This document shows positions 1 to 64,000 of a stretch of 64,000 nucleotides of DNA, in pieces; position 1 is the stretch's first letter, and the number at the start of each line of letters is the position of its first letter. The stretch spans positions 6,463 through 70,462 of the forward strand of contig CATXCY010000010.1 of assembly GCA_958366945.1 (NCBI GenBank), in the 5' to 3' direction. A model generated the notes under the pieces. The model made no database searches, had not been told where the DNA came from, and saw only the letters and a list, made by a program, of their open reading frames with translations. The stretch comes from an uncultured bacterium (lineage in GTDB: Bacteria; Vulcanimicrobiota; Xenobia; Xenobiales; Xenobiaceae). The position numbers and the translations under genes are program-made.

Positions 1-1439
1 CCGGCTTATATGCTACAGCTCCGGCGACCGAGGGCGGCTTAGGAGTAACCGCCGCTAAATTCGGTATTATCTTAATGGTCTGGTCTGGCTTCCAAGGATT
101 TGTACCCATTTTTGTTGGTGGCTTAGCCGATCGCTATGGATATAAATTAATGATTGGCATTTCTACGGCCGTAAAAATGGGCGCATATTTAATCATGGCC
201 GCTTTCCCAACTTTTTATGGATTTTTGTTGGGGGCTGTTTGCTTGGCTACAGGAACGGCTATATTTAAGCCTGGCATTCAAGGCACTTTAGCCAAATCGA
301 CTAAGCCGGAAAATAGTTCTATGGCTTGGGGAGTGTTCTATCAAACTGTAAATATCGGTGGTTTTATAGGCCCTGTTTTGGCTGGTTTTTTGCGTAAGAT
401 GGAATGGAGCCACGTCTTTTTGGCTTGTGCCCTGATTATTGCTTGTAATTTTCTACTTTTACTTACCTATAAAGAACCTGGCTTAGAAGAACGTTTGGCT
501 TTGGCCAAAGAGCGCGAGAAAAACAAAGAGAAACAGCGCAATATCGTTTGGGAAACTATAAACGAATTAAAACGCCCTCATTTATGCGTATTTTTGGCTA
601 TTTTTACTGGCTTCTACTTCATGTTTAATTGCATGTTTGACGTTTTGCCTTTGCATATTCGAGATTGGGTAGACAGCCGCGATGTAGTTACTACTGTTTC
701 TCACTTCCTTAATACTGATAATGCCATAGTCAGTTTTGTAATGATTTTGGACAAGACGAAAACCTTCATTCAGCCGGAAGGTATGTTGAACTTAAACTGT
801 GGCATGATCATGTTTACATGCTTCTTCTTTGCTTGGTTATCGTCTAAAATGCGCATTCTGCGCAGTATCGCCTTGGGGACTGCTTTGGCCGCTGTGTCAA
901 TGTGCTTAATTGGTATTTCCCATATGGGATGGTTCTGTTTATTGTCGATTGCTGTATTTAGCGTCGGAGAAATGCTTTCCAGCCCTAAATTTAGCGAATT
1001 TGTGGGCACTCACCTAGCTTCTAGCGATAAAAAAGGCATGTATTTAGGCTTGGGACAGATGTCTTTTGCTATAGGCTCAACTTTAGAAGGACTCGTCGCT
1101 CCCAGGCTTTACGACAAGCTGGCCTCTAAGGATACTTTCTCTAGACAGATGTTAGTAGATACTAATTTAATGACGCCAGATCAAGCAGCGGCTATTCAGC
1201 CAGGAGAAGCTTTCAATCAATTGGTGGCTTTAAGTGGCCGTACAGCTGAGGATTTGACTCAGTTTATGTATCACCATCACAATGTGGCTGCCATGTGGGA
1301 AATTATGGCTTGTATCGGTTTTGTAACCGCTTTGCTTATTTTGGCTTACTCTGTATGGTGGGCCAAAACTGGTCAGAGTGCTGCTGTAACAGCTACTTCC
1401 GTTCCCGCTAAAGTGGATAGCGAAGGCAAGGCTGAATAA
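1..1439 (+). CDS. MFS transporter (5'-partial; reading frame open to window start)
   Basis: Frame of the ORF at 75 stays open back to nt 3 with no stop. The 454-aa translation is highly hydrophobic with many TM segments and MFS-like loop motifs (GGLADRYGYK, G-rich helices). The C-terminus is hydrophilic. Confidence 0.65.
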   Translation, partial: GLYATAPATEGGLGVTAAKFGIILMVWSGFQGFVPIFVGGLADRYGYKLMIGISTAVKMGAYLIMAAFPTFYGFLLGAVCLATGTAIFKPGIQGTLAKSTKPENSSMAWGVFYQTVNIGGFIGPVLAGFLRKMEWSHVFLACALIIACNFLLLLTYKEPGLEERLALAKEREKNKEKQRNIVWETINELKRPHLCVFLAIFTGFYFMFNCMFDVLPLHIRDWVDSRDVVTTVSHFLNTDNAIVSFVMILDKTKTFIQPEGMLNLNCGMIMFTCFFFAWLSSKMRILRSIALGTALAAVSMCLIGISHMGWFCLLSIAVFSVGEMLSSPKFSEFVGTHLASSDKKGMYLGLGQMSFAIGSTLEGLVAPRLYDKLASKDTFSRQMLVDTNLMTPDQAAAIQPGEAFNQLVALSGRTAEDLTQFMYHHHNVAAMWEIMACIGFVTALLILAYSVWWAKTGQSAAVTATSVPAKVDSEGKAE

Positions 1440-1480
1440 TAAAAAAAACAACTAAATCGAGCGATAAATTAAAGTATAAT

Positions 1481-1516
1481 AAAAGGCAGAAGCTATTTAG
1501 CTTCTGCCTTTTATTT
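1481..1516. terminator. Bidirectional rho-independent terminator between convergent genes
   Basis: aaaaGGCAGAAGCTatttAGCTTCTGCCttttattt: perfect GC-rich stem flanked by an A-run and a T-run. Confidence 0.7.
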
Positions 1517-1546
1517 AGAAATGATCACTGACAAATGTAGCAATAA

Positions 1547-3757
1547 TTAGGGCTGTCGGACTTTTTGATAAATTTCGTCAAGTCGGCGATTGGGAGTTTG
1601 ATTAAGTTGGACTTTAAATGCTTTTTGTAAGTTTTCAAAGGTTTTAGCGGCCAATTGTGGTTGTTGTATGGCTATATATGCTTGCATAAGCAAATAAGTA
1701 CATTGCTCGTGGAGTGGCTCTAAGCTTATGGCCTGAGAGGTTGTCTCGACCAATTCCGGCCAATCTCTTTGCCTATATTGATAAGAGGCTAGTTCTGTGA
1801 GGGCTTGCAAGGATATGTAATCGAGACGAACTCTCTTTAACGTGGCCCACTCCATAGAGCATTGGGGCAGAAAATGGCCCTGACTTAATTGTTTAATTTC
1901 TTTGAGTAAATGGATATTTTTGTTGGCTCTATATTGTCTCCATAATTTCTCCAAACTTTGCCAATCGGCAATTACTCTCAGGCGTGGGTTGGGTGCCAGA
2001 GCCGAAGAACAACGCGCTATGGGATCAAAATCTGGGCATTTGTCTTTAAAGATCTTTTTAATGATAGATAAAGCTTTCCAAAGGCAAGCTTGTCCGTTGC
2101 TACTTTCAGGCCAAAATTCCTCGATAATTTGCTCACAGCTTAGATATGCACCGTGATTCAATAAACGCAGTAGCAAATGTTTGGCTTTTTGAGTTGTCCA
2201 AAGTTTTGCTTCTATTGTTTCACCATTTAGTTTTACGGAACATTGTCCCAAAAGTTTGAGTTCTAGAGTGGGGGTAGAGAGCGCAGCAGTAATTGATGGT
2301 GGAGATAAGCTTGAGTTCATCGTGTTTATGTTAAGTTGTTCAAGGAAAGTATAGGAAAGTTGCTTTTTCCATCTTGTGGCAAAGCGTTTTAGTTGAGTTA
2401 TATGCTCAGGTGCAAAGCTTTGTTTAGACAACATTTCCACAATTTGGGCACTTTGCCAGCGCAGTAGTTTAACCAACTTGCTTTCCAGCGGACAGGGCAA
2501 CTGGCAATGCTGGTACAGGAAGTTTAACAGTAAAGGTAGCAGCCAGGGCAAGTCTATTTCCATTTGGAGTTCGTGCTTGGCTTTAAGTAAATTACCTAAA
2601 GCTTGGCTAATTTGCTCTGCTTTTACTGGTAAACAGCTTGAACTGGCCAGAATAGATCTAGAATAATGGGGCTCCAATTGCAGCTGATCTAAGATTGTTT
2701 GGGCTTTTTGCAATTCACTGAGGAAATATCGGCAATCGACTTTTATATATAGTAGATACGCTTCCAAGGCTGTCCTAGCCCAGACAGGAGGCCCCAAAGA
2801 CTTTGCTATTTGCATAGCTGATTGTAAGTAATTCAGAGCTTGTTTATTTTGTGAATTGCGCAAACAAAGAGCAGCCAAGCGCAATTGGGCTTTGATACCG
2901 CTTAAAGTTGGCTGTGTGCTTAAATGTTTTAAAATTTTCTCTGCTTCTTGCCAATATCCGCAATGGAAAAACGTAGAAGCCAGAGAGAGGTCGGCTAAGT
3001 CTTCTTTGGCATGGAGGCTGGAAGTATTTGGTTGTAAAGAAGCTGATAAGGCAGAGTCGATTATATATCTGGCCAGAGAAAATTCTGGCTTGGAGTAGTT
3101 TTTGAGGAAGCTGTCCTCCCACAATTCTAGACTTTTAGCAGAATTGTACCAGTGTTTTTGGGCAGATAAAGCTTGAAGGACGGCCCCTATTTCTATTTCC
3201 TGAACTATTGGAGATTCCAAATTCGCTTGCTGAGCCAAACTTTTCGCTAAAAGACCAGCTTGCTGGGCTGTTTTTACTGTATGGTCGCTAAAGCGACCTT
3301 CCAAAAAGCTGTTCAGCAAAGTCTGAATTGACCACGAGTGCAAAGCTTGTAAGCACAAGCTTTCTTCGCGTTGTTGTTGGTGTTGACGGGTTAATTTCAG
3401 AAGGCGGCCGATACGCTCTAAAAAAATGCTCACTTCGAAGGGTTTTCGCAAATAGTCGGCGACACTGAAACGGAGGGATCGTATCGAATCTTCCTCACTG
3501 ACAGTTTTGGTAATAGCTAAAACTGCCGCTTCTTTTAGATAATGATGCACTCTGGAAAGAGTCCGGTAGCTACTTAAATTACCAGAATGCACATCTAAAA
3601 CAACTAAATCGAATAATTTGCGTGAGGAGATCGCGACAGCTTTTTCCCCCCTGGCCGCAGCCATTACGTCAAATCCTTCGTCTTGAAGGACGCTAGCGAG
3701 CTTCTCTCGCAACGGCGCGTCATCTTCAAGCACCAGAATTCGTGCTGTCTTGATCAC
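1547..3757 (-). CDS. Hybrid response regulator: N-terminal receiver (REC) domain, central helical/TPR-like region, C-terminal winged-helix plus BTAD (SARP-type) DNA-binding/activator module
   Basis: GTG start. The N-terminus RILVLEDDAPLRE...FDLVVLDV...YLRKPF is a canonical CheY-like receiver with the acidic pocket and phospho-Asp. The C-terminus LKLLGQCSVKLNGETIEAKLWTTQKAKHLLLRLL...EQIIEEFWPE resembles the OmpR/SARP winged helix. It is followed by a BTAD-like segment (LEPLHEQCTYLLMQAYIAIQQPQLAAKTFENLQKAFKVQLNQTPNRRLDEIYQKV). Confidence 0.6.
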   Translation of the reverse strand: MIKTARILVLEDDAPLREKLASVLQDEGFDVMAAARGEKAVAISSRKLFDLVVLDVHSGNLSSYRTLSRVHHYLKEAAVLAITKTVSEEDSIRSLRFSVADYLRKPFEVSIFLERIGRLLKLTRQHQQQREESLCLQALHSWSIQTLLNSFLEGRFSDHTVKTAQQAGLLAKSLAQQANLESPIVQEIEIGAVLQALSAQKHWYNSAKSLELWEDSFLKNYSKPEFSLARYIIDSALSASLQPNTSSLHAKEDLADLSLASTFFHCGYWQEAEKILKHLSTQPTLSGIKAQLRLAALCLRNSQNKQALNYLQSAMQIAKSLGPPVWARTALEAYLLYIKVDCRYFLSELQKAQTILDQLQLEPHYSRSILASSSCLPVKAEQISQALGNLLKAKHELQMEIDLPWLLPLLLNFLYQHCQLPCPLESKLVKLLRWQSAQIVEMLSKQSFAPEHITQLKRFATRWKKQLSYTFLEQLNINTMNSSLSPPSITAALSTPTLELKLLGQCSVKLNGETIEAKLWTTQKAKHLLLRLLNHGAYLSCEQIIEEFWPESSNGQACLWKALSIIKKIFKDKCPDFDPIARCSSALAPNPRLRVIADWQSLEKLWRQYRANKNIHLLKEIKQLSQGHFLPQCSMEWATLKRVRLDYISLQALTELASYQYRQRDWPELVETTSQAISLEPLHEQCTYLLMQAYIAIQQPQLAAKTFENLQKAFKVQLNQTPNRRLDEIYQKVRQP

Positions 3758-3883
3758 GTATCTATAATTAAATTCTATATAAGTTGATTTCCTGCCACTT
3801 AGTCAGCAAAAAATTTCCAGTTTATTTCAGTGGTGTAGTTTATAACCGTAATAGCTAATTTATCCATAAGGGGGGAAATCTTT
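3758..3883. promoter_or_regulatory. Divergent promoter region between the REC-SARP regulator (-) and the pilus/T2SS-like operon (+)
   Basis: AT-rich 126-bp spacer between divergent starts. A strong RBS (aagggggg) lies just before the ATG at 3884. Confidence 0.35.
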
Positions 3884-4264
3884 ATGCTGAATTTTTTACC
3901 TGTTTTGTTAGACAAAGCTAAAAAACGCACCCTTTCGCCTTATGAATTTTCCAGACGCTGGCACTATATAAAATTAGGTATAGAAGAGCGTTGTGTTGGA
4001 GTGCAGCAAGAATTTGAAGAGGTACGTCGCCAGGCTTCTGGACGTGTTTCTAAAGGCAGAGTAGATAAACTTTTAAAAGGTGTCAGTGAAAAGGAAATTG
4101 AGCATTGGAAAGTGCTGGTTATTTGTATAGAAAACTGGCTGGAGCGCAGCGGCGGTTTTGCCTATTTGCAGCAAGCTCAACATTCCTTTGAAGTTGTCGA
4201 AAAACTTTGGAATAAAAGAATTAAAGCTCTCAAAGCGGTATGGGAAAGAGAAATAATAAGCTGA
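3884..4264 (+). CDS. Hypothetical protein (first gene of pilus/T2SS-like operon)
   Basis: ATG preceded by the RBS aagggggg. 126 aa, charged/helical, no recognisable motif. Confidence 0.5.
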   Translation: MLNFLPVLLDKAKKRTLSPYEFSRRWHYIKLGIEERCVGVQQEFEEVRRQASGRVSKGRVDKLLKGVSEKEIEHWKVLVICIENWLERSGGFAYLQQAQHSFEVVEKLWNKRIKALKAVWEREIIS

Positions 4265-4318
4265 GTTTATCTATAACGGAAGACTGTATTCTGCCGCAAT
4301 TCGAAGGGGAAAGGTATT

Positions 4319-4879
4319 TTGCTGCATACGTACTTAGGACATATTAACAATTGGCAATGGTTGAAAAGCCGAAGTTCGTCTGGCAAGCGCTTCGGCTTAC
4401 GCCACCATAATCAGCGAGGCGGAGCCTTAATTTTAGCTATGATGCTGACAACTGTGATGCTCATTTTGGGGGCCGCCCATCTTTTTGCCTTGCAAAGTGA
4501 ACGCCGATTCTCTGGGGTTCAGGAACGCAATTTACAAGCTTGGTATTTAGCAAAATCAGGATGCGATTATTTTTTCTATTATTGCCAGGGCGGTTCCCCA
4601 TCTTTTTTGCTAGAAGCGCCTGGTAACAAGTTGTCAGCGGAGCAAAAAGCTGATTCTGGTGAGTTGATATTAGCAAAAGTTCCTGTAGTTGAGGGGCTAG
4701 ACCATTATTATTTTGAAATAAGTCGCTTATCTGCTAAGGTCGTAAGAGTTAGAGGAGTAGTCGAAGGAACTTTAAGCAGTAGTGGTAAGCCTACTTGTTT
4801 AGAAACCAGTCTTTATATCGTGCGCGATTCCGCAGGGGGGTGGAAAAATGCAACATACGAACAAAGGCCCAATTTATAG
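4319..4879 (+). CDS. GspK-like minor pseudopilin (type II secretion / type IV pilus family)
   Basis: TTG start 5 nt after the RBS gaaggggaaagg. The N-terminus ...QRGGALILAMMLTTVMLILGAAHLF resembles the GspK N-terminal helix (QRG-A-L, hydrophobic stretch, no Glu at +5). It overlaps the next gene by 32 nt. Confidence 0.45.
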   Translation: MLHTYLGHINNWQWLKSRSSSGKRFGLRHHNQRGGALILAMMLTTVMLILGAAHLFALQSERRFSGVQERNLQAWYLAKSGCDYFFYYCQGGSPSFLLEAPGNKLSAEQKADSGELILAKVPVVEGLDHYYFEISRLSAKVVRVRGVVEGTLSSSGKPTCLETSLYIVRDSAGGWKNATYEQRPNL

Positions 4880-5510
4880 AAGAAAAAGTTTGGGCATTAC
4901 TCTTGTAGAGCTATTAATATGTTGTGCCTTGACGGTTCTTTTCGTAAGTTTGGTCGGTCAACTTAGTTTGGCTTCCGTGCGCAACTATAAGCATAGCGAG
5001 ATGGGCATGAGAGCTATGCGCTCTGCTGCTATAGCCATGGAAGTAATGAGCCGTGATTTGCGCTCTTGTGAGCAAATACTTTGGCCTAAAATTAGTGCCA
5101 ATACTTGGCGCCAAGGCTATCGTCTTTGCGGTGATGATAAGCTTGGTTTCAAATTCATTTTTCGCCAAGCTCCGGCTGCAGACGGTAAAGTTTCCATTGT
5201 TGGCTTTCATTGGGACTCTGAAAGCAAAATTTTAACTAGATGTTTGTATCGGCCAGAATTTAAGCCCAATGCTGATAATTTATCCGATCCCAAGCAAATA
5301 AATTCACGGCGTATTTTAGCACGTGAATTATCTTCTATAAGCGTAAATTCTGTTAATTGGCGCATGCGCGGTGGTTTGCAATTCCTGGAACTCAGTTTAA
5401 CAATCTCTTTTAGTGAACTGGAATCACATAAAAATAAACTTCGCGTCAAAAACGACAAAGAAAAACTATTTAGGAATTTATATACAGAAATTGAAATTTT
5501 GGGGGTGTAG
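4848..5510 (+). CDS. Prepilin-type N-terminal cleavage/methylation domain protein (minor pseudopilin)
   Basis: ATG after the RBS gggggtgg. The N-terminus KSLG|ITLVELLICCALTVLFVSLVG has a class-III signal: G at -1, Glu at +5 and a hydrophobic helix. Confidence 0.6.
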   Translation: MQHTNKGPIYRRKSLGITLVELLICCALTVLFVSLVGQLSLASVRNYKHSEMGMRAMRSAAIAMEVMSRDLRSCEQILWPKISANTWRQGYRLCGDDKLGFKFIFRQAPAADGKVSIVGFHWDSESKILTRCLYRPEFKPNADNLSDPKQINSRRILARELSSISVNSVNWRMRGGLQFLELSLTISFSELESHKNKLRVKNDKEKLFRNLYTEIEILGV

Positions 5511-5516
5511 TTCAGT

Positions 5517-6786
5517 GAAAAAAAAGGCATTGCGTGCTTATACTTTGCTAGAGCTGATGATGGGAATATTTCTGGTCTTTTGCGCTGCTGGTTACTTGCT
5601 GGGAACTTATGCCTTTGGAGCTAGAGCTAGCTTGAGTACAGATCGCTTTACAGCGGCTGTAAACTTGGGCCAAGCAAAAATGGAAGAATTACAAAACTGT
5701 CCATCGGCGCATTTGCTTACGGAGCAAAAAGGCAAGTTCCCTTACCCTCATCAAGATTACTATTGGCATATAAAAGTTTCAGCTTTTAGTAAAGACTTCA
5801 ATTTGCTTACTGTGCGTACAGGCCAAAACGGCGCTCCTTTATGCACATTGCGTCGACTTATCAACACTGCTTCGTACACTTCTATAGATGCTCACATCTA
5901 CGATAGTGAAACTATTTTTACTGACAATAGTTCTAAGTTGCCTTTTGCCAAAGTCTCTTTTTGGGAGCCCTTTGCAACTACGCCTAAAACTGTTGGAGCT
6001 GCTGTCAACTGGCCCACGGGAGCAATTTGTGGCCATCCAGGATTGGGGATCGTTTGGGCTTCGCATAGTCAACAACCCAAGATCATGCAAATGCTTTTTA
6101 ATGCCGAGGGCAAGAATATTGCTTGTAAGACTATTGAAGTGCCTGCTAACAATCAGGGATACAGAGCTCACATAATTGATTTAGCTGCTGATAAGATGGG
6201 CAACTTCCTTTTTTGTGCTGACAGTGCCAATAGAGCTTTGTGGGTGTTAGATGATTCAGGCAGCAGTGGAGGAGACTATTCGTGGAAAGACGGTCTGTGT
6301 TTAGTAAGTAAACAAAAACCTATACAGGATTTGCGCGGAATTGCTTGTGATCAATACGGTAGCACTATTTGGCTTTGCGAAGGTGCTCCCCGTCGTTTGC
6401 GTCAGTTCTATTGGGGAAAAATGCCTAAAGAAGGAGTACAAGAAAAAATTAACTCCTTTTCTGGATGGGGCGAAATTGTGGATGTGCCTTTCTCTGGATC
6501 GGGGCGTTTGCATTCTGTCGCTGTCAATAGTTGGGGGTCTGCCATTTATACTATCGATAATAGTTTCGTTTACACTCTAATTTTTCAAGAAAATGGTGAC
6601 TGTGGTATTTGGCAGCAAATCCCTATGTCGGAAGCGTTGCGCAAAGCTCAACCTAGAGCTTTATGGATTGATCCTGGTAACAGCCGTTTATATATAAATA
6701 CGCTTGCAGGAGGACAGTGGGCAGCGGCGCCTTCGATAGATGGTACTTTAAAAAGCAGTAGTTTCAGTCGGATAAATTGGAGGTAA
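5517..6786 (+). CDS. Pilin-like protein with C-terminal NHL/beta-propeller-like domain (start placed at internal GTG; ORF track begins at 5413)
   Basis: GTG after the RBS gggggtg. The N-terminus VKKKALRA|YTLLELMMGIFLVF is prepilin-like with Glu at +5. The C-terminal ~250 aa show repeated Trp/Gly/Asp-rich blade-like motifs (LRGIACDQYGSTIWLCE, LHSVAVNSWGSAIYTID, PRALWIDPGNSRLYIN). Confidence 0.5.
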
Positions 6787-6791
6787 ATATA

Positions 6792-7823
6792 ATGGAGAAA
6801 ATTTTTATCTACCGCCAACTTGGAGTAATGCTTCGTTCTGGAGTTCATGTTGTCAAAGCTTTGGAAGCTGTCGCTCATTGTTGCAAATATAAAGACGAGC
6901 AAAACATTTGGTTGGAAGTGAGTCAAGAAGTTTGTCGAGGGAGTACTTTAACTCAGGCTTGGAGTTCGCATCCTGAATACTTTGAGTTGATAGAAGTAGG
7001 GCTAATTAAAGCTGGCGAAGCCTCTTGCGCTCTGGACGAAATTTGCTTTGATATTTCAAAGTTCTTTTCTATGGAGTTGGAGCTAAAACGTAAATTAAGT
7101 TCAGCTTTGCAATATCCATTGACGGTATGCTTGGGATTTGCCGTTTTAAGTTGTCTGGTTGCACTACATATTATTCCTTCATTTGCTCCTATCTTTGATT
7201 CTTTGGCCAGATTGCCTTTACCAACTTTAGTTTTATTGGGCTTTGTATCTTTATTGCAAAATAAAGCGCTTTGGGCTATTTGCGGAAGTTCTGTTTTAGC
7301 TTTTTGTCTAGCTTTAAAAACTTATCGCTTTTCTTCATACGGGCAGAGAAAATGGCAAATGTTTGTGCTGACCGTCCCTTTATTGGGTAAAATTGTCAGA
7401 AATATCGTTACCGCTCGTTTTTGCCACACACTGGCTGTACTTTTGCGCAGTGGTTTGCCGTTGAATAGCTCTTTGCAAATAACTGGTTTAGCTTTAGCTA
7501 ACTACCCGTTGGCTTCAGCTTTAGAACACACTATATCTGGAGTTAATCAAGGCTATGAGTTTAGTGAAGCCTTGCAAATAGGCAAGTATTTCTCCAAGAC
7601 ATTCATAAATGCTATGCGTGTAGCTACTGAGGCTAATAGCTTAGATGATGTTTTAGAGCGTTTGAGCAAGTTCTATAACGAACAAGTTAATTGTGATATA
7701 AGCAAATTCACAGTTTTAATCGAGCCCGTTTTGCTCTGTGTTATGGGGGTAGGTACTGCTGGGGTGCTTTTAGCCTTATTTGCACCTTTATATGAATTTA
7801 TCAATTTAAGCGCTGTTTTATAG
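6792..7823 (+). CDS. Type II secretion / type IV pilus platform protein, GspF/PilC family
   Basis: ATG 8 nt after the RBS ggagg. Two T2SSF repeats: IFIYRQLGVMLRSGVHVVKALEAV and TARFCHTLAVLLRSGLPLNSSLQITG...ATEANSLDDVLERL. Polytopic TM segments. Confidence 0.7.
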   Translation: MEKIFIYRQLGVMLRSGVHVVKALEAVAHCCKYKDEQNIWLEVSQEVCRGSTLTQAWSSHPEYFELIEVGLIKAGEASCALDEICFDISKFFSMELELKRKLSSALQYPLTVCLGFAVLSCLVALHIIPSFAPIFDSLARLPLPTLVLLGFVSLLQNKALWAICGSSVLAFCLALKTYRFSSYGQRKWQMFVLTVPLLGKIVRNIVTARFCHTLAVLLRSGLPLNSSLQITGLALANYPLASALEHTISGVNQGYEFSEALQIGKYFSKTFINAMRVATEANSLDDVLERLSKFYNEQVNCDISKFTVLIEPVLLCVMGVGTAGVLLALFAPLYEFINLSAVL

Positions 7824-7843
7824 GTAAGATTATAGGGGGAGAT

Positions 7844-8917
7844 ATGAGTAAAGAACATCATGTAATTATTTATGATCAAGATTGCATAGTTGGTGATATG
7901 CTTATCTATGCATTGCAAAATACAAATTGTAGAATCACTCGCCTAAGGGGGAATGCTGCGCGGCTTATCGACCAATTGCTCAAACAAAAAGCCGATCTTC
8001 TGATAGCCAACTCTGGCCCAAATCTTGGCAATTTATTACATTTGCTTCGATGTTGTCGTGCTAAATATCCTCAACAAAAGCAAATTTTAATTACGGCTGC
8101 TTGGAATAATTTAGATGAAATGCTCAAAGGTGAAAAAATAGAAGCTGTGCTTTTGAAGCCTTTTAAGCTAAGTCAGCTTAAGGAAATAATTGAAAATTTG
8201 CTTCCTGAAGAAAGGCCGATTGCGCAAATGAACTGGCGCAAAAAACTTTTGGGAGTCAAACGATGGATCGTCAATATGTTTCAGGATCTTAAACTTAAAA
8301 ATGTATTGGAGGGAATTAAGCAAAAATTAAAGCGGTTATGGCGATGTTGGCTTTTAAAAAGTATAGAAGATGAACGCTTACAAATGTTCAAGTTGGCTTA
8401 TCACTTTTGTCAATCAAAATTCGCTAGCCATAAGGGCATTTTAGACCTGTGGTTGTATTTAGAATTTTTGGAGAGGCGTTACCTTCTAGCCAAATGTGGT
8501 GTAAATGTTGAGCGTGACGCTTTGCAATTTTATTATGCTACTCTCAGAAGCAAACTTGAGCGAGGCCTTTGCGGTTGGGCTGTTTCACTTAAAGGTGGTG
8601 ACGGCTTGGGCCCAGAACTGGATTCTGCTCAATTTTCAAAGTTTTATTATCGACTCAAAAATAAAGAATTGAGCTTTAGTTGCTTTATACAAGCAGCCCA
8701 AGCCAGACTTGTGCGTTGGGCTCTAAGTCGTCCTTCAGCCGTCAGCATACACAAAATGCTTAAAAAAACACCCCTTACACTTCGAAAAACTTCGTCTTGG
8801 CAATCATTGTCCGACAAGAGACGAATTGAACAACTCAAAGCAGAAGCCGAAATTCTAGCCTTGACTTCGACTAATGAACACGAACTAAAAGAAGTTTTTC
8901 AAAAAGTGTGGTGCTGA
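7844..8917 (+). CDS. Pseudo-receiver domain protein with C-terminal helical domain of unknown function
   Basis: RBS gggggag. The N-terminus HHVIIYDQD...ADLLIANSGPN...LLKPFKL has a receiver-like fold, but the phospho-acceptor Asp position reads LLIAN, so there is no Asp. Confidence 0.45.
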   Translation: MSKEHHVIIYDQDCIVGDMLIYALQNTNCRITRLRGNAARLIDQLLKQKADLLIANSGPNLGNLLHLLRCCRAKYPQQKQILITAAWNNLDEMLKGEKIEAVLLKPFKLSQLKEIIENLLPEERPIAQMNWRKKLLGVKRWIVNMFQDLKLKNVLEGIKQKLKRLWRCWLLKSIEDERLQMFKLAYHFCQSKFASHKGILDLWLYLEFLERRYLLAKCGVNVERDALQFYYATLRSKLERGLCGWAVSLKGGDGLGPELDSAQFSKFYYRLKNKELSFSCFIQAAQARLVRWALSRPSAVSIHKMLKKTPLTLRKTSSWQSLSDKRRIEQLKAEAEILALTSTNEHELKEVFQKVWC

Positions 8918-8973
8918 CGGCCACAGATTAGTGCGGCTTGGCTTATTTCTCAAGTTTGCTCAACAACCATTTC

Positions 8974-9354
8974 CTACTTTTTATTTTTTGTACCGCCGGT
9001 AAATACTGAACCAAAACGGGCCAACTTGCTAAAAACGCCAAAGTGTTTTCTTATAGCTTTAATTTGCTCGGCACTGACAAAAATGCCTTGACAATGTTCA
9101 CATCTTGGTAAAGTTAAGTCAAATTCATCGATGTGCTCATTTTTGAGATCGAAGCCACAGTGCGGGCATTTCATGTAGTGAATGTTGGCCGCTTGTTCCT
9201 CTTCTTGCTTAGCCTGTTTCTCTCTCGTCTCTCTGGTCTTTTTTAGTTCGAGTAGCAGTCTTTCTTCATGCTCACGCAAGCCTCTGGCAGTATCATGTTT
9301 GCTGGCTAGTTGGTCTTGAGTTTTGCCTCTTCCGGACAAACTATCATTACTCAT
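8974..9354 (-). CDS. Zinc-ribbon domain protein
   Basis: CPHCG...x24...CEHCQG four-Cys ribbon after a charged coiled-coil-like N-terminus. Confidence 0.4.
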   Translation of the reverse strand: MSNDSLSGRGKTQDQLASKHDTARGLREHEERLLLELKKTRETREKQAKQEEEQAANIHYMKCPHCGFDLKNEHIDEFDLTLPRCEHCQGIFVSAEQIKAIRKHFGVFSKLARFGSVFTGGTKNKK

Positions 9355-9518
9355 TTATATACAACCTCCGAAATGTCGGGTACGCGAACTGCAACAGTTT
9401 CAAATTCGCCTGTTAATTATTTTCCCCTTTGTAAAAAAGTTAACGTCTAGCCTAAGAGCAGGAAGGCCAGATCTTGCATAAAATTTAGACGACAAGTTGT
9501 TTTTGAGGAAGATTCAGT

Positions 9519-10325
9519 ATGGAATTCTATTGCGAAGAAATACGTGATTGGGTGCATGAAAATTATCAAGCTGCCTATTGCTTGGGCACAGGTGCTCTTA
9601 CTCTGGCCGCTTGGGCATTATGTCCGGAAAAATATAGAAAAGCTTCTGTTTTCTTTGGAGCCTACAGTGCCATTCTTACTCTAGGCGCTCTCTTAGAACC
9701 TTGCGTCAATGTTACTTCATCTTTATATGGAGAAGTTCTTGCCTATGGCAGTCGCCAAGGCCATAAAATTGCTCTTACTTTCGATGATGGCCCCCATCCT
9801 CTCAACACTCCTTTGATTTTAGATGTTTTGGCTAAGGAAAATGTTAAGGCCTCATTTTTCTGTGTAGGACAAAATGTTCTTGAGTTTCCAAAATTAGTCA
9901 AGCGCATTAAAGCTGAAGGCCACTTGGTAGGTTCGCATAGCTTTTCGCATTGTAATTTCTTAGGCTGTACGCCAGGTCGCGCTCGTCGAGAAATCGCTGA
10001 AGGCGGTTTAGCTTTGGAAGCAGTTTTAGGTGAAAAAACGCGCTATTATCGTCCTCCTTACGGAATGCGTTATCCTTGGAATTTGGCTGATGGCAGTCGC
10101 TTGCGCCAGTTAGCTGTGTTGTGGTCTAATTGTCCTCGTGATTGGCAGCTCCCTGGAACTGATGTTATTGCCCAAAGGGTAGTATCTCAAGCCAAGCCCG
10201 GAGATATTGTTTTGTTGCATGATGGTGGCGGAGATCGCGAGCAAACTGCTCAGGCCTTACCTTTGATTATTGCTGGTTTGCGTGAGCGTGGCTTTGAATT
10301 TGTGCGTGTTGATGAATTAATCTAA
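9519..10325 (+). CDS. Polysaccharide deacetylase (NodB homology / CE4 family), membrane-anchored
   Basis: IALTFDDGPHPLNTPLILDVL...ASFFCVGQNV...EGHLVGSHSFSH: TFDDGP and His motifs typical of CE4. Hydrophobic N-terminal segment. Confidence 0.8.
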   Translation: MEFYCEEIRDWVHENYQAAYCLGTGALTLAAWALCPEKYRKASVFFGAYSAILTLGALLEPCVNVTSSLYGEVLAYGSRQGHKIALTFDDGPHPLNTPLILDVLAKENVKASFFCVGQNVLEFPKLVKRIKAEGHLVGSHSFSHCNFLGCTPGRARREIAEGGLALEAVLGEKTRYYRPPYGMRYPWNLADGSRLRQLAVLWSNCPRDWQLPGTDVIAQRVVSQAKPGDIVLLHDGGGDREQTAQALPLIIAGLRERGFEFVRVDELI

Positions 10326-10382
10326 AAATATTTCCATTTTCACTATCTGCAATTTTCTTGGAAAATTTTTTTGCAAATAAAA

Positions 10383-12479
10383 ATGAACAAACAGCCTAAA
10401 GTACGCCTTTTGGAAAAGAGTGTTTATGAGCGCATTGCTGCCGGAGAAGTTGTTGATCGCCCGGCTTCGGTTGTAAAAGAACTGGTAGAAAATGCTCTCG
10501 ATGCCGCTTCAAGTAAAATTAGTGTGAATATTCGCGGCGGTGGTAGAGAACTTATGCAAGTTGTAGATGATGGATGCGGAATGAGCAGTGAGGATGCTCG
10601 TTTAGCTGTTCAGCGTTTTGCAACTTCCAAAATAAAAGAATGGGAAGATCTAGACAACCTTTTTACTTTGGGATTTCGCGGTGAGGCTTTGCCCAGTATC
10701 GCCGCCGTCTCTCGCTTGGAAATTCGCACTTGCCAAGCTGGCGATCTTGAAGGTACTCTTCTCACCATGGAAGGAGCAAGCGAGCCGAATTTAAGTGTTT
10801 GCGCTGCTGTGCCTGGAACTCGCATTACAGTACGTGATCTCTTTTACAATACTCCGGCCCGTTTAAAATTTTTGCGTTCTGCAGGCGCCGAAAGCGCTCA
10901 AATTATCGATCTTTTAGGGCGTTTGGCCGCAGCTTGGCCCGAAGTCGCCTTTACGCTTCACTCCAATGATCGGGAAATTTTTTCTTTTACTGCCGATATG
11001 GGCAGCGACAAACGCTTAGCCAAACTGTGGAAATTGGATAGCACCAGTTTTATACCTATTTTTGACAGTGCTGAGGGCATGAGCATAGATGGTTTCGTGG
11101 CTCGTCCAGATGTGGCTAAAAGCAATCGCACCTATCAATTATTTGTCATGAATGGGCGAGTAATACGCTCGCAAAATCTTTCTCAGGCTCTATTGGAAGG
11201 TTTCTCGCCTTTGGTTGAAAAGGGCCGCTTTCCTGTGGGAATGTTGCGTTTGACCGTCGATCCAGCTTTTGTCGATGTCAATGTTCATCCTACCAAGTTG
11301 GAAGTAAGGTTCGCCGAGCCACGACCTGTGTTTTCTTTGGTATACAGAGCCGTCAGTAAAGCTTTGGAAGTTTATCGTGCTGATAGTGTCTTGCCCAAAC
11401 ATTTCGATTTCTTAGCTCGTAAAGCCGAAGCTCAAAGAGAAATGTCTATAGCTTCCTCTCGAATAGACGAAGCTTGCCTAGATGAAAAAAAATCAGAACA
11501 TATTGTCACAGCGGATACTGAAAGTAAGAAAGCTCTTTCGGCTAGTCAGGTTGAAAGGCAAAAGACACCTTCTGGTCGTTTGTATCTTCCAGAATCTGCT
11601 TTTAGCAATAAGTGCTTAGAAAAAGAAGTTACGCCCGCTTGTAAGCCCTTGGCTGGCAAAGCAAAATTAGCTCTGGAATTGTATACGCCTTTAAATGATG
11701 AGCGTGCTGCTTCAGATTCGTCTCAAGCTTCCCCAAGCACACATTCTGGAGACGAGCGCCAACTTGGAACGAGGGCGGTTGATGAAGTTATAGCCGAATC
11801 AAAACAAGAAAAAGCTGTCGCAACTTCTGAAACTTCTCATAATTCTGTACCTTTGCAACAGGGTGAGCTGTGGCGCGGTACGGTCGCAACGGAAGTTCCT
11901 AAATTCAAAGTACTTGGGCAAGTATACAAAACTTTTATAGTTGGATTATGTGAAGACAAGTTGTGGTTGGTCGATCAGCATACAGCTCAAGAACGCATCA
12001 ACTACGAGAAATTTGCCAATATACAAGCTCTAAGTGAACGATCACAAGGATTGCTTATTCCTGAAATAGTGGAATTTACTCCTCACGTCAGTCAGTTTTT
12101 GCAAGATAGTTTAGATTCTTTTCGCGAGTATGGCTATGAGGTAGAGAGCTTTGGCCCGGAACGTTTTGCTTTGAGAGGAGTGCCTGTTGCTTTACCTTTG
12201 CAAAAAGCTGCTGCCACTTTTGCCGAGTTGGTGGAAGAGCTAGCTGGGGAATTTATCTCTGTTCGCGATAATATCCGTGAGCATATGAGGGAAAAAATTA
12301 GAGCCATGGCTAGTTGCAAAGCCGCTGTCAAAGCTGGAGATGTTCTCAGCTTTGAAGCCATGGAAGGCTTGGTAAACAATATGCTTAAAGTTGAGCATTC
12401 ACTTTATTGTCCGCATGGTCGTCCCACTAGAATTATTTTAGAGGAAAAAGTACTAGAGCGTCTTTTCCATCGTATTTGA
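10383..12479 (+). CDS. mutL: DNA mismatch repair protein MutL
   Basis: IAAGEVVDRPASVVKELVENALDA...VVDDGCGMS GHKL ATPase motifs, and a C-terminal dimerisation domain. ATG at 10383 preferred over the TTG at 10371. Confidence 0.9.
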   Translation: MNKQPKVRLLEKSVYERIAAGEVVDRPASVVKELVENALDAASSKISVNIRGGGRELMQVVDDGCGMSSEDARLAVQRFATSKIKEWEDLDNLFTLGFRGEALPSIAAVSRLEIRTCQAGDLEGTLLTMEGASEPNLSVCAAVPGTRITVRDLFYNTPARLKFLRSAGAESAQIIDLLGRLAAAWPEVAFTLHSNDREIFSFTADMGSDKRLAKLWKLDSTSFIPIFDSAEGMSIDGFVARPDVAKSNRTYQLFVMNGRVIRSQNLSQALLEGFSPLVEKGRFPVGMLRLTVDPAFVDVNVHPTKLEVRFAEPRPVFSLVYRAVSKALEVYRADSVLPKHFDFLARKAEAQREMSIASSRIDEACLDEKKSEHIVTADTESKKALSASQVERQKTPSGRLYLPESAFSNKCLEKEVTPACKPLAGKAKLALELYTPLNDERAASDSSQASPSTHSGDERQLGTRAVDEVIAESKQEKAVATSETSHNSVPLQQGELWRGTVATEVPKFKVLGQVYKTFIVGLCEDKLWLVDQHTAQERINYEKFANIQALSERSQGLLIPEIVEFTPHVSQFLQDSLDSFREYGYEVESFGPERFALRGVPVALPLQKAAATFAELVEELAGEFISVRDNIREHMREKIRAMASCKAAVKAGDVLSFEAMEGLVNNMLKVEHSLYCPHGRPTRIILEEKVLERLFHRI

Positions 12480-12496
12480 GCAAATATCCAATAAAT

Positions 12497-12550
12497 AAAG
12501 AGAACAACCGCAGTCCGTTTGTGACTAAAAGAGGTTGTTCTCTTTATTTT
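12497..12550. terminator. Bidirectional rho-independent terminator (mutL / fic convergent)
   Basis: aaAGAGAACAACCgcagtccgtttgtgactaaaagaGGTTGTTCTCTttatttt. Confidence 0.7.
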
Positions 12551-12577
12551 GCGATCTAGTTTGGCGCTAAAAAGTAA

Positions 12578-13846
12578 TTAATTGATAACTTGGTGCAACT
12601 CTTTGCGGTTCATACAATTGAGATATATCTCTTCCAGGACGTATTTTACTTCATGATCGTTGCGCTTTTGCAATCCTTTTGTCACGATCAGAAAACGAGC
12701 AGCGAAGCTGTCGGGGATCTTCTCGAAAGGCATATGTAACATGTTCAGCATATGGCCCAAAATAATACGTGCAGTACGACTGTTTCCATCTTGGAAAGGA
12801 TGAATATGCACAAACTCGTTATAAGCGTAAGCGCACAAATCGAGAGCTTCTTCAAAAGTAGAAGGCTCGCAGCCTGATAGATTGTCAACTAACTGGCGCA
12901 ATCGCTGAGGAATTTCGTTAATAGGAGCAGGCTTGAAGTTGGGGTTATTAGCTATGACCACCTCATGATCTCGATAAACGCCACCAAAGTTTGTGTTGGC
13001 CATGGCTAAATGGTGATATTCGCGCAAAATATCTACGGTCAACCTTTTGCCGTCGCGACTGTATTCTTGCATCTTTTGCCAAGAATTTTCGTAACACTCC
13101 TTAGAAGCAGGATCGAACATTTCCGAATCTTCTTTTTCGACGCTTTCTTTTATCTCTTCTCCCAAAGGAGAAAGCCCCCAATTGCGTCCCGCTAGGTTTT
13201 TGTTATGAAAGAGTTCCATAGCCGCTTGCAACTGGGGATCGTCTGGATTTTGAAAATTCTCAGTGCGTCCTTCCAAAAATTGCTCTAAGGGCATCTTTCT
13301 CCTAAAAAAGAAAGACTTGGCACGTTTGATCTTTAAATAGTCGCATAAACCGTCCAAGAATATGTTCTCTACCATGCGTCCGGTAAATGGCTCATAGCTA
13401 TAAATAAGCAACAGAGCATTATCTACTAAACGACAGAGTAAAGCTGGATCTAAAAGCTCGGCAGGTACATCTCGATTATTAAAATGATCGCTTCTGTAGG
13501 CTTTTTTCAAGAAAGCAATCATTTGTTCGGAAAAATAAAAATTGTAGTCGCAATTAGAAGCTAGAGCGAAAGAGAGCGTTTGTCGCAAATTCTTAGCCAC
13601 TTGCGATTTATTGTTAAGAATGTAGTGATCGCGACTATCGCAGACAATTAGCCCTTCTTCTTCTAAGTCATACAGGGGCTTAATTAAAGAACGCTCACGA
13701 TCGACATGTAAGATGTGAGCTAGTCTGGTCAGAGCAATCCCTTCCGGGCGTCCGGCTACGCAAGCAAAAAGATCCCATCTGGTAATATCTTGAGAACTTA
13801 AATGAAAGCTGTGATTTGAAGGGAGAGACATTTTTGCAATACCCAA
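12578..13846 (-). CDS. Fic/DOC family protein with N-terminal winged-helix-like region
   Basis: Fic active-site motif HPFQDGNSRTAR (HxFx(D/E)GN(G/S)RxxR). Confidence 0.8.
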   Translation of the reverse strand: MGIAKMSLPSNHSFHLSSQDITRWDLFACVAGRPEGIALTRLAHILHVDRERSLIKPLYDLEEEGLIVCDSRDHYILNNKSQVAKNLRQTLSFALASNCDYNFYFSEQMIAFLKKAYRSDHFNNRDVPAELLDPALLCRLVDNALLLIYSYEPFTGRMVENIFLDGLCDYLKIKRAKSFFFRRKMPLEQFLEGRTENFQNPDDPQLQAAMELFHNKNLAGRNWGLSPLGEEIKESVEKEDSEMFDPASKECYENSWQKMQEYSRDGKRLTVDILREYHHLAMANTNFGGVYRDHEVVIANNPNFKPAPINEIPQRLRQLVDNLSGCEPSTFEEALDLCAYAYNEFVHIHPFQDGNSRTARIILGHMLNMLHMPFEKIPDSFAARFLIVTKGLQKRNDHEVKYVLEEIYLNCMNRKELHQVIN

Positions 13847-14002
13847 TCCTAAAAGTTGACTCCCCCTCTTCTATAGTTCGTTTATATATCCTAGCAAGGG
13901 TGTCAATTTTGAGAGCGCCTTGAAGTCGGCCTTCCAATTTCTTAGACAAAATTTCTTTTTATTTGAAGGAGTGGAGGGCCTTTAATTGAATGCGCACTCA
14001 TC

Positions 14003-14422
14003 ATGTTTTCAGAAGTAATCTCTTATCATGCCTCTTCTACGGGCTCTGCCCAGGGGCTTTATAACGTCACCCAGCAGATTAACGATGTTGTAAAGCACAG
14101 CAACATCGAAAATGGTATGTGCAACCTTTTTGTTTTGCATACTTCCTGCAGTTTGTGCATTCAAGAGAATCATGACCCCAACGCTCGTCATGACCTCGAA
14201 GAGTGGATGAAGCGCACTATTCCCTTTACCGACTGGTTCAAACATGTCGAAGAAGGCGAAGATGATATGCCTTCCCATATTAAGTCCGCTATTACCAACG
14301 TTTGCTTGACCATTCCCGTTATCGATGGCAAGTTGGCTATGGGACAGTGGCAGGGTATCTATCTTTGGGAACACCGCAACAACCCTGGCGCTCGCAAAAT
14401 CCGCGTTACTCTTTGGAGCTAA
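14003..14422 (+). CDS. YjbQ/UPF0047 family protein (secondary thiamine-phosphate synthase-like)
   Basis: 139 aa. LTIPVIDGKLAMGQWQGIYLWEHR is characteristic of the YjbQ family. Confidence 0.7.
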   Translation: MFSEVISYHASSTGSAQGLYNVTQQINDVVKHSNIENGMCNLFVLHTSCSLCIQENHDPNARHDLEEWMKRTIPFTDWFKHVEEGEDDMPSHIKSAITNVCLTIPVIDGKLAMGQWQGIYLWEHRNNPGARKIRVTLWS

Positions 14423-14449
14423 TTTTAACGCTTTCGAATTAAGCATGGT

Positions 14450-15157
14450 ATGACTGCAGAACGTTTACAGAAACTTATGGCTTCCGGTGGGGTTGGCTCA
14501 CGTCGACATTGTGAGTCTCTCATTACCGGTGGACAAGTAAAAGTAAACGGTCGGGTCGCTTCTTTAGGCGATAAGGCCGATCTTGACAGTGATGATGTTG
14601 AAGTCGTTGGTTGGGGAAAACTCGCCAAGGCTGTGTCTGAGAGAATTTACGTTGTTCTCAATAAACCTCGTGGCTTTGTCTCTACTGTTAAGGATCAAGC
14701 TGATCGTCCTACTGTTATGGAATTCGTCAAAGATATTCCTACCCGCATATATCCTGTCGGAAGATTGGATCGCGATACGGAAGGTCTCCTCATTTTTACC
14801 AATGATGGAGATTTGACCAATAAATTGCTCCACCCCAGCAGTTTGATCGATAAAGTTTATGTTGCCAATGTGGATGTAACTCCAGGTGAGCGCGAAGTTG
14901 GCTTCTTGGAAGAGGGAGTTTGCCTCGATGACGGTTGGACCGCTCCTGCCAAAGTAAAAATTTTGGCGGACAATGTCGTGCAAATAACTATCCATGAGGG
15001 GCGCAAGCGTCAAGTACGTCGTATGTTGGCCGCTGTAGGCTGTAAAGTCAAGAAACTGGAGAGAATAAAACTGGGGCCGATCAACTTAGGCAATCTGCCT
15101 CGTGGCAAGTATCGTCACTTGAGTGAAAGTGAAATAAAAGCTCTGAAAAAATTGTAA
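14450..15157 (+). CDS. rRNA pseudouridine synthase (RluB/RsuA family) with N-terminal S4 domain
   Basis: S4-like N-terminus (RLQKLMASGGVGSRRHCESLI), catalytic motif GRLDRDTEGLLIFTNDGDL, C-terminal KRQVRRM. Confidence 0.85.
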   Translation: MTAERLQKLMASGGVGSRRHCESLITGGQVKVNGRVASLGDKADLDSDDVEVVGWGKLAKAVSERIYVVLNKPRGFVSTVKDQADRPTVMEFVKDIPTRIYPVGRLDRDTEGLLIFTNDGDLTNKLLHPSSLIDKVYVANVDVTPGEREVGFLEEGVCLDDGWTAPAKVKILADNVVQITIHEGRKRQVRRMLAAVGCKVKKLERIKLGPINLGNLPRGKYRHLSESEIKALKKL

Positions 15158-15182
15158 GATTCAGAATTACTTGCCCTTATAG

Positions 15183-15211
15183 AAAAGCTCCCTGTCGGGA
15201 GCTTTTTTTGT
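15183..15211. terminator. Rho-independent terminator
   Basis: AAAAGCTCCCtgtcGGGAGCTTTTTTtg. Confidence 0.75.
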
Positions 15212-15241
15212 TGATCTTCTTATTTAGCGTCCAAGCTGACG

Positions 15242-15934
15242 TTAGATAAAGAGCCCTTGCTTCTTGGCTAGACGGCGCACAGTTTTGATATCTGCGCACA
15301 ATTTATCGTATTTGGGAAAAAAGAAGCGCTCTACCAAAAAACTCGTTTTTCCGTCGCTGATTACAGTATAGTCAAAGGGGCTTTTTGTTTGCTTCGTCTC
15401 GGTTGCTGTTTGAAAATCTTTCCAAGCCATATTTACTGGCTTGTCGTGTCCATTGTCATAGATTAAGTGGACAGGTGTAAGAGTAATAGTTCTGTTTCGA
15501 AATCTATAATAAGAAATGATTATCATGCACAGGCTGACAATAGCCAACAATATAGGCACAGAGGCTAAGATAATTACGTCCGGTTCGATTATGTCTCCAC
15601 GGCCGCTTATCATTAGAATACCCGATCTTATAAGCAAGACGGCCAGGACGGCGATGATGAAAGAAATAATATAAAAATTCTTCATAGAAGACTTGTAAAT
15701 GACTTTTTTGTCAAGTACATCGTCTTTACTTTCAGTAGCTGCCGAATTGCCAACAGGAGGAACCTGAGGATCGGAAGTATTATCTGAGCCCTGAGAGGGT
15801 GCGCCTTTTAATGTATCTTTACTCACCTTTGGCAAGTTATGGAAAAAAGTCAGAAATCCTTTTTGCAAAGCTTCGGAGGCTACACTGTCGCTTGCTGCAG
15901 AGGAGTTGTCTACTAAAAAGACGGAGTGGAACAA
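15242..15934 (-). CDS. Membrane protein with C-terminal bacterial PH-like domain (true start probably downstream of the annotated one)
   Basis: Two TM helices (FYIISFIIAVLAVLLI; ILASVPILLAIVSLCMIII) followed by YTVISDGKTSFLVERFFFPK. The annotated 5' end overlaps the divergent dnaG start, so an internal start is likely. Confidence 0.4.
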   Translation of the reverse strand: MFHSVFLVDNSSAASDSVASEALQKGFLTFFHNLPKVSKDTLKGAPSQGSDNTSDPQVPPVGNSAATESKDDVLDKKVIYKSSMKNFYIISFIIAVLAVLLIRSGILMISGRGDIIEPDVIILASVPILLAIVSLCMIIISYYRFRNRTITLTPVHLIYDNGHDKPVNMAWKDFQTATETKQTKSPFDYTVISDGKTSFLVERFFFPKYDKLCADIKTVRRLAKKQGLFI

Positions 15935-17677
15935 GCTGTGAAAATTCCGGAATCAGCTATCAATGAAATAAATAACCGTATAGAAATTACTGAAGTCATA
16001 GGTCGCTATTTGCAACTTAGGAGAGTCGGCAGTAAGTATGTCGGTTTATGTCCTTTTCATAATGAAAAAACTCCCTCGTTTAGTGTAGATCCTGATCGTC
16101 GCTTTTGGTATTGCTTTGGGTGTAAGCAAGGTGGAAATATTTTCCAATTTCTAATGAAAATGGAAGGCATGGGATTTCCTGAGGCTGTACGCAAATTGGC
16201 TGAAGAAGCCGGAGTGGAAATAAAGTGGGAAAATGATAGCTCCAAGCAAGATACTACCAGGCAAAGATACTTGCAACTTTTAGATCGTGTTTGCAAATAT
16301 TACAGTCACGTTTTATTCGAAACTGTGGAGGGGGCTCCAGGTCGTGAGTATTTGTTGCAGAGGCGTATTTCAAAGAGCGTGGCAGAAAAGTTTCGTTTAG
16401 GATTTGCACCTAGCAATGCTGCACCTTTGTTAAAAATAGTACATGAAGCCGGTTTTAGTGATGAAGAATTAGTTAATTGTGGCATATTCATTAGAAAAGA
16501 ACGTGGCGTGCGTGAACTTCTCAGCGGTCGCTTGATTTTTCCTATAGCTGATTTTCAAGGGCGTATTATTGCTATGGGTGGACGTATTTTGGGGACGGGT
16601 CTTCCTAAATACATAAATTCTCCGGAGACGGAAGTCTATTCCAAGAGATGTCATTTATATGGTCTCAATGTTGCCCGGGGGCCAATTTCGCGTGAAAATA
16701 GAGCTATAGTTGTTGAAGGGTATCTCGATGTTATTTCCATGCATCAAATAGGCTTTGATTGCTGTGTCGCTTCTTTGGGCACTGCTTTAACAACTGAACA
16801 AGCCAAATTATTAAAGCGTTATGCTACTCAAGTTATCTTGGCTTATGATGGTGATTCTGCTGGAGCTAAAGCTATCATTAAAGCTAATGATGTTTTGGAA
16901 GAAGAGGGATTACAAGTTGTAACTGCAGTTTGGCCTGATGGCGAAGATCCTGATTCTATGGCTGCCCGTGGTCGTCTGGCTGTTGAAGAAGTTCTCAAAG
17001 AAAAAATAGGTATCGTAAAATTTGTAATTCAGAGGCAACTTAAGCTGACAGATACGACTACTCCTGAAGGCAAAGAAAATTTAGTTAAGCTCGTACTTCC
17101 ATTTATTGAAAAAATTCAAGATCCAGTACGTCGTGATGCTTATGTGAGAGAGTTGGCCTATTATAGCGGCTTTTCTGAAAGTAAATTGGCACTGTATTTA
17201 CGCCGTCGCAAGCACAAAATTGATTATCACTCTTTTTCAGAGCCAAAATTACGCACTCGTCTTCTCAATACTGAAGAAAAATTATTTAGTTTGTGCACGG
17301 CACATCCAGAATGGTTGGAACAAGTTAAAAAGATTATCAGTCCAAGTTTAATAGATGATGAATATATGCGTCATTGGTTTGAGAAGCTTTGGCTTTTAGA
17401 TAAACAGGATGGACCTATTAGCGTTACCGAACTTTTGGGTGAAGGAGCTTCTGAAGATGATTGTGCTAAACTTACCGAGATTATGGCTTATGATCGCTTA
17501 GATTCCAACTTTGAGGATGCTATTCAGTTGGCTTCTAATATAAGAAATGAAAATTTAAAGAAATCTTTGGATAGAATAAAGTATCAAATGTTCGAAAAAA
17601 TGGCTTCCGGAAATATGACTGAAGATGATCCTCTTTATTTGGAATATATGAATTTGCAAAAGATATTGCGCGGATAA
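15926..17677 (+). CDS. dnaG: DNA primase DnaG
   Basis: CHC2 zinc finger CPFHNEKTPSFSV...YCFGCKQGG, and a TOPRIM region (EGYLDVIS...YDGDSAG). GTG start after the RBS acggag. Confidence 0.9.
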   Translation: MEQAVKIPESAINEINNRIEITEVIGRYLQLRRVGSKYVGLCPFHNEKTPSFSVDPDRRFWYCFGCKQGGNIFQFLMKMEGMGFPEAVRKLAEEAGVEIKWENDSSKQDTTRQRYLQLLDRVCKYYSHVLFETVEGAPGREYLLQRRISKSVAEKFRLGFAPSNAAPLLKIVHEAGFSDEELVNCGIFIRKERGVRELLSGRLIFPIADFQGRIIAMGGRILGTGLPKYINSPETEVYSKRCHLYGLNVARGPISRENRAIVVEGYLDVISMHQIGFDCCVASLGTALTTEQAKLLKRYATQVILAYDGDSAGAKAIIKANDVLEEEGLQVVTAVWPDGEDPDSMAARGRLAVEEVLKEKIGIVKFVIQRQLKLTDTTTPEGKENLVKLVLPFIEKIQDPVRRDAYVRELAYYSGFSESKLALYLRRRKHKIDYHSFSEPKLRTRLLNTEEKLFSLCTAHPEWLEQVKKIISPSLIDDEYMRHWFEKLWLLDKQDGPISVTELLGEGASEDDCAKLTEIMAYDRLDSNFEDAIQLASNIRNENLKKSLDRIKYQMFEKMASGNMTEDDPLYLEYMNLQKILRG

Positions 17678-18152
17678 AGTTAAGGAAGTTACATATTTTT
17701 ATAAAGTCATTGGCTTTGTTATCGGTCAAAGTGTGGCTGTGAGCAAAAAGCCTCATAACAAAAAGCAGGAAAAACCATTTTTCTTAGGTATTAACAAAAG
17801 CTGTTGTCAATGGTAAAGAGATATGCTTATTTGCACAACAGTCAGAGTTGTGCCTGACGATTTATGCTAGGCACTTTGATAGAAAAAAACAACATAATTG
17901 TATATGAGGTATTGTCGGGCAGAGTTTATGGCAGGAAATGGAATTTTATACCGTTCCAAAATTTGTTCTAGGTCTGTTCGATACTTGTCGGCTTTTTGTC
18001 GAAATATTGCAGCTTCGGACAAGCGAATAAGCTCTCTGTGGAGGGGGGCTTTCGGCCTTCTTCCGAAAGTGCAGAGTTTGTAGGCTGCTTATGTTAGCAG
18101 CATGTGAGACAAGATTCTGTTTTTTTTTAGCAGCGTAAGGTAAAGGTTTGTT

Positions 18153-19889
18153 ATGGAAAATATAAGGGGAGAAAAGCACACCAAGAGTATTGCGGAATTG
18201 GACCTAGGTACTTCTATGTCTGATTTATGTCTTGGAGCGGATCTCAGCTCGAGTGATAACCTTGGACTTGGTACTGTGGGGTCGGCTGCGAGCTACGGAG
18301 CATACGATTGTGAGGATCTGGATTTGGTAGATTCTGCTCCGTCCTCCAATTTTGACGAGCCTCCGGAACTTGTTGCTCCTGAATTGGCTCAAAAGAAGAG
18401 AGCGGAAGCTGCCAAGCATGCCGAACTTGAACTTAAGTTGGAAGAAGCCAGACAACAGCTCAAGAAAGCTGAGGCTAATAAGTCAAAATCTGTTAAGGTA
18501 GCGCACAAGCCCTCCAAAGCCAAGAAAAAGACCGATAGTTCTGTAGAGGTTACTGTAGACGATCCTGTACGCCAATATTTAAAAGAAATTGGTAGGGTCG
18601 AATTACTTACTCCGGAGCGAGAGTGTGAGCTGGCTCAGAGCATTGAAAAAGGCAATGAGGCTGCTGAGACTTTGCTTATGGAGCCAGGCTTCCGCGAATT
18701 AGTTTTGGATCTTTTAAGCGAAGTAGCTGATAAACGTGATGTCCCCGGATTTTCTCTCACTTTAGATGAAACTGAGCCTGATATAAATAAAGAAGATGAC
18801 ATTAATGATGCGGCACCAACTTCACATAGCACCTTGATTGATGTCGTCAATAGGCTTAAAACTTGTGATTCCAAAGTTTGGAAAATTAAGTTCCGTGAAT
18901 TGGTTGAACGTCAAAAGCTGGTTGAGGAGTGCTTCAACGAGGCTAAGCGTCAGTACCGTTTAGGAATACTCAAAGATGTAAAAAACGAAGTTCCCAAGGC
19001 CACTGAGCGTCTGAAACGCTTTGAAGATCTGGATAAATTGGTCAGAGCCGGAAGCTCTTCAAAACGTGATCTTACCGAAGCCAACTTACGTTTGGTAGTC
19101 AGCATAGCTAAAAAATATATTAGTCGTGGTATGCTCTTTTTGGATCTTATCCAAGAAGGCAATTTAGGCCTTATTCGTGCCGTAGAAAAATTTAATTATC
19201 GCAAAGGGTATAAGTTTAGTACATACGCCACGTGGTGGATTCGTCAAGCTATTACCAGAGCCTTGGCTGATCAAGCCCGTACTATCCGTATCCCTGTGCA
19301 TATGGTTGAAACGATCAATCGCCTTACTCGTGTCACTAGATTGCTGTTGCAAGAAAATGGCCGCGATCCAACGGTAGAAGAGATTGCTATGCGCATGTAT
19401 CCTATCGATGAAGATGCGCTTTGCAACGAGTTGAGTGAGCTTTACAAAGAGACCATTACTCCTGAGAATAAGCGCTATCAAGAAAAAGTAGCAGAGCGAA
19501 AGCGCAGTGCTGAAGCTAAAGTGCGTGAAATTCAAAAGATCGCTCAGGAGCCCATTTCTTTGGAAACTCCTATCGGTGAAGAAGAAGATTCTCACTTAGG
19601 AGATTTTATCGAGGATGAGGGAGCTGTCGCTCCGGCCGAAGCTGCTGCTAGAGTGTGGCTTAGTGAGCGTATAAAGGAAGTTTTGGATAAACTTTCGGTG
19701 CGCGAGCGGGAAGTGCTTGAGTTGCGTTTTGGCTTGCGTGATGGCCATACGCGTACTTTGGAAGAAGTAGGCAGCATCTTCAAAGTTACACGTGAGCGTA
19801 TCCGTCAAATTGAAGCTAAGGCTTTGCGCAAATTGCGTTTACCTGAGCCGCGTAAATTCTTGCAAGATTATTGGGATGCTAATAATTAA
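18153..19889 (+). CDS. rpoD: RNA polymerase primary sigma factor (sigma-70 family) RpoD
   Basis: Region 1.2 [17 protein letters not shown], region 2 [60 protein letters not shown], region 4 [27 protein letters not shown]. Confidence 0.92.
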
Positions 19890-19920
19890 GCTGCTGTTAT
19901 AAGCGGCCGCAAAAAAGTGG

Positions 19921-20898
19921 TTGGAGTTGAAAGATATGTTTAGTGGCAAGTTGCAGAAGTTCTTTGGTGGCCTGTTTGGGCGCTGTTTAAGAGCTTCTGT
20001 TGTGAGTGTGGGGCTGTTGGCTATTCTTGGTGGTGGCGCTCAGGCAGCTGAAAACCATACTGGTGCTGTAGTAAAGGCGCCCGCTAAAACACAGGCAATA
20101 TCAGCGCAAAAGTCCACTGCCGATGTCAGGGCAACTTCTGCTTCTCCTTCCAAGGCGGCCGCTTCGTCTGCTTCTGCTGAAAAAAAACAAGGTGCTTCTG
20201 AGATAAAAACTCAAACTCTTAGCCGTAAGGCTTTGGGGGTGCGTGCGTATGCTCGTATGCAAGTGCTGATCGAGTATTATTTTATGGAGAGTGGCTTGTA
20301 TCCAGTCAGCTTAAAAGCGCTGGAGCACAGTTTCAATGTTGGCTTGCCTGCCGATGCACCTAAAGTTGTCTTGGGAAATGATCCTCTCTCTGGCAAGCCT
20401 TTTGTCTACGAAGTCAGTAAAGATCGTCACCACTACACTTTGTCTGTGCCTGAGCCTGCCCAATATGGCCAGGACATTCCTAATTTGGAAACGATTGATT
20501 GGGGATGGTTGCTTTTAGCTGCAGAGGGAAAGCGCATGGAGCGCTTACTCTCCGACTGTACCAGAAATATTAACGAATTGGCTACCGCTTGCGAAATTTA
20601 TGCTAAAGATCACAATAAGGCCTTTCCTGCCAAATTAGAGTCTTTGCGCCCTCAATATATGTTTCGCGAATTGCGTTGTCCCGCTTCCGGAAAACCGTAT
20701 ATCTATGTTTTTAGGCGCGGCGGTTACACTATAGAGTGTCCTGAGGCCAACAAGCACGGTTTAGGGTCAGTAAAATATGACTCCGACAAGGGGCTTTTTG
20801 TTACTGGCGCCGACAGTGAAAAATCCCAAGAAACTAAAGCTGAAGCCAAGTCTAATGATAAGTCTGCCCCAAAAGCGCAAGGCAAGATCAAACAATAA
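19921..20898 (+). CDS. Hypothetical secreted protein
   Basis: Sec-type signal peptide (LLAILGGGAQA|AEN), a Ser/Ala-rich linker, a Cys-containing C-terminal domain. Confidence 0.5.
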   Translation: MELKDMFSGKLQKFFGGLFGRCLRASVVSVGLLAILGGGAQAAENHTGAVVKAPAKTQAISAQKSTADVRATSASPSKAAASSASAEKKQGASEIKTQTLSRKALGVRAYARMQVLIEYYFMESGLYPVSLKALEHSFNVGLPADAPKVVLGNDPLSGKPFVYEVSKDRHHYTLSVPEPAQYGQDIPNLETIDWGWLLLAAEGKRMERLLSDCTRNINELATACEIYAKDHNKAFPAKLESLRPQYMFRELRCPASGKPYIYVFRRGGYTIECPEANKHGLGSVKYDSDKGLFVTGADSEKSQETKAEAKSNDKSAPKAQGKIKQ

Positions 20899-21058
20899 CG
20901 TCGATTTTTGTGCTTGTTTGCCTATCTGTCACTAGGCAATAATTTTATGATTTTTCGTCAGATAATTTGAATATGCTCAAGCGTCTTGAGAATCAAGCTT
21001 AAGTCGTTCTCAGGACGCTCTTTTTTTGTATTTTTGATTTACTTGAAAGGTTTGAATA

Positions 21059-22980
21059 TGGAACTTATTCCTTTTACTCAATGGCCACTTAATAATGCTT
21101 TGCAAGAAAGTTTACAAAAAGCTGGCTTCACCACTCCTACCGAGGTACAGCAAGCTTGTTGGGATGATGTTTTAGCTGGAACTGATCTATTGGTTCAGTC
21201 TTGTACAGGAACAGGAAAAACTTTAGCCTTCTCTTTGCCTCTTCTTAATAATCCAGACAATACGCGTCCGGCTTCTATTTTGGTAGTTTTGCCCACCAGG
21301 GAATTGGCTATGCAAGTAGCTAGAGTAATAAATTCTCTTGGTACCAAAGCCGCTTTGTTGTATGGTGGAGGAAGTTATCACGAGCAAATGCGCTCTTTAA
21401 AGCAAGGAGCTCCAGTTATTGTCGGTACTCCTGGACGTTTGATCGACCATATTGAGCGTGGCTCTTTAGATTTAAGCGGCTGCCGAGCTTTAGTTTTAGA
21501 TGAAGCTGACGAAATTCTGGATATGGGTTTTGCCGAAGAATTAGATAAAATTTTGGCTTCTTTACCAGCAGAGCGTCAAACATTGCTTTTCTCAGCCACC
21601 ATGCCAGCTGAGATGGAAGAACTGGCTCAGAAAACTTTACGTGAAGATTGTCATCGCATTTCAATAAGCGTGGGTTTGACGGCAGCTCACGATATAAGCC
21701 ATGAAGTCTATTTAGTAGCTAAGGAGTGGCGTGCTAAAGCTCTTTGCAATATCTTACATGCCGAAGCTCCGCAATTGGCTATTATTTTCTGCCATACTAA
21801 AGTGGAAACAGATGAGCTCACGCAAACTTTGATCCACTCTGGCTTAAACGTGCTTTCTTTACACGGTGATATGGCCCAGGCTGAACGGACGCGTACTTTA
21901 AGTAGTTTCCGCAGTGGAGCTGCTAAATATTTGGTCGCTACTGATGTAGCTGCTCGAGGTTTGGATGTTGATGGAGTGACCCACGTAATAAATATGGCTC
22001 CTCCGCAAAATACTGAAACTTATATCCATCGTGTCGGCCGTACAGGTAGAGCTGGTAAGCGTGGCACAGCTATCACATTTGTGGCTAGACATGAACTTAA
22101 CCGTTTTAAGAGGTTGGTAGGTAAAGCCAAAATTGATATTGAGATTGGCAAGTTACCACAAGCTGAAGAAGTACGCCGTCGCATAAAAGCTGACTTCCAT
22201 AAAGAAGTGACAGAAAGATTGGCTTCTGTCGTTAATGAAGATTACCGGCTTTTGGCAGCTGAATTACTTAGCTATCTAAGTCCTTCCGATAGTTTGGCCG
22301 CTGTGCTTAGTATGTTGCCTAGGGCCAGAGCCATTTTTACAGCCGGTTGCAATGTATCTGTGCAAGAGCTTGATAGAGGCAGCCGCCGCAGTAAAGCTGA
22401 GCGCAATAGCCTTTTGGACAAAGCAGCCAAAAAGGCCGGTGCTGCAGCTGCTGAAGGCATGAGTTATATTCAGATAAATTTGGGACGCAGCGATGGTATC
22501 AACGTTCAGGCCATCTTGCGCATGTTGGCTGAAGCTGCTTCTTTATCAAAAACTGAAGTAGGCGATGTAGAATTGCGCTCTCACACTACTTTTGTGGAAC
22601 TTCCCAGTGAAGATACTGCTGCAGTTTTAGAAGCTTTGAATCATTATGACTTTGGCCCAGTGCGCTTGAGGGCTCGTTTAATTACACCCGAAAAACTTAA
22701 AGTGCTATTACCTGTTGAAGTAAAATCGGTTAAACATAAAAATGGTTTCAAAGAACGCCACGAGACTAAGGGTAGACGTGGTGAAGGACGCAAAAACGGT
22801 GGACGCAACTTTACCAAAGACGATAAGGGCAAACGGACTCACAGTAATGAGCACAGGAGTGGCCGACGCGGAGCATCTAACCACGCTTTCAAAGGCTCTG
22901 ATTCTGGAAATAGACGTGGACTTAAAAAAGACAGTTTCAATAGGGGAGGTCGAGCCCAGCGCAGAAATAAAAAATATTAG
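21059..22980 (+). CDS. DEAD-box ATP-dependent RNA helicase with DbpA-like C-terminal region and basic RGG-rich tail
   Basis: Q motif TPTEVQQ, motif I SCTGTGKT, motif II VLDEADEIL, motif III SAT, motif VI HRVGRTGRAG. ATG at 21059 after the RBS gaaagg (ORF track extends to 20986). Confidence 0.88.
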
Positions 22981-23006
22981 CTAAGTTAAGGGGAGTGCGT
23001 TTTTGT

Positions 23007-24692
23007 ATGTTATGTAAAGTAACTCTGCCTCACGGTGTTCAAGAAGTTTCCAACGATACTTTTATTTGCGATGTATTATGTCGCGATTTAGGTATAGATG
23101 GCTCGGCGCAAGCCATGAAATTGCCTCTGTGCATAAACCATTTGCGTAAGGTTGGCTACGTAGGAGCTCAAGTTGACGGTGAAATTGTCGATTTGAAAGC
23201 TCGCATAGCATCCGATTGCAAGATTACTCCTCTTACTAACGACGATTATTTTGGCCGCCATATTGTTACACGCAGTTCTGCCTATCTGTTAGTGTATGCC
23301 GCTAAATTGGTTAATCCTGAAGCTGCTTTGGAAATCGGTCAGTCTTTGCACAGTCAGTTATTCTTTTATGTTAAAAATGTAGAAGATATCGAAGCGTTTG
23401 GGAAAGAAGTCAATGACACATTCGCTAAGCTTTGTGCTAAGAGGGTGCCATTTAAAACTAGCTTAGTTCCTCCTTCTGCCGCTTTAAATATGGTAGACGA
23501 TCCTGATGGCGATAGACGTTACGTTGTCAATTGCTGGGTAGGATCTAAATTCGGTGTAGTCAACATCGGTGATTATACCGATTTGGCCTACGGACCTTTT
23601 GTGCCGGATGCCGGATTCTTGCGCTCTATCAAGGTTGTGGGCATACCAGAGGGTTTACTTTTAGCCCAGGAGCCGGTGCAACTTCCTTCTGAAGAGTTGA
23701 AAAGCTTTATGCTTGGAGCTGCTACTCAGGCTAAAAATTGGAATAAGCGCATGAATATCGACACCGTTGGCAAATTGAATCGGTTAATTTTGAGCGGTGA
23801 AGGTCAGAACTTAGTGCAAGTAAGTGAAACTTTGCACGAATTGCGCATAGGTGAAATCGCTCACGATATTCTTTCTCGCCCCGGTATCAAAGTCGTCTTT
23901 ATTTCCGGCCCTTCCAGCTCGGGAAAAACTAGCACGGTACGTCGTCTTTCCACTCACTTGCAAGCTATGGGAAAACGCACTGTTTATGTCGGTCTGGACG
24001 ATTATTATTTGCCTTGTGAGCAATGTCCGCGTGATGAAAAGGGTGACTACGATTTTGAAGCTATTGAAGCTTTGAATTTGCAGCGTATTAAGAGCGATTT
24101 ACAATCTTTAGTGGATGGTAAAGTCACCAAAATACCGCGCTTTGATTTTGTCAATCAGCGTCCTTTCCCCGCCGAAGAAGAGAGCTCGCTTTGTTTAGGC
24201 GATGATCAAATTCTGCTTATTGAAGGTATTCACGGCCTCAATCCGGCTATTACTGATGCCATATCCAGAGATAAACGTTATGCCATTTTTGTGAGCGCTT
24301 TGCCGCAGCTTAACATGGACAATGTTAATAGGGTTCCTACCACTTATGCGCGCTTGTTACGTCGTATCATTAGAGATAGGCGCTATAGAGGTGTGTCAGC
24401 TGATAGCACCATCAAGCGCTGGCCTAGTGTTCGACGAGGAGAAAATAAATATATTTTCCCCCATCAAAGCCGTTCAGACGCCATTTTTAATTCGGCTTTA
24501 GCTTATGAGCTGGCTGTTTTCCGCCATTATGCTTGGCCTTACCTTTTAGAAGTGCCTGAAGATAGCCCCTCTTACATAATGGCTAGAGATATGCTGCGCT
24601 TTTTAACTAAAGTAGTACCTATGGATTCAGAGTGGATTCCTAAAAACTCAGTTTTACGTGAATTCTTAGGTGGCAGTATTTACCAATACTAA
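23007..24692 (+). CDS. ThrRS-N-terminal-like (TGS) domain fused to uridine kinase/phosphoribulokinase-family P-loop kinase
   Basis: N-terminus KVTLPHGVQEV...AQVDGEIVDLKARIASDCKITPLT is TGS-like. P-loop VVFISGPSSSGKTSTVRRL and the downstream YVGLDDYY are typical of the uridine kinase family. ATG at 23007 after the RBS aaggggag. Confidence 0.6.
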   Translation: MLCKVTLPHGVQEVSNDTFICDVLCRDLGIDGSAQAMKLPLCINHLRKVGYVGAQVDGEIVDLKARIASDCKITPLTNDDYFGRHIVTRSSAYLLVYAAKLVNPEAALEIGQSLHSQLFFYVKNVEDIEAFGKEVNDTFAKLCAKRVPFKTSLVPPSAALNMVDDPDGDRRYVVNCWVGSKFGVVNIGDYTDLAYGPFVPDAGFLRSIKVVGIPEGLLLAQEPVQLPSEELKSFMLGAATQAKNWNKRMNIDTVGKLNRLILSGEGQNLVQVSETLHELRIGEIAHDILSRPGIKVVFISGPSSSGKTSTVRRLSTHLQAMGKRTVYVGLDDYYLPCEQCPRDEKGDYDFEAIEALNLQRIKSDLQSLVDGKVTKIPRFDFVNQRPFPAEEESSLCLGDDQILLIEGIHGLNPAITDAISRDKRYAIFVSALPQLNMDNVNRVPTTYARLLRRIIRDRRYRGVSADSTIKRWPSVRRGENKYIFPHQSRSDAIFNSALAYELAVFRHYAWPYLLEVPEDSPSYIMARDMLRFLTKVVPMDSEWIPKNSVLREFLGGSIYQY

Positions 24693-24704
24693 TAAATATT
24701 GAAT

Positions 24705-24755
24705 AAAACGCTCCATTGGGTTGCAACAGAAACCGAGTAGAGCGTTTTTTTTTGT
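24705..24755 (+). terminator. Rho-independent terminator after the kinase gene
   Basis: AAAACGCTC...(structured loop)...GAGCGTTTTTTTTT. Confidence 0.5.
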
Positions 24756-24864
24756 CTTTTATTACTCTTTCGCAATAACTATTGATATGCTAAACTGATC
24801 TTGCGCTCATATGTGAAGCGATTGAGCGATATAATCACATATCATATATAGAGGGGGAAGTGGT

Positions 24865-25881
24865 ATGGTAAAAATAAGTTCTGCCCAAAGTGGCACTTTT
24901 GCTGACGGTAGTATCGCAATATCTAGTTATAAAGCCAAAGCAGGCTACAGCGATAAGCCTGATTATCAAGCCGAGCAAATAGACAAGGGAGACAGTCTGT
25001 CCTTAACAACAGATATTGGCTCCTTTTTTAATTTTAACCATTTGTCTTCTGGACATCTTCGTCAAGGTACATTAAGTACATCTTCAACAAAGCAAGAACA
25101 AGTTTCTCCAAATTCTCTTATACCCAGACACTTAAGTGAGCAAGAAGCTGAAGCTTTATCCAACCAGCAACTCAAAGCAGAATATGGACGCCATAGTCAA
25201 ATATCTTCTGATTCGGAAGCCAAACAGCAGAAATGTATTAGTCGCTCCATTGTCTTAAGCCAAAATAGGGAGCAAGCTTTGCATATGAATAGGCTGAGCT
25301 CTACTTTGAAACAAAGCGGCCGAAAATTGGCACAGCAGGCTTTGGCTCAGATCGCTTCTGGAGTGGCACTTTACGCTTCAGGAGCGGCTATGGAAGCTGC
25401 GGGTAAGGCTATGCTTGGTTGTCCTTTTACCAAAGCTGCTGGCATGGCCCTCGTATCGAAAGGCAAAGCTTTGAAACAACGTGGTATGCAAATGCGCCAA
25501 TATGGGCAAAAATTGGAGCTTAGTTCTAAAAATTTATTGAGCTCTGGGCTCAGCTTAGGAGCTTCTGCCAATAAACAGATTAACTATGTTAAAAACGCTT
25601 GGCAAGCTCTCAATAATATTTATCAACAAATAAAAACTGTGGGAAATTTAGCCAAAAGTAGTATGCTTTGTGCTGAAAATGTGGGACGTAAACGTGGCCT
25701 TTCTTTTACTTCCACGCCTAGTGGAAATAAATTAAAGGTTGGATTGTCTGCTTCCAAAATTGACAATGCGGTTGTGAGCACGTCAAGTAAGGTAACCAAT
25801 TCGAAAAGTTCAGCCGTTACCAGCAGTGCCGTAAAGCCCCTGGCTTTAGTCATGGGGAGTATGCCAATTGAAGTAAAATAG
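24865..25881 (+). CDS. Hypothetical Ser/Ala/Gln-rich protein (first gene of paralog cassette)
   Basis: Strong RBS agagggggaag. 338 aa, low complexity, no signal peptide. Helical Ala/Gly/Met-rich central segment. Confidence 0.5.
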   Translation: MVKISSAQSGTFADGSIAISSYKAKAGYSDKPDYQAEQIDKGDSLSLTTDIGSFFNFNHLSSGHLRQGTLSTSSTKQEQVSPNSLIPRHLSEQEAEALSNQQLKAEYGRHSQISSDSEAKQQKCISRSIVLSQNREQALHMNRLSSTLKQSGRKLAQQALAQIASGVALYASGAAMEAAGKAMLGCPFTKAAGMALVSKGKALKQRGMQMRQYGQKLELSSKNLLSSGLSLGASANKQINYVKNAWQALNNIYQQIKTVGNLAKSSMLCAENVGRKRGLSFTSTPSGNKLKVGLSASKIDNAVVSTSSKVTNSKSSAVTSSAVKPLALVMGSMPIEVK

Positions 25882-26031
25882 CGGCGTAATTTTATACTTC
25901 TGCCAATCACTTTGCCTGCTGCTTTTGTCTATTCGGAGGCAAAGTGATTGTTCATTATAGAAAATTTTATATTCCATTGCTGGATAAAAATACAGGAAGC
26001 CCTGCAATACAATAGAACTTTCTACAGTATC

Positions 26032-27249
26032 ATGGCTAAATTTCCAGTGCTAGACGATAACTTTCCACGTATTATTCCTTCTTTCAGACAGTTAGTAAAA
26101 ATTATGTCCGAATGTGTGGCCGGCGGAGTTAGCTTAACTTGTACCGCCTTTGAGTTCCGCCAATGTGATGCTGCTTTAGGAACAGCTTTGGGCAATTTTA
26201 TGGAAGTTTTGCGCTTAAAAGAACTTCCTCCAGAGCGCAATGAAGCAATTAACGAAATAGTGCTTTTGTTTACGCGTATGAGTTCCGAAATGGCCAAATT
26301 AGAAACAGCTCTGAGTATGGATGCTACAGCTGCGGCCGTTTCTTGTGTGGCCAATATTTACGATCACTTAAAAGATTTGGAAGAATTAAATATGGACTTG
26401 AAAGCCGCTGTTGGCGATAGCCATATTTATTCCGAAGTGCCGGTGGTGGACAGTTTACTGCGAGCGGGCAATTTTGTCTTAGAAACTAACGGAGCCGAAT
26501 GGGAAGCTCTGAGTGCCCGTTTGGAAGCTCTTATTCCTCAGTGGAATGAGATCGTCTCTGGTACTGGACTGCCGGAAGAACTAATTCGCCACGACAGAGC
26601 GTTGGAGCGCCTCGTTGAGGTACTTAACGAGCGAAATTTAGAAGCTTTGCCAAAAGTTCTGGAAGAAGTAAAATCCAGCGGCGAAGATCTGGTCAACTTC
26701 CAAGATAGTCAAATAGACACCGATACTTCCTCTGTAGTTTTGTGCCCCTATTGTGGTAAGCCTATGATCGAGGGTAGTAAGAAGTGCTTCTCTTGCGGCG
26801 CCAGGATGCCAGAAGAATTTGAGCGAGATTCTACAGCCGACAAAGATTCTGAAAAAGGCGAAGCGGCTTATGAAGGCATGCCAGAATATGTACAGCGTAT
26901 TATGGATATCGCTCAAGAACTTCCCAATAATGCCAAGATGATTCGTCCTTTCAAACGTGCTGTGGGAGAATTGCGTAGACGTGTAGCCGATGCCAATTCG
27001 CGTATCAATAAAATGGCTTCTTCTAAAATTAAGACCACTCCGGAAGAACGCGAAAATATTGATGGCATCGTAGATTTAGCTAATACTTGCATAGAAAATC
27101 TCTCTAAAGCCGTTGAGCTTTTGGAGGAGTTTGAACCACCTGTCGACAGGTTCCATTTGCAATGTGCTTTGGAAGTTATGGTTAAAGCGGTCAAAGAAAT
27201 GCGTGGCATGGGCGGTTTGGCTCAAAAATATCGCAATTCTAAAAAGTAA
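26032..27249 (+). CDS. Zn-ribbon-containing helical protein, paralog A
   Basis: N-terminal motif FPVLDDNFPRIIP and central CPYCG...CFSCG ribbon. It aligns along its length to the next gene. Internal ATG chosen (ORF track starts at 25948). Confidence 0.5.
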   Translation: MAKFPVLDDNFPRIIPSFRQLVKIMSECVAGGVSLTCTAFEFRQCDAALGTALGNFMEVLRLKELPPERNEAINEIVLLFTRMSSEMAKLETALSMDATAAAVSCVANIYDHLKDLEELNMDLKAAVGDSHIYSEVPVVDSLLRAGNFVLETNGAEWEALSARLEALIPQWNEIVSGTGLPEELIRHDRALERLVEVLNERNLEALPKVLEEVKSSGEDLVNFQDSQIDTDTSSVVLCPYCGKPMIEGSKKCFSCGARMPEEFERDSTADKDSEKGEAAYEGMPEYVQRIMDIAQELPNNAKMIRPFKRAVGELRRRVADANSRINKMASSKIKTTPEERENIDGIVDLANTCIENLSKAVELLEEFEPPVDRFHLQCALEVMVKAVKEMRGMGGLAQKYRNSKK

Positions 27250-27294
27250 TCAGTTCTCTTTTGCGTGCACATGACACAGCTCATTGGAGGTACC

Positions 27295-28485
27295 ATGGTA
27301 GATAAGCTGCCTAAGCTAGATGATTCTTTCCCCAAATTGATTCCCCATTTGCGTACTTTTGTAAGTGGTTTGGAACATTGTATAGTCAATAAAGAACCTC
27401 TTTCCCAGCTTCGTGAAGAATTACACCAATGCGATGTTGTTATGTCTGCTTTTGTACTGGCTTTTAAGTACAGTGTGCGCGGCTATGACTACAACGAAGA
27501 AGAACTGGAACATATCGCTCAAGTTTATGCCGATATTGAAGGTGTCGGTGGTGTGCTTTCTTCTCTCATTTGTGATTTAAAAGACGATGATGTCGAAGGC
27601 GCTGTACGTGATGTTAATGCTCTGGTCAATCAGTTGAAAGAAACTGAAAAAAGCTTAGCCAAGCTCGAAGAACTAAGAAATTCCAAGGCAAAGATTTCTG
27701 AATTTGACAGCATTGATGGAGTCCTTAAAGCTGGTCAGGCCGTGGTTGAGGGACGTCGTGGTTGGGAAATGTTGGAAAATCGTCTCGACTATTTGCGCCC
27801 ATCTTTTGATAAGCTGGTCGCTTGCAACTCTTTGCCTGAGCATATAGAAGATTATTGCGAAGCTTTAGATAATTTATTTAGAGTTTGCGAATGTCAATCT
27901 GTAGAAGAATTACCTGCCGCCTTAGAAGCTTTAAAAGCGACTGGTGATGTACTGATAGAAAAATATAAAGAAGCTAAAGCTAAACAAGAAGCTTTGGCTG
28001 CACAACAAGTTTGGCATTGCCCTAAGTGTGGTTGTGAAGTCAGTGAATGGGATAAGCGTTGTCCTTCTTGTGGAATGAGGCTGCCTGAGCGTATCGTCAG
28101 TGAAGTAGGGACTGAGAATAATTGTTTATTGCCCATGTTACCTACATGCGTGCAAACAATTTTAGATAGCGTAAGCTCTTTGCGCGAAGGTAATGATGCT
28201 TGGGCCGAGTTCTCAGCTGGATTGCATGAATATGGCAAATTTGTAGGCGAGCTTAAAGATAGGTACGCCTCTTTGCCAGAAAGTGTTTTTAATGGCGCTG
28301 AAGCAGAAGGTGAGTCTTTGATTCTATCTCGCGAAGCTATGGAAGAAGGACTCACTAAATTAGAAAATGCCTATTATGTATGTGAACACATGCAAAATGG
28401 TGGCGAAGTTAGCGATGAGGAACTCGATTCTACGCTAGAAAGCATGATTGAGGGAGTAGAACAAACACGTCAAATAGCTGGTTAA
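27295..28485 (+). CDS. Zn-ribbon-containing helical protein, paralog B
   Basis: ATG after the RBS ggagg. N-terminus LPKLDDSFPKLIP, ribbon CPKCG...CPSCG, acidic helical regions. Collinear with paralog A. Confidence 0.55.
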   Translation: MVDKLPKLDDSFPKLIPHLRTFVSGLEHCIVNKEPLSQLREELHQCDVVMSAFVLAFKYSVRGYDYNEEELEHIAQVYADIEGVGGVLSSLICDLKDDDVEGAVRDVNALVNQLKETEKSLAKLEELRNSKAKISEFDSIDGVLKAGQAVVEGRRGWEMLENRLDYLRPSFDKLVACNSLPEHIEDYCEALDNLFRVCECQSVEELPAALEALKATGDVLIEKYKEAKAKQEALAAQQVWHCPKCGCEVSEWDKRCPSCGMRLPERIVSEVGTENNCLLPMLPTCVQTILDSVSSLREGNDAWAEFSAGLHEYGKFVGELKDRYASLPESVFNGAEAEGESLILSREAMEEGLTKLENAYYVCEHMQNGGEVSDEELDSTLESMIEGVEQTRQIAG

Positions 28486-28513
28486 AATTTCCCAAAGTTT
28501 GTCTTTTTCTATA

Positions 28514-28569
28514 ATACCCGCAAAAGTACGCGAGCTGCTTAGAAGTGCGTACAAAGCGGGTATTTTTTG
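28514..28569 (+). terminator. Strong rho-independent terminator
   Basis: ATACCCGCaaaaGTACGCgagctgcttagaagtGCGTACaaaGCGGGTATTTTTTgt: nested hairpin plus T-run. Confidence 0.75.
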
Positions 28570-28680
28570 TGATGAGTTAATTAAAAATATTCTATAAAAA
28601 ATTTGCCTGCAACTCTTTACTTTTAGGCCTTGTGCCTTGAAAATAAGGACAAGTCTAGTTTTAAAAGAGAGGTAATTCTC

Positions 28681-29814
28681 ATGGGTGTTTTATCTACTGC
28701 TTCTACTATAGCTATGATGACGGCTAACGATTACAAGAATGCTCAAGCCATCTATGCTAATATGCAACAACAGGCTACGCTTGCCCAGAATGGTGGTATG
28801 GGAGTTCTTACCCAGCAAGCTCTTAAGGCTGCCTCCGCGCAGAATATGGAATTGCTTAATCAGCAAGCCGCGCAAGCCGCTAAAGCTTCCTCTGGCTCTT
28901 CTTCTATCGATTCTATATCATCTTCTTTTAGTGACCAGATTCAGCAACTGACCTCTTCCAATCTTTCTGTCACTGATCAGATTAGCCAGATTACTTCCGC
29001 TTCTGGTATGTCTGCTTCTTCTGCTGCTGGTTTTTCTACTTCTACAGATTTTACTCAGGCTATTATTGATAGCATTTCTTCTGCTAGCAAGTCTTCTTCC
29101 AGCTCCAGCACCAATAGCGACGTAATGACTAGCGCTACCAATATGCTGAAGACTTACTTCAAACAGTTCTGCCCTGGCATGAGCGATGAGCAAATTTCTG
29201 CTATTTGCAAATTTGCCGCCTCTCAGTATGGTGACCTGGCTAAGGCCATGGATATGAGTTCCTTAACTTCTAGCGTTATGGGCTCTTCTTCTACCGGCAG
29301 TGCCAGCAGCTCTGGAAGTGCTAGCAGTGTAGGTAACAATGGCAACTACGGCGCCAATAAGGGCGTAAGCGGTTTGCTTTCCGATGCTGGCGCTATGGTT
29401 GGTATGACTGAGCAGTCTAATGCTGCTTCTATTAACAAAATCACCAAAAAGAGTGGTATCAATTGCCAGACTACCCCTTGGTGCGCTGCTTGGGCAATGA
29501 ATATGCTCAAAGACCATGGTGTGTTGGATACTTCTTCTTGCTCCAACGTCAACTATTGTCCCACTATCGTAAACTGGGCCAAAAAAGAAAATATTTGGGC
29601 TGGTCGCGGTTCTTACACTCCTCAAGCTGGTGACGCGATCCTCTTCGACTGGCAGGGTGATGGTACTTCCGATCACATTGGTATCGTAGAAAAAGTCGCC
29701 AACGGTAAGGTTTATACCATTGAAGGTAACTCTTCTGACTCCGTGGCCAGAAGAAGCTACAGCTTGAGCAGTAGCAAAGTTATGGGCTATATCAACTGCG
29801 CCGCTCAAAAATAA
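28681..29814 (+). CDS. Polymorphic-toxin-like protein: low-complexity N-terminal region, conserved internal module, C-terminal CHAP-domain peptidoglycan amidase/peptidase
   Basis: ATG after the RBS agagagg. C-terminus TPWCAAWAMNML...AGDAILFDWQGDGTSDHIGIVEKVANGKVYTIEGNSS has the CHAP Cys and His motifs. No signal peptide. Confidence 0.6.
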   Translation: MGVLSTASTIAMMTANDYKNAQAIYANMQQQATLAQNGGMGVLTQQALKAASAQNMELLNQQAAQAAKASSGSSSIDSISSSFSDQIQQLTSSNLSVTDQISQITSASGMSASSAAGFSTSTDFTQAIIDSISSASKSSSSSSTNSDVMTSATNMLKTYFKQFCPGMSDEQISAICKFAASQYGDLAKAMDMSSLTSSVMGSSSTGSASSSGSASSVGNNGNYGANKGVSGLLSDAGAMVGMTEQSNAASINKITKKSGINCQTTPWCAAWAMNMLKDHGVLDTSSCSNVNYCPTIVNWAKKENIWAGRGSYTPQAGDAILFDWQGDGTSDHIGIVEKVANGKVYTIEGNSSDSVARRSYSLSSSKVMGYINCAAQK

Positions 29815-29844
29815 GTAAATAGCACTATATAGCTTTGCAATAAC

Positions 29845-29888
29845 AACTCCCTCCGAGTATAAATTTAGCTCGGGGGGAGTTTTCTTTT
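29845..29888 (+). terminator. Rho-independent terminator
   Basis: AACTCCCTCCGAGtataaatttagCTCGGGGGGAGTTttctttt. Confidence 0.75.
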
Positions 29889-29993
29889 GACTAAGATTAG
29901 ATGCAAATAAAGAAATAATAAAGAAAAGTCTAGACGCCTTGGCAAGCTGTCGTTATACATAAGAAACTACTTTTTAGGTTTGGAAGGTGCGTT

Positions 29994-30938
29994 ATGTCTT
30001 TGCCATCTATCACCATGAATTTCTTGGCTGCGCAAGGTGTTGCGGGATTGCCAACCAGTTCCAATAGTGCAAGCACTGGCGTTAATAGTACTGCTGTTTC
30101 TGCTCTTGATAGCGCTTCTCTTAGTTCTTTAGCTACAGCAGGAACTGATGGATTGGCCAACCTTGGCTCTTTGTCTGATTACTTGTCTGGTCAGGCCTCT
30201 GGAAGTTCTGGCAGCAGTGCCTCTTTGGGACTTTCTGGCAGTGCCGATTTTGCTTCCATGGTTGGTGAAATTGCCAAGCAATATAAGGGCAGCAGTTCTT
30301 CTTCTGCCAACAATCAGGTAATGTCCACTGCTGCCAATATGTTAAAAACATATTTTAAGCAATTTTGTCCTGGTATGAGTGACGACCAGATTACCGCTAT
30401 TTGTAATATGGCCTCTGCACAATACGGCGATTTAGCTAAAGCTATGGATATGAGTTCTTTAACTTCCAGTGTTATGGGCTCTTCTTCTGCTGCTTCTGGA
30501 GCTACTGGCGCTTCTTCTAGTGCTGGTTCTTCCGCAGTTTCAAAAGTAAGTGCCAAAGACGTTAAGGGTACCGCTTGGGGCAAGGCTTTAGCTGCTGACG
30601 CAGAGTCTCATGCCACAGGTAGCGGCGGCTGGTGCTTCAAATATGTGCGCCAAGCTTTAGAGCGCCATGGAGTTACTGGAGTTGGTGGCGCCAGTGCTTA
30701 TATGGCTGCCGATCAATTAGCCCGCAATAGTAACTTCAAAGAAATTAGTGTTTCAGAATCAGATCTTCGCAATTTGCCTGCAGGTTATGTTGTCGTTTGG
30801 AATAGAGGTAACGGTGCTAGTAGGCAGCATGGCCATATTTGCATCTCTTTAGGCGATGGTAGAGAAGCTTCTGACGTTATTCGCAAAATGACTCAAGGAT
30901 ATGGCACTTCCTTTAGAGTTTTTCAGCCTGTAAAATAA
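29994..30938 (+). CDS. Polymorphic-toxin-like protein: low-complexity N-terminal region, same conserved internal module, C-terminal Tae4-like papain-fold peptidoglycan amidase
   Basis: C-terminus GGWCFKYVRQALERHG...AGYVVVWNRGNGASRQHGHICISLGDG parallels the Cys (xCxxxxxxLxxxG) and His (GH-hydrophobic) motifs of the Tae4 family of gamma-D-glutamyl-mDAP amidases. No signal peptide. Confidence 0.55.
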   Translation: MSLPSITMNFLAAQGVAGLPTSSNSASTGVNSTAVSALDSASLSSLATAGTDGLANLGSLSDYLSGQASGSSGSSASLGLSGSADFASMVGEIAKQYKGSSSSSANNQVMSTAANMLKTYFKQFCPGMSDDQITAICNMASAQYGDLAKAMDMSSLTSSVMGSSSAASGATGASSSAGSSAVSKVSAKDVKGTAWGKALAADAESHATGSGGWCFKYVRQALERHGVTGVGGASAYMAADQLARNSNFKEISVSESDLRNLPAGYVVVWNRGNGASRQHGHICISLGDGREASDVIRKMTQGYGTSFRVFQPVK

Positions 30939-30956
30939 GTTGCTATTAAAATAAAA

Positions 30957-31000
30957 AATAACGTTCTGTCTATATTTCATTTGCAGAACGTTATTTTTTT
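30957..31000. terminator. Bidirectional rho-independent terminator (convergent genes)
   Basis: aaaataAATAACGTTCTGtctatatttcatttgCAGAACGTTATTTTTTT. Confidence 0.75.
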
Positions 31001-31044
31001 GCTCACTTATAAAAATAATTGTTTGTTATTTTCTATACAACCAA

Positions 31045-33303
31045 CTAATCAAACATTTTATCTAATTCGGCTTTTTTAAAGCGTTGAGGCTCGTGACCAG
31101 TCCAGTCGATCACAAAATAAATCTTTTCTGGTTGTTGTATTTTGCTGAAAAAACGTATTTGATCTGTAGGTAGCATTTTATAATTGTAATACCAGCCAGT
31201 GGGAGAGGGTTTGGAAATTCCTTTGGCATGAAGATGGCGAGCACCTTTAGGGAAGAAGGGCATAACTCGTGCAGCCAATTTCTCGCCTAAAACTTTGCAC
31301 CCCATATCGCCGCGCATTATTAAGCGGAGGTGGGGAGCGAAGAGTAAGCTGCTTTCAAAGCCTACCGTCTGCCCTTGAAAATCGCCTTCTACGGTATCGC
31401 GAATTATCAATCTTTGTTCTGTAGGCTTAAAAAGAAGCTCACGTCTTAAACTTAAAACTAAACCGTTAGTTAGATGAGCTTGACGCCTTGTCCACAAGAG
31501 TACATCCGCTCCTCCTTTTCTTTCCCTATACAAAGGAGAGCAAAAAACGTAACCCTCTTTATGTATCTCAGTTATATTGTCAGGAAAATCTATGCGTTCG
31601 GAAGCGTTCAAATCTCCCAAATAGGCCACTTTAAAAGGCGAAACTTCCTCGGCAAGTGTGGGAGCGGAATGGGAAAAAAAGCTATTTAAATAAGGATAAG
31701 CGCTGCTAGAAATAGTGGAAAAACCAGCATCTATAAGGAATGGCTCATTTTCTATAGTTAAAAATATTGATAAGAAATCACAATGTGGCTGGGGCACAGC
31801 TTGGTGTAAATTGGGAGCTTTATAAAAACCTTTAGTTAGATCGGCAGTTGGACAACCTTTTATAATGGCCTGAGAACTGTTGGCTCCCCAATGATCACGC
31901 ACACTGCCTATACCATTGGCAACGAAATAAAAACTTGTCTCTTCAGGAAAATAATCTCCTCGACCAGCACCAAATTTGGCGGTGAGCTCTGGAGTAGGAG
32001 CTACCCACCAAGACACTTCCGCAGGCATACGCTCTATGCCACATAAGAATTCGTCATGGTCGAAAACTATGGCACCCAGACATAATAAAGTCTGAATATA
32101 CTCGGATATAGAGGATTGCCTTCCCATAAATCCTGGAGCACAAAATGTGCCTATATGAGGAGCTACTTTATTGGTGCCGTTAATAGCTTGCAAAGCTTCA
32201 AGAGAAATGCGCAGCGCTTCTGATAAATATTGCGGAGTTTGGGTATGATTGCTTACATGCTGCAATACAGGCAATAGCATCCATTCTAAAGCCGCACAAT
32301 GAGCGCATAAAGATCCACTTAAATGTAACCCGCTACTTCCAAACTCACGTTCAATAAGGTCTAAAAGCTTAGACTCTGCAACTGAACGCCACCGCTTAGA
32401 TAATTTTAATTCAGGAAAATTGCTTGCGAATACATAGAGACAGGCTGCAGCAGGGAACGATAAAACTGTATCGTAGCGAAGGTGCCAAGCCAAAGCTGCT
32501 CCGTGTACGATCATCGTTTCCATTATTTTCGCGAAAATACGGGGCGTAAAAGCAGAGCTGTGTAAACACATATCAACGGCAATCATCCAGTTCATCAGCC
32601 TGATGGCTACCGTATCAAAATTTAGCCAGTTTACACCTATCCAAAGAGGATTGCTGGCTCCCCATTCAGTCGCTTGAATGAGAATCTCGGAAGCGTATTT
32701 GTCCTGTTTGCTAAGCCAATAAGAGCGGGCCAAAGTGAGAAAATGATAATGCTCATTTAGCTCCCAGGTACGATCCAAAGAAGGATACTTGGCTAAGGGA
32801 GATTCGCTCAGATTGGCTTTATTATCCGGAGATAAAACTTTTCTCAGCTCTTTAACGGCAGTTCTAGGCCAGCTTCTAGAGCAAAAATCGGAAAACCAAT
32901 CAATGTTGCCAGTGAAAGTTTCTTGTTGGTTGGAAAGATAAGAAGAAAAAGTATGCCTCATCGCTTGCTGCGTCGAGTCACTGAGCTCTTTGACAGCTGA
33001 AGGAGAGGATTTAAACGCATTTGCAACTTCCTTGGTGTCTGAATGTCGCAAAAATAGCGTAGGGCGACTGCGGTCGCGGAAGTGATTGAAGAGCGCTTCC
33101 GCGGCCTTATCAGGTTGATCGTGCAAAGAATAATTTTTTGCTTCCTCGATTCCAGGTGCTCCAGAGAATTGCCCAAACAAATATTTGTCTTGCAAATCGT
33201 AAGTAGAACAACTGTCGTAAGCCAAATCGACCTGAGCCTCCAAGCTAAATGGCATGGAAGAAGTGATTATATTCTTACGTAACCAAGGAAACATATTATC
33301 CAA
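31045..33303 (-). CDS. Heparinase II/III-like (alginate-lyase superfamily) protein
   Basis: 752 aa. N-terminal alpha/alpha toroid-like region with W/N/R-rich motifs (WIGVNWLNFDTVAIRLMNWMIAVD) and a C-terminal beta-sandwich-like region. Immediately downstream of a DegT aminotransferase. Confidence 0.55.
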   Translation of the reverse strand: MDNMFPWLRKNIITSSMPFSLEAQVDLAYDSCSTYDLQDKYLFGQFSGAPGIEEAKNYSLHDQPDKAAEALFNHFRDRSRPTLFLRHSDTKEVANAFKSSPSAVKELSDSTQQAMRHTFSSYLSNQQETFTGNIDWFSDFCSRSWPRTAVKELRKVLSPDNKANLSESPLAKYPSLDRTWELNEHYHFLTLARSYWLSKQDKYASEILIQATEWGASNPLWIGVNWLNFDTVAIRLMNWMIAVDMCLHSSAFTPRIFAKIMETMIVHGAALAWHLRYDTVLSFPAAACLYVFASNFPELKLSKRWRSVAESKLLDLIEREFGSSGLHLSGSLCAHCAALEWMLLPVLQHVSNHTQTPQYLSEALRISLEALQAINGTNKVAPHIGTFCAPGFMGRQSSISEYIQTLLCLGAIVFDHDEFLCGIERMPAEVSWWVAPTPELTAKFGAGRGDYFPEETSFYFVANGIGSVRDHWGANSSQAIIKGCPTADLTKGFYKAPNLHQAVPQPHCDFLSIFLTIENEPFLIDAGFSTISSSAYPYLNSFFSHSAPTLAEEVSPFKVAYLGDLNASERIDFPDNITEIHKEGYVFCSPLYRERKGGADVLLWTRRQAHLTNGLVLSLRRELLFKPTEQRLIIRDTVEGDFQGQTVGFESSLLFAPHLRLIMRGDMGCKVLGEKLAARVMPFFPKGARHLHAKGISKPSPTGWYYNYKMLPTDQIRFFSKIQQPEKIYFVIDWTGHEPQRFKKAELDKMFD

Positions 33304-33315
33304 GCCGCAGATCTC

Positions 33316-34416
33316 CTAATGACGAGGGAAATTCTTAATTGTAGATACTACAGTGGCAATTTGCTCGTCGCTAAGTTCGGGGAACATAGGCAAGGACATG
33401 ACTTCTTTTTGCACTTGCTCGCAAATTGGCAAAGAGCCTTCCTTCATGCCGCTGGATGCAAAAGTTTTTTGCAAGTGAAGGCATACTGGGTAGTAAATGG
33501 CCGGACCAACACCGTTTTCACGCATATAATCGAAAAGCTCGTCACGATGAGGAGTGCGAATAGTGTACTGGTGGAAGACGTGATGGAAACCTTCGCGCTC
33601 AAGAGGAGTGATCACTCCGCTGTCTTTCAGAGCTTCTGTGTATTTTTGAGCTACAGAGCGACGCTTTTTATTCCACTCATCGACATGTTTGAGCTTGACG
33701 CGCAAAGCGGCAGCCTGAATTTCGTCTAAACGACTATTGGTGCCTAAAATTTCGTGATAGTATCTGACCTTACTGCCGTGACCGCGCAGCATTTGCACTT
33801 TTTCAAAGTACTCGTCGCTATTGGTTAAAACCATACCGCCGTCGCCAATACCGCCTAAGTTTTTGCTGGGGAAGAACGAGAAACAGCTGAGATCGCCGAA
33901 TCCTCCGACTTTTTTGCCATCTACGCAAGCTCCGGTAGCTTGAGCGCAGTCTTCAATTAAAGCTAAATTGTGCTCTTGGCAAATAGCCTTAATGGCTTTG
34001 ACATCGGCAGCGTGTCCGTAAAGGTGGACGCAAATTACAGCTTTGGTATGTGGAGTGATAGCTTTCTTTAAGCTTTCCGGATCTAAAGTAAAAGTGCGAG
34101 GGTCAATATCGGCAAATACAACTTTGGAACCAGCCAAAGCTACAGCGCCGGCGGAAGCTACAAAAGTGAAGGAAGGGACGATAACTTCATCGTCGGCTTT
34201 AAGATCTAGGGCTCTCACTGCCAATTGCAGAGCATCAGTGCCGTTCCCTACGCCTATACCGTGTTTAACTCCGTTCCAAGCCGCAAACTCTTCTTCGAAA
34301 GCTTTTACTTCGGGGCCTAAAACATATGCAGTAGAGCGCAGAACTTTCAGTACGGCTGCTTCCAATTCATCTTGGATTTGAGAGTACTGAGTGCGAAGCT
34401 CTAAAATAGGGATCAT
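33316..34416 (-). CDS. DegT/DnrJ/EryC1/StrS-family PLP-dependent sugar aminotransferase
   Basis: VIVPSFTFVASAGAVALAG, DCAQATGA, FSFFPSKNLG (PLP lysine). 366 aa. Confidence 0.88.
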   Translation of the reverse strand: MIPILELRTQYSQIQDELEAAVLKVLRSTAYVLGPEVKAFEEEFAAWNGVKHGIGVGNGTDALQLAVRALDLKADDEVIVPSFTFVASAGAVALAGSKVVFADIDPRTFTLDPESLKKAITPHTKAVICVHLYGHAADVKAIKAICQEHNLALIEDCAQATGACVDGKKVGGFGDLSCFSFFPSKNLGGIGDGGMVLTNSDEYFEKVQMLRGHGSKVRYYHEILGTNSRLDEIQAAALRVKLKHVDEWNKKRRSVAQKYTEALKDSGVITPLEREGFHHVFHQYTIRTPHRDELFDYMRENGVGPAIYYPVCLHLQKTFASSGMKEGSLPICEQVQKEVMSLPMFPELSDEQIATVVSTIKNFPRH

Positions 34417-34768
34417 AAATATGTCTCCTTCTATCCGTTCATCAGGAGCGGAACCGCTTTGATGGCAGAAAATTTCTCAGACTGAGTAAAATTTTCCGTC
34501 GGCAAAATATAGGTGATAAAAAATATCCAATCGGATTTTTGGCGTAGTATTGAAAATGCTTGTCTAAATGCCAAAACAGCGAGGGACGTACCGCTGCTCC
34601 AAAAACTGGAAGCACGGTTCGGCCAAATTGTTTCAGCGGAAGTATAGCACTCCAAAGACCTTACAAGCCACCTATTTTCCAAGCATAAGGGGCAAGCCCT
34701 GCCAAAACAGGTGATTTTTTTGTAACGAGGTCAAGTGAAGCGGCCGAAACTACGTCAAAAGTATGTTA

Positions 34769-36583
34769 TTAACCTTTGCTGCGTACTTCAAACTCTAAGC
34801 GCCATTTAGGAATGGAGTCTTGGCAACACCAAACTTCTAAGGTACCTACTTCGGTTACATAAGTTTCTAAAGTAACTGGTACTACTTTACCAATTTCTCC
34901 CGCTTCAGCCGGTAAAGTAATTTGCAACGAAGGCAATTCTTCTATATCGTCTTCCCAATCGTCGATTAAGTCACCAATTTTATCTTGCTGTCGACAAGTG
35001 GAAGCTAAAAATCTAAATTCAGCCAGTTCGCCTATGACCAGGCCGAAACTGCGATTAGGTAGACGCTCGCGTGAGTCTTCTTCCATGCCGAAAGGAGCGA
35101 CGCATAAAGCTTTAATGGGAGGAACAAGACCAGGAACAGCTGGCATGGAAGTTTCGATACCAACATAATAAGAGCGATTGGTACCGGCTTTAATTCTTAT
35201 TCCAGAACCTTGACTAGCCAAACCGCTGCGCACGGCTCCGCGAGCTACGGCCAAGTCGTAGTCCGCTCCTACTAATTCTTTGGCGGGAGGAGCTCCCACA
35301 GATTCTAACCAAGAGTTTACCGTTTCCAATAAACGACGGCGCAAGATGGGAGCTTTCAGCACGCCTCCGTTAAAGAGAATTGCTGTAGGAGCAAAAATGG
35401 GAGCGGAGCCATCTTCTGGTTTATTGGCTGCCAAAAATCTGGCCAAATGTTTGGTGATAGCCGGATTCGATTCAAAAGGCAAGCCCAATTCGCGCAAACC
35501 ACTTTGACGAGACCGTTCAGCTTGTTCATCAAGGGAACATTTAGGGAAGAATCCGTCTACAATTAGTTGCTCGGTAACTTGGCGGCTTAAGGAGTCGGCA
35601 ATGGAAGAAGCTATTAAGCTGCTGCCGCGTCCAGGAATGGTGACGCTCCACTCTTCCTCGGCGTATTCTTGTAACAGTTGCTCTTTGGCTGTGCGGCAAG
35701 CATGGGTGAGGACTTGCATTTGCCAAGCGTCAAGCTTAATTTTACGCTCTGATTTTAGCTTTTGCTGCATATACACAGCCAAAGTCAGATCCATGTTGTC
35801 TCCGCCAAGTAAGAGATGATCTCCTACAGCTGAGCGCTCTAAGCATAAGCTGCCGCCTTGGTCGGCTACAGTAATAAGGCTAAAGTCGGTAGTTCCTCCA
35901 CCTATATCACATACTAAAATTTTGTCTCCGACTGCTACTTGAGAGCGCCAATCTTCTTCAGTGTTAACCAACCAAGCATAAAAAGCGGCTTGAGGCTCTT
36001 CTAAGAGGGTTAAATTTTTGATGCCAGCTTTTTGAGCTGCTTGAACGGTTAGTTCTCTAGCTATCGTATCAAAGGAAGCAGGTACAGTTAAAACGACTTG
36101 CTGATCTTCTAAGGGCTGATCGGGGTGTTCAAAATTCCAAGCTGAACGTAAATGCTCCAAATAACGAGCCGAAGCGTCAATGGGGGAGATATGCTCCACT
36201 TCTTCGGGAGCGTTCCAAGGCAAAATAGGAGCACTGCGATCTATTTGCTCACTAGAAAGCCAAGACTTGGCTGAAGAAACAACTCTGTGGGGAACTTTAG
36301 CGCCTTGCTCACGGGCCATATATCCGACTATGTCTTTGGCCTCTTTATCCCAAGGCAATTCGATACTATGGGCTGGCAATTCGTGGGAGCCGGGGAAGTA
36401 AAGAAATGAAGGCAGAGTCTTGCGTGGCTCTACTGTAGCCGGATAGGTAAGCTGAGGAACAGCAAAATGATTTATAGGAGGAGTCTCTTTAGCTGCCTTC
36501 GCTTGTGCTGAAATGGATTCCGGATCAGACCAAGCTAAAGCGCAATTTGTTGTTCCCAAGTCTATACCTATAATCATATGCAA
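34769..36583 (-). CDS. Hsp70-family (actin-like ATPase) protein, non-canonical
   Basis: IIGIDLGTTNCALAW, VLTVPASFDTIARELTVQAAQKAGI, VCDIGGGTTDFSLI. Confidence 0.8.
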   Translation of the reverse strand: MHMIIGIDLGTTNCALAWSDPESISAQAKAAKETPPINHFAVPQLTYPATVEPRKTLPSFLYFPGSHELPAHSIELPWDKEAKDIVGYMAREQGAKVPHRVVSSAKSWLSSEQIDRSAPILPWNAPEEVEHISPIDASARYLEHLRSAWNFEHPDQPLEDQQVVLTVPASFDTIARELTVQAAQKAGIKNLTLLEEPQAAFYAWLVNTEEDWRSQVAVGDKILVCDIGGGTTDFSLITVADQGGSLCLERSAVGDHLLLGGDNMDLTLAVYMQQKLKSERKIKLDAWQMQVLTHACRTAKEQLLQEYAEEEWSVTIPGRGSSLIASSIADSLSRQVTEQLIVDGFFPKCSLDEQAERSRQSGLRELGLPFESNPAITKHLARFLAANKPEDGSAPIFAPTAILFNGGVLKAPILRRRLLETVNSWLESVGAPPAKELVGADYDLAVARGAVRSGLASQGSGIRIKAGTNRSYYVGIETSMPAVPGLVPPIKALCVAPFGMEEDSRERLPNRSFGLVIGELAEFRFLASTCRQQDKIGDLIDDWEDDIEELPSLQITLPAEAGEIGKVVPVTLETYVTEVGTLEVWCCQDSIPKWRLEFEVRSKG

Positions 36584-36624
36584 ACGTCTCCCAGAATAGT
36601 TTATAAAAGTCCCAATTTACCAGG

Positions 36625-37131
36625 CTATAACTCTACTTCAGCCGGACAAATAACGTCTGAATCTTCGTCCTGAGCGCTTTGGGGCAAATTGGCTTTTTGT
36701 AAGCGCCAGCCTTTGTGACGCAAGATCCCTTTGAAGGGCGGATCGCCTTCTACTTTGCCTACCAAACGAATTGCGCCTGGATCGAAGCCGTCTTCTACAG
36801 TAATTTCTATACCTTCTTCTTCGGTACGGATAGGCTCCAGAATCAAATACTCTTGGACAGCTTTGCGGCAGCCTTTATAAACAGTAGATTTTACTACAGC
36901 TCCGACTTGAGCGTCAGGGACATTCTCTAAATCTTCTTGCAAAAAGTCTATAAGCCGTCCTTCTCTCTGAAGCAAAGCTAAAACTCCTACCGCACCGGGA
37001 TAAAGCGAAGGTACTCCGGACGGAGTTTCTTGAACAACTTCGCGATCTGCCAGCAGAAGAGCCAACTTTTCGGCAAATTCTTTATTAAACAAAGCTTTGA
37101 AAAAAGCTTTAAAAGCTGTGATTATACGCAT
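36625..37131 (-). CDS. Small acidic protein, possibly DUF2760-like Hsp70 partner
   Basis: 168 aa, N-terminus MRIITAFKAFFKALF, directly downstream of the Hsp70-like gene on the same strand. Confidence 0.35.
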   Translation of the reverse strand: MRIITAFKAFFKALFNKEFAEKLALLLADREVVQETPSGVPSLYPGAVGVLALLQREGRLIDFLQEDLENVPDAQVGAVVKSTVYKGCRKAVQEYLILEPIRTEEEGIEITVEDGFDPGAIRLVGKVEGDPPFKGILRHKGWRLQKANLPQSAQDEDSDVICPAEVEL

Positions 37132-37259
37132 GATCTAAATTTTTGCCAAATTGGTGTCGACTCCTTGCCTTTATGTAATGTGGTAACAGCCGACGCTTCT
37201 TGACCGAAGTAAAACCTCTCTAACTGTAGATTCTTTTATCAGTGCATTGACACTATTGG

Positions 37260-38210
37260 TTAGCTGGCGCAGGCACGTTGCAATCTGTCTCTAACTGCGG
37301 CCCAACTTTCTTCATTTTGTGGTGGTTGTTCTATAAGAATGGATTGCGGCCGCAAGCTGTCCGCATACCTAAGCATACTATAAATAGATTGAGCGTATGC
37401 TTGAGGATCGTTTGGCAAACTGAGGCAGCGTACTTGTTGAGCATCAGGTATTGTCAACTTGTGCATAGCTAAAACTACCAATGGTGATGGATTGCATTTT
37501 ATAAGCTCAGATAACTCGGCGCCAGATACCATTCGTGCTGGAGTGTTGGGAGCGTAATGCTTCTTCAAGGTGCCTGGAGCTTTGCTGCCTTGGCCGCAAG
37601 CAATGGGAAAACCAGCAATTTCGCTAATTACTGAAGCACTAAGCATACCTGGACGGACAATGACTGGTTTATCCTTGGAAAAATCGACAATGGTAGATTC
37701 TACACCTACGGCACAAGGGCCGCCGTCCAGTATGTATTTAAGCTGATCGCCAAATTCTTCGCGTACGTGTTCAGCGCTGGTAGGGCTGATATGACCGAAG
37801 CGATTGGCTGAAGGGCCGATAATACCACGCCCGAACACGGAAATAAGCTCTCTGGTTAAGGGATGAGCTGGAATCCTTATTCCTACGCTATCTTGGCCAC
37901 CGGTTACTTGTGGCAATACTTCAGGGCGTTTGGGCAAAATAAGGGTCATGGGGCCTGGCCAAAAATGTTCAGCTAATTTGCGGGCTGCTTCTGGCACCTC
38001 TCTAGCCCAAAGCTCCAATTTGTCTAAACTATCTAAGTGGACAATAGAAGGATGATCGGCTGGTCTACCTTTTAGGGCGTACACTTTGCGGATAGCTTCT
38101 ATATTGGATGCATCTGCTCCTAAACCGTATACTGTTTCCGTAGGAAAAGCGACCATACCGCCTTGGGCCAACTCTTGAGCCGCTTGTTTTATAAGTTCGT
38201 TGTCAAACAT
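37260..38210 (-). CDS. L-threonylcarbamoyladenylate synthase (Sua5/YrdC/TsaC family, long Sua5 form)
   Basis: GGMVAFPTETVYGLGADASN YrdC motif plus a C-terminal Sua5 domain. 316 aa. Confidence 0.88.
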   Translation of the reverse strand: MFDNELIKQAAQELAQGGMVAFPTETVYGLGADASNIEAIRKVYALKGRPADHPSIVHLDSLDKLELWAREVPEAARKLAEHFWPGPMTLILPKRPEVLPQVTGGQDSVGIRIPAHPLTRELISVFGRGIIGPSANRFGHISPTSAEHVREEFGDQLKYILDGGPCAVGVESTIVDFSKDKPVIVRPGMLSASVISEIAGFPIACGQGSKAPGTLKKHYAPNTPARMVSGAELSELIKCNPSPLVVLAMHKLTIPDAQQVRCLSLPNDPQAYAQSIYSMLRYADSLRPQSILIEQPPQNEESWAAVRDRLQRACAS

Positions 38211-38368
38211 ATTTACGACTTTCTTTATTAAGGTGAAATCTTAAGGTTGCGGCGCTACTTCGCACAAAAAGAAAACCGTCCCCCCGCATGAAGGGACGGT
38301 TCATCGATTTTTTGAAGTTTCGAAAGACGAAAACAACCTAAAATCAGTAGATCGTTAGCTGATTTTTT

Positions 38369-38689
38369 TTAGCGGCGGGCTCCACCGTGATTTTTGAAGC
38401 ACTCCGCGCAATAAATGGGCTTATCGTTGCGAGGGCGGAAAGGTACTTTGGCGGTTTTGCCGCACTCAGCGCAAACTACTTCGAACATTTCACGAGTACC
38501 GTTAGAACGGCCTAAAGAGCCATTTTCACGCTCGCGTTTGTGGTTGCGGCGACACTCTGGGCAGCGGCGGGGATCACTGGAAAAACCTTTAGAACTGTAA
38601 AACTCTTGTTCACCGGCTGTAAAAACGAAAGTCTCGCCACAATCACAGCAAGTTAAAGTACGATCAGAAAACACTCTAATTTCCTCCAA
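38369..38689 (-). CDS. Internally duplicated zinc-ribbon protein (2 x CxxC...CxxC)
   Basis: CCDCGETFVFTAGEQEFY...CPECRRNH and CAECGKTAKVPF...CAECFKNH. Confidence 0.5.
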   Translation of the reverse strand: MEEIRVFSDRTLTCCDCGETFVFTAGEQEFYSSKGFSSDPRRCPECRRNHKRERENGSLGRSNGTREMFEVVCAECGKTAKVPFRPRNDKPIYCAECFKNHGGARR

Positions 38690-39176
38690 CAGGAAGTTGC
38701 CAACGGGAATGCGAGCTTCTCGACATACTTCCCAGGGGTCTAAACCCAGGAATCATCGGATACCAACAAATTTCGCCTGCTAAAATGCAGGTCTTACGAG
38801 TTCTCTCCGCAATGGATGATGCCCCACCCATATTTATTTTGACTAAATACAAGCAACGAAACAACCAGCATTAAGGGAAGCCGTAGCTTTTATTCCAATT
38901 CGCACCAAAATTGTAGACCGCCCCTAAAAAGTAGTCAAGGAGTGAAAGTGGCGAAAGGTTAAGAAAAATTTAATTAAATTGAGCTGAATTTTGCTTATAA
39001 TGCGCCTTTCTGCATGAATAAAGAGAATGAAAATGTATATCTCTCGAATCTACCTTTTCTAGTAAAAAAATAAAATCAATCAATAAAATATTGCACTTTG
39101 TCCTATCGCTTTATTTATGGAAAAAATCCTATAAATGTACCAAGTAAAAAGTACTTAACCTAAAAGCAAGTATAAT

Positions 39177-40880
39177 CTATTGACTGATTAATTTGCGCAA
39201 ATCCCCGTATTGTCTGATCTTAAACCAAGTTAATTCTCCGTTAAGTAAGTAACGCCAGGCTACAGCTCCCATTTTTATGAAATTAGTTGCCCAAGCTAAA
39301 TAAAACGGAAATTGCCAATGACGTTTAAAAAAATCTCGTCGCTCTAGCAAGAAATTTATGAAACTTTTGGGTATGAACGATTTTGAAGCCAGACAGTATA
39401 TAGCTAAATAAAAGCGATCTTCTGGACTACGAGGCCAATCCATCGAAACACGGAACTGCTTCCAAGCTTTGTTGTTCATGCCTTCAACCTCATCGGGAGA
39501 AAGTTTGCCTTCAGCCAGTAATCTTTTGGTTATGGCTGTGCCTGGAAAATAGTTAAGTGAGTAAAAATAGACGTCGTAAGGGCGTTCTAGCTCTAACATA
39601 AACTTGGCTGTTTCTAATTTCATCTTTTCATCGGCCCAAGGGTTGTCGATAATTAGATCATAAACAGCTGATATGCCCAGTTGTTTGTTGAATTTGGAAA
39701 AGGCTAGTATATTATCGTTGCCCGGTATGCGGTTATGAACAGCCAAACTTTCCTGCGGTGAGCCGCTTTCGATGCCTGTTTGCATTCGGACCAAGCCGGC
39801 TTTTTTTAGCTTCTCCAGAAAAGGCTGACGTAACATAGGTGGTATAAGCATACATTCAAAGGGCAAACCTATACGCTGTGGATATTTTGAGCAGAATTCG
39901 TCTACCCATGAGGGAGGGGCTGCAAAAGCTGTATCATCATCTATTTTTACTCTAGCCAAACGGGGAAAATGCTTTTTTATATATTCAAGCTCGCCTAAAA
40001 TGTGCTCTACGGAGCGTAGACGATAAAATTTTTGTTTGTCGGCCGCAAATTTTTCGCGCAGAATAGATACATAACAGTAAGAACAATTATAAGGACAGCC
40101 CCGTGAACAATAAATTCTGTATTCAGCTGTTCTCTTCCAGGGCTCTTCATTGTGAATTTTTTTATCTTCTATATAAAACTTATTGAAATCGTCTACATCT
40201 GGATAAGGCAATTCGTCCAAGTTGGCAATTAGAGGGCGCATTTCGTTTTTGTAAATTTTGTCTCCCAACTTTGCCCAAATATTGGGAATATCGCCGGTAA
40301 AATTATTGCTGTATAGAGCCTCGCATAAGTCTATAAGTGGAGCTTCTCCTTCGCCCAGACAGAGATAATCGGCGCAATCTAAAGCTCCTTCGGGGACAGC
40401 AGTAACGTGAATACCGCCCCAACATACTGGTAAATCAGAAAAGCGTTTTTTTAGTGCTTTGGTAAGCTCTTTTACCATTGGCAACAAGCTAGAAATAAAG
40501 CCTATGCCTACAAGATTGGCTTGTTTGTCGGCTATAATTTTGAATACCAACTCTAGTTCTTGAGCTGAAGGCATTTCCAATTTGTTATTTACCCAATCGC
40601 GCAAGAAAATTAGATCCACCTGGAAACCGGCGCGGCGTAAAGCTGCTGATAAGTAGCGCAAACCGGAATTTTCAACGCTGTAAATAGCTATTAATATTAC
40701 ATTAAATTGTTTTGGCTCTCCGTACCAACCAGAGCGAGGTGCCCAGGGAGCATGAATTTGTTTCTGTGCCGATCCTAAAGCCGGATCGAAAAGAGCCTCT
40801 GCCGATCCTGGAGAAGCGCCGGGAGCAGTTAATTTTGATGAAAAATTGTCATAAGTAATAGTTTTATCTGAATTTAACAT
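39177..40880 (-). CDS. B12-binding-domain radical SAM protein
   Basis: N-terminal B12-binding Rossmann region (VILIAIYSVENSGLRYLSAALRRAGF), radical SAM motif CSRGCPYNCSYC. Overlaps the upstream gene by 7 nt. Confidence 0.8.
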   Translation of the reverse strand: MLNSDKTITYDNFSSKLTAPGASPGSAEALFDPALGSAQKQIHAPWAPRSGWYGEPKQFNVILIAIYSVENSGLRYLSAALRRAGFQVDLIFLRDWVNNKLEMPSAQELELVFKIIADKQANLVGIGFISSLLPMVKELTKALKKRFSDLPVCWGGIHVTAVPEGALDCADYLCLGEGEAPLIDLCEALYSNNFTGDIPNIWAKLGDKIYKNEMRPLIANLDELPYPDVDDFNKFYIEDKKIHNEEPWKRTAEYRIYCSRGCPYNCSYCYVSILREKFAADKQKFYRLRSVEHILGELEYIKKHFPRLARVKIDDDTAFAAPPSWVDEFCSKYPQRIGLPFECMLIPPMLRQPFLEKLKKAGLVRMQTGIESGSPQESLAVHNRIPGNDNILAFSKFNKQLGISAVYDLIIDNPWADEKMKLETAKFMLELERPYDVYFYSLNYFPGTAITKRLLAEGKLSPDEVEGMNNKAWKQFRVSMDWPRSPEDRFYLAIYCLASKSFIPKSFINFLLERRDFFKRHWQFPFYLAWATNFIKMGAVAWRYLLNGELTWFKIRQYGDLRKLISQ

Positions 40881-42049
40881 AGCGGACTTACCCTTTTTAT
40901 TTCGTTAGCTAGATCCGAGGGAGAAGGCAGAGGCTTAGCGGAAAAACGGCGGAAATTCATGCGCAGAGCGTTAAAAAAAGCGGAGGTATTATGCAAAGTT
41001 AAAGCTATCTCCCACCAACAAGGACGCAAGCAAGCTCGACAATTATGACGCAAATTTTTGAGATAATTTAAGTCGCGTTTTTGCTGGTACCAATTTACAA
41101 AATCGCTTTCATAGACTTTGGGCGCTTTACTGGAAGCGTCATTTTGAAAATGACACATAGAGTAAGTGCCGCTTGGGCTGATAGAAAAACTAAGGCCGCC
41201 AGTTTGGCAATCTGTTCCTGTGCCCCAATAATTGGTATTCGTCTGTTGCGCAGTAGTAGATTTTGTGCTGTCGGCAGCTTTTAAGAAATTGACCATAGCT
41301 TTTAAATAAGGCTCAGAATTAAAAATCGGTGATTGTGGTTGCCGTTTAGCTTGTAATATGTAGTTAAGCAATTTGTTGAGAGCGGCTTCATCTTTTTCAC
41401 TAAAGCGCATTGCTTCTGAATCAGCAGAACAAGCCAGAATTTCTCCTTGATAGCTGTGTCTTTCTAAGGGAACTAAAGATAAATAAAAATTATAGGCTTT
41501 GGCTATAGCTAGCATTTGCGGAATATCTTTTATATTGCGCGTTGAAACTACACAATTTAAGATGCCAGTTCCGCCACGTTTACGAATTATTTCCGCCCAA
41601 AATTTAATTCGCTCAATTATCTTTTCCCAAATTTCTGGCTTGTGGCATATTTCACTCTGAACTTGGGGATGAGGAGTATCTAAAGAAATTGAAATGTGAC
41701 GCAACCCAGCCTCGACTACTGCCATATGTAATTCCTCTGTGCCTGCTAGGGCGTTGGTCAAGACTCTAGTTTCAATTCCTCTGTCGATAAAAGCTTTGAC
41801 TATTTTAGGTAAGTCTGGGCGCAGAAAAGGTTCACCACCTCCCAGAGAAATGGCCATAGTGCCGAGGCGACGCAGATTATCGGCTGTGGATTCTATTTGC
41901 GCAATTGTAAGTTCTTCGTCTTGACGCCCTTTTTTCCATAATCCACACATGGCACAAGTGAGGTTGCAGCGGTGAGTCAAGCCAAAATGAACATATATAG
42001 GTGTGTTGCCGTTCCAAAAAGCTTTAACAAGCGACCAAGGGTTTTTCAC
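40874..42049 (-). CDS. Radical SAM protein with C-terminal SPASM-like Cys cluster
   Basis: THRCNLTCAMCG (CxxxCxxC), GGGEPFLRPDL, C-terminal CRACLRPCWWE. Confidence 0.75.
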   Translation of the reverse strand: MKNPWSLVKAFWNGNTPIYVHFGLTHRCNLTCAMCGLWKKGRQDEELTIAQIESTADNLRRLGTMAISLGGGEPFLRPDLPKIVKAFIDRGIETRVLTNALAGTEELHMAVVEAGLRHISISLDTPHPQVQSEICHKPEIWEKIIERIKFWAEIIRKRGGTGILNCVVSTRNIKDIPQMLAIAKAYNFYLSLVPLERHSYQGEILACSADSEAMRFSEKDEAALNKLLNYILQAKRQPQSPIFNSEPYLKAMVNFLKAADSTKSTTAQQTNTNYWGTGTDCQTGGLSFSISPSGTYSMCHFQNDASSKAPKVYESDFVNWYQQKRDLNYLKNLRHNCRACLRPCWWEIALTLHNTSAFFNALRMNFRRFSAKPLPSPSDLANEIKRVSPLC

Positions 42050-43503
42050 AATTTCAGGATCTCCCAGCCAGCTTTTAATTTGCGGGCCATATCATTAAAA
42101 TTTTTAAGCTCTAGCAACTTGCGGAACATTTGCTTAGGGCGCAAATAAAAGCGTTTGAAAGCTTTATCGCATAGAGAGCTGAGCTCTGAGGCTGTAAAAA
42201 ATTCTGTCCATACTTGAGGCTTAAAATCAGGATATGGATTGGCCAAAAAATTCTCCCAATGTTGCGGATCGAGAATGCCTCTAGCTACACCTTGATCATA
42301 AATCAAAGTGTTAGGATAAGGAGTTAAAATTCCAAATAGAGCGTAATCAGGATCGAGAGAAATGGCAAAATCTACAGTACGATTTATTTCATCTATAGAA
42401 CTGTCATGAGGACAGCCGATCATAAAGTAGCATACCGTAGTTAAACCTTCATCAGTAAGCATTTTGAAGGCCTGACGCACCTTATCTGTAGTCAGATTTT
42501 TATTTAAAGCCTTCATACCAGCATCTGTACCAGACTCAACTCCTATATGCACTCTGGTACAACCTGCCAAACGCATAGCTTTTACGGTTTCTGGAGTTAG
42601 GCAATTGGCGCGGGCTCGAATATTCCAATTTACTTTAATGGAGCGTTTATTTATTTCTTCACAAATAGCCAAAACGCGGTCTCGACGGACGTTAAAGGTA
42701 TCGTCTACTATATATATTTCATGTACACCTAAATTGGCGCAAACTTCCATTTCATCTACTACTGACTTGGCACTTCGCCAACGCCAGGTAGTACGTCCGG
42801 GAGTGTTGCAAAAAGAACATTTGTAAGGACAGCCACGGCTGGTTAAGAGAGAAGTTGCTATAGCTTCACTACCCAAAACGTAGCTATACTTGCGGTAGTC
42901 TAGTATCTCGCGTCGAGGAAAAGGTAGTTTATCCAAATCGTCTATGGGTGGTCGTGAACATGTTTGCACGATATTCCCTTGATTGTCTTTAAAAAATAAG
43001 CCTGCAATGTTGCGCAAGCTATTTTCTAAAGTTTGACAATCGTAACCGTGGCTGTCGCTCCAGGAGGCTAAGTGGGCTTGCACAACTTCTGTAAAAGCTT
43101 CTTCTCCTTCAAAGGGAATGCAACCATCCAAACATTGGTATTTCATGCACTGTTGGGGAAAATCAGAAACATGCGGGCCGCCCCACCAAACCTTTACCGT
43201 TTTACCCAAATCTTTTTTTACCGACTCAGATACTTGAATCATGTCAATTAGATCATGAGTATGACCGGTTAGGCCTACTATTTGTGGTTTATAGTCAATT
43301 ATAAGTTTGCGCAATTGCTCAAGGTGAAGATGATCGGCCAAACAATCGATAAGACGTGTTTCTACCTGAGTATACTTATGGAGATGGGCTTCTATATAAA
43401 GCAAGCCTAAAGGCGGAATAGTGTTGGTTTCCGCATTTACCGTAGTTGGCACTTCTGAGGATATACTGTTGTCACGTGGTGGATTTATTAAAAGGATTCT
43501 CAT
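42046..43503 (-). CDS. B12-binding-domain radical SAM protein
   Basis: MRILLINPP N-terminus, radical SAM motif TSRGCPYKCSFCNTP. Confidence 0.82.
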   Translation of the reverse strand: MRILLINPPRDNSISSEVPTTVNAETNTIPPLGLLYIEAHLHKYTQVETRLIDCLADHLHLEQLRKLIIDYKPQIVGLTGHTHDLIDMIQVSESVKKDLGKTVKVWWGGPHVSDFPQQCMKYQCLDGCIPFEGEEAFTEVVQAHLASWSDSHGYDCQTLENSLRNIAGLFFKDNQGNIVQTCSRPPIDDLDKLPFPRREILDYRKYSYVLGSEAIATSLLTSRGCPYKCSFCNTPGRTTWRWRSAKSVVDEMEVCANLGVHEIYIVDDTFNVRRDRVLAICEEINKRSIKVNWNIRARANCLTPETVKAMRLAGCTRVHIGVESGTDAGMKALNKNLTTDKVRQAFKMLTDEGLTTVCYFMIGCPHDSSIDEINRTVDFAISLDPDYALFGILTPYPNTLIYDQGVARGILDPQHWENFLANPYPDFKPQVWTEFFTASELSSLCDKAFKRFYLRPKQMFRKLLELKNFNDMARKLKAGWEILKL

Positions 43504-43567
43504 AAGGTTGTTTTGACAGCTCTCGGACTTTTATTGCATGTATATGCATTGATTAATTAGCGGATTG

Positions 43568-44596
43568 TTAGGAGCGCAGTTTGTTGCCCATTGCCATAAC
43601 CCATTGCAAAATAGTGCGATGATTGAGAGAAAAAAGTAGGTTGTACTCAGTAAAGCAAGTAGCCGAACAACTTTGGCAAGGCAATAGCTTTTGTCTGAGT
43701 TGCTTGGCTGCTTCAGCAAAACCTAATTCTATGGCATTGGGCCCCTGTTGATCACCTATAAGCAAAGAACAAGGATAAAGGCATCCATCTGCGTCTATAT
43801 TCAAATAGAACTGTCCGGCCCAACATTTTTTCCAAGCAGATCCACTGTCTGTAGAAGTGTTGTGACTGTAGTCTTTCCAATTGATAAGATGATCCAAACA
43901 CTGAATGGAATTACCTATCTTGCGCCCTTTAAGTTTAGCTTCTTTCAAATATTGTAAACATTCTCGATATTCTTCGTCAGAAGGGCGCAAGGGGTTGTTC
44001 ACTCCAAAATGATCGCTGTGATGCAATACTTGGAAAGTGGGAGTAAAACCATACTTTTCTGCTTCTTTTAAGATCCAGTCTACTTTGTAAATATTGTTAA
44101 TGGTTAAAACTGTAATAGTCCATAAAGCAACTGGACTTTGGGAGGCAATTTCTATGGCCGCCATCGCCTTTTCATAGGAGCCAGGCTCACGGTTGGCGTC
44201 ATGCGCTTCCTGAGGGCCGTCCAAAGATATGATTAAATGATCTAACTTTTCCAAGAGCTTAGTCTTTTGGGAAATGAGATATCCGTTAGTGTCTAGGGTT
44301 GTATATAAATTATTCTCTTTGGCACAACTGACGATTTCTTCAATATCAGGACGCAACAAAGGCTCGCCGCCCCAAATGCCCAAACGCTGAATACCGCAGG
44401 CTGCCATTTCTCGAATCAGTTTTCGCATTTGCTCTGTGCTCAATTCTGGCTGACGGCGGGCTGGAATTTTGCAATAGCGACAGTGCGACTGACAAGCATT
44501 ATTGGTGGCGATAGTGGCAAAAATCGGAGTTGGAGCACCGCTTAGGCGCCCTTTTAGGACGGCTGCTCCGGCTTTAGCCATGGTAATGAATTTCAT
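43568..44596 (-). CDS. Radical SAM protein with SPASM-like C-terminal Cys cluster
   Basis: NNACQSHCRYCK (CxxxCxxC), GGEPLLRPDI, C-terminal CQSCSATC and CLYPC. Confidence 0.75.
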   Translation of the reverse strand: MKFITMAKAGAAVLKGRLSGAPTPIFATIATNNACQSHCRYCKIPARRQPELSTEQMRKLIREMAACGIQRLGIWGGEPLLRPDIEEIVSCAKENNLYTTLDTNGYLISQKTKLLEKLDHLIISLDGPQEAHDANREPGSYEKAMAAIEIASQSPVALWTITVLTINNIYKVDWILKEAEKYGFTPTFQVLHHSDHFGVNNPLRPSDEEYRECLQYLKEAKLKGRKIGNSIQCLDHLINWKDYSHNTSTDSGSAWKKCWAGQFYLNIDADGCLYPCSLLIGDQQGPNAIELGFAEAAKQLRQKLLPCQSCSATCFTEYNLLFSLNHRTILQWVMAMGNKLRS

Positions 44597-44623
44597 GTTG
44601 CTTTTTGTCTCTCCGTATTGTGC

Positions 44624-46423
44624 CTAGTTTTTTTGAGAGTCAGTCGACTCGACTGCCTCTGCCGGAACATGCTCACTTACGACTGCTGAGTCGGAGCTGT
44701 TGCTCTTGCTTAAAGTTGTATTTTTGCGTAAAGCTAAAATGTTTTTGGCAACTGAAGAAGCAACTGGTCTGGCTGAAAGCGGTAGAGCCGCTGGTCGCGG
44801 AGGAGCAGTGTGTGTAGCAGCTGCTGTAGGCAACGGCGGAGCTACTGGTCGCGGAGGAGCAGCGTGTGTGGCAGCTGCTGTAGGCAACGGCGGAGTTACT
44901 GGTCGCGGAGGAGCAGCGTGGGTAGCAGCTGTTGTAGGCAACGGAGGAGCAGCTGTTCGCGAAGGAGCAGCGTGGGTAGTAGCAATAGGAGCAGCCAAGT
45001 CGGAATCAATATCGTAGGTGGCAGCTTCATCTATGACGGCGGCTCTGGCTTTGGTAAGGCTGTTATGTTTTGTCGGCTCATTTGTTTTTCTGTAGGTAAC
45101 AGAGTGGGGCTTTTCGTTTTTCACTTGGGGCAGAGCAAATTCTTTCTGCCCTCCGTAGTGAAGAATAGTGTCCAGCGAATAGCGGCACCCCTCAACTATG
45201 CGTTCTAAGTCGGCATCTTTAAGTCTAGGATAAATAGGTAAATGTAATTGCACACGGGCTAACAAGTTAGCGTTGGTCAACTTGCTAGTATAGCTAACAG
45301 AATCAGATAAAATGGAAATTTGCTGAATTGGTTTTAAATATCCTGGAGATGTATCGATGGCATGACTGGAAAGTTGTCTAGCTAATTTTTCATTTTCAAT
45401 ATGGCCGATTACAAATGAATTAAAGACCGATTCGCCATAGTCGGGATATTCAGGAATAATCAGTCCTGGTAAATCGGCTTGCTTAAAAAGCTTAATCAAT
45501 TTTTTGCCATTTTGCGTACGCAGCGCGTTCTGCTCTTCAGCCCAGTCTAGCAAGCGGCGTCCCAAAGCGGCTTGTGCTGGTGAGGGCTTAAAGCTTATAT
45601 CAGGAGCGTTAGTATTGACACTATCTTCAAACATGCTATGCAAGGCATCCTTGCCTAAAAAAGACCAACCGATGCTTAGCAAAATATAAGCGCTAGCTGT
45701 AAAACCTAAAGTTGTCGTACCTGCCCACATAGCTGCGGCTTTGAATATTTGGGGATAAATAGAAGAGCTGGGAGCTATATAGGAGTCTTCCATGCGCAAG
45801 GTTGCTATTTCAGCTAAATGCTGATCTTGGAAAACGGCCATACCGCCGCCCAAGGTGGTGAAATTTTTCGTCAAGGCAAACGAGAAAATAGCCGCATCAC
45901 CGAAAGAACCTGCTTTTTTGCCATTTATGGTTGCGCCAAAACCTTGGGCGCAGTCTTCAATTACAAATATGTTTTTGCTTCTAGCTATAGTAGCGAGCTC
46001 TTCTGCAGGAGCTGGACAGCCATACATATGGGTAATAATAATAGCGGAAACGCCTTCCCAATCTTCATCTTTGATAGTTTCGGGGCCCATTACCCAGCTG
46101 CCCTGACGAATATCTACTAAGTGTGGTTGGAGGCCGGCAGCAATGATGGTGGAAGGAATAGAGTGATGGGTCCAAGCTGGGATCATCACCTTAGAATGGG
46201 GCGCTAAGTTCAGACATTGTAAAATAAGGTACAGCGCACCTCTAGCCGAATTCATATAAATAGCTTTTTTGACGCCTATATGTTCGGCGAATTTATTTTC
46301 GAATTTTTCTACTTCGCTGTTTCTTGCCTGACTTATTTCGCTGATAAACCATTGAATGTCTGTAAAATTTAGGGCTAAGTCGAACCTAGGAATTGGCCAC
46401 CCGTTTTTCAAAAAATTTGACAT
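44624..46423 (-). CDS. DegT-like PLP aminotransferase fused to C-terminal proline-rich tandem-repeat and Ser-rich tail
   Basis: DCAQGFGA...GSFGDAAIFSFALTKN (PLP Lys). The C-terminus carries four AATHAAPPRPVxPPLPT repeats encoded by 51-bp tandem repeats. Confidence 0.65.
   Translation of the reverse strand: MSNFLKNGWPIPRFDLALNFTDIQWFISEISQARNSEVEKFENKFAEHIGVKKAIYMNSARGALYLILQCLNLAPHSKVMIPAWTHHSIPSTIIAAGLQPHLVDIRQGSWVMGPETIKDEDWEGVSAIIITHMYGCPAPAEELATIARSKNIFVIEDCAQGFGATINGKKAGSFGDAAIFSFALTKNFTTLGGGMAVFQDQHLAEIATLRMEDSYIAPSSSIYPQIFKAAAMWAGTTTLGFTASAYILLSIGWSFLGKDALHSMFEDSVNTNAPDISFKPSPAQAALGRRLLDWAEEQNALRTQNGKKLIKLFKQADLPGLIIPEYPDYGESVFNSFVIGHIENEKLARQLSSHAIDTSPGYLKPIQQISILSDSVSYTSKLTNANLLARVQLHLPIYPRLKDADLERIVEGCRYSLDTILHYGGQKEFALPQVKNEKPHSVTYRKTNEPTKHNSLTKARAAVIDEAATYDIDSDLAAPIATTHAAPSRTAAPPLPTTAATHAAPPRPVTPPLPTAAATHAAPPRPVAPPLPTAAATHTAPPRPAALPLSARPVASSVAKNILALRKNTTLSKSNSSDSAVVSEHVPAEAVESTDSQKN
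44781..44990. repeat. Coding tandem direct repeat, about 4 units of 51 bp
   Basis: gcagctgctgtaggcaacggcggag(c/t)tactggtcgcggaggagcagcgtg(t/g)gt(g/a) repeated head-to-tail on the + strand. It encodes the PxxP repeats of the minus-strand aminotransferase. Confidence 0.8.
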
Positions 46424-46607
46424 CTTACTGCGTATTGACTAATCCTATCCAGATCAACTCTAAGGTAGCTTCGGTCTAAGGCTGGTAGCTACCGACAGAA
46501 AAGTCAATTATCCCTTTCTGAAAATTAGATTGTCTATTTTGTGCGTTGTCAGTGAAAGCAATAAACTGAAATTTCAAGACTTATTTTCCGCTCAAATTTA
46601 GGAAATA

Positions 46608-47996
46608 TCAATTAACTTCCTTCAATACGGACTCTTCTTGAGCGCTTAAATTATCGAGTTTTAGAAGATATTTGGCCGCTGTACTTAACGAATTCTCTAT
46701 TGAATGATCCAAGTTGTTATACCAGAATCTGCCTGTTCTCCCCAAAAGCTCTAAATTCTCAAATTCTGAGCATTCTTTTTCCAAAGAGTTGAGCTTATCG
46801 ATATAGTTTAAACTGTATATAGGATATGCATCCCTAATCTTTTCTAACTTTGTATCTAAAACTTTGAAACTTTCGTCTATAACTTTTACTTGCTTCAATT
46901 CTTTTAATAAGCGAGGAAGTTGCTTTTCCGGATCTTGCCATAAATCGTCTTGGTAGCGGCAAGTAATTTCCAGACAAAGGCCACCTTTGCGGGCAGGCAC
47001 GCAGTCTGAACTAAAATAAGCAGGGTTGGATAGGCGAGAAAATAGCAAATTTTTATCACCGAAATAACACCATTGAGAGCGTTGTAAAGGCTCTTTGTCT
47101 AGCATTACATTGCATATCAGCTGGGAACGATAATCTAGTTCTGTGGGAGTGAGTGACAACTTGGCTGCCAATTCGTTAATAGAAGCGCTCCAGGCAACTT
47201 GTTCACAGTCGAAAGTGGCTTGTGTTGTAACTACCTTCTCAATTCTTTGGTGTCCATTAACCGTAGGAGCGCAAATGAGTTCGGTTACATCACAATTAGT
47301 GATGATCTCTCCGCCCAGTTTTTCAATTTGTCTTTGGCAGCTTTCCCAAAAGGCACAGATTCCACCCTGTTTGGGATAAAGGAAATTGAGCTCGGCTTTT
47401 TTGGGAAGCAGCATGAGCTTAAAAATCTCAAACAGAGAAGCTGTGTTGACGTTGTCATCAATAGTCGCTCTCTCCAAGCCAATCTTGGCCCAATTCCTAT
47501 GAGTTTGTTCAGTTGAAATACCGACAAATTTTTCGGTGTAATCTTTGAAAAATGTTTCGTAAAGCGTTTTCCCGTAGCGGCAAAGTACATACTCCTTGAA
47601 AGATTGGCTAGGACGTTGGCTGCGTCCTGTTCTCAGGATCATGTCTAGACCAGCTTGAATGGCAATATGCAAAGGCAATTTAGCTATGGTCGCCAAGCGG
47701 AGAGGCCAATCATGATATTGTCCCATAAAGTAAACTTGGGAGAAACGTTGAATTTCCGTAAATCGATCTTGATGGATCTCTTTTAGAAAGCGATTTACTT
47801 TAGGATTTTGCGAGTAAAAACGATGTGGCCCTATATCAAAAGTCCACTCTCCGTAGTGAAAGCTGCGCGACAAGCCTCCCGCTTTTTTCTCGCGCTCCAA
47901 TACAGTTACAGGCAATCCTGCTTTACAGAGATAATAGGCCAAAGTCAGGCCGGCTGCCCCTCCGCCGACTATTACATAGCGCTTCACAGAAACCAC
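46608..47996 (-). CDS. FAD/NAD(P)-binding oxidoreductase (amine-oxidase / UDP-galactopyranose-mutase-like fold)
   Basis: N-terminal dinucleotide-binding motif YVIVGGGAAGLTLAYYL...VLEREKKAGG. Confidence 0.65.
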   Translation of the reverse strand: MVSVKRYVIVGGGAAGLTLAYYLCKAGLPVTVLEREKKAGGLSRSFHYGEWTFDIGPHRFYSQNPKVNRFLKEIHQDRFTEIQRFSQVYFMGQYHDWPLRLATIAKLPLHIAIQAGLDMILRTGRSQRPSQSFKEYVLCRYGKTLYETFFKDYTEKFVGISTEQTHRNWAKIGLERATIDDNVNTASLFEIFKLMLLPKKAELNFLYPKQGGICAFWESCQRQIEKLGGEIITNCDVTELICAPTVNGHQRIEKVVTTQATFDCEQVAWSASINELAAKLSLTPTELDYRSQLICNVMLDKEPLQRSQWCYFGDKNLLFSRLSNPAYFSSDCVPARKGGLCLEITCRYQDDLWQDPEKQLPRLLKELKQVKVIDESFKVLDTKLEKIRDAYPIYSLNYIDKLNSLEKECSEFENLELLGRTGRFWYNNLDHSIENSLSTAAKYLLKLDNLSAQEESVLKEVN

Positions 47997-48852
47997 CTAA
48001 AAAAACAAAGTATCAGGGCTTCAGAATAAGGTTGCGCCATGTCGGTTGTAGCATGTACCTCAATAGGAGCCTTTTCTTTAAACCACCTACTTCCATTCCT
48101 CAGCCAAGGCGGGGGTGGTTCTTCTTGAATATAAGTCTAACCTGCTATTTTTCGGGGATTTTGCCGCATCTTAGACTGTAAAAAAATATTATAAAATTTT
48201 AACATCGCGCCATAATTTAAAAATAAAAAAATATTTTTTGGGCTTGGTCTCAATAAGTAAAATATTATCTCATATACAGTGTATGCTTTGGCTGAATAAA
48301 GCGATATGTCTCATTTCTGCCCCTGCTAGATGCTATATGTGGAACCTAATATATACAATATAGTGTTAAAAAATCACTATATATAGTATAAAAAGCAGGA
48401 AAAATGTGCTCAGAAGTCGCATGTTTACTTTCTGGTTTGAATTGACGAAATCAGCTGTGATAGTTAGTATCAGAGAAGATGCGGAGTAGGGTGCGGTACT
48501 TATTAGGACGGTTGAAGCTGTGTGCGGGGGCCTCCATAGGTTGAGAAAATATGGCAGTTCTGGTAGCGCCGAAGCAGACAATGCTCATATAAATAAAGAT
48601 CCGGAGGCGGAGATCTTTGAAGAGTATGGCTGGTAACAATACAAAGGGAGTTATGTATCCTCTAAGAGCTCAGCTTAGCCTAAACGATTGGCAGCGAGTA
48701 AGTACAGATAAGGCTTTGGCAGAGTTTTCTGGTATAGCTAGATATACAACTATAAAATTTGCTTTAAAATCCGCTTCTTCTTTTTCGTCTGTAAAAAATA
48801 TTAACAGTAAGTTGAAAAAAATATAAGGGTTTTGCTTTCGGCATAAAATCAA
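47997..48852. promoter_or_regulatory. Long AT-rich divergent intergenic region (radical SAM operon leader / rsmH promoter)
   Basis: About 850 bp with no convincing ORF, extreme AT runs and several TATAAT-like hexamers. Confidence 0.3.
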
Positions 48853-49842
48853 ATGAGCGAATATCATGTTCCCGTTCTTCTACATGAAGTTCTGGATTTT
48901 CTGAAAATTGAGCGCGGCGGTATATATTTGGATGCGACTTTAGGAGGCGGCGGCCATACTTTGGCTATCTTACAAAAGTTGCGCGAGTGCGGTGGCGGTA
49001 GTTTATTTTCTATAGATCAAGATCCTGAGGCTATAGCCGAAGCTACGAAAGCTATAGATGCTAGTGGAGTTTTGCAAGGAGAAGCTGGCAAGAGAGTTTC
49101 TTTCAAGATTTTGCGTGGCAATTTCTCTAACATGAAGGAACTACTTGCCCAGGATGGAATTTTTAGAGTTAACGGTATTCTTATGGATTTGGGGGTATCT
49201 TCTCACCAACTCGATGCACCTTGGCGTGGCTTTTCCTTTAGATACGACGGAAACTTAGATATGAGGATGTCTGATTCTGAAGAAGTGGCCAGTGCTGCCG
49301 ATTTGGTCAATAGTGCGTCCTACGAAGACTTATATCGAATAATAAGCGATTATGGAGAAGAACGCTTCGCCGGGAGGATAGCTCGAGCTATCGTTGCTGA
49401 GCGAGAATTAAAGCCTATAGCTACTACCTTCGAGTTAGCCAACCTTATCTCTCATGTTGTCCCCGCTCCCAGAGCTTCCTCACACGGTAAAGGCAAAGCT
49501 ATACATCCGGCCACTCGAACTTTTCAAGCTTTGCGCATTGCGGTAAATGACGAACTGACTGTTTTAGAAGAAGGCGTACATGCTGCTATCGGGCTGCTTG
49601 ATGCGGGTGGGCGTATCGCTGTGATCAGCTATCACTCTTTAGAAGATCGTATTATCAAGACGGCTATAAAACAATGCTTGGGACACTGCACCTGTCCCCC
49701 TCTGGCTCCTATTTGTACTTGTGGAGCTAAGGCTACTCTCAAAGAAATCACAAAGCGCCCAGTGGCTCCAAGCGATGAAGAATTAAAATTAAATCCGCGC
49801 TCTCGTTCGGCTAAGTTGCGTGTAGCCGAGCGTTTGCAATGA
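48853..49842 (+). CDS. rsmH: 16S rRNA (cytosine1402-N4)-methyltransferase RsmH (MraW)
   Basis: YHVPVLLHEVLDFL, YLDATLGGGGH, DLGVSSHQLD. Confidence 0.92.
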   Translation: MSEYHVPVLLHEVLDFLKIERGGIYLDATLGGGGHTLAILQKLRECGGGSLFSIDQDPEAIAEATKAIDASGVLQGEAGKRVSFKILRGNFSNMKELLAQDGIFRVNGILMDLGVSSHQLDAPWRGFSFRYDGNLDMRMSDSEEVASAADLVNSASYEDLYRIISDYGEERFAGRIARAIVAERELKPIATTFELANLISHVVPAPRASSHGKGKAIHPATRTFQALRIAVNDELTVLEEGVHAAIGLLDAGGRIAVISYHSLEDRIIKTAIKQCLGHCTCPPLAPICTCGAKATLKEITKRPVAPSDEELKLNPRSRSAKLRVAERLQ

Positions 49843-49927
49843 AAGGTTGTCTCTACCTTTAGAGGTTGCCTTTTAGGTAAAAAAATTAGTTATTTTACGC
49901 AAGTTTTTCTGTGGTGGAGGAAAACAA

Positions 49928-50404
49928 ATGTCTCAGTTTAGTGTGCGTCCTGCTATCAGTGTAGGCAGGTTGCCTGAATGGACTAGACAAATTCGGAGGC
50001 GGGCAGTGCGTTCAACGGAGGGCTTGAGCACTATTTCGGCTCAGGCTAAGGCTGAAATTCCTAAGCTAGCTACCGTTCCTAAAGTATGGTGCTTTTGTGT
50101 TGCGGCCGTATTGCTATCGTTTTTATTCTTGGTTACTTTGCAATATGCCGGCATAGTGGAAGTGCAATACGAACTGAATAGAGCTCAGTGTAAGCTGTCC
50201 AGCCTAGAGAAACAAAAGGTTGAGGCCGACTTGCAAGTCGAACAGTTGTCTTCTTTGAAGAGAATCTCTGAGCAAGCTCTCAAATTAGGTATGGAATACC
50301 CCTCCGCCGACGGTGTGCAAGTAGTGCGCGTATCTGTTGCTGATAATGGCAAAGTAAACGTCGCTTACGTGCCTTCGACGAACTCTGCTGATTATAAGCC
50401 ATAA
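49928..50404 (+). CDS. ftsL: FtsL-like cell-division protein (single TM helix plus coiled coil)
   Basis: Position between rsmH and ftsI. TM helix VWCFCVAAVLLSFLFLVTL followed by a Leu-heptad-rich stretch. Confidence 0.5.
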   Translation: MSQFSVRPAISVGRLPEWTRQIRRRAVRSTEGLSTISAQAKAEIPKLATVPKVWCFCVAAVLLSFLFLVTLQYAGIVEVQYELNRAQCKLSSLEKQKVEADLQVEQLSSLKRISEQALKLGMEYPSADGVQVVRVSVADNGKVNVAYVPSTNSADYKP

Positions 50405-50486
50405 GCAAAGCGTAAAGCCTACGTTATTCTTTTGAAGCATATATAAAGTGTTTTCAGGTGGCGCTGCTTTAGAATTTAAGATTGAG

Positions 50487-50518
50487 ATCTGCGCAGGTTT
50501 CTGCGCGGATATTTTTTT
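50487..50518 (+). terminator. Rho-independent terminator inside the dcw cluster (ftsL-ftsI spacer)
   Basis: ATCTGCGCAGgtttCTGCGCGGATatTTTTTTg: 10-bp stem with one G-U pair, plus a T-run. Confidence 0.6.
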
Positions 50519-50672
50519 GTGGTATCCAAGGTTGAGGCAAAGAGCTTAAGGCAGTCGTTTGAACATAAAATTTTAGATTTATACCTCGTTCATCGGTAAA
50601 GTGTTATCTAAGTTCAAGGTGGTCTGGTTCTATCCATTCGAACCTTTGTTAATGGGCAAAAAAGTTTAAAGT

Positions 50673-52550
50673 ATGGACAAACTCTGGAAAGAAACCTTTA
50701 AACAAAGAGCTATATTGGTTTTTGTACTGCTGCTGGTGTTTCTGGGCATAGTTATGCTCAGGCAACTCTGGCTTCAGTGTTTTAATGACAGCTTTTATAA
50801 ATATGAAGCGCGAAAGAAGCAAAGCTATCTAAAACAAGTTGTGGGGGTCAAGCGTGGTCTTAGAGGTGATATTCTTGACCGCAATCATCAGGCCTTAGCT
50901 ACCAGCAGTGATCGTCGCTCTATCAATAGCCATCCCTATCAAATAAAAGATCCTGCCTTAGTTAGTACTTGGCTGGCTCCTATTTTGAAAATGGACCAGG
51001 GGAAGCTCTATTCCATTTTAAGTAGCGATGAAACTTTTGTTAATTTGAAGTACAAAGCGCCTGACGAGATGTGCGATGCTGTAAAAAAACTTTACAGAGA
51101 GAAGCAACCTGAAGACGATCCTGACGATGAGACCAAAAATCCTTTATATGGTATCGAAGTTGTCAGAGAAAATTCTGGCCATCGTTTTTATCCCAAAGGG
51201 CGTTTAGCTTCACATATTTTAGGTATTGTCAATCGTGACGAAGAAGGAGTAGAAGGAACAGAGCTTCTCTTCGATCGTGAGCTTGCTCCTCAAACTTATA
51301 ATTTAGATGAAGAGATGGACGTTGCCGGCAATACTATTCCCGGAGCTCCTTCAGCTGCAGCAAAAAAGAACAAAGAATTTGATGAAGCCTCTCTCAATGG
51401 CAGTAGTATCGTTCTTACCATAGACGAGCGTATTCAGTTTATAGTTGAAGAAGAACTGAGAAAAACAGTAGCGCAGTTTAATGCTTTTGGCGGATCTATA
51501 GTAGTTCTTGATGCAAAAAACGCCGATATTTTGGCTATGGCTACTTATCCTGACTTTGATCCGGCCACCTATTATAAGTTCCCCCAAGAGCGCTGGCGCA
51601 ATAGGGCCGTTTGCGATGTTTATGAGCCTGGATCTATTTTCAAAGTTTTATCTGCTGGTGTGGCTATTAACAATGGCTACAGAGCCAGTTCCCAGTTCTA
51701 TTGTCCTGGCCGTCTCTATATAGAGGGCGATGTCGTCAACAATGCCGATGATGGACTTTATTCTAAAGGATACGAGACCATTGCCGATATTGTAGCTTAC
51801 TCTTTTAACACCGGAACGGCGTCTTTCGCTTTAGAGTTGGGCAAGAAAAAAATGGGCGAAGGTCTGGATAAATTTGGCATTGGCCACGTTACTGGTACAG
51901 AGGTTTTGGGCGAATCTTGCGGTCTTTTCGATAACTGGGAAGACTGGGGACGCTTTAGATTGGCCAATATTTCCTTTGGACAGGGAGTAGCCATTACACC
52001 TTTGCAATTGGCTTCTGCTGTACAAGCTATTGCTAATGACGGTGTGCGTATGAAACCCCATCTAGTAAAAGAAATTCTTACTCCGGATGGCAAAGTTGTA
52101 CACGAGTACATACGCAAAGAAGCCGATGAAGACAGGAATGGAGCTTACAAGGAAGTTATTCATTCGCTTAAGCCGGAAGTTTTGAGCAAGCCCATGACTA
52201 AGAGTGGGGCCCGGGAAATGCGTGAAGTTATGGCTGGAGTAATTAGCCATGGTACCGGTTCCAGGGCTAGAGTGCCCGGCTATAAAGTTGGAGGCAAAAC
52301 TGGTACTGCTCAGGTTGCTGGTGAGCACGGCTATATGGAAGGACAATATATAGCTGGTTTTGTGGGCATAGCTCCTATAGACAATCCTGAAGTGGTAGTT
52401 GTTGTGAAGATTGAAAGGCCCGGGCCTATATATTACGGTGGTTTGGTGGCTGCTCCGGTTTTCAATAAAGTTTGCACCAAGATTTTGCCTGTGTTGGGAG
52501 TACCTCCAACTCCGGGCTATAAACAACTGAATCCGGAAACGGGTTTATAA
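50673..52550 (+). CDS. ftsI: Peptidoglycan D,D-transpeptidase FtsI (class B PBP)
   Basis: SIFK (SxxK), SFN (SxN), KTGT motifs. N-terminal TM anchor. Confidence 0.9.
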   Translation: MDKLWKETFKQRAILVFVLLLVFLGIVMLRQLWLQCFNDSFYKYEARKKQSYLKQVVGVKRGLRGDILDRNHQALATSSDRRSINSHPYQIKDPALVSTWLAPILKMDQGKLYSILSSDETFVNLKYKAPDEMCDAVKKLYREKQPEDDPDDETKNPLYGIEVVRENSGHRFYPKGRLASHILGIVNRDEEGVEGTELLFDRELAPQTYNLDEEMDVAGNTIPGAPSAAAKKNKEFDEASLNGSSIVLTIDERIQFIVEEELRKTVAQFNAFGGSIVVLDAKNADILAMATYPDFDPATYYKFPQERWRNRAVCDVYEPGSIFKVLSAGVAINNGYRASSQFYCPGRLYIEGDVVNNADDGLYSKGYETIADIVAYSFNTGTASFALELGKKKMGEGLDKFGIGHVTGTEVLGESCGLFDNWEDWGRFRLANISFGQGVAITPLQLASAVQAIANDGVRMKPHLVKEILTPDGKVVHEYIRKEADEDRNGAYKEVIHSLKPEVLSKPMTKSGAREMREVMAGVISHGTGSRARVPGYKVGGKTGTAQVAGEHGYMEGQYIAGFVGIAPIDNPEVVVVVKIERPGPIYYGGLVAAPVFNKVCTKILPVLGVPPTPGYKQLNPETGL

Positions 52551-52590
52551 AAGGTACGTTGAGTAAAGTGAGGAGAACTCGAAAAAAGTT

Positions 52591-54192
52591 ATGGCAAGCA
52601 TAGCTGAGTTAAGTCAACTGCTGAAACATGCTGAAATTATAGGCGATCCTTGTGTGGAAGTTAGCGGCTTGAGTTGCGATTCCCGACAAGTAAAGCCAGG
52701 AGATCTTTTTGTTTGCGTTACTGGCTTCCAAAGTGATGGCCATGCTTTCGCCGCTGACGCTGTGGCCAAAGGGGCTAAAGCTTTGGTTGTAGAGCATATC
52801 CCTGAAAGCGTAGCCAATTCTGGGATCACATTCATAAAGACGAATAAGGCTCGTCGGGCTCTGGCCATCTTGGCGGCTCACTTTTTTGGCAATCCGGCTC
52901 AAAAATTGCTTAATATCGGTATTACCGGCACGAACGGCAAAACTACTACTTCCTACTTGGTAGAAGCTGTGCTGAAAGCTGCTGGTTACGATCCAGGCAT
53001 GTTAGGTACCATTGAAGCTCATGTGGCCGGAGAAGTGCAAAAACTTTCCAATACTACTCCTGGTTCTTTCGACTTACATAAAATGTTTGCTCAAATGGTA
53101 GAAGCCGGGCAAGACAGTGTCGTTATGGAAGTATCTTCTCACGCCATAGCTTTGGATCGCGTCTATGGTATACCTTATGACATTGCTGTCTTTACCAACT
53201 TAACTCAGGATCACTTAGATTTCCATGGTACTATGGAAAACTATTTCCAAGCCAAGGCGAAACTCTTCACTCGTCTGGGCGTTTATGGCGAAAGAGCTGT
53301 GGGGCCTTTTGCCGTGATTAATTTGGATGATCCTTACAGTGAACGTCTTATCGGCCTTATCAAAGATAGAGTTCCAGTTATCACTTACGGAACTAGCCAC
53401 AAAGCCGATGTACGTGCTTTCAATGTGGTTGCTGGCCCCAGCGGCTTGAGCTTTACGCTTGAGACTAGAGTTGGTGAGCGTGACGTTAACTTGCAACTAT
53501 CCGGTTTATTCAATTTGCACAATGCCTTGGCAGCTGTGGCTGTGGGCATGGCTTTGCGTATTGGCTTGGATTGTGTCGTTAAGGCGCTTGAATCAGTAGC
53601 TGCAGTTCCCGGACGCTTCCAATTGGTGCGTATGGGACAAAGTTTTACAGTTATTGTCGATTATGCCCACACTCCCGATGGCTTAGAGCATTTGCTTGAT
53701 TCGGCTCGTCTAATTACGACTGGACGCCTTTGTTTGGTCTTCGGATGTGGAGGCGATCGTGATAAGGGAAAACGTCCTATTATGGGACGCTTGGCTGTAG
53801 AAAAAGCGGACAAAGTTTATATTACTACAGATAATCCGCGCAGCGAAGCTCCTGAGAGTATTGTCAAGCAAATCTTGTCTGGCATTTCTACCGCTAATAT
53901 GGAGCACGTTGAAATTATTTACGATAGGGCTGAAGCTATAGAAAAAGCGATAAGCAATGCCAAGCCTGGTGACACTGTCGTTATTGCTGGCAAAGGGCAT
54001 GAGACTTATCAAAAATTCGGTGATCACACTACCCATTTCGATGATGTTGAGCAGGCGAAGAAGGCTTTAAGCAAATCTGCTCTTCAGTCTGGAGCTTTAG
54101 ATACTTTGGCTGCTAGCCGTATCCGCATGCACACTGCCTGGAATCGTCGAGCTTTGGATCATAGTCGTTACGTTATCGGCAGCGCTCTTTAA
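52591..54192 (+). CDS. murE: UDP-N-acetylmuramoyl-L-alanyl-D-glutamate--2,6-diaminopimelate ligase MurE
   Basis: GITGTNGKTTTSYL P-loop, and the DNPRSE motif typical of mDAP-adding MurE. Confidence 0.92.
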   Translation: MASIAELSQLLKHAEIIGDPCVEVSGLSCDSRQVKPGDLFVCVTGFQSDGHAFAADAVAKGAKALVVEHIPESVANSGITFIKTNKARRALAILAAHFFGNPAQKLLNIGITGTNGKTTTSYLVEAVLKAAGYDPGMLGTIEAHVAGEVQKLSNTTPGSFDLHKMFAQMVEAGQDSVVMEVSSHAIALDRVYGIPYDIAVFTNLTQDHLDFHGTMENYFQAKAKLFTRLGVYGERAVGPFAVINLDDPYSERLIGLIKDRVPVITYGTSHKADVRAFNVVAGPSGLSFTLETRVGERDVNLQLSGLFNLHNALAAVAVGMALRIGLDCVVKALESVAAVPGRFQLVRMGQSFTVIVDYAHTPDGLEHLLDSARLITTGRLCLVFGCGGDRDKGKRPIMGRLAVEKADKVYITTDNPRSEAPESIVKQILSGISTANMEHVEIIYDRAEAIEKAISNAKPGDTVVIAGKGHETYQKFGDHTTHFDDVEQAKKALSKSALQSGALDTLAASRIRMHTAWNRRALDHSRYVIGSAL

Positions 54193-54301
54193 TTTTACCT
54201 ATTTTCGGCAGTCCTCTCACCTTGAATTGCTTTTGTATTCTTGATGAGGGGACTTTGTTGTACAGTTATCTTTTTAGAAACGGAACTTATCAATCTGAAT
54301 T

Positions 54302-55792
54302 ATGGACAAAATTTGGCAAGCTGATGCTGTGGCTCGGGTACTCAACACCGAATTTCCCAAAAATATAGCCAACGATTATTGTTTTACTGGAATTTTTACC
54401 GACAGCAGACATCCTGTGGCGGGAGGGTTGTTTGTTCCTTTGTGCGGAGAGCGTTTCAATGCTCACAAATTTGTGCAATCTGCTTTGCAAGGAGGCGCGG
54501 CCGCGTCTCTTTGGTCGAGGCGTGAAGCTGGAGAAATTGAAGTACCTGAAGCCTATCGAGATCGCCTAATTTACGTAGACTCTGGTTTGCAAGCTTATCT
54601 GTTGCTTAGTGGCTACTATATGCACTTCTGTGGAGTTAAAGTTTTAGGTATAACTGGTTCTGTAGGCAAAACTACTACTAAAGATTTCGCTAAGGCCATT
54701 TTGGGGCAAAAATATTGTGTGGGAGCTACGCTCGCCAATCACAACAATGAGGTAGGTTTTGCCGAAACTTTGCTTTCTTTAAGCCGAGAGAGCGAATGGG
54801 CTGTTGTAGAAATGGGCATGAGAGCTCGCGGAGAGATAGAGCGTTTGGCTAAAATTGCCCAGCCCCAAGTCAGTATTATTACTACCATCGGTGAATCTCA
54901 TTTAGAACGTTTGGGTACTCGTCGGGAAATTGCCTTAGCTAAAGCCGAGTTATTGGACTATAGCTCTAAAGATGGTGTGGCTATTTTGCCTGCCGATTCC
55001 GATTTTTATGAACTTTTGTGCGAACATGCTCTAGGAAAGCGTGTTTCTTTTGCTGTTAGCAGCGCTGAGGCCGATTGGCATTTGTTGGCAACTGAAGAAA
55101 AAATTCTTTTGGGAGAACACTCTAAAGATTCTGCTATGCGGCGCTTAATCTGTGGGCAAATGGTGCGTTTTGTCTGCCCTGAAGGGGAAAAAGAACTTTT
55201 CTTACCTGCGCCGGGACGCCATAATTGTGTCAATATGTTGGCTGCTTTGGCTGCTGGCTATGAAGTGGGTATTTCGGTAGAGGAGGCGGCTCAAGGATTA
55301 GCTTCTTGCAAACTTACTGGCAAGCGTTTGGAAATGGAAATAGCTCCAGATGGCACAGTTTTAATTGACGATTCTTATAATGCTGCTCCCAGTTCTGTGA
55401 AAGCTGCTTTGGAGCTATTAGCCAAATTGCCGGAGCTATCGGTAGATAAAGGCCAGATCGCTAATTGCCAAACTAAGAAAAGACAGCGCATAGCCATTTT
55501 GGGAGATATGCTTGAATTGGGTGGCAATGAGCGACAAATGCACGAGGAATTAGGAACTGTCTGTGCCGATTGCTGTGTGGATCTTTTAATAGGTGTGGGC
55601 GAATTGAGCCGTTATACGGTACGCAATGCTCAAGAGCATGGCTTGAAGACCGTTTGGGCCGCCGATTTTGAGCAAGCGTTGGAAAAGCTAAATGCTCTGC
55701 GTCAGCCTGGCGATTATCTGTTAGTAAAAGCCTCTCATTCGATCAATCTTTCCGCTTTAGCTCAAAAGATTAGAGCAAATTATGTTGTATAA
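54302..55792 (+). CDS. murF: UDP-N-acetylmuramoyl-tripeptide--D-alanyl-D-alanine ligase MurF
   Basis: GITGSVGKTTTKDF. Mur ligase domain order. Confidence 0.9.
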   Translation: MDKIWQADAVARVLNTEFPKNIANDYCFTGIFTDSRHPVAGGLFVPLCGERFNAHKFVQSALQGGAAASLWSRREAGEIEVPEAYRDRLIYVDSGLQAYLLLSGYYMHFCGVKVLGITGSVGKTTTKDFAKAILGQKYCVGATLANHNNEVGFAETLLSLSRESEWAVVEMGMRARGEIERLAKIAQPQVSIITTIGESHLERLGTRREIALAKAELLDYSSKDGVAILPADSDFYELLCEHALGKRVSFAVSSAEADWHLLATEEKILLGEHSKDSAMRRLICGQMVRFVCPEGEKELFLPAPGRHNCVNMLAALAAGYEVGISVEEAAQGLASCKLTGKRLEMEIAPDGTVLIDDSYNAAPSSVKAALELLAKLPELSVDKGQIANCQTKKRQRIAILGDMLELGGNERQMHEELGTVCADCCVDLLIGVGELSRYTVRNAQEHGLKTVWAADFEQALEKLNALRQPGDYLLVKASHSINLSALAQKIRANYVV

Positions 55793-55835
55793 TGGGCGAT
55801 ATTTTTGATTATAAAATTAAAGAAAGAGGCGCTTT

Positions 55836-56810
55836 ATGTGTAGTTTGCCTTGGCTGCATTCTGTTGGATTGGCTATTCTGACTGGTTTGGGATTAGCTTT
55901 GGTAAGTATGCCCATCTTTTTGCGATGGGCTAAAGGTCATGGTTGGGGACAGGAGGTTCGAGAAGAAGGGCCTAAAGCTCACCTTTCCAAGGCTGGCACT
56001 CCTACTATGGGAGGAATTGTACTGATTTTAGCTGGCTTAATCGCCAGTTTTTGGGCTCCCAATAGCCTAGACTTGTGGATATTCCGCTTTACAGTAGTAG
56101 TTTGTGCTGGTGTGGGCATGGTCGACGACTTAAGCAAACTTATGAAACATCGCAGCTTAGGCCTAAAAGCGCGTCATAAGATGGCTGTGCTATTGGTACT
56201 GGGTCTGATCCTTTTCGCTTATTTGGCTCTTACTCGCCAAAATTTTGGTGTAAATATTCCATTAGTTGGCTTTGTTGGCAGCACTTGGGTTGTGCTGGCC
56301 GTTACCCTTTTACTCACTAGCGGTACCGTCAATGCTGTAAATTTAACTGACGGCTTAGACGGCTTGGCTGGAGGTACATGCACGGCCGCTTTGTTGGCGT
56401 ACTCAGCTATCGCCGCTCACACTGGTCATACCGAGTTGTGCATTGCTTCTGCGGCCATGGCTGGAGCTTGTGTAGGTTTCCTTTGGTATAATGTTTTCCC
56501 GGCTAGAGTTTTTATGGGAGATACCGGATCTCTGGCTTTGGGAGGAGCTTTAGCATCCTTGGCCCTTTTGACCGGAACAGAATTTTTACTTGTTTTGGTG
56601 GGCGGAATTTTTGTTATAGAAGCCCTTTCCGTAATCATTCAAGTTTCTTACTTTAAGTTAACTAATGGTAAGCGCATCTTTAAGATGAGCCCTATTCACC
56701 ATCACTTTGAACTGAGTGGTTTACATGAAGTTCAGGTAACGGCTCGCTTTACGATTATTTCCGTAATTTTAGCTTTGTTAGGCGTTCTTTATTGCTTGGG
56801 AGGTCTATAA
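55836..56810 (+). CDS. mraY: Phospho-N-acetylmuramoyl-pentapeptide-transferase MraY
   Basis: GTPTMGG, DDxxK, polytopic membrane protein. Confidence 0.92.
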   Translation: MCSLPWLHSVGLAILTGLGLALVSMPIFLRWAKGHGWGQEVREEGPKAHLSKAGTPTMGGIVLILAGLIASFWAPNSLDLWIFRFTVVVCAGVGMVDDLSKLMKHRSLGLKARHKMAVLLVLGLILFAYLALTRQNFGVNIPLVGFVGSTWVVLAVTLLLTSGTVNAVNLTDGLDGLAGGTCTAALLAYSAIAAHTGHTELCIASAAMAGACVGFLWYNVFPARVFMGDTGSLALGGALASLALLTGTEFLLVLVGGIFVIEALSVIIQVSYFKLTNGKRIFKMSPIHHHFELSGLHEVQVTARFTIISVILALLGVLYCLGGL

Positions 56811-58246
56811 TGACTAATTCCAATATGATTCACGATTATAAAGGCAAAAATATTGCCGTCTTGGGGATGGGCAAAAGTGGCATAGCTTTAGCTGAAGTGC
56901 TCAGTCAGCGTGGTGCCCATGTTTTAGTTAGCGATACTAGAAGTGCTGAACAATTGGGGGCAGCTGTTGAAACATTAAGCAAGCTTCCTGTCGAGTATGA
57001 ATGTGGCGGCCATTCTGAGCGTGTGTTAGCAAGTGATATTATCGTCATCAGCCCTGGCGTCTCGATTCACAGTCCACTGATAGAGAAGGCGCTCTCAATG
57101 GGTGTTAAAGTGCTGGGTGAAGTGGAAATTGCTTGGAGTATTTCTCCAGCTCCCTTTATTGCCGTAACTGGTACCAATGGTAAATCTACTACTGTTACTT
57201 TGATTGATCGTATGCTGGGAGAGCGCTCCGTATTGGCAGGCAATATCGGCAATCCGTTGGTAGCTGAAGTAGGTAAAGCTCGTCCTGATGGCTTCGTTAC
57301 GGCGGAAATATCTAGCTTTCAATTAGAAAGTGTCGATCAATTCCATCCTCATATCGGCGTACTTACCAATGTAACTCCCGATCATTTGGACCGTCACCCC
57401 AATTTAGAAGAATACTTCGCTGCTAAAGCTCGTCTTTTTGCTCGTATGGGCCCCAAAGATTTGGCTATTTTCAGCGATGATGATCCTGAGGCTAAACGCA
57501 TGGCCAAACTTTTGCGTGAAGGTAAGTTGCCCTCTTGGTTACCTACTTATCCCGCTCCCGAAGTTCCGGCTTGTCCTCAGATTATGACCTTTTCAGTCGA
57601 TCATCCAGTAGCTAAAGGTACTTGGTATGAAAAAGGCTTAATTTGGTATCGCAATGAATCTTGTGCCGAGCCGGTAGTTGAATGGAATGAAGATGAATAT
57701 CCTGGCTTACCTGGACCTCACAATTTAGCCAATGCTTTGGCCGCCACTGCTGTAGCTCGTTTTCTTCATGTCGATCAAGAGACTATTCGCCGCGCTTTTG
57801 TGGCTCATAAGCCTTTGCACTATCGCATGGAAGAAGTGCGCAATTATAAAGGAGTTCGTTTTATTGACGACTCTAAAGCTACCAATACCAGCTCGGTAAT
57901 AGCTGCTGTTGATGCTTTTAAGAGCGCCCCTCTAGTGTTGATCGCTGGAGGTAAAGACAAAGGTTTCGATTTTTCTCCTTTAGGGAAAGCTATTATTGAT
58001 TGCTGTGATTATCTGATTCTCATTGGAGAGGCTGCCGATAGGTTGGAAAAGTCTGTTTTGCAATTTGGAACTTTGCCTATTTCCCGCGCGGCTAGTTTAG
58101 AAGAGGCTGTCAATTTAGGTTGGGAAAAAGTGAAAGAAAGTGGCGGTACGGTACTTCTCTCTCCGGCTTGTTCCAGCTTCGATATGTTCCACAACGCTGA
58201 AGAGCGGGGCCAGCTTTTTGCCGAGTATGCACTTAAAATCCGCTAG
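56810..58246 (+). CDS. murD: UDP-N-acetylmuramoylalanine--D-glutamate ligase MurD
   Basis: KNIAVLGMGKSG, AVTGTNGKSTTVTLI. ATG at 56810 after the RBS gggagg, overlapping the mraY stop. Confidence 0.9.
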   Translation: MTNSNMIHDYKGKNIAVLGMGKSGIALAEVLSQRGAHVLVSDTRSAEQLGAAVETLSKLPVEYECGGHSERVLASDIIVISPGVSIHSPLIEKALSMGVKVLGEVEIAWSISPAPFIAVTGTNGKSTTVTLIDRMLGERSVLAGNIGNPLVAEVGKARPDGFVTAEISSFQLESVDQFHPHIGVLTNVTPDHLDRHPNLEEYFAAKARLFARMGPKDLAIFSDDDPEAKRMAKLLREGKLPSWLPTYPAPEVPACPQIMTFSVDHPVAKGTWYEKGLIWYRNESCAEPVVEWNEDEYPGLPGPHNLANALAATAVARFLHVDQETIRRAFVAHKPLHYRMEEVRNYKGVRFIDDSKATNTSSVIAAVDAFKSAPLVLIAGGKDKGFDFSPLGKAIIDCCDYLILIGEAADRLEKSVLQFGTLPISRAASLEEAVNLGWEKVKESGGTVLLSPACSSFDMFHNAEERGQLFAEYALKIR

Positions 58247-58281
58247 GATGCCCGATGAAAAAGGCCGGAGGTCGCATATAA

Positions 58282-59778
58282 TTGAAATTTGAATATTTTA
58301 ATAAACCGCTGACGGGCGCTATCCTGACCATTATCTTATCTTTGGTTGGTTTCGGGCTTTTGATTATGCTTTCGGCTTCTTTGGGATTGGGAGCCATGTC
58401 GGCAGAGTATGAGTATAGCTCGCTCCATTTTTTTGTACGTCAACTTCTTTTCATGATTGTTGGCTTAATATTAATGTTTGTCATATATAAAGGCCCAGAT
58501 ATTAGCAAGTTGCGCAGTAAGTTCACTTGGCCGTTGATAATCGTTACTGGCATCTTGTTGGTTTGGGCCTTATGTACTCCTTCCGTAAATGGTGTGCGCC
58601 GTTGGATTAGTGTAGGCGGTTTCCGTTTTCAACCTGGTGAATTGGCCAAACTGACTATAGTTTTGCTTTGGGCTTGGTATTTGGTTAACAAGCGCAAAAA
58701 AATTATGGAAGTCAGTCGAACTCAAGCGGCATCTGTCAAAAGCAAAAATGGCAGTCAGGAAAAAAAATCCTGGTTGTCTATTTTTAGCAAAGATTGGTTA
58801 AAAGCGCAGTGGAGGGGAGCTTTCGAAAGTATTAAAGTGCTTTGGCCGGCTATGTTTATTACCGTTTTAATTCTTACTCTGATTGAAATTGGTAAAGACT
58901 TAGGTACAGTTATTGTTATTGTTGCCACTATGGCAATTATGATTTTTGTAGCCGGTACCGCCTTGGAGCTGATGACTATGGCCGTTTTAGGTGGCTGTGT
59001 GGGAGTTGTAGCTCTACTTTTAAAAGAGTCTTACCGTGTGTCTCGTATTGCTTATTGGCTGGATCCTTTTGCATATCAAGAAAAGGGCGGATATCAAGCG
59101 GTAAACTCTTTTATTGCCATTGGCTCTGGTGGCTTTTGGGGAGTAGGCATACCGTTTTCGCGTCAAAAATTTGATTTTCTGCCGGAAATGCACTGCGACT
59201 TTATTTATGCCATTGTCTGTGAAGAGCTGGGCTTTGCTGGAGCTTTTGGTCTTTTGCTTCTATTCGTTTGCTTAATTTGCTGTTGTTTGCGCATTGCTTC
59301 CGATTGCAAAGATCCTTACAAGTCGATGGTCGCTTTTGGTATTGCTGTTCAGGTAACTGGCCAGGCTCTATTCAATATTGGTGTAGTGACTGGCTTGCTT
59401 CCTAATAAAGGTTTACCTTTGCCATTTGTCTCGGCTGGTGGTAGCTCGCTCATTGTTACCTTAATTTCTATGGGCATATTGCTGAATATTTCCAGATATG
59501 TTGAAACTAATCCTAAGCAAGACATAATTCCTCCCAAGAAGCGCAAAATTCCGCGTGAGGGAGCCACTATTTCTTCTTCGGATCAGCAAGTTTGCGTTAC
59601 TCCAGTTAATAGCAATGAATGGGAAGCTATTGTCGCTGTATCTCGCGTAAAAAGTGAAGCTAAGTTGCCTCGTCCGGCTATTAAGGCCAGTTGGTCGTCT
59701 GCTGTCGAAGCATCTGCCAATAATGACAATTCTGAGGATGATCCTAAAGAAAATATAGAACAAAAGCCATTAGCTTAA
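58282..59778 (+). CDS. ftsW: SEDS-family peptidoglycan glycosyltransferase FtsW with long cytoplasmic C-terminal tail
   Basis: GVRRWISVGGFRFQPGELAKL. The polytopic core is about 390 aa, followed by a roughly 100-aa hydrophilic tail. Confidence 0.85.
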   Translation: MKFEYFNKPLTGAILTIILSLVGFGLLIMLSASLGLGAMSAEYEYSSLHFFVRQLLFMIVGLILMFVIYKGPDISKLRSKFTWPLIIVTGILLVWALCTPSVNGVRRWISVGGFRFQPGELAKLTIVLLWAWYLVNKRKKIMEVSRTQAASVKSKNGSQEKKSWLSIFSKDWLKAQWRGAFESIKVLWPAMFITVLILTLIEIGKDLGTVIVIVATMAIMIFVAGTALELMTMAVLGGCVGVVALLLKESYRVSRIAYWLDPFAYQEKGGYQAVNSFIAIGSGGFWGVGIPFSRQKFDFLPEMHCDFIYAIVCEELGFAGAFGLLLLFVCLICCCLRIASDCKDPYKSMVAFGIAVQVTGQALFNIGVVTGLLPNKGLPLPFVSAGGSSLIVTLISMGILLNISRYVETNPKQDIIPPKKRKIPREGATISSSDQQVCVTPVNSNEWEAIVAVSRVKSEAKLPRPAIKASWSSAVEASANNDNSEDDPKENIEQKPLA

Positions 59779-60120
59779 GTTCTTGGTAACAATGCTCTAT
59801 AAGGAGCCGCCTGATCGGATTACTCTAAGTAAAGGTGTCTCGATTTGGCGGCTGCTTATTTGCAATTACAATTAGCACTACAATGACTCATCTTGGTATA
59901 CAGCATCAGCTTTTCTCTTGTTGAGGTATCAGGCAAACTCAAAATAATTTTAACTAAATGCCTAATTATAAAACAGACTTATGCTTAAGAGCCAATTTGT
60001 TCTGCTTAAATGTTGTAAAATGGACCCGCTTAGCCAGGAAGTCGCACTTATTTTGACCAATAGTAAGCGGCAAGTTTTTCCAGGGGTGCAGTCGTTTTGC
60101 CAGAAGATAATCAGAGCCAG

Positions 60121-61488
60121 ATGAAAAATGAACAGCAGCAGCGTTCTGCCGCTCGTCCTTTAACAGCAATTTCTCCAGAAGTGGCCAAAGCTATAGCCAA
60201 AGCTTTCGGCAATCGTAAAGCTTCCAACTCAGCTTCCGAGGTGCTGGGCCAGCAGCAAAAAGGAACTGAAGCAAGTAAGAGCGCTCAAGCTCTTGGGCAG
60301 TTGCCTTTTTCTAGTGAGAACACTTTTTTGCCGTCTCCGGTCAATGTTCTTATGGGTTCTCAGCCCCTGAAAGTAGCTTTTGCTGGTGGAGGTACTGGAG
60401 GCCATTTATATCCCGCTTTAGCTGTGGCTGAGGTTCTCAGACAGAATGGCGTTCAAACTTTATTCTTCGACTCTTACCGTGGTGTAGGTCGAGAAATCGT
60501 AGGGCCGCTGGGTTATAATCTCAAAAATATCCATGCTCAAGGGCTTAGTGGCAGTATTTTTAATAAACTTTTGGCTGTAGGCAAGACTGGCCTGGGCTTT
60601 TTGGAAAGTTTGTATCATCTTTCGATTTTTAAGCCTGCTATTGTGGTTGCTTCCGGTGGCTACGTTTGCGCTCCTGTGGCTTTGGCGGCTGCTTGCTTAG
60701 ATATTCCTATTTTGCTTATGGAGCAAAACGCTTTCTTGGGCAAATCGGCTAAGTTTATTTCTTACTTAGCTCAGAAAGTATGTTTGTCTTTACCAGGCAA
60801 TTATGGCGCTGCAGTAAGTTCCAAAGCTGTTTTGACTGGCAACCCGGTGCGCACTTCCATCTTGCTTAAGGGAAGGGCCGAGGCTAGACAGGCTTTGCAA
60901 ATCCCTGCTGAGCGTTGCTGTGTGGTAGCTATGGGTGGAAGTCAGGGAGCATCCAGCTTAAATAATGCTATTTTGGCCGCTTTGCCTACTTTGGCTGATC
61001 GTGAACTTACCCTAATTCATCTTACTGGGCCCAAACATATTGAAGAAGTTACTGCTCGTAGCGTCGACTTAGTAAATGCTCACAAGATAGATTATCGCCC
61101 TCTGGCTTATACTGAAGATATGGCTTCTTTGTATGCTGTTGCCAATTTGATTATTTGCCGCTCCGGAGCTACTACTTTGGCAGAAATTACCGCTCGTGGC
61201 TTGCCTTCTATTTTGGTTCCCTATCCTTACGCTGCCGAAAATCATCAGGAAGCGAATGCCAGAATATTAGAAAATAATGGAGCTGCTCAGGTAATTTTAG
61301 ATAAGCAAGTTGAAGCTGAGCTGACTAGCAACTTAGTCTCCCTTTTGGAAGACAAAGAAAAATTAGCAACAATGGCCCGTGCCTCCGCCTCCTTGGGACA
61401 CAAGGGTGCTACCGAGGCTGTTATTGCTCAAATTCTTGAGATTATCTATAAAAATAGAACTAAAGCTTTATCCAAAAAAGGGCGCTAA
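60121..61488 (+). CDS. murG: Undecaprenyldiphospho-muramoylpentapeptide beta-N-acetylglucosaminyltransferase MurG (N-terminal boundary uncertain: TTG 60097, ATG 60121 or ATG 60352)
   Basis: LKVAFAGGGTGGHLYPALAVAEVL G-loop, C-terminal GGSQGA. The upstream in-frame Lys/Gln/Ala-rich stretch is of uncertain reality. Confidence 0.8.
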   Translation: MKNEQQQRSAARPLTAISPEVAKAIAKAFGNRKASNSASEVLGQQQKGTEASKSAQALGQLPFSSENTFLPSPVNVLMGSQPLKVAFAGGGTGGHLYPALAVAEVLRQNGVQTLFFDSYRGVGREIVGPLGYNLKNIHAQGLSGSIFNKLLAVGKTGLGFLESLYHLSIFKPAIVVASGGYVCAPVALAAACLDIPILLMEQNAFLGKSAKFISYLAQKVCLSLPGNYGAAVSSKAVLTGNPVRTSILLKGRAEARQALQIPAERCCVVAMGGSQGASSLNNAILAALPTLADRELTLIHLTGPKHIEEVTARSVDLVNAHKIDYRPLAYTEDMASLYAVANLIICRSGATTLAEITARGLPSILVPYPYAAENHQEANARILENNGAAQVILDKQVEAELTSNLVSLLEDKEKLATMARASASLGHKGATEAVIAQILEIIYKNRTKALSKKGR

Positions 61489-61595
61489 GAGCGTCCGCTG
61501 GGGCAAGCAACTTGTCTTCTTAAATTGCTTGCCTACGTTTTGTTCCGGCCTTCAGTCCAATTACCTAGTAACCGTTTACTGAAGGTTGCAAAATT

Positions 61596-63047
61596 ATGAT
61601 TAGAATGAAAGGTAACGTCATGTTGGACTTTAAACATGCCCATTTTGTTGGTATTGGGGGAATTGGTATGAGCGGTATCGCTCGTATTCTGTTACAGATG
61701 GGACATAGCGTTTCTGGTTCCGACTTGAAGAGCTCACGTATTACTCAGCGCTTAGAAGAGCTGGGAGCCCAAATTTTTTGTGGTCATAGTGCGGCTAACG
61801 TACCTGCCGACACTGATATCTTAGTGGTCTCTTCTGCCGTGCCAGCCGACAATCCGGAAGTTATGGAAGCTAAAAAACGCCATATTTTAATCGTGCAGCG
61901 CGGTCACATGCTTAGCTTGCTTATGAAACCTACCAAAGGTATAGCCGTAGCCGGTACTCATGGTAAAACTACCACTACTTCTATGATTGCTACTATGTTG
62001 GAGAGCGCTAATTTGCATCCAACAGTAGTTGTAGGCGGTGAGCTGAACGATTTAGGATCTAATGCCAAATTGGGTGACGGCAGTTATCTGGTGGCCGAGG
62101 CTGATGAATCTGACGCTTCTTTTGTCGATCTTTCTCCTTACGCGGCTGTGATAACTAGCATCGACCCTGATGTTAACTTATCTACTGAAGCTTATTGCGA
62201 TTGTGGCTATGATCATAAAAAGACTGGTCAGCGCGTAGAAGAACTCTTTTTACAATTCGCTCACCGTGTAGCTGAAGATGGCTTCGTGGTAATGTGTGGT
62301 GATCATGAAGGAGTTCGTTCTCTTATCCCTAGAGTAAAACGCAAAGTTATTTCTTACGGTTTGGGTAAAGATAATGAAATTCACGCTATAGATGTCAGCT
62401 TTGCCGATTATGCATCTCGATGCACTGTAGTGCGCAATGGTCAGAAGTTGGGCGAACTCATTTTGCGTGTGCCCGGTTTGCATAATATCCAGAATGCTTT
62501 AGCCACAGTAGCGATTGGTTTAGAAATAGGCTTGAAGTTTGAAGACATCTCTCGCTATATGGCTGGTTTTAGAGGAGTACAACGCCGCTTCCAAATTTTA
62601 GGCGAGTTTGACGGTGTTACTATTGTAGACGATTATGCTCACAATCCTAGCAAAATTAAAGCGGCCATAAAAGCTGCTCATACGGGCGAGGCTAAGCGAG
62701 TTATCGCTGTTTTCCAGCCTCATCGTTATACTCGCACTAAATTCTTCCAGGACGAATATTGTACTATTTTCGGCGAAGCTGATGTTCTGTTGGTGACTGA
62801 TGTTTACTCTGCCGGTGAAAAACCTATTGAGGGTGTAAGTGCGGAAGCCATTGTAGAAGGTGTACGCAAGTTCGGCGCTCCTCACGATGTAGTTTATGTT
62901 CCTACAGCTGCTGATATTTTGGATTATATCGGTAAGAATTGTCGTGCTGGTGATATTGTAATCTTCTTAGGTGCTGGCGACATAAATAAATGTGCTGTCC
63001 GCTGTGCCGAATTTTTAACCGCCCCGTCTCAGCCTTGTGCTAACTGA
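61596..63047 (+). CDS. murC: UDP-N-acetylmuramate--L-alanine ligase MurC
   Basis: HFVGIGGIGMSGIARIL, GTHGKTTTTSMI. Confidence 0.92.
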   Translation: MIRMKGNVMLDFKHAHFVGIGGIGMSGIARILLQMGHSVSGSDLKSSRITQRLEELGAQIFCGHSAANVPADTDILVVSSAVPADNPEVMEAKKRHILIVQRGHMLSLLMKPTKGIAVAGTHGKTTTTSMIATMLESANLHPTVVVGGELNDLGSNAKLGDGSYLVAEADESDASFVDLSPYAAVITSIDPDVNLSTEAYCDCGYDHKKTGQRVEELFLQFAHRVAEDGFVVMCGDHEGVRSLIPRVKRKVISYGLGKDNEIHAIDVSFADYASRCTVVRNGQKLGELILRVPGLHNIQNALATVAIGLEIGLKFEDISRYMAGFRGVQRRFQILGEFDGVTIVDDYAHNPSKIKAAIKAAHTGEAKRVIAVFQPHRYTRTKFFQDEYCTIFGEADVLLVTDVYSAGEKPIEGVSAEAIVEGVRKFGAPHDVVYVPTAADILDYIGKNCRAGDIVIFLGAGDINKCAVRCAEFLTAPSQPCAN

Positions 63048-63170
63048 GCGTCTCTAACTTTTTAAGGCTTTATTGAGGGCATGTTGCCTATACATTAGGG
63101 CAGCTGTCCTCTTTTGTTCCGGCTTTGGCCCAGACTACTAGACAATAACGAGGAATAGACCGTGCATTCC

Positions 63171-64000
63171 ATGCATTTGCTGCGGCGAGTATTATTGATA
63201 ATCTTTTTCTGTATGGCCCAGGGTATATTTCTTCTTTCGCCTGTATTTAAGATCGCTCACGTTCGTGTGGAAGGTAACACCCTTTTTAGTGCCGAGGAGG
63301 TAGAACGCGAATCTCCTTATAAAACCGGCTTGCTTTATTGGGCCGTGTGGCTAAATTGTGGGTCTCATCCTCTAATCGATTCGGCCATTTTGGAAAACAG
63401 TGTTTCTCTGGAGAGAAACGGCCAAGTTGTTATAAAGATAAAAGAGCGTCAGCCTGCGGTATTAGTATATTCAGAAAAGGGCCGTAACCATTGGTTTATT
63501 GTCGATAAAGAAGGTTATATTCTGAGCGAAGAGCGTCCTGGCTTTGATTGTCCTCGCCTCAAGGTCGATTTTGATGTACCTAGGCGTGGACAGATGAAAA
63601 ATGCTCTGATTAATGTTGTACTTAAGGCTGCTCCTCAATTTGAAAAAACTATCGATATAAAGCCTTTATTCTATTCTGTGGACAGTGTACAAAGCGTCAG
63701 TGCTCATATCAATTTTTTGGATCATGAAACTCTTATTAAGTTAGGTACTTTGGATAATTTTGATGTTAAATTGGAAATTGCTCGTACTTTGCTTAATCAG
63801 TTTAAGATGAAGCTGAAAAAGGTAGACATAATCGATGTTCGCTTTAATAATGTTTTTATAAAAGAATATAAACCTGACAAAGTAACAGCGTCTGCTGCTT
63901 CTAAAGATAGCGCTAAAGAGGGTGAGGAAAACAACTCGTCTGAGCCTGTTTCTGAGCAACAGTCTACTAATGAAACTGAGTCTAGAGCTGAAGTTGGTAA
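63171..64000 (+). CDS. ftsQ: FtsQ/DivIB-like cell-division protein (3'-partial; frame open to window end)
   Basis: ATG after the RBS aggaatag. TM helix LLIIFFCMAQGIFLL, then POTRA-like IAHVRVEGNTLFSAEEV. No stop codon before nt 64000. Confidence 0.6.
   Translation, partial: MHLLRRVLLIIFFCMAQGIFLLSPVFKIAHVRVEGNTLFSAEEVERESPYKTGLLYWAVWLNCGSHPLIDSAILENSVSLERNGQVVIKIKERQPAVLVYSEKGRNHWFIVDKEGYILSEERPGFDCPRLKVDFDVPRRGQMKNALINVVLKAAPQFEKTIDIKPLFYSVDSVQSVSAHINFLDHETLIKLGTLDNFDVKLEIARTLLNQFKMKLKKVDIIDVRFNNVFIKEYKPDKVTASAASKDSAKEGEENNSSEPVSEQQSTNETESRAEVG

Follow-up and report, generated by a model that had tools for sequence, protein, structure and literature searches.

A conserved six-gene block of radical-SAM enzymes, an aminotransferase and a mutase-like flavoprotein in Candidatus Bruticola: a candidate sugar-tailoring operon

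Which substrate would call for four radical-SAM enzymes, a PLP aminotransferase and a flavoprotein encoded side by side? The question is raised by a 64 000-nucleotide stretch of DNA (the window) from the uncultured animal-gut bacterium Candidatus Bruticola, in which six adjacent minus-strand ORFs were confirmed at 39177–47996 (Table 1). Pfam finds Radical_SAM in four of the six proteins and B12-binding additionally in the 485- and 567-aa proteins, so the domain calls of the original prediction were essentially correct overall. Matches to named families stay at superfamily level throughout: all six proteins score below the curated cut-offs of the named NCBIfam families. This includes the cofactor families, placement in which would have spoken against the original prediction.

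Table 1. Operon genes, the repeat and the flanking spacers (positions in the window).
Feature	Position	Strand	Remarks
UGM-like flavoprotein ('FADox')	46608..47996	-	462 aa from GTG 47996
DegT/DnrJ/EryC1-family PLP aminotransferase	44624..46423	-	599 aa; Pfam
54-nt tandem repeat in DegT tail	44791..44983	-	TRF
Radical-SAM enzyme, one C-terminal auxiliary-cluster motif	43568..44596	-	342 aa; Pfam Radical_SAM
B12-binding-domain radical-SAM enzyme, HpnJ/BchE-like COG1032 type	42046..43503	-	485 aa; Pfam
Radical-SAM enzyme, distant paralogue of the 342-aa protein	40874..42049	-	391 aa; Pfam
B12-binding-domain radical-SAM enzyme	39177..40880	-	567 aa; Pfam
Divergent intergenic region, operon / dcw cluster (mraW)	47997..48852		longest spacer in the window
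Spacer, operon's last stop to zinc-ribbon (zf_Tbcl) gene	38690..39176		487 bp, GC 0.37

Translational coupling had been predicted for all six genes. Overlaps are real at the last two junctions only, where the starts of the 391- and 567-aa genes overlap the upstream stop by 4 nt (GTGA) and 7 nt (ATGTTAA) respectively, and coupling therefore spans the last three genes; the remaining junctions are gaps of 64, 27 and 184 nt. In public assemblies the flavoprotein starts at GTG 47987, 9 nt downstream, and has 459 aa. On either side the operon has a spacer longer than any other intergenic gap in the window (median 75 bp), which bears out the description of both as unusually long. The upstream spacer measures 865 bp from the 459-aa start, or 856 bp from the GTG at 47996, roughly the ∼ 850 bp predicted. 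The downstream spacer had been put at 310 bp, not 487 bp, because a 62-aa ORF (38676–38864) was counted, which is frameshifted in the sister species. Both are AT-rich as claimed, but modestly so (GC 0.37 versus 0.43). No terminator-like site lies within the downstream spacer; the first strong terminator on the operon strand (38302–38273) follows zf_Tbcl, and the 351 nt adjoining this gene are 94% identical in loci L099 and L007. Minus-strand small ORFs of the upstream spacer are interrupted by stops or indels in the sister locus L099, where the sole ORF kept is a plus-strand one of 69 aa (48617–48826, 67% identity). An Rfam scan of this spacer gave no match, and neither a riboswitch nor a RiPP recognition element (RRE) was found for the operon.

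The identical six-gene set and order recur in six other loci at 42–92% identity (L099, 85–92%; L101, L103 and L008–L010, 42–74%). Flanking genes are common only to close relatives (L099 on both flanks, L007 on the downstream flank) and are not shared by L101, L103 and L008–L010. Since gene set and order are kept in these distant loci and the flanks are not, the block is a unit; homologues are strongly co-localised in other genomes, in line with the proposal of a conserved operon of orphan enzymes. The six-gene block is a pared-down form of a so far undescribed family of clusters with a wide distribution (Chloroflexi, Firmicutes, Eremiobacterota and a large number of metagenomes); no publication describing it was found in the literature. 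The 342-aa gene is the anchor of the whole family. Of 47 metagenome loci around this anchor that span 7 kb or more, 20 carry the flavoprotein, 19 a B12 radical-SAM enzyme, 15 a 391/350-type radical-SAM enzyme and 14 a DegT protein, whose lack in many variants makes amination accessory. These many variants without a DegT also speak against the amino-sugar reading set out below.

Additions in the wider family include Tes-like radical-SAM enzymes, UbiU/V-like peptidase-U32 pairs, further B12 radical-SAM enzymes and GNAT proteins; other variants hold NAD-dependent epimerase/dehydratase or NTP_transf_3 genes. Known relatives of the Tes-like enzymes and U32 pairs act on lipids, pterins, quinones and RNA, a further point against a sugar substrate. 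With the MJ0619/Tes-type enzymes and U32 pairs of extended clusters, superfamily-level matches to BchE, NirJ/AhbD, PqqE, MoaA and BzaD would fit the anaerobic biosynthesis of a tetrapyrrole, quinone or pterin variant. We regard such a cofactor pathway as highly improbable: all scores are 2- to 10-fold under the curated cut-off, no further pathway genes are linked, and the strongly varying gene content and patchy distribution are unlike a cofactor pathway.

The flavoprotein had been taken for an FAD oxidoreductase. Pfam finds NAD_binding_8, Amino_oxidase and DAO in it; the PDB profile search points to a mutase-like protein and to no evident oxidase, which makes the supposed oxidation role doubtful. 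Hits 1–27 of the family profile (A4) are all UDP-galactopyranose mutases (UGMs), and the profile aligns end to end with full-length T. cruzi UGM (4dsg, E 3e-29). Conserved motifs are FDIGPHRF, FFxxYTxKF, FSR(L/V)S and GRTGxFWYNNxD, and the His-loop, uridine-pocket-region and C-terminal GRxGxYxY..D motifs of the UGM signature are kept. In contrast, matches to CrtI, PPOX and amine oxidases are confined to the N-terminal FAD motif; the PPOX likeness thus lends little to a cofactor pathway. Judged by its sequence, the flavoprotein is a full-length homologue of UGM. The curated UGM model TIGR00031 is nonetheless missed (36 bits, cut-off 303), which weighs against a sugar substrate, and the top NCBIfam match, PRK07208.1-4, reaches 252 bits (cut-off 389).

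The 599-aa protein matches DegT_DnrJ_EryC1 (E 1.5e-58), a family whose substrates are almost exclusively NDP-keto-sugars and inososes. Its nearest PDB entries are Gln:scyllo-inositol transaminase (7b0d), QdtB, perosamine synthase and BtrR. The PLP lysine, Lys186, lies within SFALTKN and is invariant in the subfamily. It is followed by a cluster-specific hydrophobic insertion of ∼ 40 aa, common to the cluster-linked DegTs of L010, L092, L095 and L097 and not present in the window's second DegT (33316–34416). The proline-rich repeat noticed earlier is real: a tandem unit of 18 aa (THAAPPRPVxPPLPTAAA) in 3.6 copies with 90% match, inside a lineage-specific C-terminal tail of ∼ 170 aa that is missing from the orthologues in L010, L092, L095 and L097. 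Copies vary between strains (three, four or six in L001–L004); members of the 90% cluster have lengths of 560, 563, 578, 581, 599, 617, 635 and 653 aa, stepping mostly by multiples of 18 aa in two series offset by 3 aa.

Both non-B12 radical-SAM enzymes had been called SPASM-type. The auxiliary Cys motif is present, but the label is approximate, as the Pfam SPASM model gives no match at E ≤ 0.01. Only five extra cysteines are invariant in the 342-aa family (C258, C276 and C307-x2-C310-x3-C314), and their C..C..CxxCxxxC layout recurs in the 391-aa protein, consistent with a single auxiliary cluster of Twitch or partial-SPASM type. The two proteins are 22% identical; the 391-aa protein is 38% identical, over its full length, to a 350-aa radical-SAM protein of the Chloroflexi locus L097. 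The top NCBIfam match of the 342-aa protein is the PTO1314 family (109 bits, cut-off 306). Its AF2 model (pLDDT 92) finds BlsE (7vob, TM 0.69/0.72, full length) as the top PDB fold match, with DesII, viperin and MoaA also among the matches. BlsE acts on a nucleoside sugar, and the other three are nucleotide-substrate enzymes.

The cores of SkfB, SuiB and CteB also rank high among these structural matches, and there are weak NCBIfam matches to many SPASM peptide maturases, ApyD and RiPP C-methyltransferases, as if the four radical-SAM enzymes cross-linked and C-methylated a ribosomal peptide encoded elsewhere. RiPP maturation of this kind is, in our estimate, very unlikely. The CxxxCxxC motif begins at residue 35 of the 342-aa protein, and at residues 28–35 across both non-B12 enzymes, too near the N-terminus for an RRE domain to precede it, and a PqqD-like gene is missing as well. 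A small-ORF scan of both spacers agreed with the prediction of no precursor peptide, as no ORF of this kind is conserved even in the sister species. Protease and transporter are both absent, sequence conservation across phyla is very high, and RiPP pathways do not use a UGM-like protein, a DegT or glycosyltransferases.

HpnJ is the top NCBIfam match of both B12 enzymes. For the 485-aa protein it scores 180 bits (cut-off 577), followed by BchE (175) and AprD4 (124), also below cut-off; AprD4 is the best PDB match too (E 6e-31, radical-SAM core only). Homologues with 42–47% identity are found in the extended clusters L092, L094, L096 and L097. The predicted methylation role is not established by these distant matches: HpnJ is a proposed ring-contraction enzyme (glucosamine ring), BchE an oxidative cyclase and AprD4 a diol dehydratase acting on an aminoglycoside sugar, and none is a methylase. 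The sugar targets of AprD4 and, as proposed, of HpnJ count in favour of a sugar substrate. The 567-aa family is unusually conserved, with orthologues of 59–67% identity in MAGs labelled Myxococcota, Deltaproteobacteria and Oligoflexia, beyond which identity falls to ≤ 34%. The AF2 model (pLDDT 76) shows the fold of class-B radical-SAM enzymes and lies at equal distance from TsrM, OxsB, MgmA, TokK, CysS and AprD4 (14–18% identity). In the Myxococcota-type MAGs only a second B12 radical-SAM enzyme, a small acidic protein and a ferredoxin accompany the 567-type enzyme. No sugar genes lie near it there, an observation that runs counter to a sugar substrate, as does the lack of a glycosyltransferase, nucleotidyltransferase or 4,6-dehydratase gene at the minimal six-gene loci.

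The HpnJ matches, together with HpnR and a lipid 'ladder' B12 family that are also listed, invite a different reading, in which the target is a membrane lipid, modified in its hydrocarbon part or its head group as in hopanoid, tetraether or polyprenyl chemistry; the reactions might be methylation, cyclisation, or contraction of a head-group ring with subsequent amination. The Tes-like radical-SAM enzyme (15 of the 47 related loci), the conserved hydrophobic insertion of the cluster DegTs and a PEMT/ICMT-like membrane methyltransferase in L149 agree with it. We consider lipid modification unlikely, as every lipid-family score is far under cut-off, none of the loci examined holds lipid-synthesis genes, hydrophobic segments of transmembrane grade are missing from all six proteins, and CrtI/HpnE-type desaturases share only the FAD motif with a flavoprotein that aligns with UGM throughout. 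HpnJ and Cds, the known radical-SAM enzymes of lipid chemistry, both have sugar head groups as their targets (PMC13459092), so this alternative partly merges with sugar tailoring if the sugar is lipid-linked.

As predicted, the operon and its spacers hold neither a glycosyltransferase nor a lipid-synthesis gene; a conserved small ORF is likewise absent from them, and no nucleotidyltransferase, glycosyltransferase or 4,6-dehydratase gene was found in or adjoining this or the other minimal six-gene loci. Several relatives' clusters do hold polyprenyl-phosphate GT2 and GT4 enzymes, together with a flippase and polytopic membrane proteins of ArnT/PMT or DUF2079 type. In L149 the genes are closely packed on one strand in the order PMT_2, GT2, PMT_2, flavoprotein, IorA/B-like pair, DegT, 342-type radical-SAM and further genes, with a 4-nt overlap between the stop of PMT_2 and the start of the flavoprotein gene; the L149 GT2 is nearest to DPM synthase, GtrB and ArnC. 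The GT2 gene of L139 adjoins the flavoprotein, with PMT_2 past the cluster end, and in L127 the cluster itself contains two GT4 genes, a GT2 gene and one for a Wzx-like flippase. Polytopic proteins with 9–13 TM-like segments (PMT_2, DUF2079 or unassigned) occur in L095, L127, L139, L149, L151 and L171.

A minimal operon without a glycosyltransferase could also make a diffusible, secreted aminocyclitol- or aminoglycoside-like metabolite by BtrN/BtrS, AprD4 and GenK logic instead of an envelope glycan; among proteins of solved structure, Gln:scyllo-inositol and 2-deoxy-scyllo-inosose aminotransferases are some of the best relatives of the DegT, and AprD4 is the best one of the 485-aa enzyme. This is quite improbable, given that no cluster variant has a cyclitol synthase (DOI or inositol-phosphate synthase), a resistance gene or an exporter, that ∼ 60% identity of the 567-type enzyme across phyla is untypical of antibiotic tailoring enzymes, and that linkage to GT-C and polyprenyl-phosphate GT2 enzymes points to envelope transfer.

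The substrate class, which had been left fully open, is thus narrowed in favour of a sugar by the UGM-like flavoprotein, the retained PLP lysine of the DegT, the BlsE-like architecture of the 342-aa enzyme and the glycosyltransferases of sister clusters; most likely the sugar is activated by a nucleotide or is later loaded onto polyprenyl phosphate. From the gene content, its conservation, the family and fold assignments and the glycosyltransferase linkage in relatives, we infer substrate, order of steps, chemistries and product as follows. The flavoprotein would take an NDP-sugar through mutase-type, non-redox flavin chemistry, e.g. pyranose to furanose. The 342-aa enzyme, with its BlsE/DesII-like architecture and one auxiliary cluster, would abstract a sugar hydrogen to give a keto or otherwise activated intermediate, whose keto group the DegT, with PLP on Lys186, would convert to an amine. 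Unactivated carbons may then be the target of the 391-aa enzyme and both B12-domain enzymes, by C-methylation, deoxygenation or ring rearrangement. A GT2 glycosyltransferase of the polyprenyl-phosphate kind and membrane transferases of GT-C type would serve for transfer to the envelope; their genes lie in-cluster in relatives and presumably elsewhere in the genome in Bruticola. With a probability of roughly 45%, the operon would tailor a nucleotide- or lipid-linked sugar in a self-contained, oxygen-independent pathway, yielding an unusual amino sugar for a cell-envelope glycoconjugate.

The six genes stand head to tail on the minus strand at 39177-47996 (see the table). The gene overlaps described in the original prediction are real at the last two junctions (4 nt, GTGA, and 7 nt, ATGTTAA), whereas the other three junctions are gaps of 64, 27 and 184 nt. 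No other intergenic gap in the window (median 75 bp) is as long as either of the flanking spacers, which measure 865 bp (counted from the 459-aa start) and 487 bp and have a GC content of 0.37 versus 0.43 overall. The second spacer had previously been put at 310 bp, a figure that depended on a 62-aa ORF which is frameshifted in the sister species. Since promoter and terminator counts equal the shuffled expectation, the operon boundaries could not be set from them. Rfam searches at gathering and relaxed thresholds gave no cobalamin or other riboswitch, only one miRNA match and one PreQ1 match, both at chance level; the latter (44618-44665, minus strand, 22.5 bits versus a gathering threshold of 39, E 0.6) covers the stop codon of DegT and the short stretch that separates it from the 342-aa gene.

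Genes of the operon in window coordinates, from first to last on the minus strand
Product	Position	Strand	Length	Source
Flavoprotein (FAD/NAD-binding, amine-oxidase superfamily)	46608-47996	minus	462 aa	Pfam
DegT/DnrJ/EryC1 aminotransferase	44624-46423	minus	599 aa	Pfam
Radical SAM	43568-44596	minus	342 aa	Pfam
B12-binding + Radical SAM	42046-43503	minus	485 aa	Pfam
Radical SAM	40874-42049	minus	391 aa	Pfam
B12-binding + Radical SAM	39177-40880	minus	567 aa	Pfam

The operon has housekeeping genes as neighbours on both sides: the dcw cluster (mraW, a DivIC-like gene, PBP and a Mur ligase) on one, and on the other the genes for a zinc-ribbon protein (zf_Tbcl) and Sua5, a DUF2760/Hsp70-like pair, another DegT of the canonical kind and a heparinase II/III-like protein. 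The Hsp70-like member of the pair (34769-37131, minus strand) is atypical, with 604 aa and a partial HSP70/MreB match. Further away, a plus-strand run of 314-433-aa ORFs without a Pfam match (19921-20898 and 24865-30938) lies between housekeeping genes; a 394-aa ORF in this run has a C-terminal CHAP domain only. The 351 nt upstream of the zf_Tbcl gene (38690-39040) are 94% identical to the sister-species loci L099 and L007, against only 82% for the upstream spacer of the operon; this stretch has no Rfam match and may be a conserved leader or regulatory RNA. Directly upstream of mraW, a 69-aa ORF (48617-48826, plus strand), where public assemblies call a 66-aa gene, stays open in the sister species at 67% identity, which no other small ORF of this spacer does. 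It has no Pfam match, and mraZ is absent.

The exact sequences of all six proteins are found in public assemblies, with generic names where any are given, from 'Candidatus Bruticola sp.' (class Xenobia, phylum Vulcanimicrobiota/Eremiobacterota), and the locus recurs across many public metagenome assemblies and sequencing runs. Co-localisation was searched for by scanning a genome collection with the 567-aa family and by tblastn with all six proteins. The complete operon, its order kept, is present in UBP9_UBA6111 and two MAGs labelled 'Burkholderiales' (loci L008-L010, 42-74% identity), and a scan of metagenomes with the 342-aa family added L099 (85-92% identity), L101 and L103; the homologues are thus co-localised elsewhere, as the original prediction required. 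The flanking genes for zf_Tbcl, Sua5 and MraW all occur in L099 and the downstream pair in L007, and the flanks of L010 and L101 are unrelated to those of the window. Since the flanks are common only to close relatives, the six genes travel as a block. For the same reason a link to the neighbouring dcw or DAP genes was rejected; a mobile island was rejected because the GC content of the operon resembles its surroundings.

There is a larger cluster family, of which the operon is a reduced form. Clusters of Chloroflexi (L097), Firmicutes (L091) and many unassigned contigs contain homologues of the 342-aa enzyme (342-type, 42-53% identity). Neighbours were counted by a tblastn panel over 47 metagenome loci, each of at least 7 kb, around the 342-type gene. 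It is accompanied by the flavoprotein in 20 of the 47 loci, by any B12 radical-SAM enzyme in 19, by a Tes-like radical-SAM protein with an N-terminal zinc ribbon in 15, by a 391/350-type radical-SAM enzyme also in 15, by DegT in 14, by a peptidase-U32 protein in 12, by a ∼ 270-aa protein that accompanies the U32 gene in 10 and by GNAT in six. Aligned over its full length, the 391-aa enzyme shares 38% identity with the 350-aa enzyme from the Chloroflexi cluster. In superset clusters, for example L095, L143, L156 and L149, homologues of all six window genes keep their relative order and extra genes are interleaved.

Several arrangements recur within this family. The U32 gene is followed by the conserved protein (∼ 260-280 aa, RLY(F/Y)GQEFCERL...GRLLTKQKRGPRIL, no Pfam or NCBIfam match) in L092 (7167-8767 and 12342-14239), L094, L096, L097, L149, L156 and L171; such a pair is reminiscent of UbiU/UbiV, the heterodimeric oxygen-independent hydroxylase. 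An IorA/IorB-like 2-oxoacid:ferredoxin oxidoreductase pair follows the flavoprotein gene in L139 (4730-7049), where it precedes the 342-type gene, and in L149 (6510-8788), where it precedes DegT; it may supply low-potential electrons to the radical-SAM enzymes. A 342-type sub-branch (∼ 44-49% identity) is found at 10 loci (L093, L124, L126, L128, L129, L141, L145, L148, L152 and L174), preceded by a DUF362 gene and/or followed by a succinyl-CoA-synthetase-like pair of ATP-grasp_2 and CoA-ligase genes. We regarded this as a separate context and left it out of the inference.

The first gene of the operon encodes a flavoprotein whose best NCBIfam match is PRK07208.1-4 (252 bits versus a cut-off of 389). 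Used as a single sequence against the PDB it gave N-terminal matches only, and the relation described here required a family profile (A4, built on 18 members). The first 27 PDB matches of A4 are UDP-galactopyranose mutases (UGM), and it aligns end to end with Trypanosoma cruzi UGM (4dsg, E 3e-29, profile 6-443 versus residues 10-456); CrtI, protoporphyrinogen oxidase and amino-acid oxidases match over the first 60-130 residues only. In the alignment FDIGPHRF corresponds to the 'GPH' loop, FFxxYTxKF to 'FFKGYTIKQW', FSR(L/V)S to 'FYRAT' and GRTGxFWYNNxD to 'GRFGAWRYEVGNQD'. The aligned motif residues are invariant in the family, with R56, R318, R417, Y423 and N425 present in 18/18 members. In UGM these motifs, among them the His (GPH) loop, FYRAT with the diphosphate-binding Arg and the C-terminal GRxGxYxY, form the UDP-sugar and flavin site. 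The curated UGM model TIGR00031, however, scores 36.3 bits versus a cut-off of 303.75, and the Pfam GLF domain is absent from the matches. By its sequence the protein is UGM-like rather than a Glf orthologue: it shares with Glf, including the eukaryote type, full-length profile homology, the GPH loop, the FFxxYTxK region, FxR and GRxGxYxY..D, but has Leu in place of the Trp of KpUGM 'KQW' and is always linked to a radical-SAM enzyme. We know of no UGM with such a linkage.

DegT belongs to its Pfam family (PF01041, 199 bits versus 19.8) and carries the Schiff-base lysine, K186, rather than the His of the dehydratases; this lysine is invariant across the cluster DegTs and canonical DegT. It falls below the NCBIfam cut-offs of all named sugar aminotransferases (PseC, ArnB, DesI, WecE etc.), the best being PseC (113/423.5). 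Among solved structures, its nearest relatives have NDP-keto-sugars or inososes as substrates. Cluster-linked DegTs have in common a hydrophobic insertion of ∼ 40 aa, which canonical DegTs lack. The window protein also has a C-terminal tail of ∼ 170 aa (44624-45133) with 3.6 copies of an 18-aa proline-rich unit, encoded by a 54-nt tandem repeat at 44791-44983. The copy number is polymorphic within the species (3, 4 or 6); proteins of the same 90% cluster are 560-653 aa long, and their length differences are mostly multiples of 18 aa. The whole tail is missing from orthologues in other genera, and it is possibly a linker, or a surface or partner contact.

All four remaining enzymes are members of the radical SAM superfamily (PF04055: 74.7, 85.3, 81.8 and 46.9 bits versus 29.5), with CxxxCxxC starting at residues 35, 225, 28 and 262. 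The 485- and 567-aa enzymes have the class B architecture, an N-terminal PF02310 domain (60.5 and 55.9 bits versus 32.1) followed by the radical-SAM barrel. Such a B12-type domain need not bind B12, as AprD4 illustrates. None of the six proteins reaches the cut-off of a curated, named NCBIfam family. For the 485-aa enzyme the scores (bits/cut-off) are HpnJ 180/577, BchE 175/481, AprD4 124/500 and BzaD 112/450, for the 567-aa enzyme HpnJ 83/577, and neither is an HpnJ, BchE, AprD4, BzaD or HpnR equivalog by these curated cut-offs; the best matches of the other two are the PTO1314 family (342-aa, 109/306) and PqqE (391-aa, 87/381). The radical-SAM enzymes therefore lie outside the characterised cofactor families, every match being far below its cut-off, in line with the original prediction. 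A role in making a cofactor is highly improbable, even with Tes-like and U32 proteins in related clusters whose relatives include some acting on pterins and quinones.

The AF2 model of the 342-aa enzyme (pLDDT 92) best matches BlsE, a nucleoside-sugar decarboxylase, over its whole length (TM 0.69/0.72); RiPP maturases match by their cores only, and DesII, viperin and MoaA are also among the matches. The family has five invariant extra cysteines, C258, C276 and C307-x2-C310-x3-C314, and the 391-aa enzyme has the same layout. NCBI labels the Bruticola orthologue 'radical SAM/SPASM', and both enzymes had been called SPASM-type. Only five extra cysteines are invariant, in a CxxCxxxC spacing in place of the seven-Cys motif (CX9-15GX4C...CX2CX5CX3C...C), and PF13186 gives no match at E ≤ 0.01. 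On a conservative reading of the sequences, both enzymes would carry a single auxiliary cluster, of Twitch or partial-SPASM type.

An enzyme set of this kind could also act on a ribosomal peptide, which we consider very unlikely. In both enzymes without a B12 domain CxxxCxxC starts at residues 28-35 and leaves no space for a recognition domain, and PqqD-like, protease and transporter genes are absent. The absence of a precursor peptide, noted at the outset, was borne out by a check of both spacers for small ORFs, which gave no conserved ORF: those on the minus strand are broken in the sister species by stops, frameshifts or indels, and the spacer ORFs are not found in distant operon-bearing loci. 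Neither a precursor peptide gene nor an RRE/PqqD-like domain, by which a RiPP locus is recognized, is thus present.

The 567-aa enzyme is conserved to an unusual degree: its orthologues from MAGs with the labels Myxococcota, Deltaproteobacteria and Oligoflexia are 59-67% identical, and its next relatives at most 34%. In these MAGs it is paired with a B12 radical-SAM enzyme 36% identical to the 485-aa protein, usually followed by a ∼ 100-aa acidic protein and a ferredoxin; DegT and the flavoprotein are missing there. The acidic protein (∼ 100-117 aa; L087 11597-12346, L089 11566-12204, further L013, L014, L017, L021, L022, L024, L026 and L028) has a conserved C-terminal W(Y/F)L..(D/E)D(L/V)DGWE.TN.NEEK and no Pfam match, and could be a partner or substrate; the ferredoxin gene follows it in L015-L017, L028, L087 and L089. 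Neither the window nor the UBP9 loci have this pair. The AF2 model of the 567-aa enzyme (pLDDT 76) has the predicted class-B fold and domain order and matches TsrM, OxsB, MgmA, TokK, CysS and AprD4 equally, but at 14-18% identity and TM ∼ 0.5 these are generic class-B relatives and no methylase among them is closer than another; the predicted structure offers no functional lead.

Taken together, the enzymes resemble the radical-SAM sugar tailoring of antibiotic pathways (DesI/DesII, BtrS/BtrN, AprD4/AprD3, GenK/GenD1, BlsE) in the pairing of a DegT with radical-SAM enzymes, an AprD4-like radical-SAM core (E 6e-31), the BlsE-like overall fold of the 342-aa enzyme and the B12-domain enzymes alongside. 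However, no cut-off is reached (AprD4 124 versus 500), BlsE is not among the NCBIfam matches listed, and the N-terminus of the 485-aa enzyme, a region outside the AprD4 match, scores on Pfam B12-binding. The operon also lacks scaffold and resistance genes and is widely conserved phylogenetically. A secreted aminocyclitol-type metabolite, which these likenesses and the inosose-linked relatives of DegT bring to mind, is accordingly improbable.

HpnJ, a B12-domain enzyme (HpnI/HpnK/HpnJ, hopanoid cyclitol ether), and Cds (calditol) are radical-SAM enzymes proposed to remodel a lipid-attached glucosamine or glucose ring (PMC13459092). HpnJ is the best NCBIfam match of both B12 enzymes of the operon, but hopanoid and tetraether genes are missing here and additional enzymes are present. 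A lipid substrate is unlikely in our view, although this reading overlaps in part with the sugar model proposed below if the sugar is attached to a lipid, as it is for HpnJ and Cds (PMC13459092).

Sister clusters encode glycosyltransferases. L149 is a tightly packed same-strand array of PMT_2, GT2, PMT_2, flavoprotein, IorA/IorB-like oxidoreductase, DegT, 342-type, Tes-like, U32, its ∼ 270-aa neighbour, 391-type, B12, a PEMT/ICMT-like protein and a second B12 enzyme; its GT2 is nearest to dolichol-phosphate-mannose synthase, GtrB and ArnC. In L139 a GT2 adjoins the flavoprotein and PMT_2 follows the cluster, and L127 has a related set with two GT4 enzymes, a Wzx-like flippase and a GT2. A polyprenyl-phosphate GT2 and a GT-C are encoded with the putative sugar-modifying genes in L149 and L139. 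Polytopic membrane proteins with 9-13 hydrophobic segments occur in L095, L127, L139, L149, L151 and L171, some of PMT_2 or DUF2079 type and others without assignment, and other variants hold GNAT, NAD-dependent epimerase/dehydratase or MobA-like nucleotidyltransferases.

This arrangement would follow the logic of the Arn pathway, which places L-Ara4N on lipid A: an amino sugar is made (ArnB, a DegT aminotransferase), loaded on polyprenyl phosphate (ArnC, a GT2 undecaprenyl-phosphate transferase) and transferred outside the cytoplasm (ArnT, a GT-C). L149 and L139 unite a DegT-family aminotransferase, an ArnC/DPMS/GtrB-like GT2 and an ArnT-type PMT_2. In contrast to Arn, the clusters lack the ArnA-type dehydrogenase/decarboxylase and formyltransferase and put 4-8 radical-SAM enzymes and a UGM-like flavoprotein in place of NAD chemistry. 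The window and the minimal six-gene loci have no GT2 or GT-C transfer genes, and the window DegT scores 100 bits versus the ArnB cut-off of 631.

We propose that the operon carries out anaerobic sugar tailoring for the cell envelope, a model to which we give a probability of about 45%. The mutase-like flavoprotein would bind an NDP-sugar, from which the 342-aa enzyme would make an intermediate (keto or radical-derived), much as DesII, BtrN or BlsE do; DegT would aminate this intermediate. The two B12-domain enzymes and the 391-aa enzyme may functionalise unactivated carbons by methylation, deoxygenation or rearrangement. The product would then be placed on polyprenyl phosphate, from which GT-C enzymes encoded at other Bruticola loci would transfer it. 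The analysis shows the structure and conservation of the operon, the modular cluster family, the assignments to folds and families and the glycosyltransferase linkage in relatives; the steps of the model are inferred. The model is weakened by several observations: no glycosyltransferase or nucleotidyltransferase was found near the minimal operon, the 567-type enzyme also occurs in a context free of sugar genes (the Myxococcota-type genomes), many cluster variants lack DegT, and the Tes-like and U32 components have relatives acting on lipids, pterins, quinones or RNA. The substrate, originally left as a sugar, lipid or peptide, is narrowed to a testable set of NDP-sugars by the UGM-like flavoprotein, DegT, the BlsE-like 342-aa enzyme and the glycosyltransferases of sister clusters.

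A more far-reaching version, which we regard as doubtful, is that the operon is the minimal form of a widespread, undescribed anaerobic pathway that builds an amino sugar with heavy C-modification, carried on a nucleotide or on polyprenyl phosphate, for installation on the envelope by a GT-C, and so represents new envelope sugar chemistry. As many as eight radical-SAM enzymes, including several that depend on B12, would work on the sugar, with UbiU/V-like oxygen-independent hydroxylases and the UGM-like flavoprotein as partners, and the amino sugar might be methyl-branched, ring-contracted or carbocyclic.

Most known cases of radical-SAM sugar tailoring belong to a few antibiotic pathways or concern two lipid head groups. 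The logic of joining radical-SAM enzymes with a DegT is already known from antibiotic pathways; the combination, its scale, the UGM-like partner and the linkage to envelope transfer are not known from there. Full-text literature searches gave no description of the cluster, and a 2026 review of lipid radical-SAM enzymes has nothing resembling it (PMC13459092). A conserved, multi-phylum cluster family that couples 4-8 radical-SAM enzymes to a mutase-like flavoprotein, an aminotransferase and envelope glycosyltransferases would show that anaerobes routinely diversify their surfaces by radical chemistry. It would also supply new enzyme families, namely the very conserved 567-type B12 enzyme, the 342-type enzyme with a single auxiliary cluster and a radical-SAM-linked UGM homologue, and could reveal the surface structure of the unstudied gut lineage Xenobia/UBP9.

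Follow-up and report, generated by a model that had tools for sequence, protein, structure and literature searches.

A tandem-repeat, proline-rich tail on a DegT-like protein of gut-associated Xenobia and its persistence in relatives without the catalytic lysine

A DegT-like fold with an added tail

The closest described relatives of the protein considered here are the DegT/DnrJ/EryC1/StrS aminotransferases (for instance GDP-perosamine synthase, WecE, ArnB and DesV), whose fold, Pfam family and EDxAQ motif it shares; the window protein also has their Schiff-base lysine. By "the window" we mean the whole 64,000-nucleotide stretch of DNA that was analysed, which comes from a gut-associated bacterium of Ca. 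Xenobia (Vulcanimicrobiota). The tail of the protein invites other comparisons. In FtsZ and SSB a disordered, length-variable linker ends in a short conserved docking peptide, and the present tail likewise joins a biased, variable-length and predictedly disordered linker to a far more conserved short peptide; like FtsZ, its gene sits by the dcw cluster, but sequence similarity to the FtsZ tail is nil and the linker here has a repeated conserved motif of its own. The repeats of Listeria ActA and the Pro-rich spacer of TonB are similarly built of tandem in-frame proline units with strain-variable copy number and act as extended spacer or multivalent ligand, whereas those proteins are surface, periplasmic or host-directed and ours combines the motif RPxAPPLP with a cytoplasmic enzyme fold. 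A further parallel is offered by metabolic enzymes or pseudoenzymes that have been recruited as regulators or scaffolds and act on FtsZ (Caulobacter KidO and GdhZ, B. subtilis UgtP, E. coli OpgH), in which, as here, an enzyme fold is selected, catalytic residues are dispensable and there is a link to division genes, the link at this locus being one of genome position.

The gene was delimited by its open reading frame, Pfam match and homologues to 44624..46423 on the minus strand. Its 599-aa product is identical to database entry P0121, and its relatives come from gut MAGs labelled Ca. Bruticola, UBP9 or 'Riflebacteria'. Pfam DegT_DnrJ_EryC1 (PF01041) matches the N-terminal ~440 aa in two stretches, scoring 199 bits where the cut-off is 19.8 (E=1.5e-58). 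Specific orthology is not assignable because the NCBIfam equivalogs PseC, LegC, WecE, ArnB and DesI score far under their cut-offs, and identity to solved DegT enzymes is only ~20-26%. The AF2 model has pLDDT >90 across aa 10-425, and Foldseek aligns it at TM ~0.83 with GDP-perosamine synthase, WecE and ArnB (E ~1e-27 and target TM 0.81-0.85 to 3bn1, 4piw, 4oca and 2oga). Together with dN/dS, which is 0.02-0.06 over this part, these results delimit a PLP-aminotransferase fold at aa 1-440 (45104..46423, minus strand). The active-site motif reads E156-D157-C-A-Q160, and the Schiff-base lysine K186, whose codon is present in the window at 45866..45868 (minus strand), lies in FSFALTKNFTTLGGG within an S-F-x-x-x-K motif.

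Compared with the solved DegT enzymes, the protein adds a hydrophobic helical insert of ~45 residues and a disordered tail of ~150 residues, and it differs from DegT aminotransferases also in having close relatives that are without the lysine and in its place within a cassette where an FAD oxidoreductase gene accompanies four genes for radical SAM enzymes. The insert, identified from Pfam, AF2 and hydropathy at aa 219-262 (45638..45769, minus strand), splits the DegT match, is found subfamily-wide, tail-less members included, and is conserved in A1. A transmembrane reading of these residues was set aside, as they show no clear segment of that kind: the Kyte-Doolittle maximum is 1.42 and the AF2 helices, at 219-256, pack confidently.

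The C-terminal extension is predicted to be intrinsically disordered, with AF2 pLDDT <50 for aa 448-599 and a sole helix of five residues (560-564). It opens with a poorly conserved linker, recognized from pLDDT, dN/dS (0.16-0.23) and alignment at aa 441-488 (44960..45103, minus strand), that contains an acidic TYDIDSD patch, and its last stretch, aa 568-599, is variable, acidic and rich in Ser; together with the stop codon this stretch occupies 44624..44722 on the minus strand (ORF, alignment). The C-terminal part has dN/dS 0.06-0.25. The protein has no signal peptide.

A coding tandem array and its core motif

Within the tail, TRF reports a tandem array at 44791..44983 with a period of 54 bp, 3.6 copies, 90% matches, no indels and a score of 302, which a unit-by-unit listing also recovers; as a DNA feature it carries no strand. 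The original prediction had placed a tandem array at this position, and TRF bears it out. The repeat is genuine and coding, in that its minus-strand translation lies within the ORF at 44624..46423 and supplies aa 489-550. The period of 51 bp given in that prediction must be replaced by 54 bp, and its 19-letter unit had counted one T twice, the true unit being 18 aa. A unit of 51 bp, or 17 aa, is found in a sister species (L013). Pro makes up 31% and Ala 28% of the repeat region, whose G+C content is 60% as compared to ~42% nearby. The array is also overlapped by two ORFs on the plus strand, at 44700-45017 and 44810-45208, which were rejected as Gly/Ala/Cys/Arg-rich mirrors of the Pro/Ala-rich frame, the frame conserved in all homologues being that of the minus strand. 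We likewise reject a phase-variable contingency repeat, as the units are of 54 or 51 bp and length variants are all in frame; one allele, P0148 (and L020 too), has a brief out-of-frame stretch after which the frame is restored.

Each unit carries one RP[VAT]APPLP core. A motif scan on the minus strand found a degenerate first copy, RTAAPPLP (aa 489-496; 44936..44959), a second, RPVTPPLP (aa 507-514; 44882..44905), a third, RPVAPPLP (aa 525-532; 44828..44851), and a terminal variant, RPAALPLS (aa 543-550; 44774..44797). In every relative that bears AKNILALRK the last unit closes with ...PLS. Species with as little as 65% identity still have the core, while the spacers between cores diverge, and in the P0013 lineage (50-61% identity, according to the measure) it appears as RPAAPPAP. 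Among species its codons differ synonymously (CGA/CGC/CGT, CCA/CCG/CCT/CCC and TTG/TTA/CTC/CTG), and the core is therefore preserved at the protein level. Judged from the sequences, the selected element is the eight-residue core RPxAPPLP rather than the whole unit. Neither PPLP-type nor AKNIL motifs occur in the window's other genes.

Comparison with ~80 distinct homologues from independent assemblies, which have 2-7 in-frame units, bears out the expected copy-number variation. Protein lengths in one species are 563, 581, 599, 617, 635 and 653 aa, exact steps of 18 aa, and those of the sister species span 545-630 aa in steps of 17 aa. The variation is found within species: sequences with at most 9 differences among 485 non-repeat residues, and so at least 98% identical outside the array, have from 2 to 7 copies, and the changes are of whole units. 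Across lineages the tail ranges from ~140 to ~290 residues. An assembly artefact, in which short-read assembly made the repeat or its copy number, has in its favour a run of N inside the array of L004 and the contigs L020 and L021, which terminate within theirs. Individual copy numbers are provisional because short-read assemblies sometimes break in the array. Such an origin is nonetheless exceedingly unlikely for the repeat, given some 80 distinct in-frame sequences from many samples, species-specific unit variants and several length classes that each recur on 6-13 contigs.

The tail was thought to be atypical for DegT enzymes, and the homologues agree, as it is restricted to the Xenobia lineage. 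Where identity falls to 46% or below, the relatives are either proteins of 400-450 aa or direct fusions with the downstream radical SAM enzyme.

A conserved terminal motif

Directly after the last core copy stands RPVASSVAKNILALRK (aa 552-567; 44723..44770, minus strand), a basic, weakly amphipathic short helix recognized from column conservation and AF2, in which the only helix predicted for the tail is found. The Ser-rich tail that had been described as following the repeats does exist; it does not follow them directly, since this conserved basic motif sits between the two. Across species down to 65% identity, 14 of its 16 columns are invariant, as compared to 15 of 16 for the active-site segment and 21% for the whole tail. 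The motif is also an orphan. An exhaustive hmmsearch of 1.84e9 representatives with its profile, which scores ~82 bits on family members, matched the tailed DegT-like family only, and a pattern scan of JGI metagenomes again found it confined to that family; homologue searches with the motif alignment or with the repeat sequence were uninformative, as they missed the family itself. Distant tailed lineages (P0014-P0017) have a loosely similar proline-rich sequence and are without AKNILALRK, and either the module is non-uniform across the clade or its partner interface is fast-evolving.

Short terminal helices on flexible Pro/Ala/Ser linkers are also a feature of microcompartment encapsulation peptides and encapsulin cargo peptides, but those peptides are common to several cargo proteins and accompany shell genes, whereas the terminal motif is in one family. 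We rejected this kind of targeting peptide on account of that restriction to one family among the 1.84e9 representatives and because shell families were unseen; no shell genes were found among the window ORFs scanned, which were part of all its ORFs.

A membrane tether deserves consideration at this point. In this scenario the terminal peptide would be an amphipathic targeting helix of the MinD/FtsA type and the array a mere spacer by which the enzyme could extend from the membrane. The motif is indeed basic (R552, K560, R566 and K567, with K574 just after) and has a hydrophobic face and an 11-mer hydrophobic moment of ~0.5; moreover, the fold has its hydrophobic helical insert and the cassette includes HpnJ-like, lipid-type radical SAM relatives. 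The mean hydrophobicity of the motif is, however, about 0, with hydrophobic residues that are mostly small (V, A), and the motif is not terminal, 32 acidic and Ser-rich residues coming after it. Targeting helices are strongly amphipathic, carry bulky hydrophobic residues, mostly stand at the extreme terminus and usually conserve character, not sequence, but here invariance extends to the polar S, S, K and N, which argues for specific recognition, and selection on the RPxAPPLP core would be needless in a pure spacer. We thus regard a membrane tether as unlikely, and infer that the target of the tail is a protein rather than a membrane.

Alternatively, the tail might mimic eukaryotic ligands, its PPLP repeats, WH2-like helix and LRK engaging SH3, WW or profilin domains or actin of the host. 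The source organism is a gut symbiont, host-directed proline-repeat or WH2-type modules have bacterial precedents in ActA, VopL/VopF and TARP, and the order of proline-rich repeats, short helix and then L-R-K-N-T-T is superficially like the layout of such families. The probability of this reading is nevertheless very low. When the tail was compared with Pfam at E up to 10, no family was matched, WH2 (PF02205) included, and the terminal-motif profile gave a chance 12-bit match only against all PDB sequences, leaving WH2-actin complexes unmatched. By eye, the LRK of VAKNILALRKNTT lies ~3 residues closer to the helix core than in the canonical WH2 consensus, LLxxIxxGxxLKKV. The missing signal peptide also counts against a host-directed role, as does the position of the gene, which lies next to the dcw cluster in one operon with cytoplasmic radical SAM enzymes.

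The same data bear on whether the tail does anything at all. A neutral appendage, born of slippage, tolerated at the C-terminus and functionless, would be low in complexity, predictedly disordered, variable in copy number and divergent in sequence among deep lineages, as this tail is. Such a tail would not be expected to keep its frame, to hold its core through synonymous change, to have a motif conserved on par with the active site, to show dN/dS of 0.06-0.25 or to persist in all Xenobia lineages examined, even where the neighbouring genes are deleted. We hold neutrality to be improbable.

Gene neighbourhood, loss of the lysine and a probable second function

The tailed gene is the second of six in a cassette that is found in several phyla, and domain searches place the other cassette genes on the minus strand. 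The first gene encodes an FAD-dependent oxidoreductase of the PRK07208/amine-oxidase type (46608..47996). A radical SAM gene (43568..44596) lies 27 bp downstream of the DegT-like gene, with no terminator-like site in that gap, and is followed by three more (39177..43503), namely a B12-binding HpnJ/BchE-like, a SPASM-type and a second B12-binding enzyme. In another phylum the first of these four enzymes and the DegT domain form a single protein (P0023, P0026). Divergent from the cassette is the dcw cluster (rsmH, ftsL, ftsI, murE, murF, mraY, murD, ftsW, murG and murC; 48853..63047, plus strand), which adjoins the tailed gene in all tailed lineages examined. We found nothing relevant in the literature on the cassette, the tail or Xenobia biology.

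The four radical SAM genes have been deleted in four to five lineages, and with them, except in L016, the FAD-oxidoreductase gene. At such loci flanking genes are lost on both sides while the tailed gene stays. The catalytic lysine follows the same pattern. The window has both K186 and the radical SAM genes, as do L001-L003, L005-L008 and L018 and the tail-less L011, L012 and L017; neither is found in L004/L014 (S in place of the lysine), L013 (Q), L015 (N), L009/L010 (N) and L016 (S). This co-occurrence has zero exceptions among the loci examined, from which the gene context of P0021 is left out. By protein, the replacements are S in P0007 and P0015, Q in P0009, N in P0017 and P0141 and D in P0021. 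In the Lys-less lineages the number of changes at otherwise invariant columns rises from 1 to 22, positions of the active-site motif included, yet between pairs of Lys-less proteins the fold still has dN/dS of about 0.035-0.06, that is, strong purifying selection.

This phyletic pattern largely refutes the reading of the tail as a RiPP-like substrate, or as a remnant of a DegT-radical SAM fusion linker, that docks the adjacent radical SAM/SPASM enzymes. The reading was attractive in that peptide modification is common for SPASM-type enzymes and the tail starts exactly at the DegT-radical SAM fusion junction of other phyla (P0023, P0026). The same cassette is present, however, in the tail-less relatives L011, L012 and L017, and tails with intact motifs persist without any radical SAM gene in L009 and L013-L016, so that we now consider it quite improbable.

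As purifying selection still acts on the tailed protein in lineages that have neither K186 nor the radical SAM genes, the protein appears to have a role that is independent of transamination, and as it outlives both its catalytic lysine and its partner genes, the tail would do more than tether an active enzyme. We infer that this second, catalysis-free job probably runs through the tail. We favour, with somewhat better than even confidence, a reading in which the tail serves for this as a flexible module for multivalent docking or tethering. The tail is tied to the catalysis-free role by circumstantial evidence, and that role could instead reside in the conserved fold, the tail being an accessory. 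The earlier suggestion, that the repeats could tether the enzyme to a partner or the envelope, fits these observations and is unproven.

How such a module might work can be sketched from its parts, a variable linker, 2-7 copies of RP[VAT]APPLP and the basic peptide RPVASSVAKNILALRK. The Ala/Thr/Pro-rich spacers, probably polyproline-II-like, would set the motifs 17-18 residues apart, and the proline motifs would act with the terminal peptide as binding sites for one or several putative protein partners, by which the DegT-fold body would be localised or scaffolded. Slipped-strand mispairing or unequal recombination between the near-identical in-frame units would shift the number of motifs and with it the reach and valency of the tail, and the same events would homogenise the units within a species (concerted evolution).

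We further speculate that the tailed DegT-fold protein is an enzyme turning into a pseudoenzyme scaffold or regulator, and that in Xenobia the RPxAPPLP array and AKNILALRK gave it a part, structural or regulatory, in cell division or in the making of the envelope. This proposal is a tentative one and, though possible, rather unlikely; the dcw adjacency may be inherited synteny without functional meaning. If it were true, the fixed position beside the dcw cluster would be explained, the tail would act like the FtsZ linker and C-terminal peptide with copy number tuning reach and valency, and the role would be so essential that the protein outlasted repeated pathway deletion and active-site decay.

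Disordered tails with short linear motifs and pseudoenzymes are each already known, and it is the transition between states, seen as a natural series, that is rare. Closely related gut bacteria present three such states, in which pathway and lysine are present, both have just been lost (a single K186N change) or both were lost long ago (22 changes at positions that are invariant elsewhere, some of them in active-site motifs), and the fold and the tail are under purifying selection through all three. They thus offer a testable case of a metabolic enzyme gaining a second, catalysis-free job. The locus also flags an uncharacterised six-gene FAD/DegT/radical SAM cassette that spans several phyla, and its fast-varying array could be a strain marker for human-gut Xenobia. 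For this phylum-level lineage without a cultured gut representative, our findings point to an orphan docking peptide and a proline motif, both of them new.

Anatomy and copy number of the repeat array

The tailed DegT-like gene (44624..46423, minus strand), second in a six-gene cassette, encodes a 599-aa protein (P0121 in the public collection) whose first ~440 residues match DegT_DnrJ_EryC1 in Pfam (E=1.5e-58) and are modelled by AlphaFold2 with pLDDT >90; this body superposes on GDP-perosamine synthase, WecE, ArnB and DesV (TM ~0.83, normalised to target). From about residue 448 to the C-terminal end pLDDT is <50. The tail comprises a variable linker (aa 441-488) that includes the acidic patch TYDIDSD, four copies of a proline-rich core (RTAAPPLP, RPVTPPLP, RPVAPPLP and RPAALPLS; aa 489-550) separated by T(A/T)AATH(A/T)APP spacers, a terminal motif RPVASSVAKNILALRK (aa 552-567) and a Ser-rich acidic end (aa 568-599). 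Tandem Repeats Finder found a single array at 44791-44983 (3.6 copies, 90% matches, 0 indels, score 302) with a period of 54 bp, or an 18-aa unit; the 51 bp of the original prediction was one codon short. Pro makes up 31% and Ala 28% of the repeat segment, and the array lifts local G+C to 60% as compared to ~42% in its surroundings. Two plus-strand ORFs overlap the array (44700-45017, 105 aa, and 44810-45208, 132 aa); Gly/Ala-rich and Cys/Arg/Ser-rich, they mirror the coding frame and are almost certainly not genes.

The closest loci belong to human-gut (Hadza) MAGs, a 'Riflebacteria'-labelled MAG, UBP9 UBA4705 and Ca. Bruticola, the last of which falls in Vulcanimicrobiota (Eremiobacterota), class Ca. 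Xenobia. Within one 90% cluster the proteins are 563, 581, 599, 617, 635 or 653 aa long; a second species has lengths of 581, 599 and 617 aa, plus 636 and 641 aa, both off that series, and in a third, with its 51-bp unit, lengths rise by 17 aa at a time from 545 to 630 aa. In the window's species two to seven units occur among proteins differing at no more than nine of their first 485 residues, so that copy number turns over far more quickly than point substitutions accrue. Units are near-identical within a genome and differ between species (TAAATHAAPP, SAAAAHTAPP, TAATPPTTT, SAAAAPIAQP), which is the mark of concerted evolution through slippage or unequal exchange.

The view that the array is an assembly artefact has some footing in the records themselves, since short-read assemblies break in the repeat: a run of Ns within the array of a UBA4705 MAG (locus L004, 10001-11900) creates a false truncated 533-aa ORF, and two metagenome contigs (L020 and L021) end inside it. 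The copy numbers are accordingly assembled values, provisional until read-level confirmation, but our tests contradict an artefactual origin of the array as such. Two records, protein P0148 and contig L020, carry an allele in which a short stretch inside the array (...AHTAPLSSLREQPNRNRCPAPPLSARPV...) is out of frame, the frame being regained ahead of the conserved motif; this may reflect either true double slippage or an assembly error common to both.

The cassette and its neighbourhood

On the minus strand, divergent from the dcw cluster (rsmH-ftsL-ftsI-murE-murF-mraY-murD-ftsW-murG-murC), the cassette opens with an FAD oxidoreductase (46608-47996) and continues after the tailed gene with four radical SAM genes (43568-44596; 42046-43503, B12-binding and HpnJ/BchE-like; 40874-42049; 39177-40880, B12-binding). 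These resemble HpnJ, BchE and lipid-type enzymes, every score lying far under the family cut-offs. The 184-bp gap ahead of the tailed gene contains a sigma-70-like site at 46507-46536 (minus strand; TAGACA, 18-nt spacer, GATAAT; 10/12 consensus matches), so the gene could have its own promoter inside the cassette. A hydrophobic three-helix insert (45638-45769, aa 219-262) splits the DegT fold; conserved across the subfamily, tailed or tail-less, it may act as a lid or present a surface to membrane or lipid.

The tailed gene adjoins the dcw cluster in all tailed lineages examined, and any link of its product to cell division is one that we can only infer. In other bacteria the cassette lies away from any dcw cluster, with either a tail-less ~425-aa DegT or a 757-aa DegT-radical SAM fusion. 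Such fusions (P0023 and P0026, at loci L011 and L012 of another bacterial lineage) join the DegT-like domain to the counterpart of the window's separate downstream radical SAM gene, and at locus L017 there is a 4-bp overlap between the two genes, which argues that the two enzymes would work together physically.

Downstream of the cassette the window carries zf_Tbcl, Sua5, DUF2760, Hsp70-like, canonical DegT and heparinase II/III-like genes. The block from zf_Tbcl through Sua5/TsaC and DUF2760 to the Hsp70-like gene (34769-38689, minus strand) shows synteny with the tailed gene in the window and at L002-L009, L013, L014 and L018, that is, in Xenobia lineages with enough flanking sequence, with all six genes not seen at every locus; the canonical DegT and heparinase II/III-like genes usually follow. 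Of the neighbours the Hsp70-like protein (604 aa) is conserved best, at up to 97%; its HSP70 match is confined to the nucleotide-binding part and it has weak MreB_Mbl matches. Between the FAD oxidoreductase and rsmH (47997-48852) there is no mraZ-sized ORF; mraZ heads the dcw cluster in more distant relatives (L009, L016, L018). Elsewhere the window has type IV pilus/T2SS-like genes (4319-8917, plus strand; PilX_N, T2SSF), several ORFs there being without a family, and a Fic-domain protein (12578-13846, minus strand); Pfam gave no family for the ORFs at 19921-20898 and 24865-28485.

Loss of the Schiff-base lysine with the radical SAM genes

Every tail-less relative that the motif search matched keeps the Schiff-base lysine K186 (in FSFALTKNFTTLGGG). 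Among tailed proteins it is replaced by S in P0007 (L004 and L014) and P0015 (L016), Q in the P0009 cluster (L013), N in P0141 (L015) and P0017 (L009), and D in P0021. All four radical SAM genes are absent from every Lys-less locus examined (six loci) and present at every Lys-bearing one (eight tailed and three tail-less), with zero exceptions; the FAD gene is also gone from Lys-less loci, save L016. At these loci the tailed gene itself was spared when its neighbours to either side were removed. Judged by similarity of flanking genes, Lys-less and Lys-bearing lineages interleave with one another, and Lys-less P0141 shares a 90% cluster with Lys-bearing P0003; the losses, four to five by our count, are thus independent.

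Between pairs of Lys-less proteins dN/dS over the fold is 0.035-0.059, indicating strong purifying selection. Meanwhile, substitutions build up step by step at the columns that Lys-bearing proteins keep invariant: one in P0141 (K186N only), two in P0007, four in P0009 (A60G and A159T among them), seven in P0015 and 22 in P0017 (including R61P, T85I, H86D and Y134G). This is what would be expected had catalysis been abandoned and another function maintained. The tail with its motifs is retained in all these lineages (P0015 and P0017 without AKNILALRK), and our tests contradict the proposal that it is a radical SAM substrate or linker remnant. Compared to P0017, of the oldest Lys-less lineage, P0031 has an ~80-residue internal deletion that removes the EDxxQ motif and leaves a long proline-rich tail, consistent with a catalytic core that went on decaying as the tail was kept.

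Constraint on the tail and its possible role

Were the tail a neutral appendage, its variable copy number would be unsurprising, but that reading is unlikely. dN/dS is 0.16-0.23 in the linker and 0.06-0.25 in the C-terminal part, as compared to 0.02-0.05 in the enzyme fold. Every species down to 65% identity keeps the core RP[VAT]APPLP, and the P0013 lineage has it in the form of RPAAPPAP repeats. Its codons differ synonymously from species to species, so what is conserved is the protein and not just a DNA copy. The terminal motif has 14/16 invariant columns among eight proteins, two Ca. Bruticola sequences included, comparable to 15/16 in the best-conserved active-site segment, whereas over the tail as a whole 21% of columns are invariant. 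Deeper tailed lineages carry other proline-rich repeats (ARPAAPPAP ~6x in P0013; G(A/M/L)PP(R/Q/H)PG ~12x in P0017), and P0014, P0016 and P0017, all lacking AKNILALRK, have an NPNLQL motif in common.

A Pfam search of the tail with E as high as 10 gave no family, and there was no meaningful match among PDB chains. When 1.84 billion representatives were searched exhaustively by hmmsearch with a 40-column motif profile, only P0003 and the fragment P0158 were returned, both of the DegT-like tailed family; a back-translated scan of JGI metagenomes returned five loci, each the tailed gene; and neither core nor terminal motif is present in other window ORFs. The terminal motif is thus an orphan and no module common to different proteins. 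Host mimicry, in which a proline-rich region would be paired with a WH2-like motif, is contradicted by our tests.

On the reading that the evidence supports best, the array codes for a disordered and multivalent module for docking or tethering, which gives the DegT-fold protein a catalysis-independent role. RPxAPPLP motifs and a terminal recognition peptide would make up this module, and changes in copy number would tune its reach and valency. A membrane anchor is less favoured than a protein partner on three counts: the terminal motif keeps even its polar residues unchanged, its helix has small residues on the hydrophobic face (mean hydrophobicity ~0, with a hydrophobic moment of ~0.5), and the proline core is itself under selection.

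Tails pairing a linker with a docking peptide, polymorphism of proline-rich repeats and pseudoenzymes are already established, and our literature search found no description of the cassette, tail or motif. What is notable in this family is the natural series that would lead from enzyme to pseudoenzyme, together with its orphan motifs.
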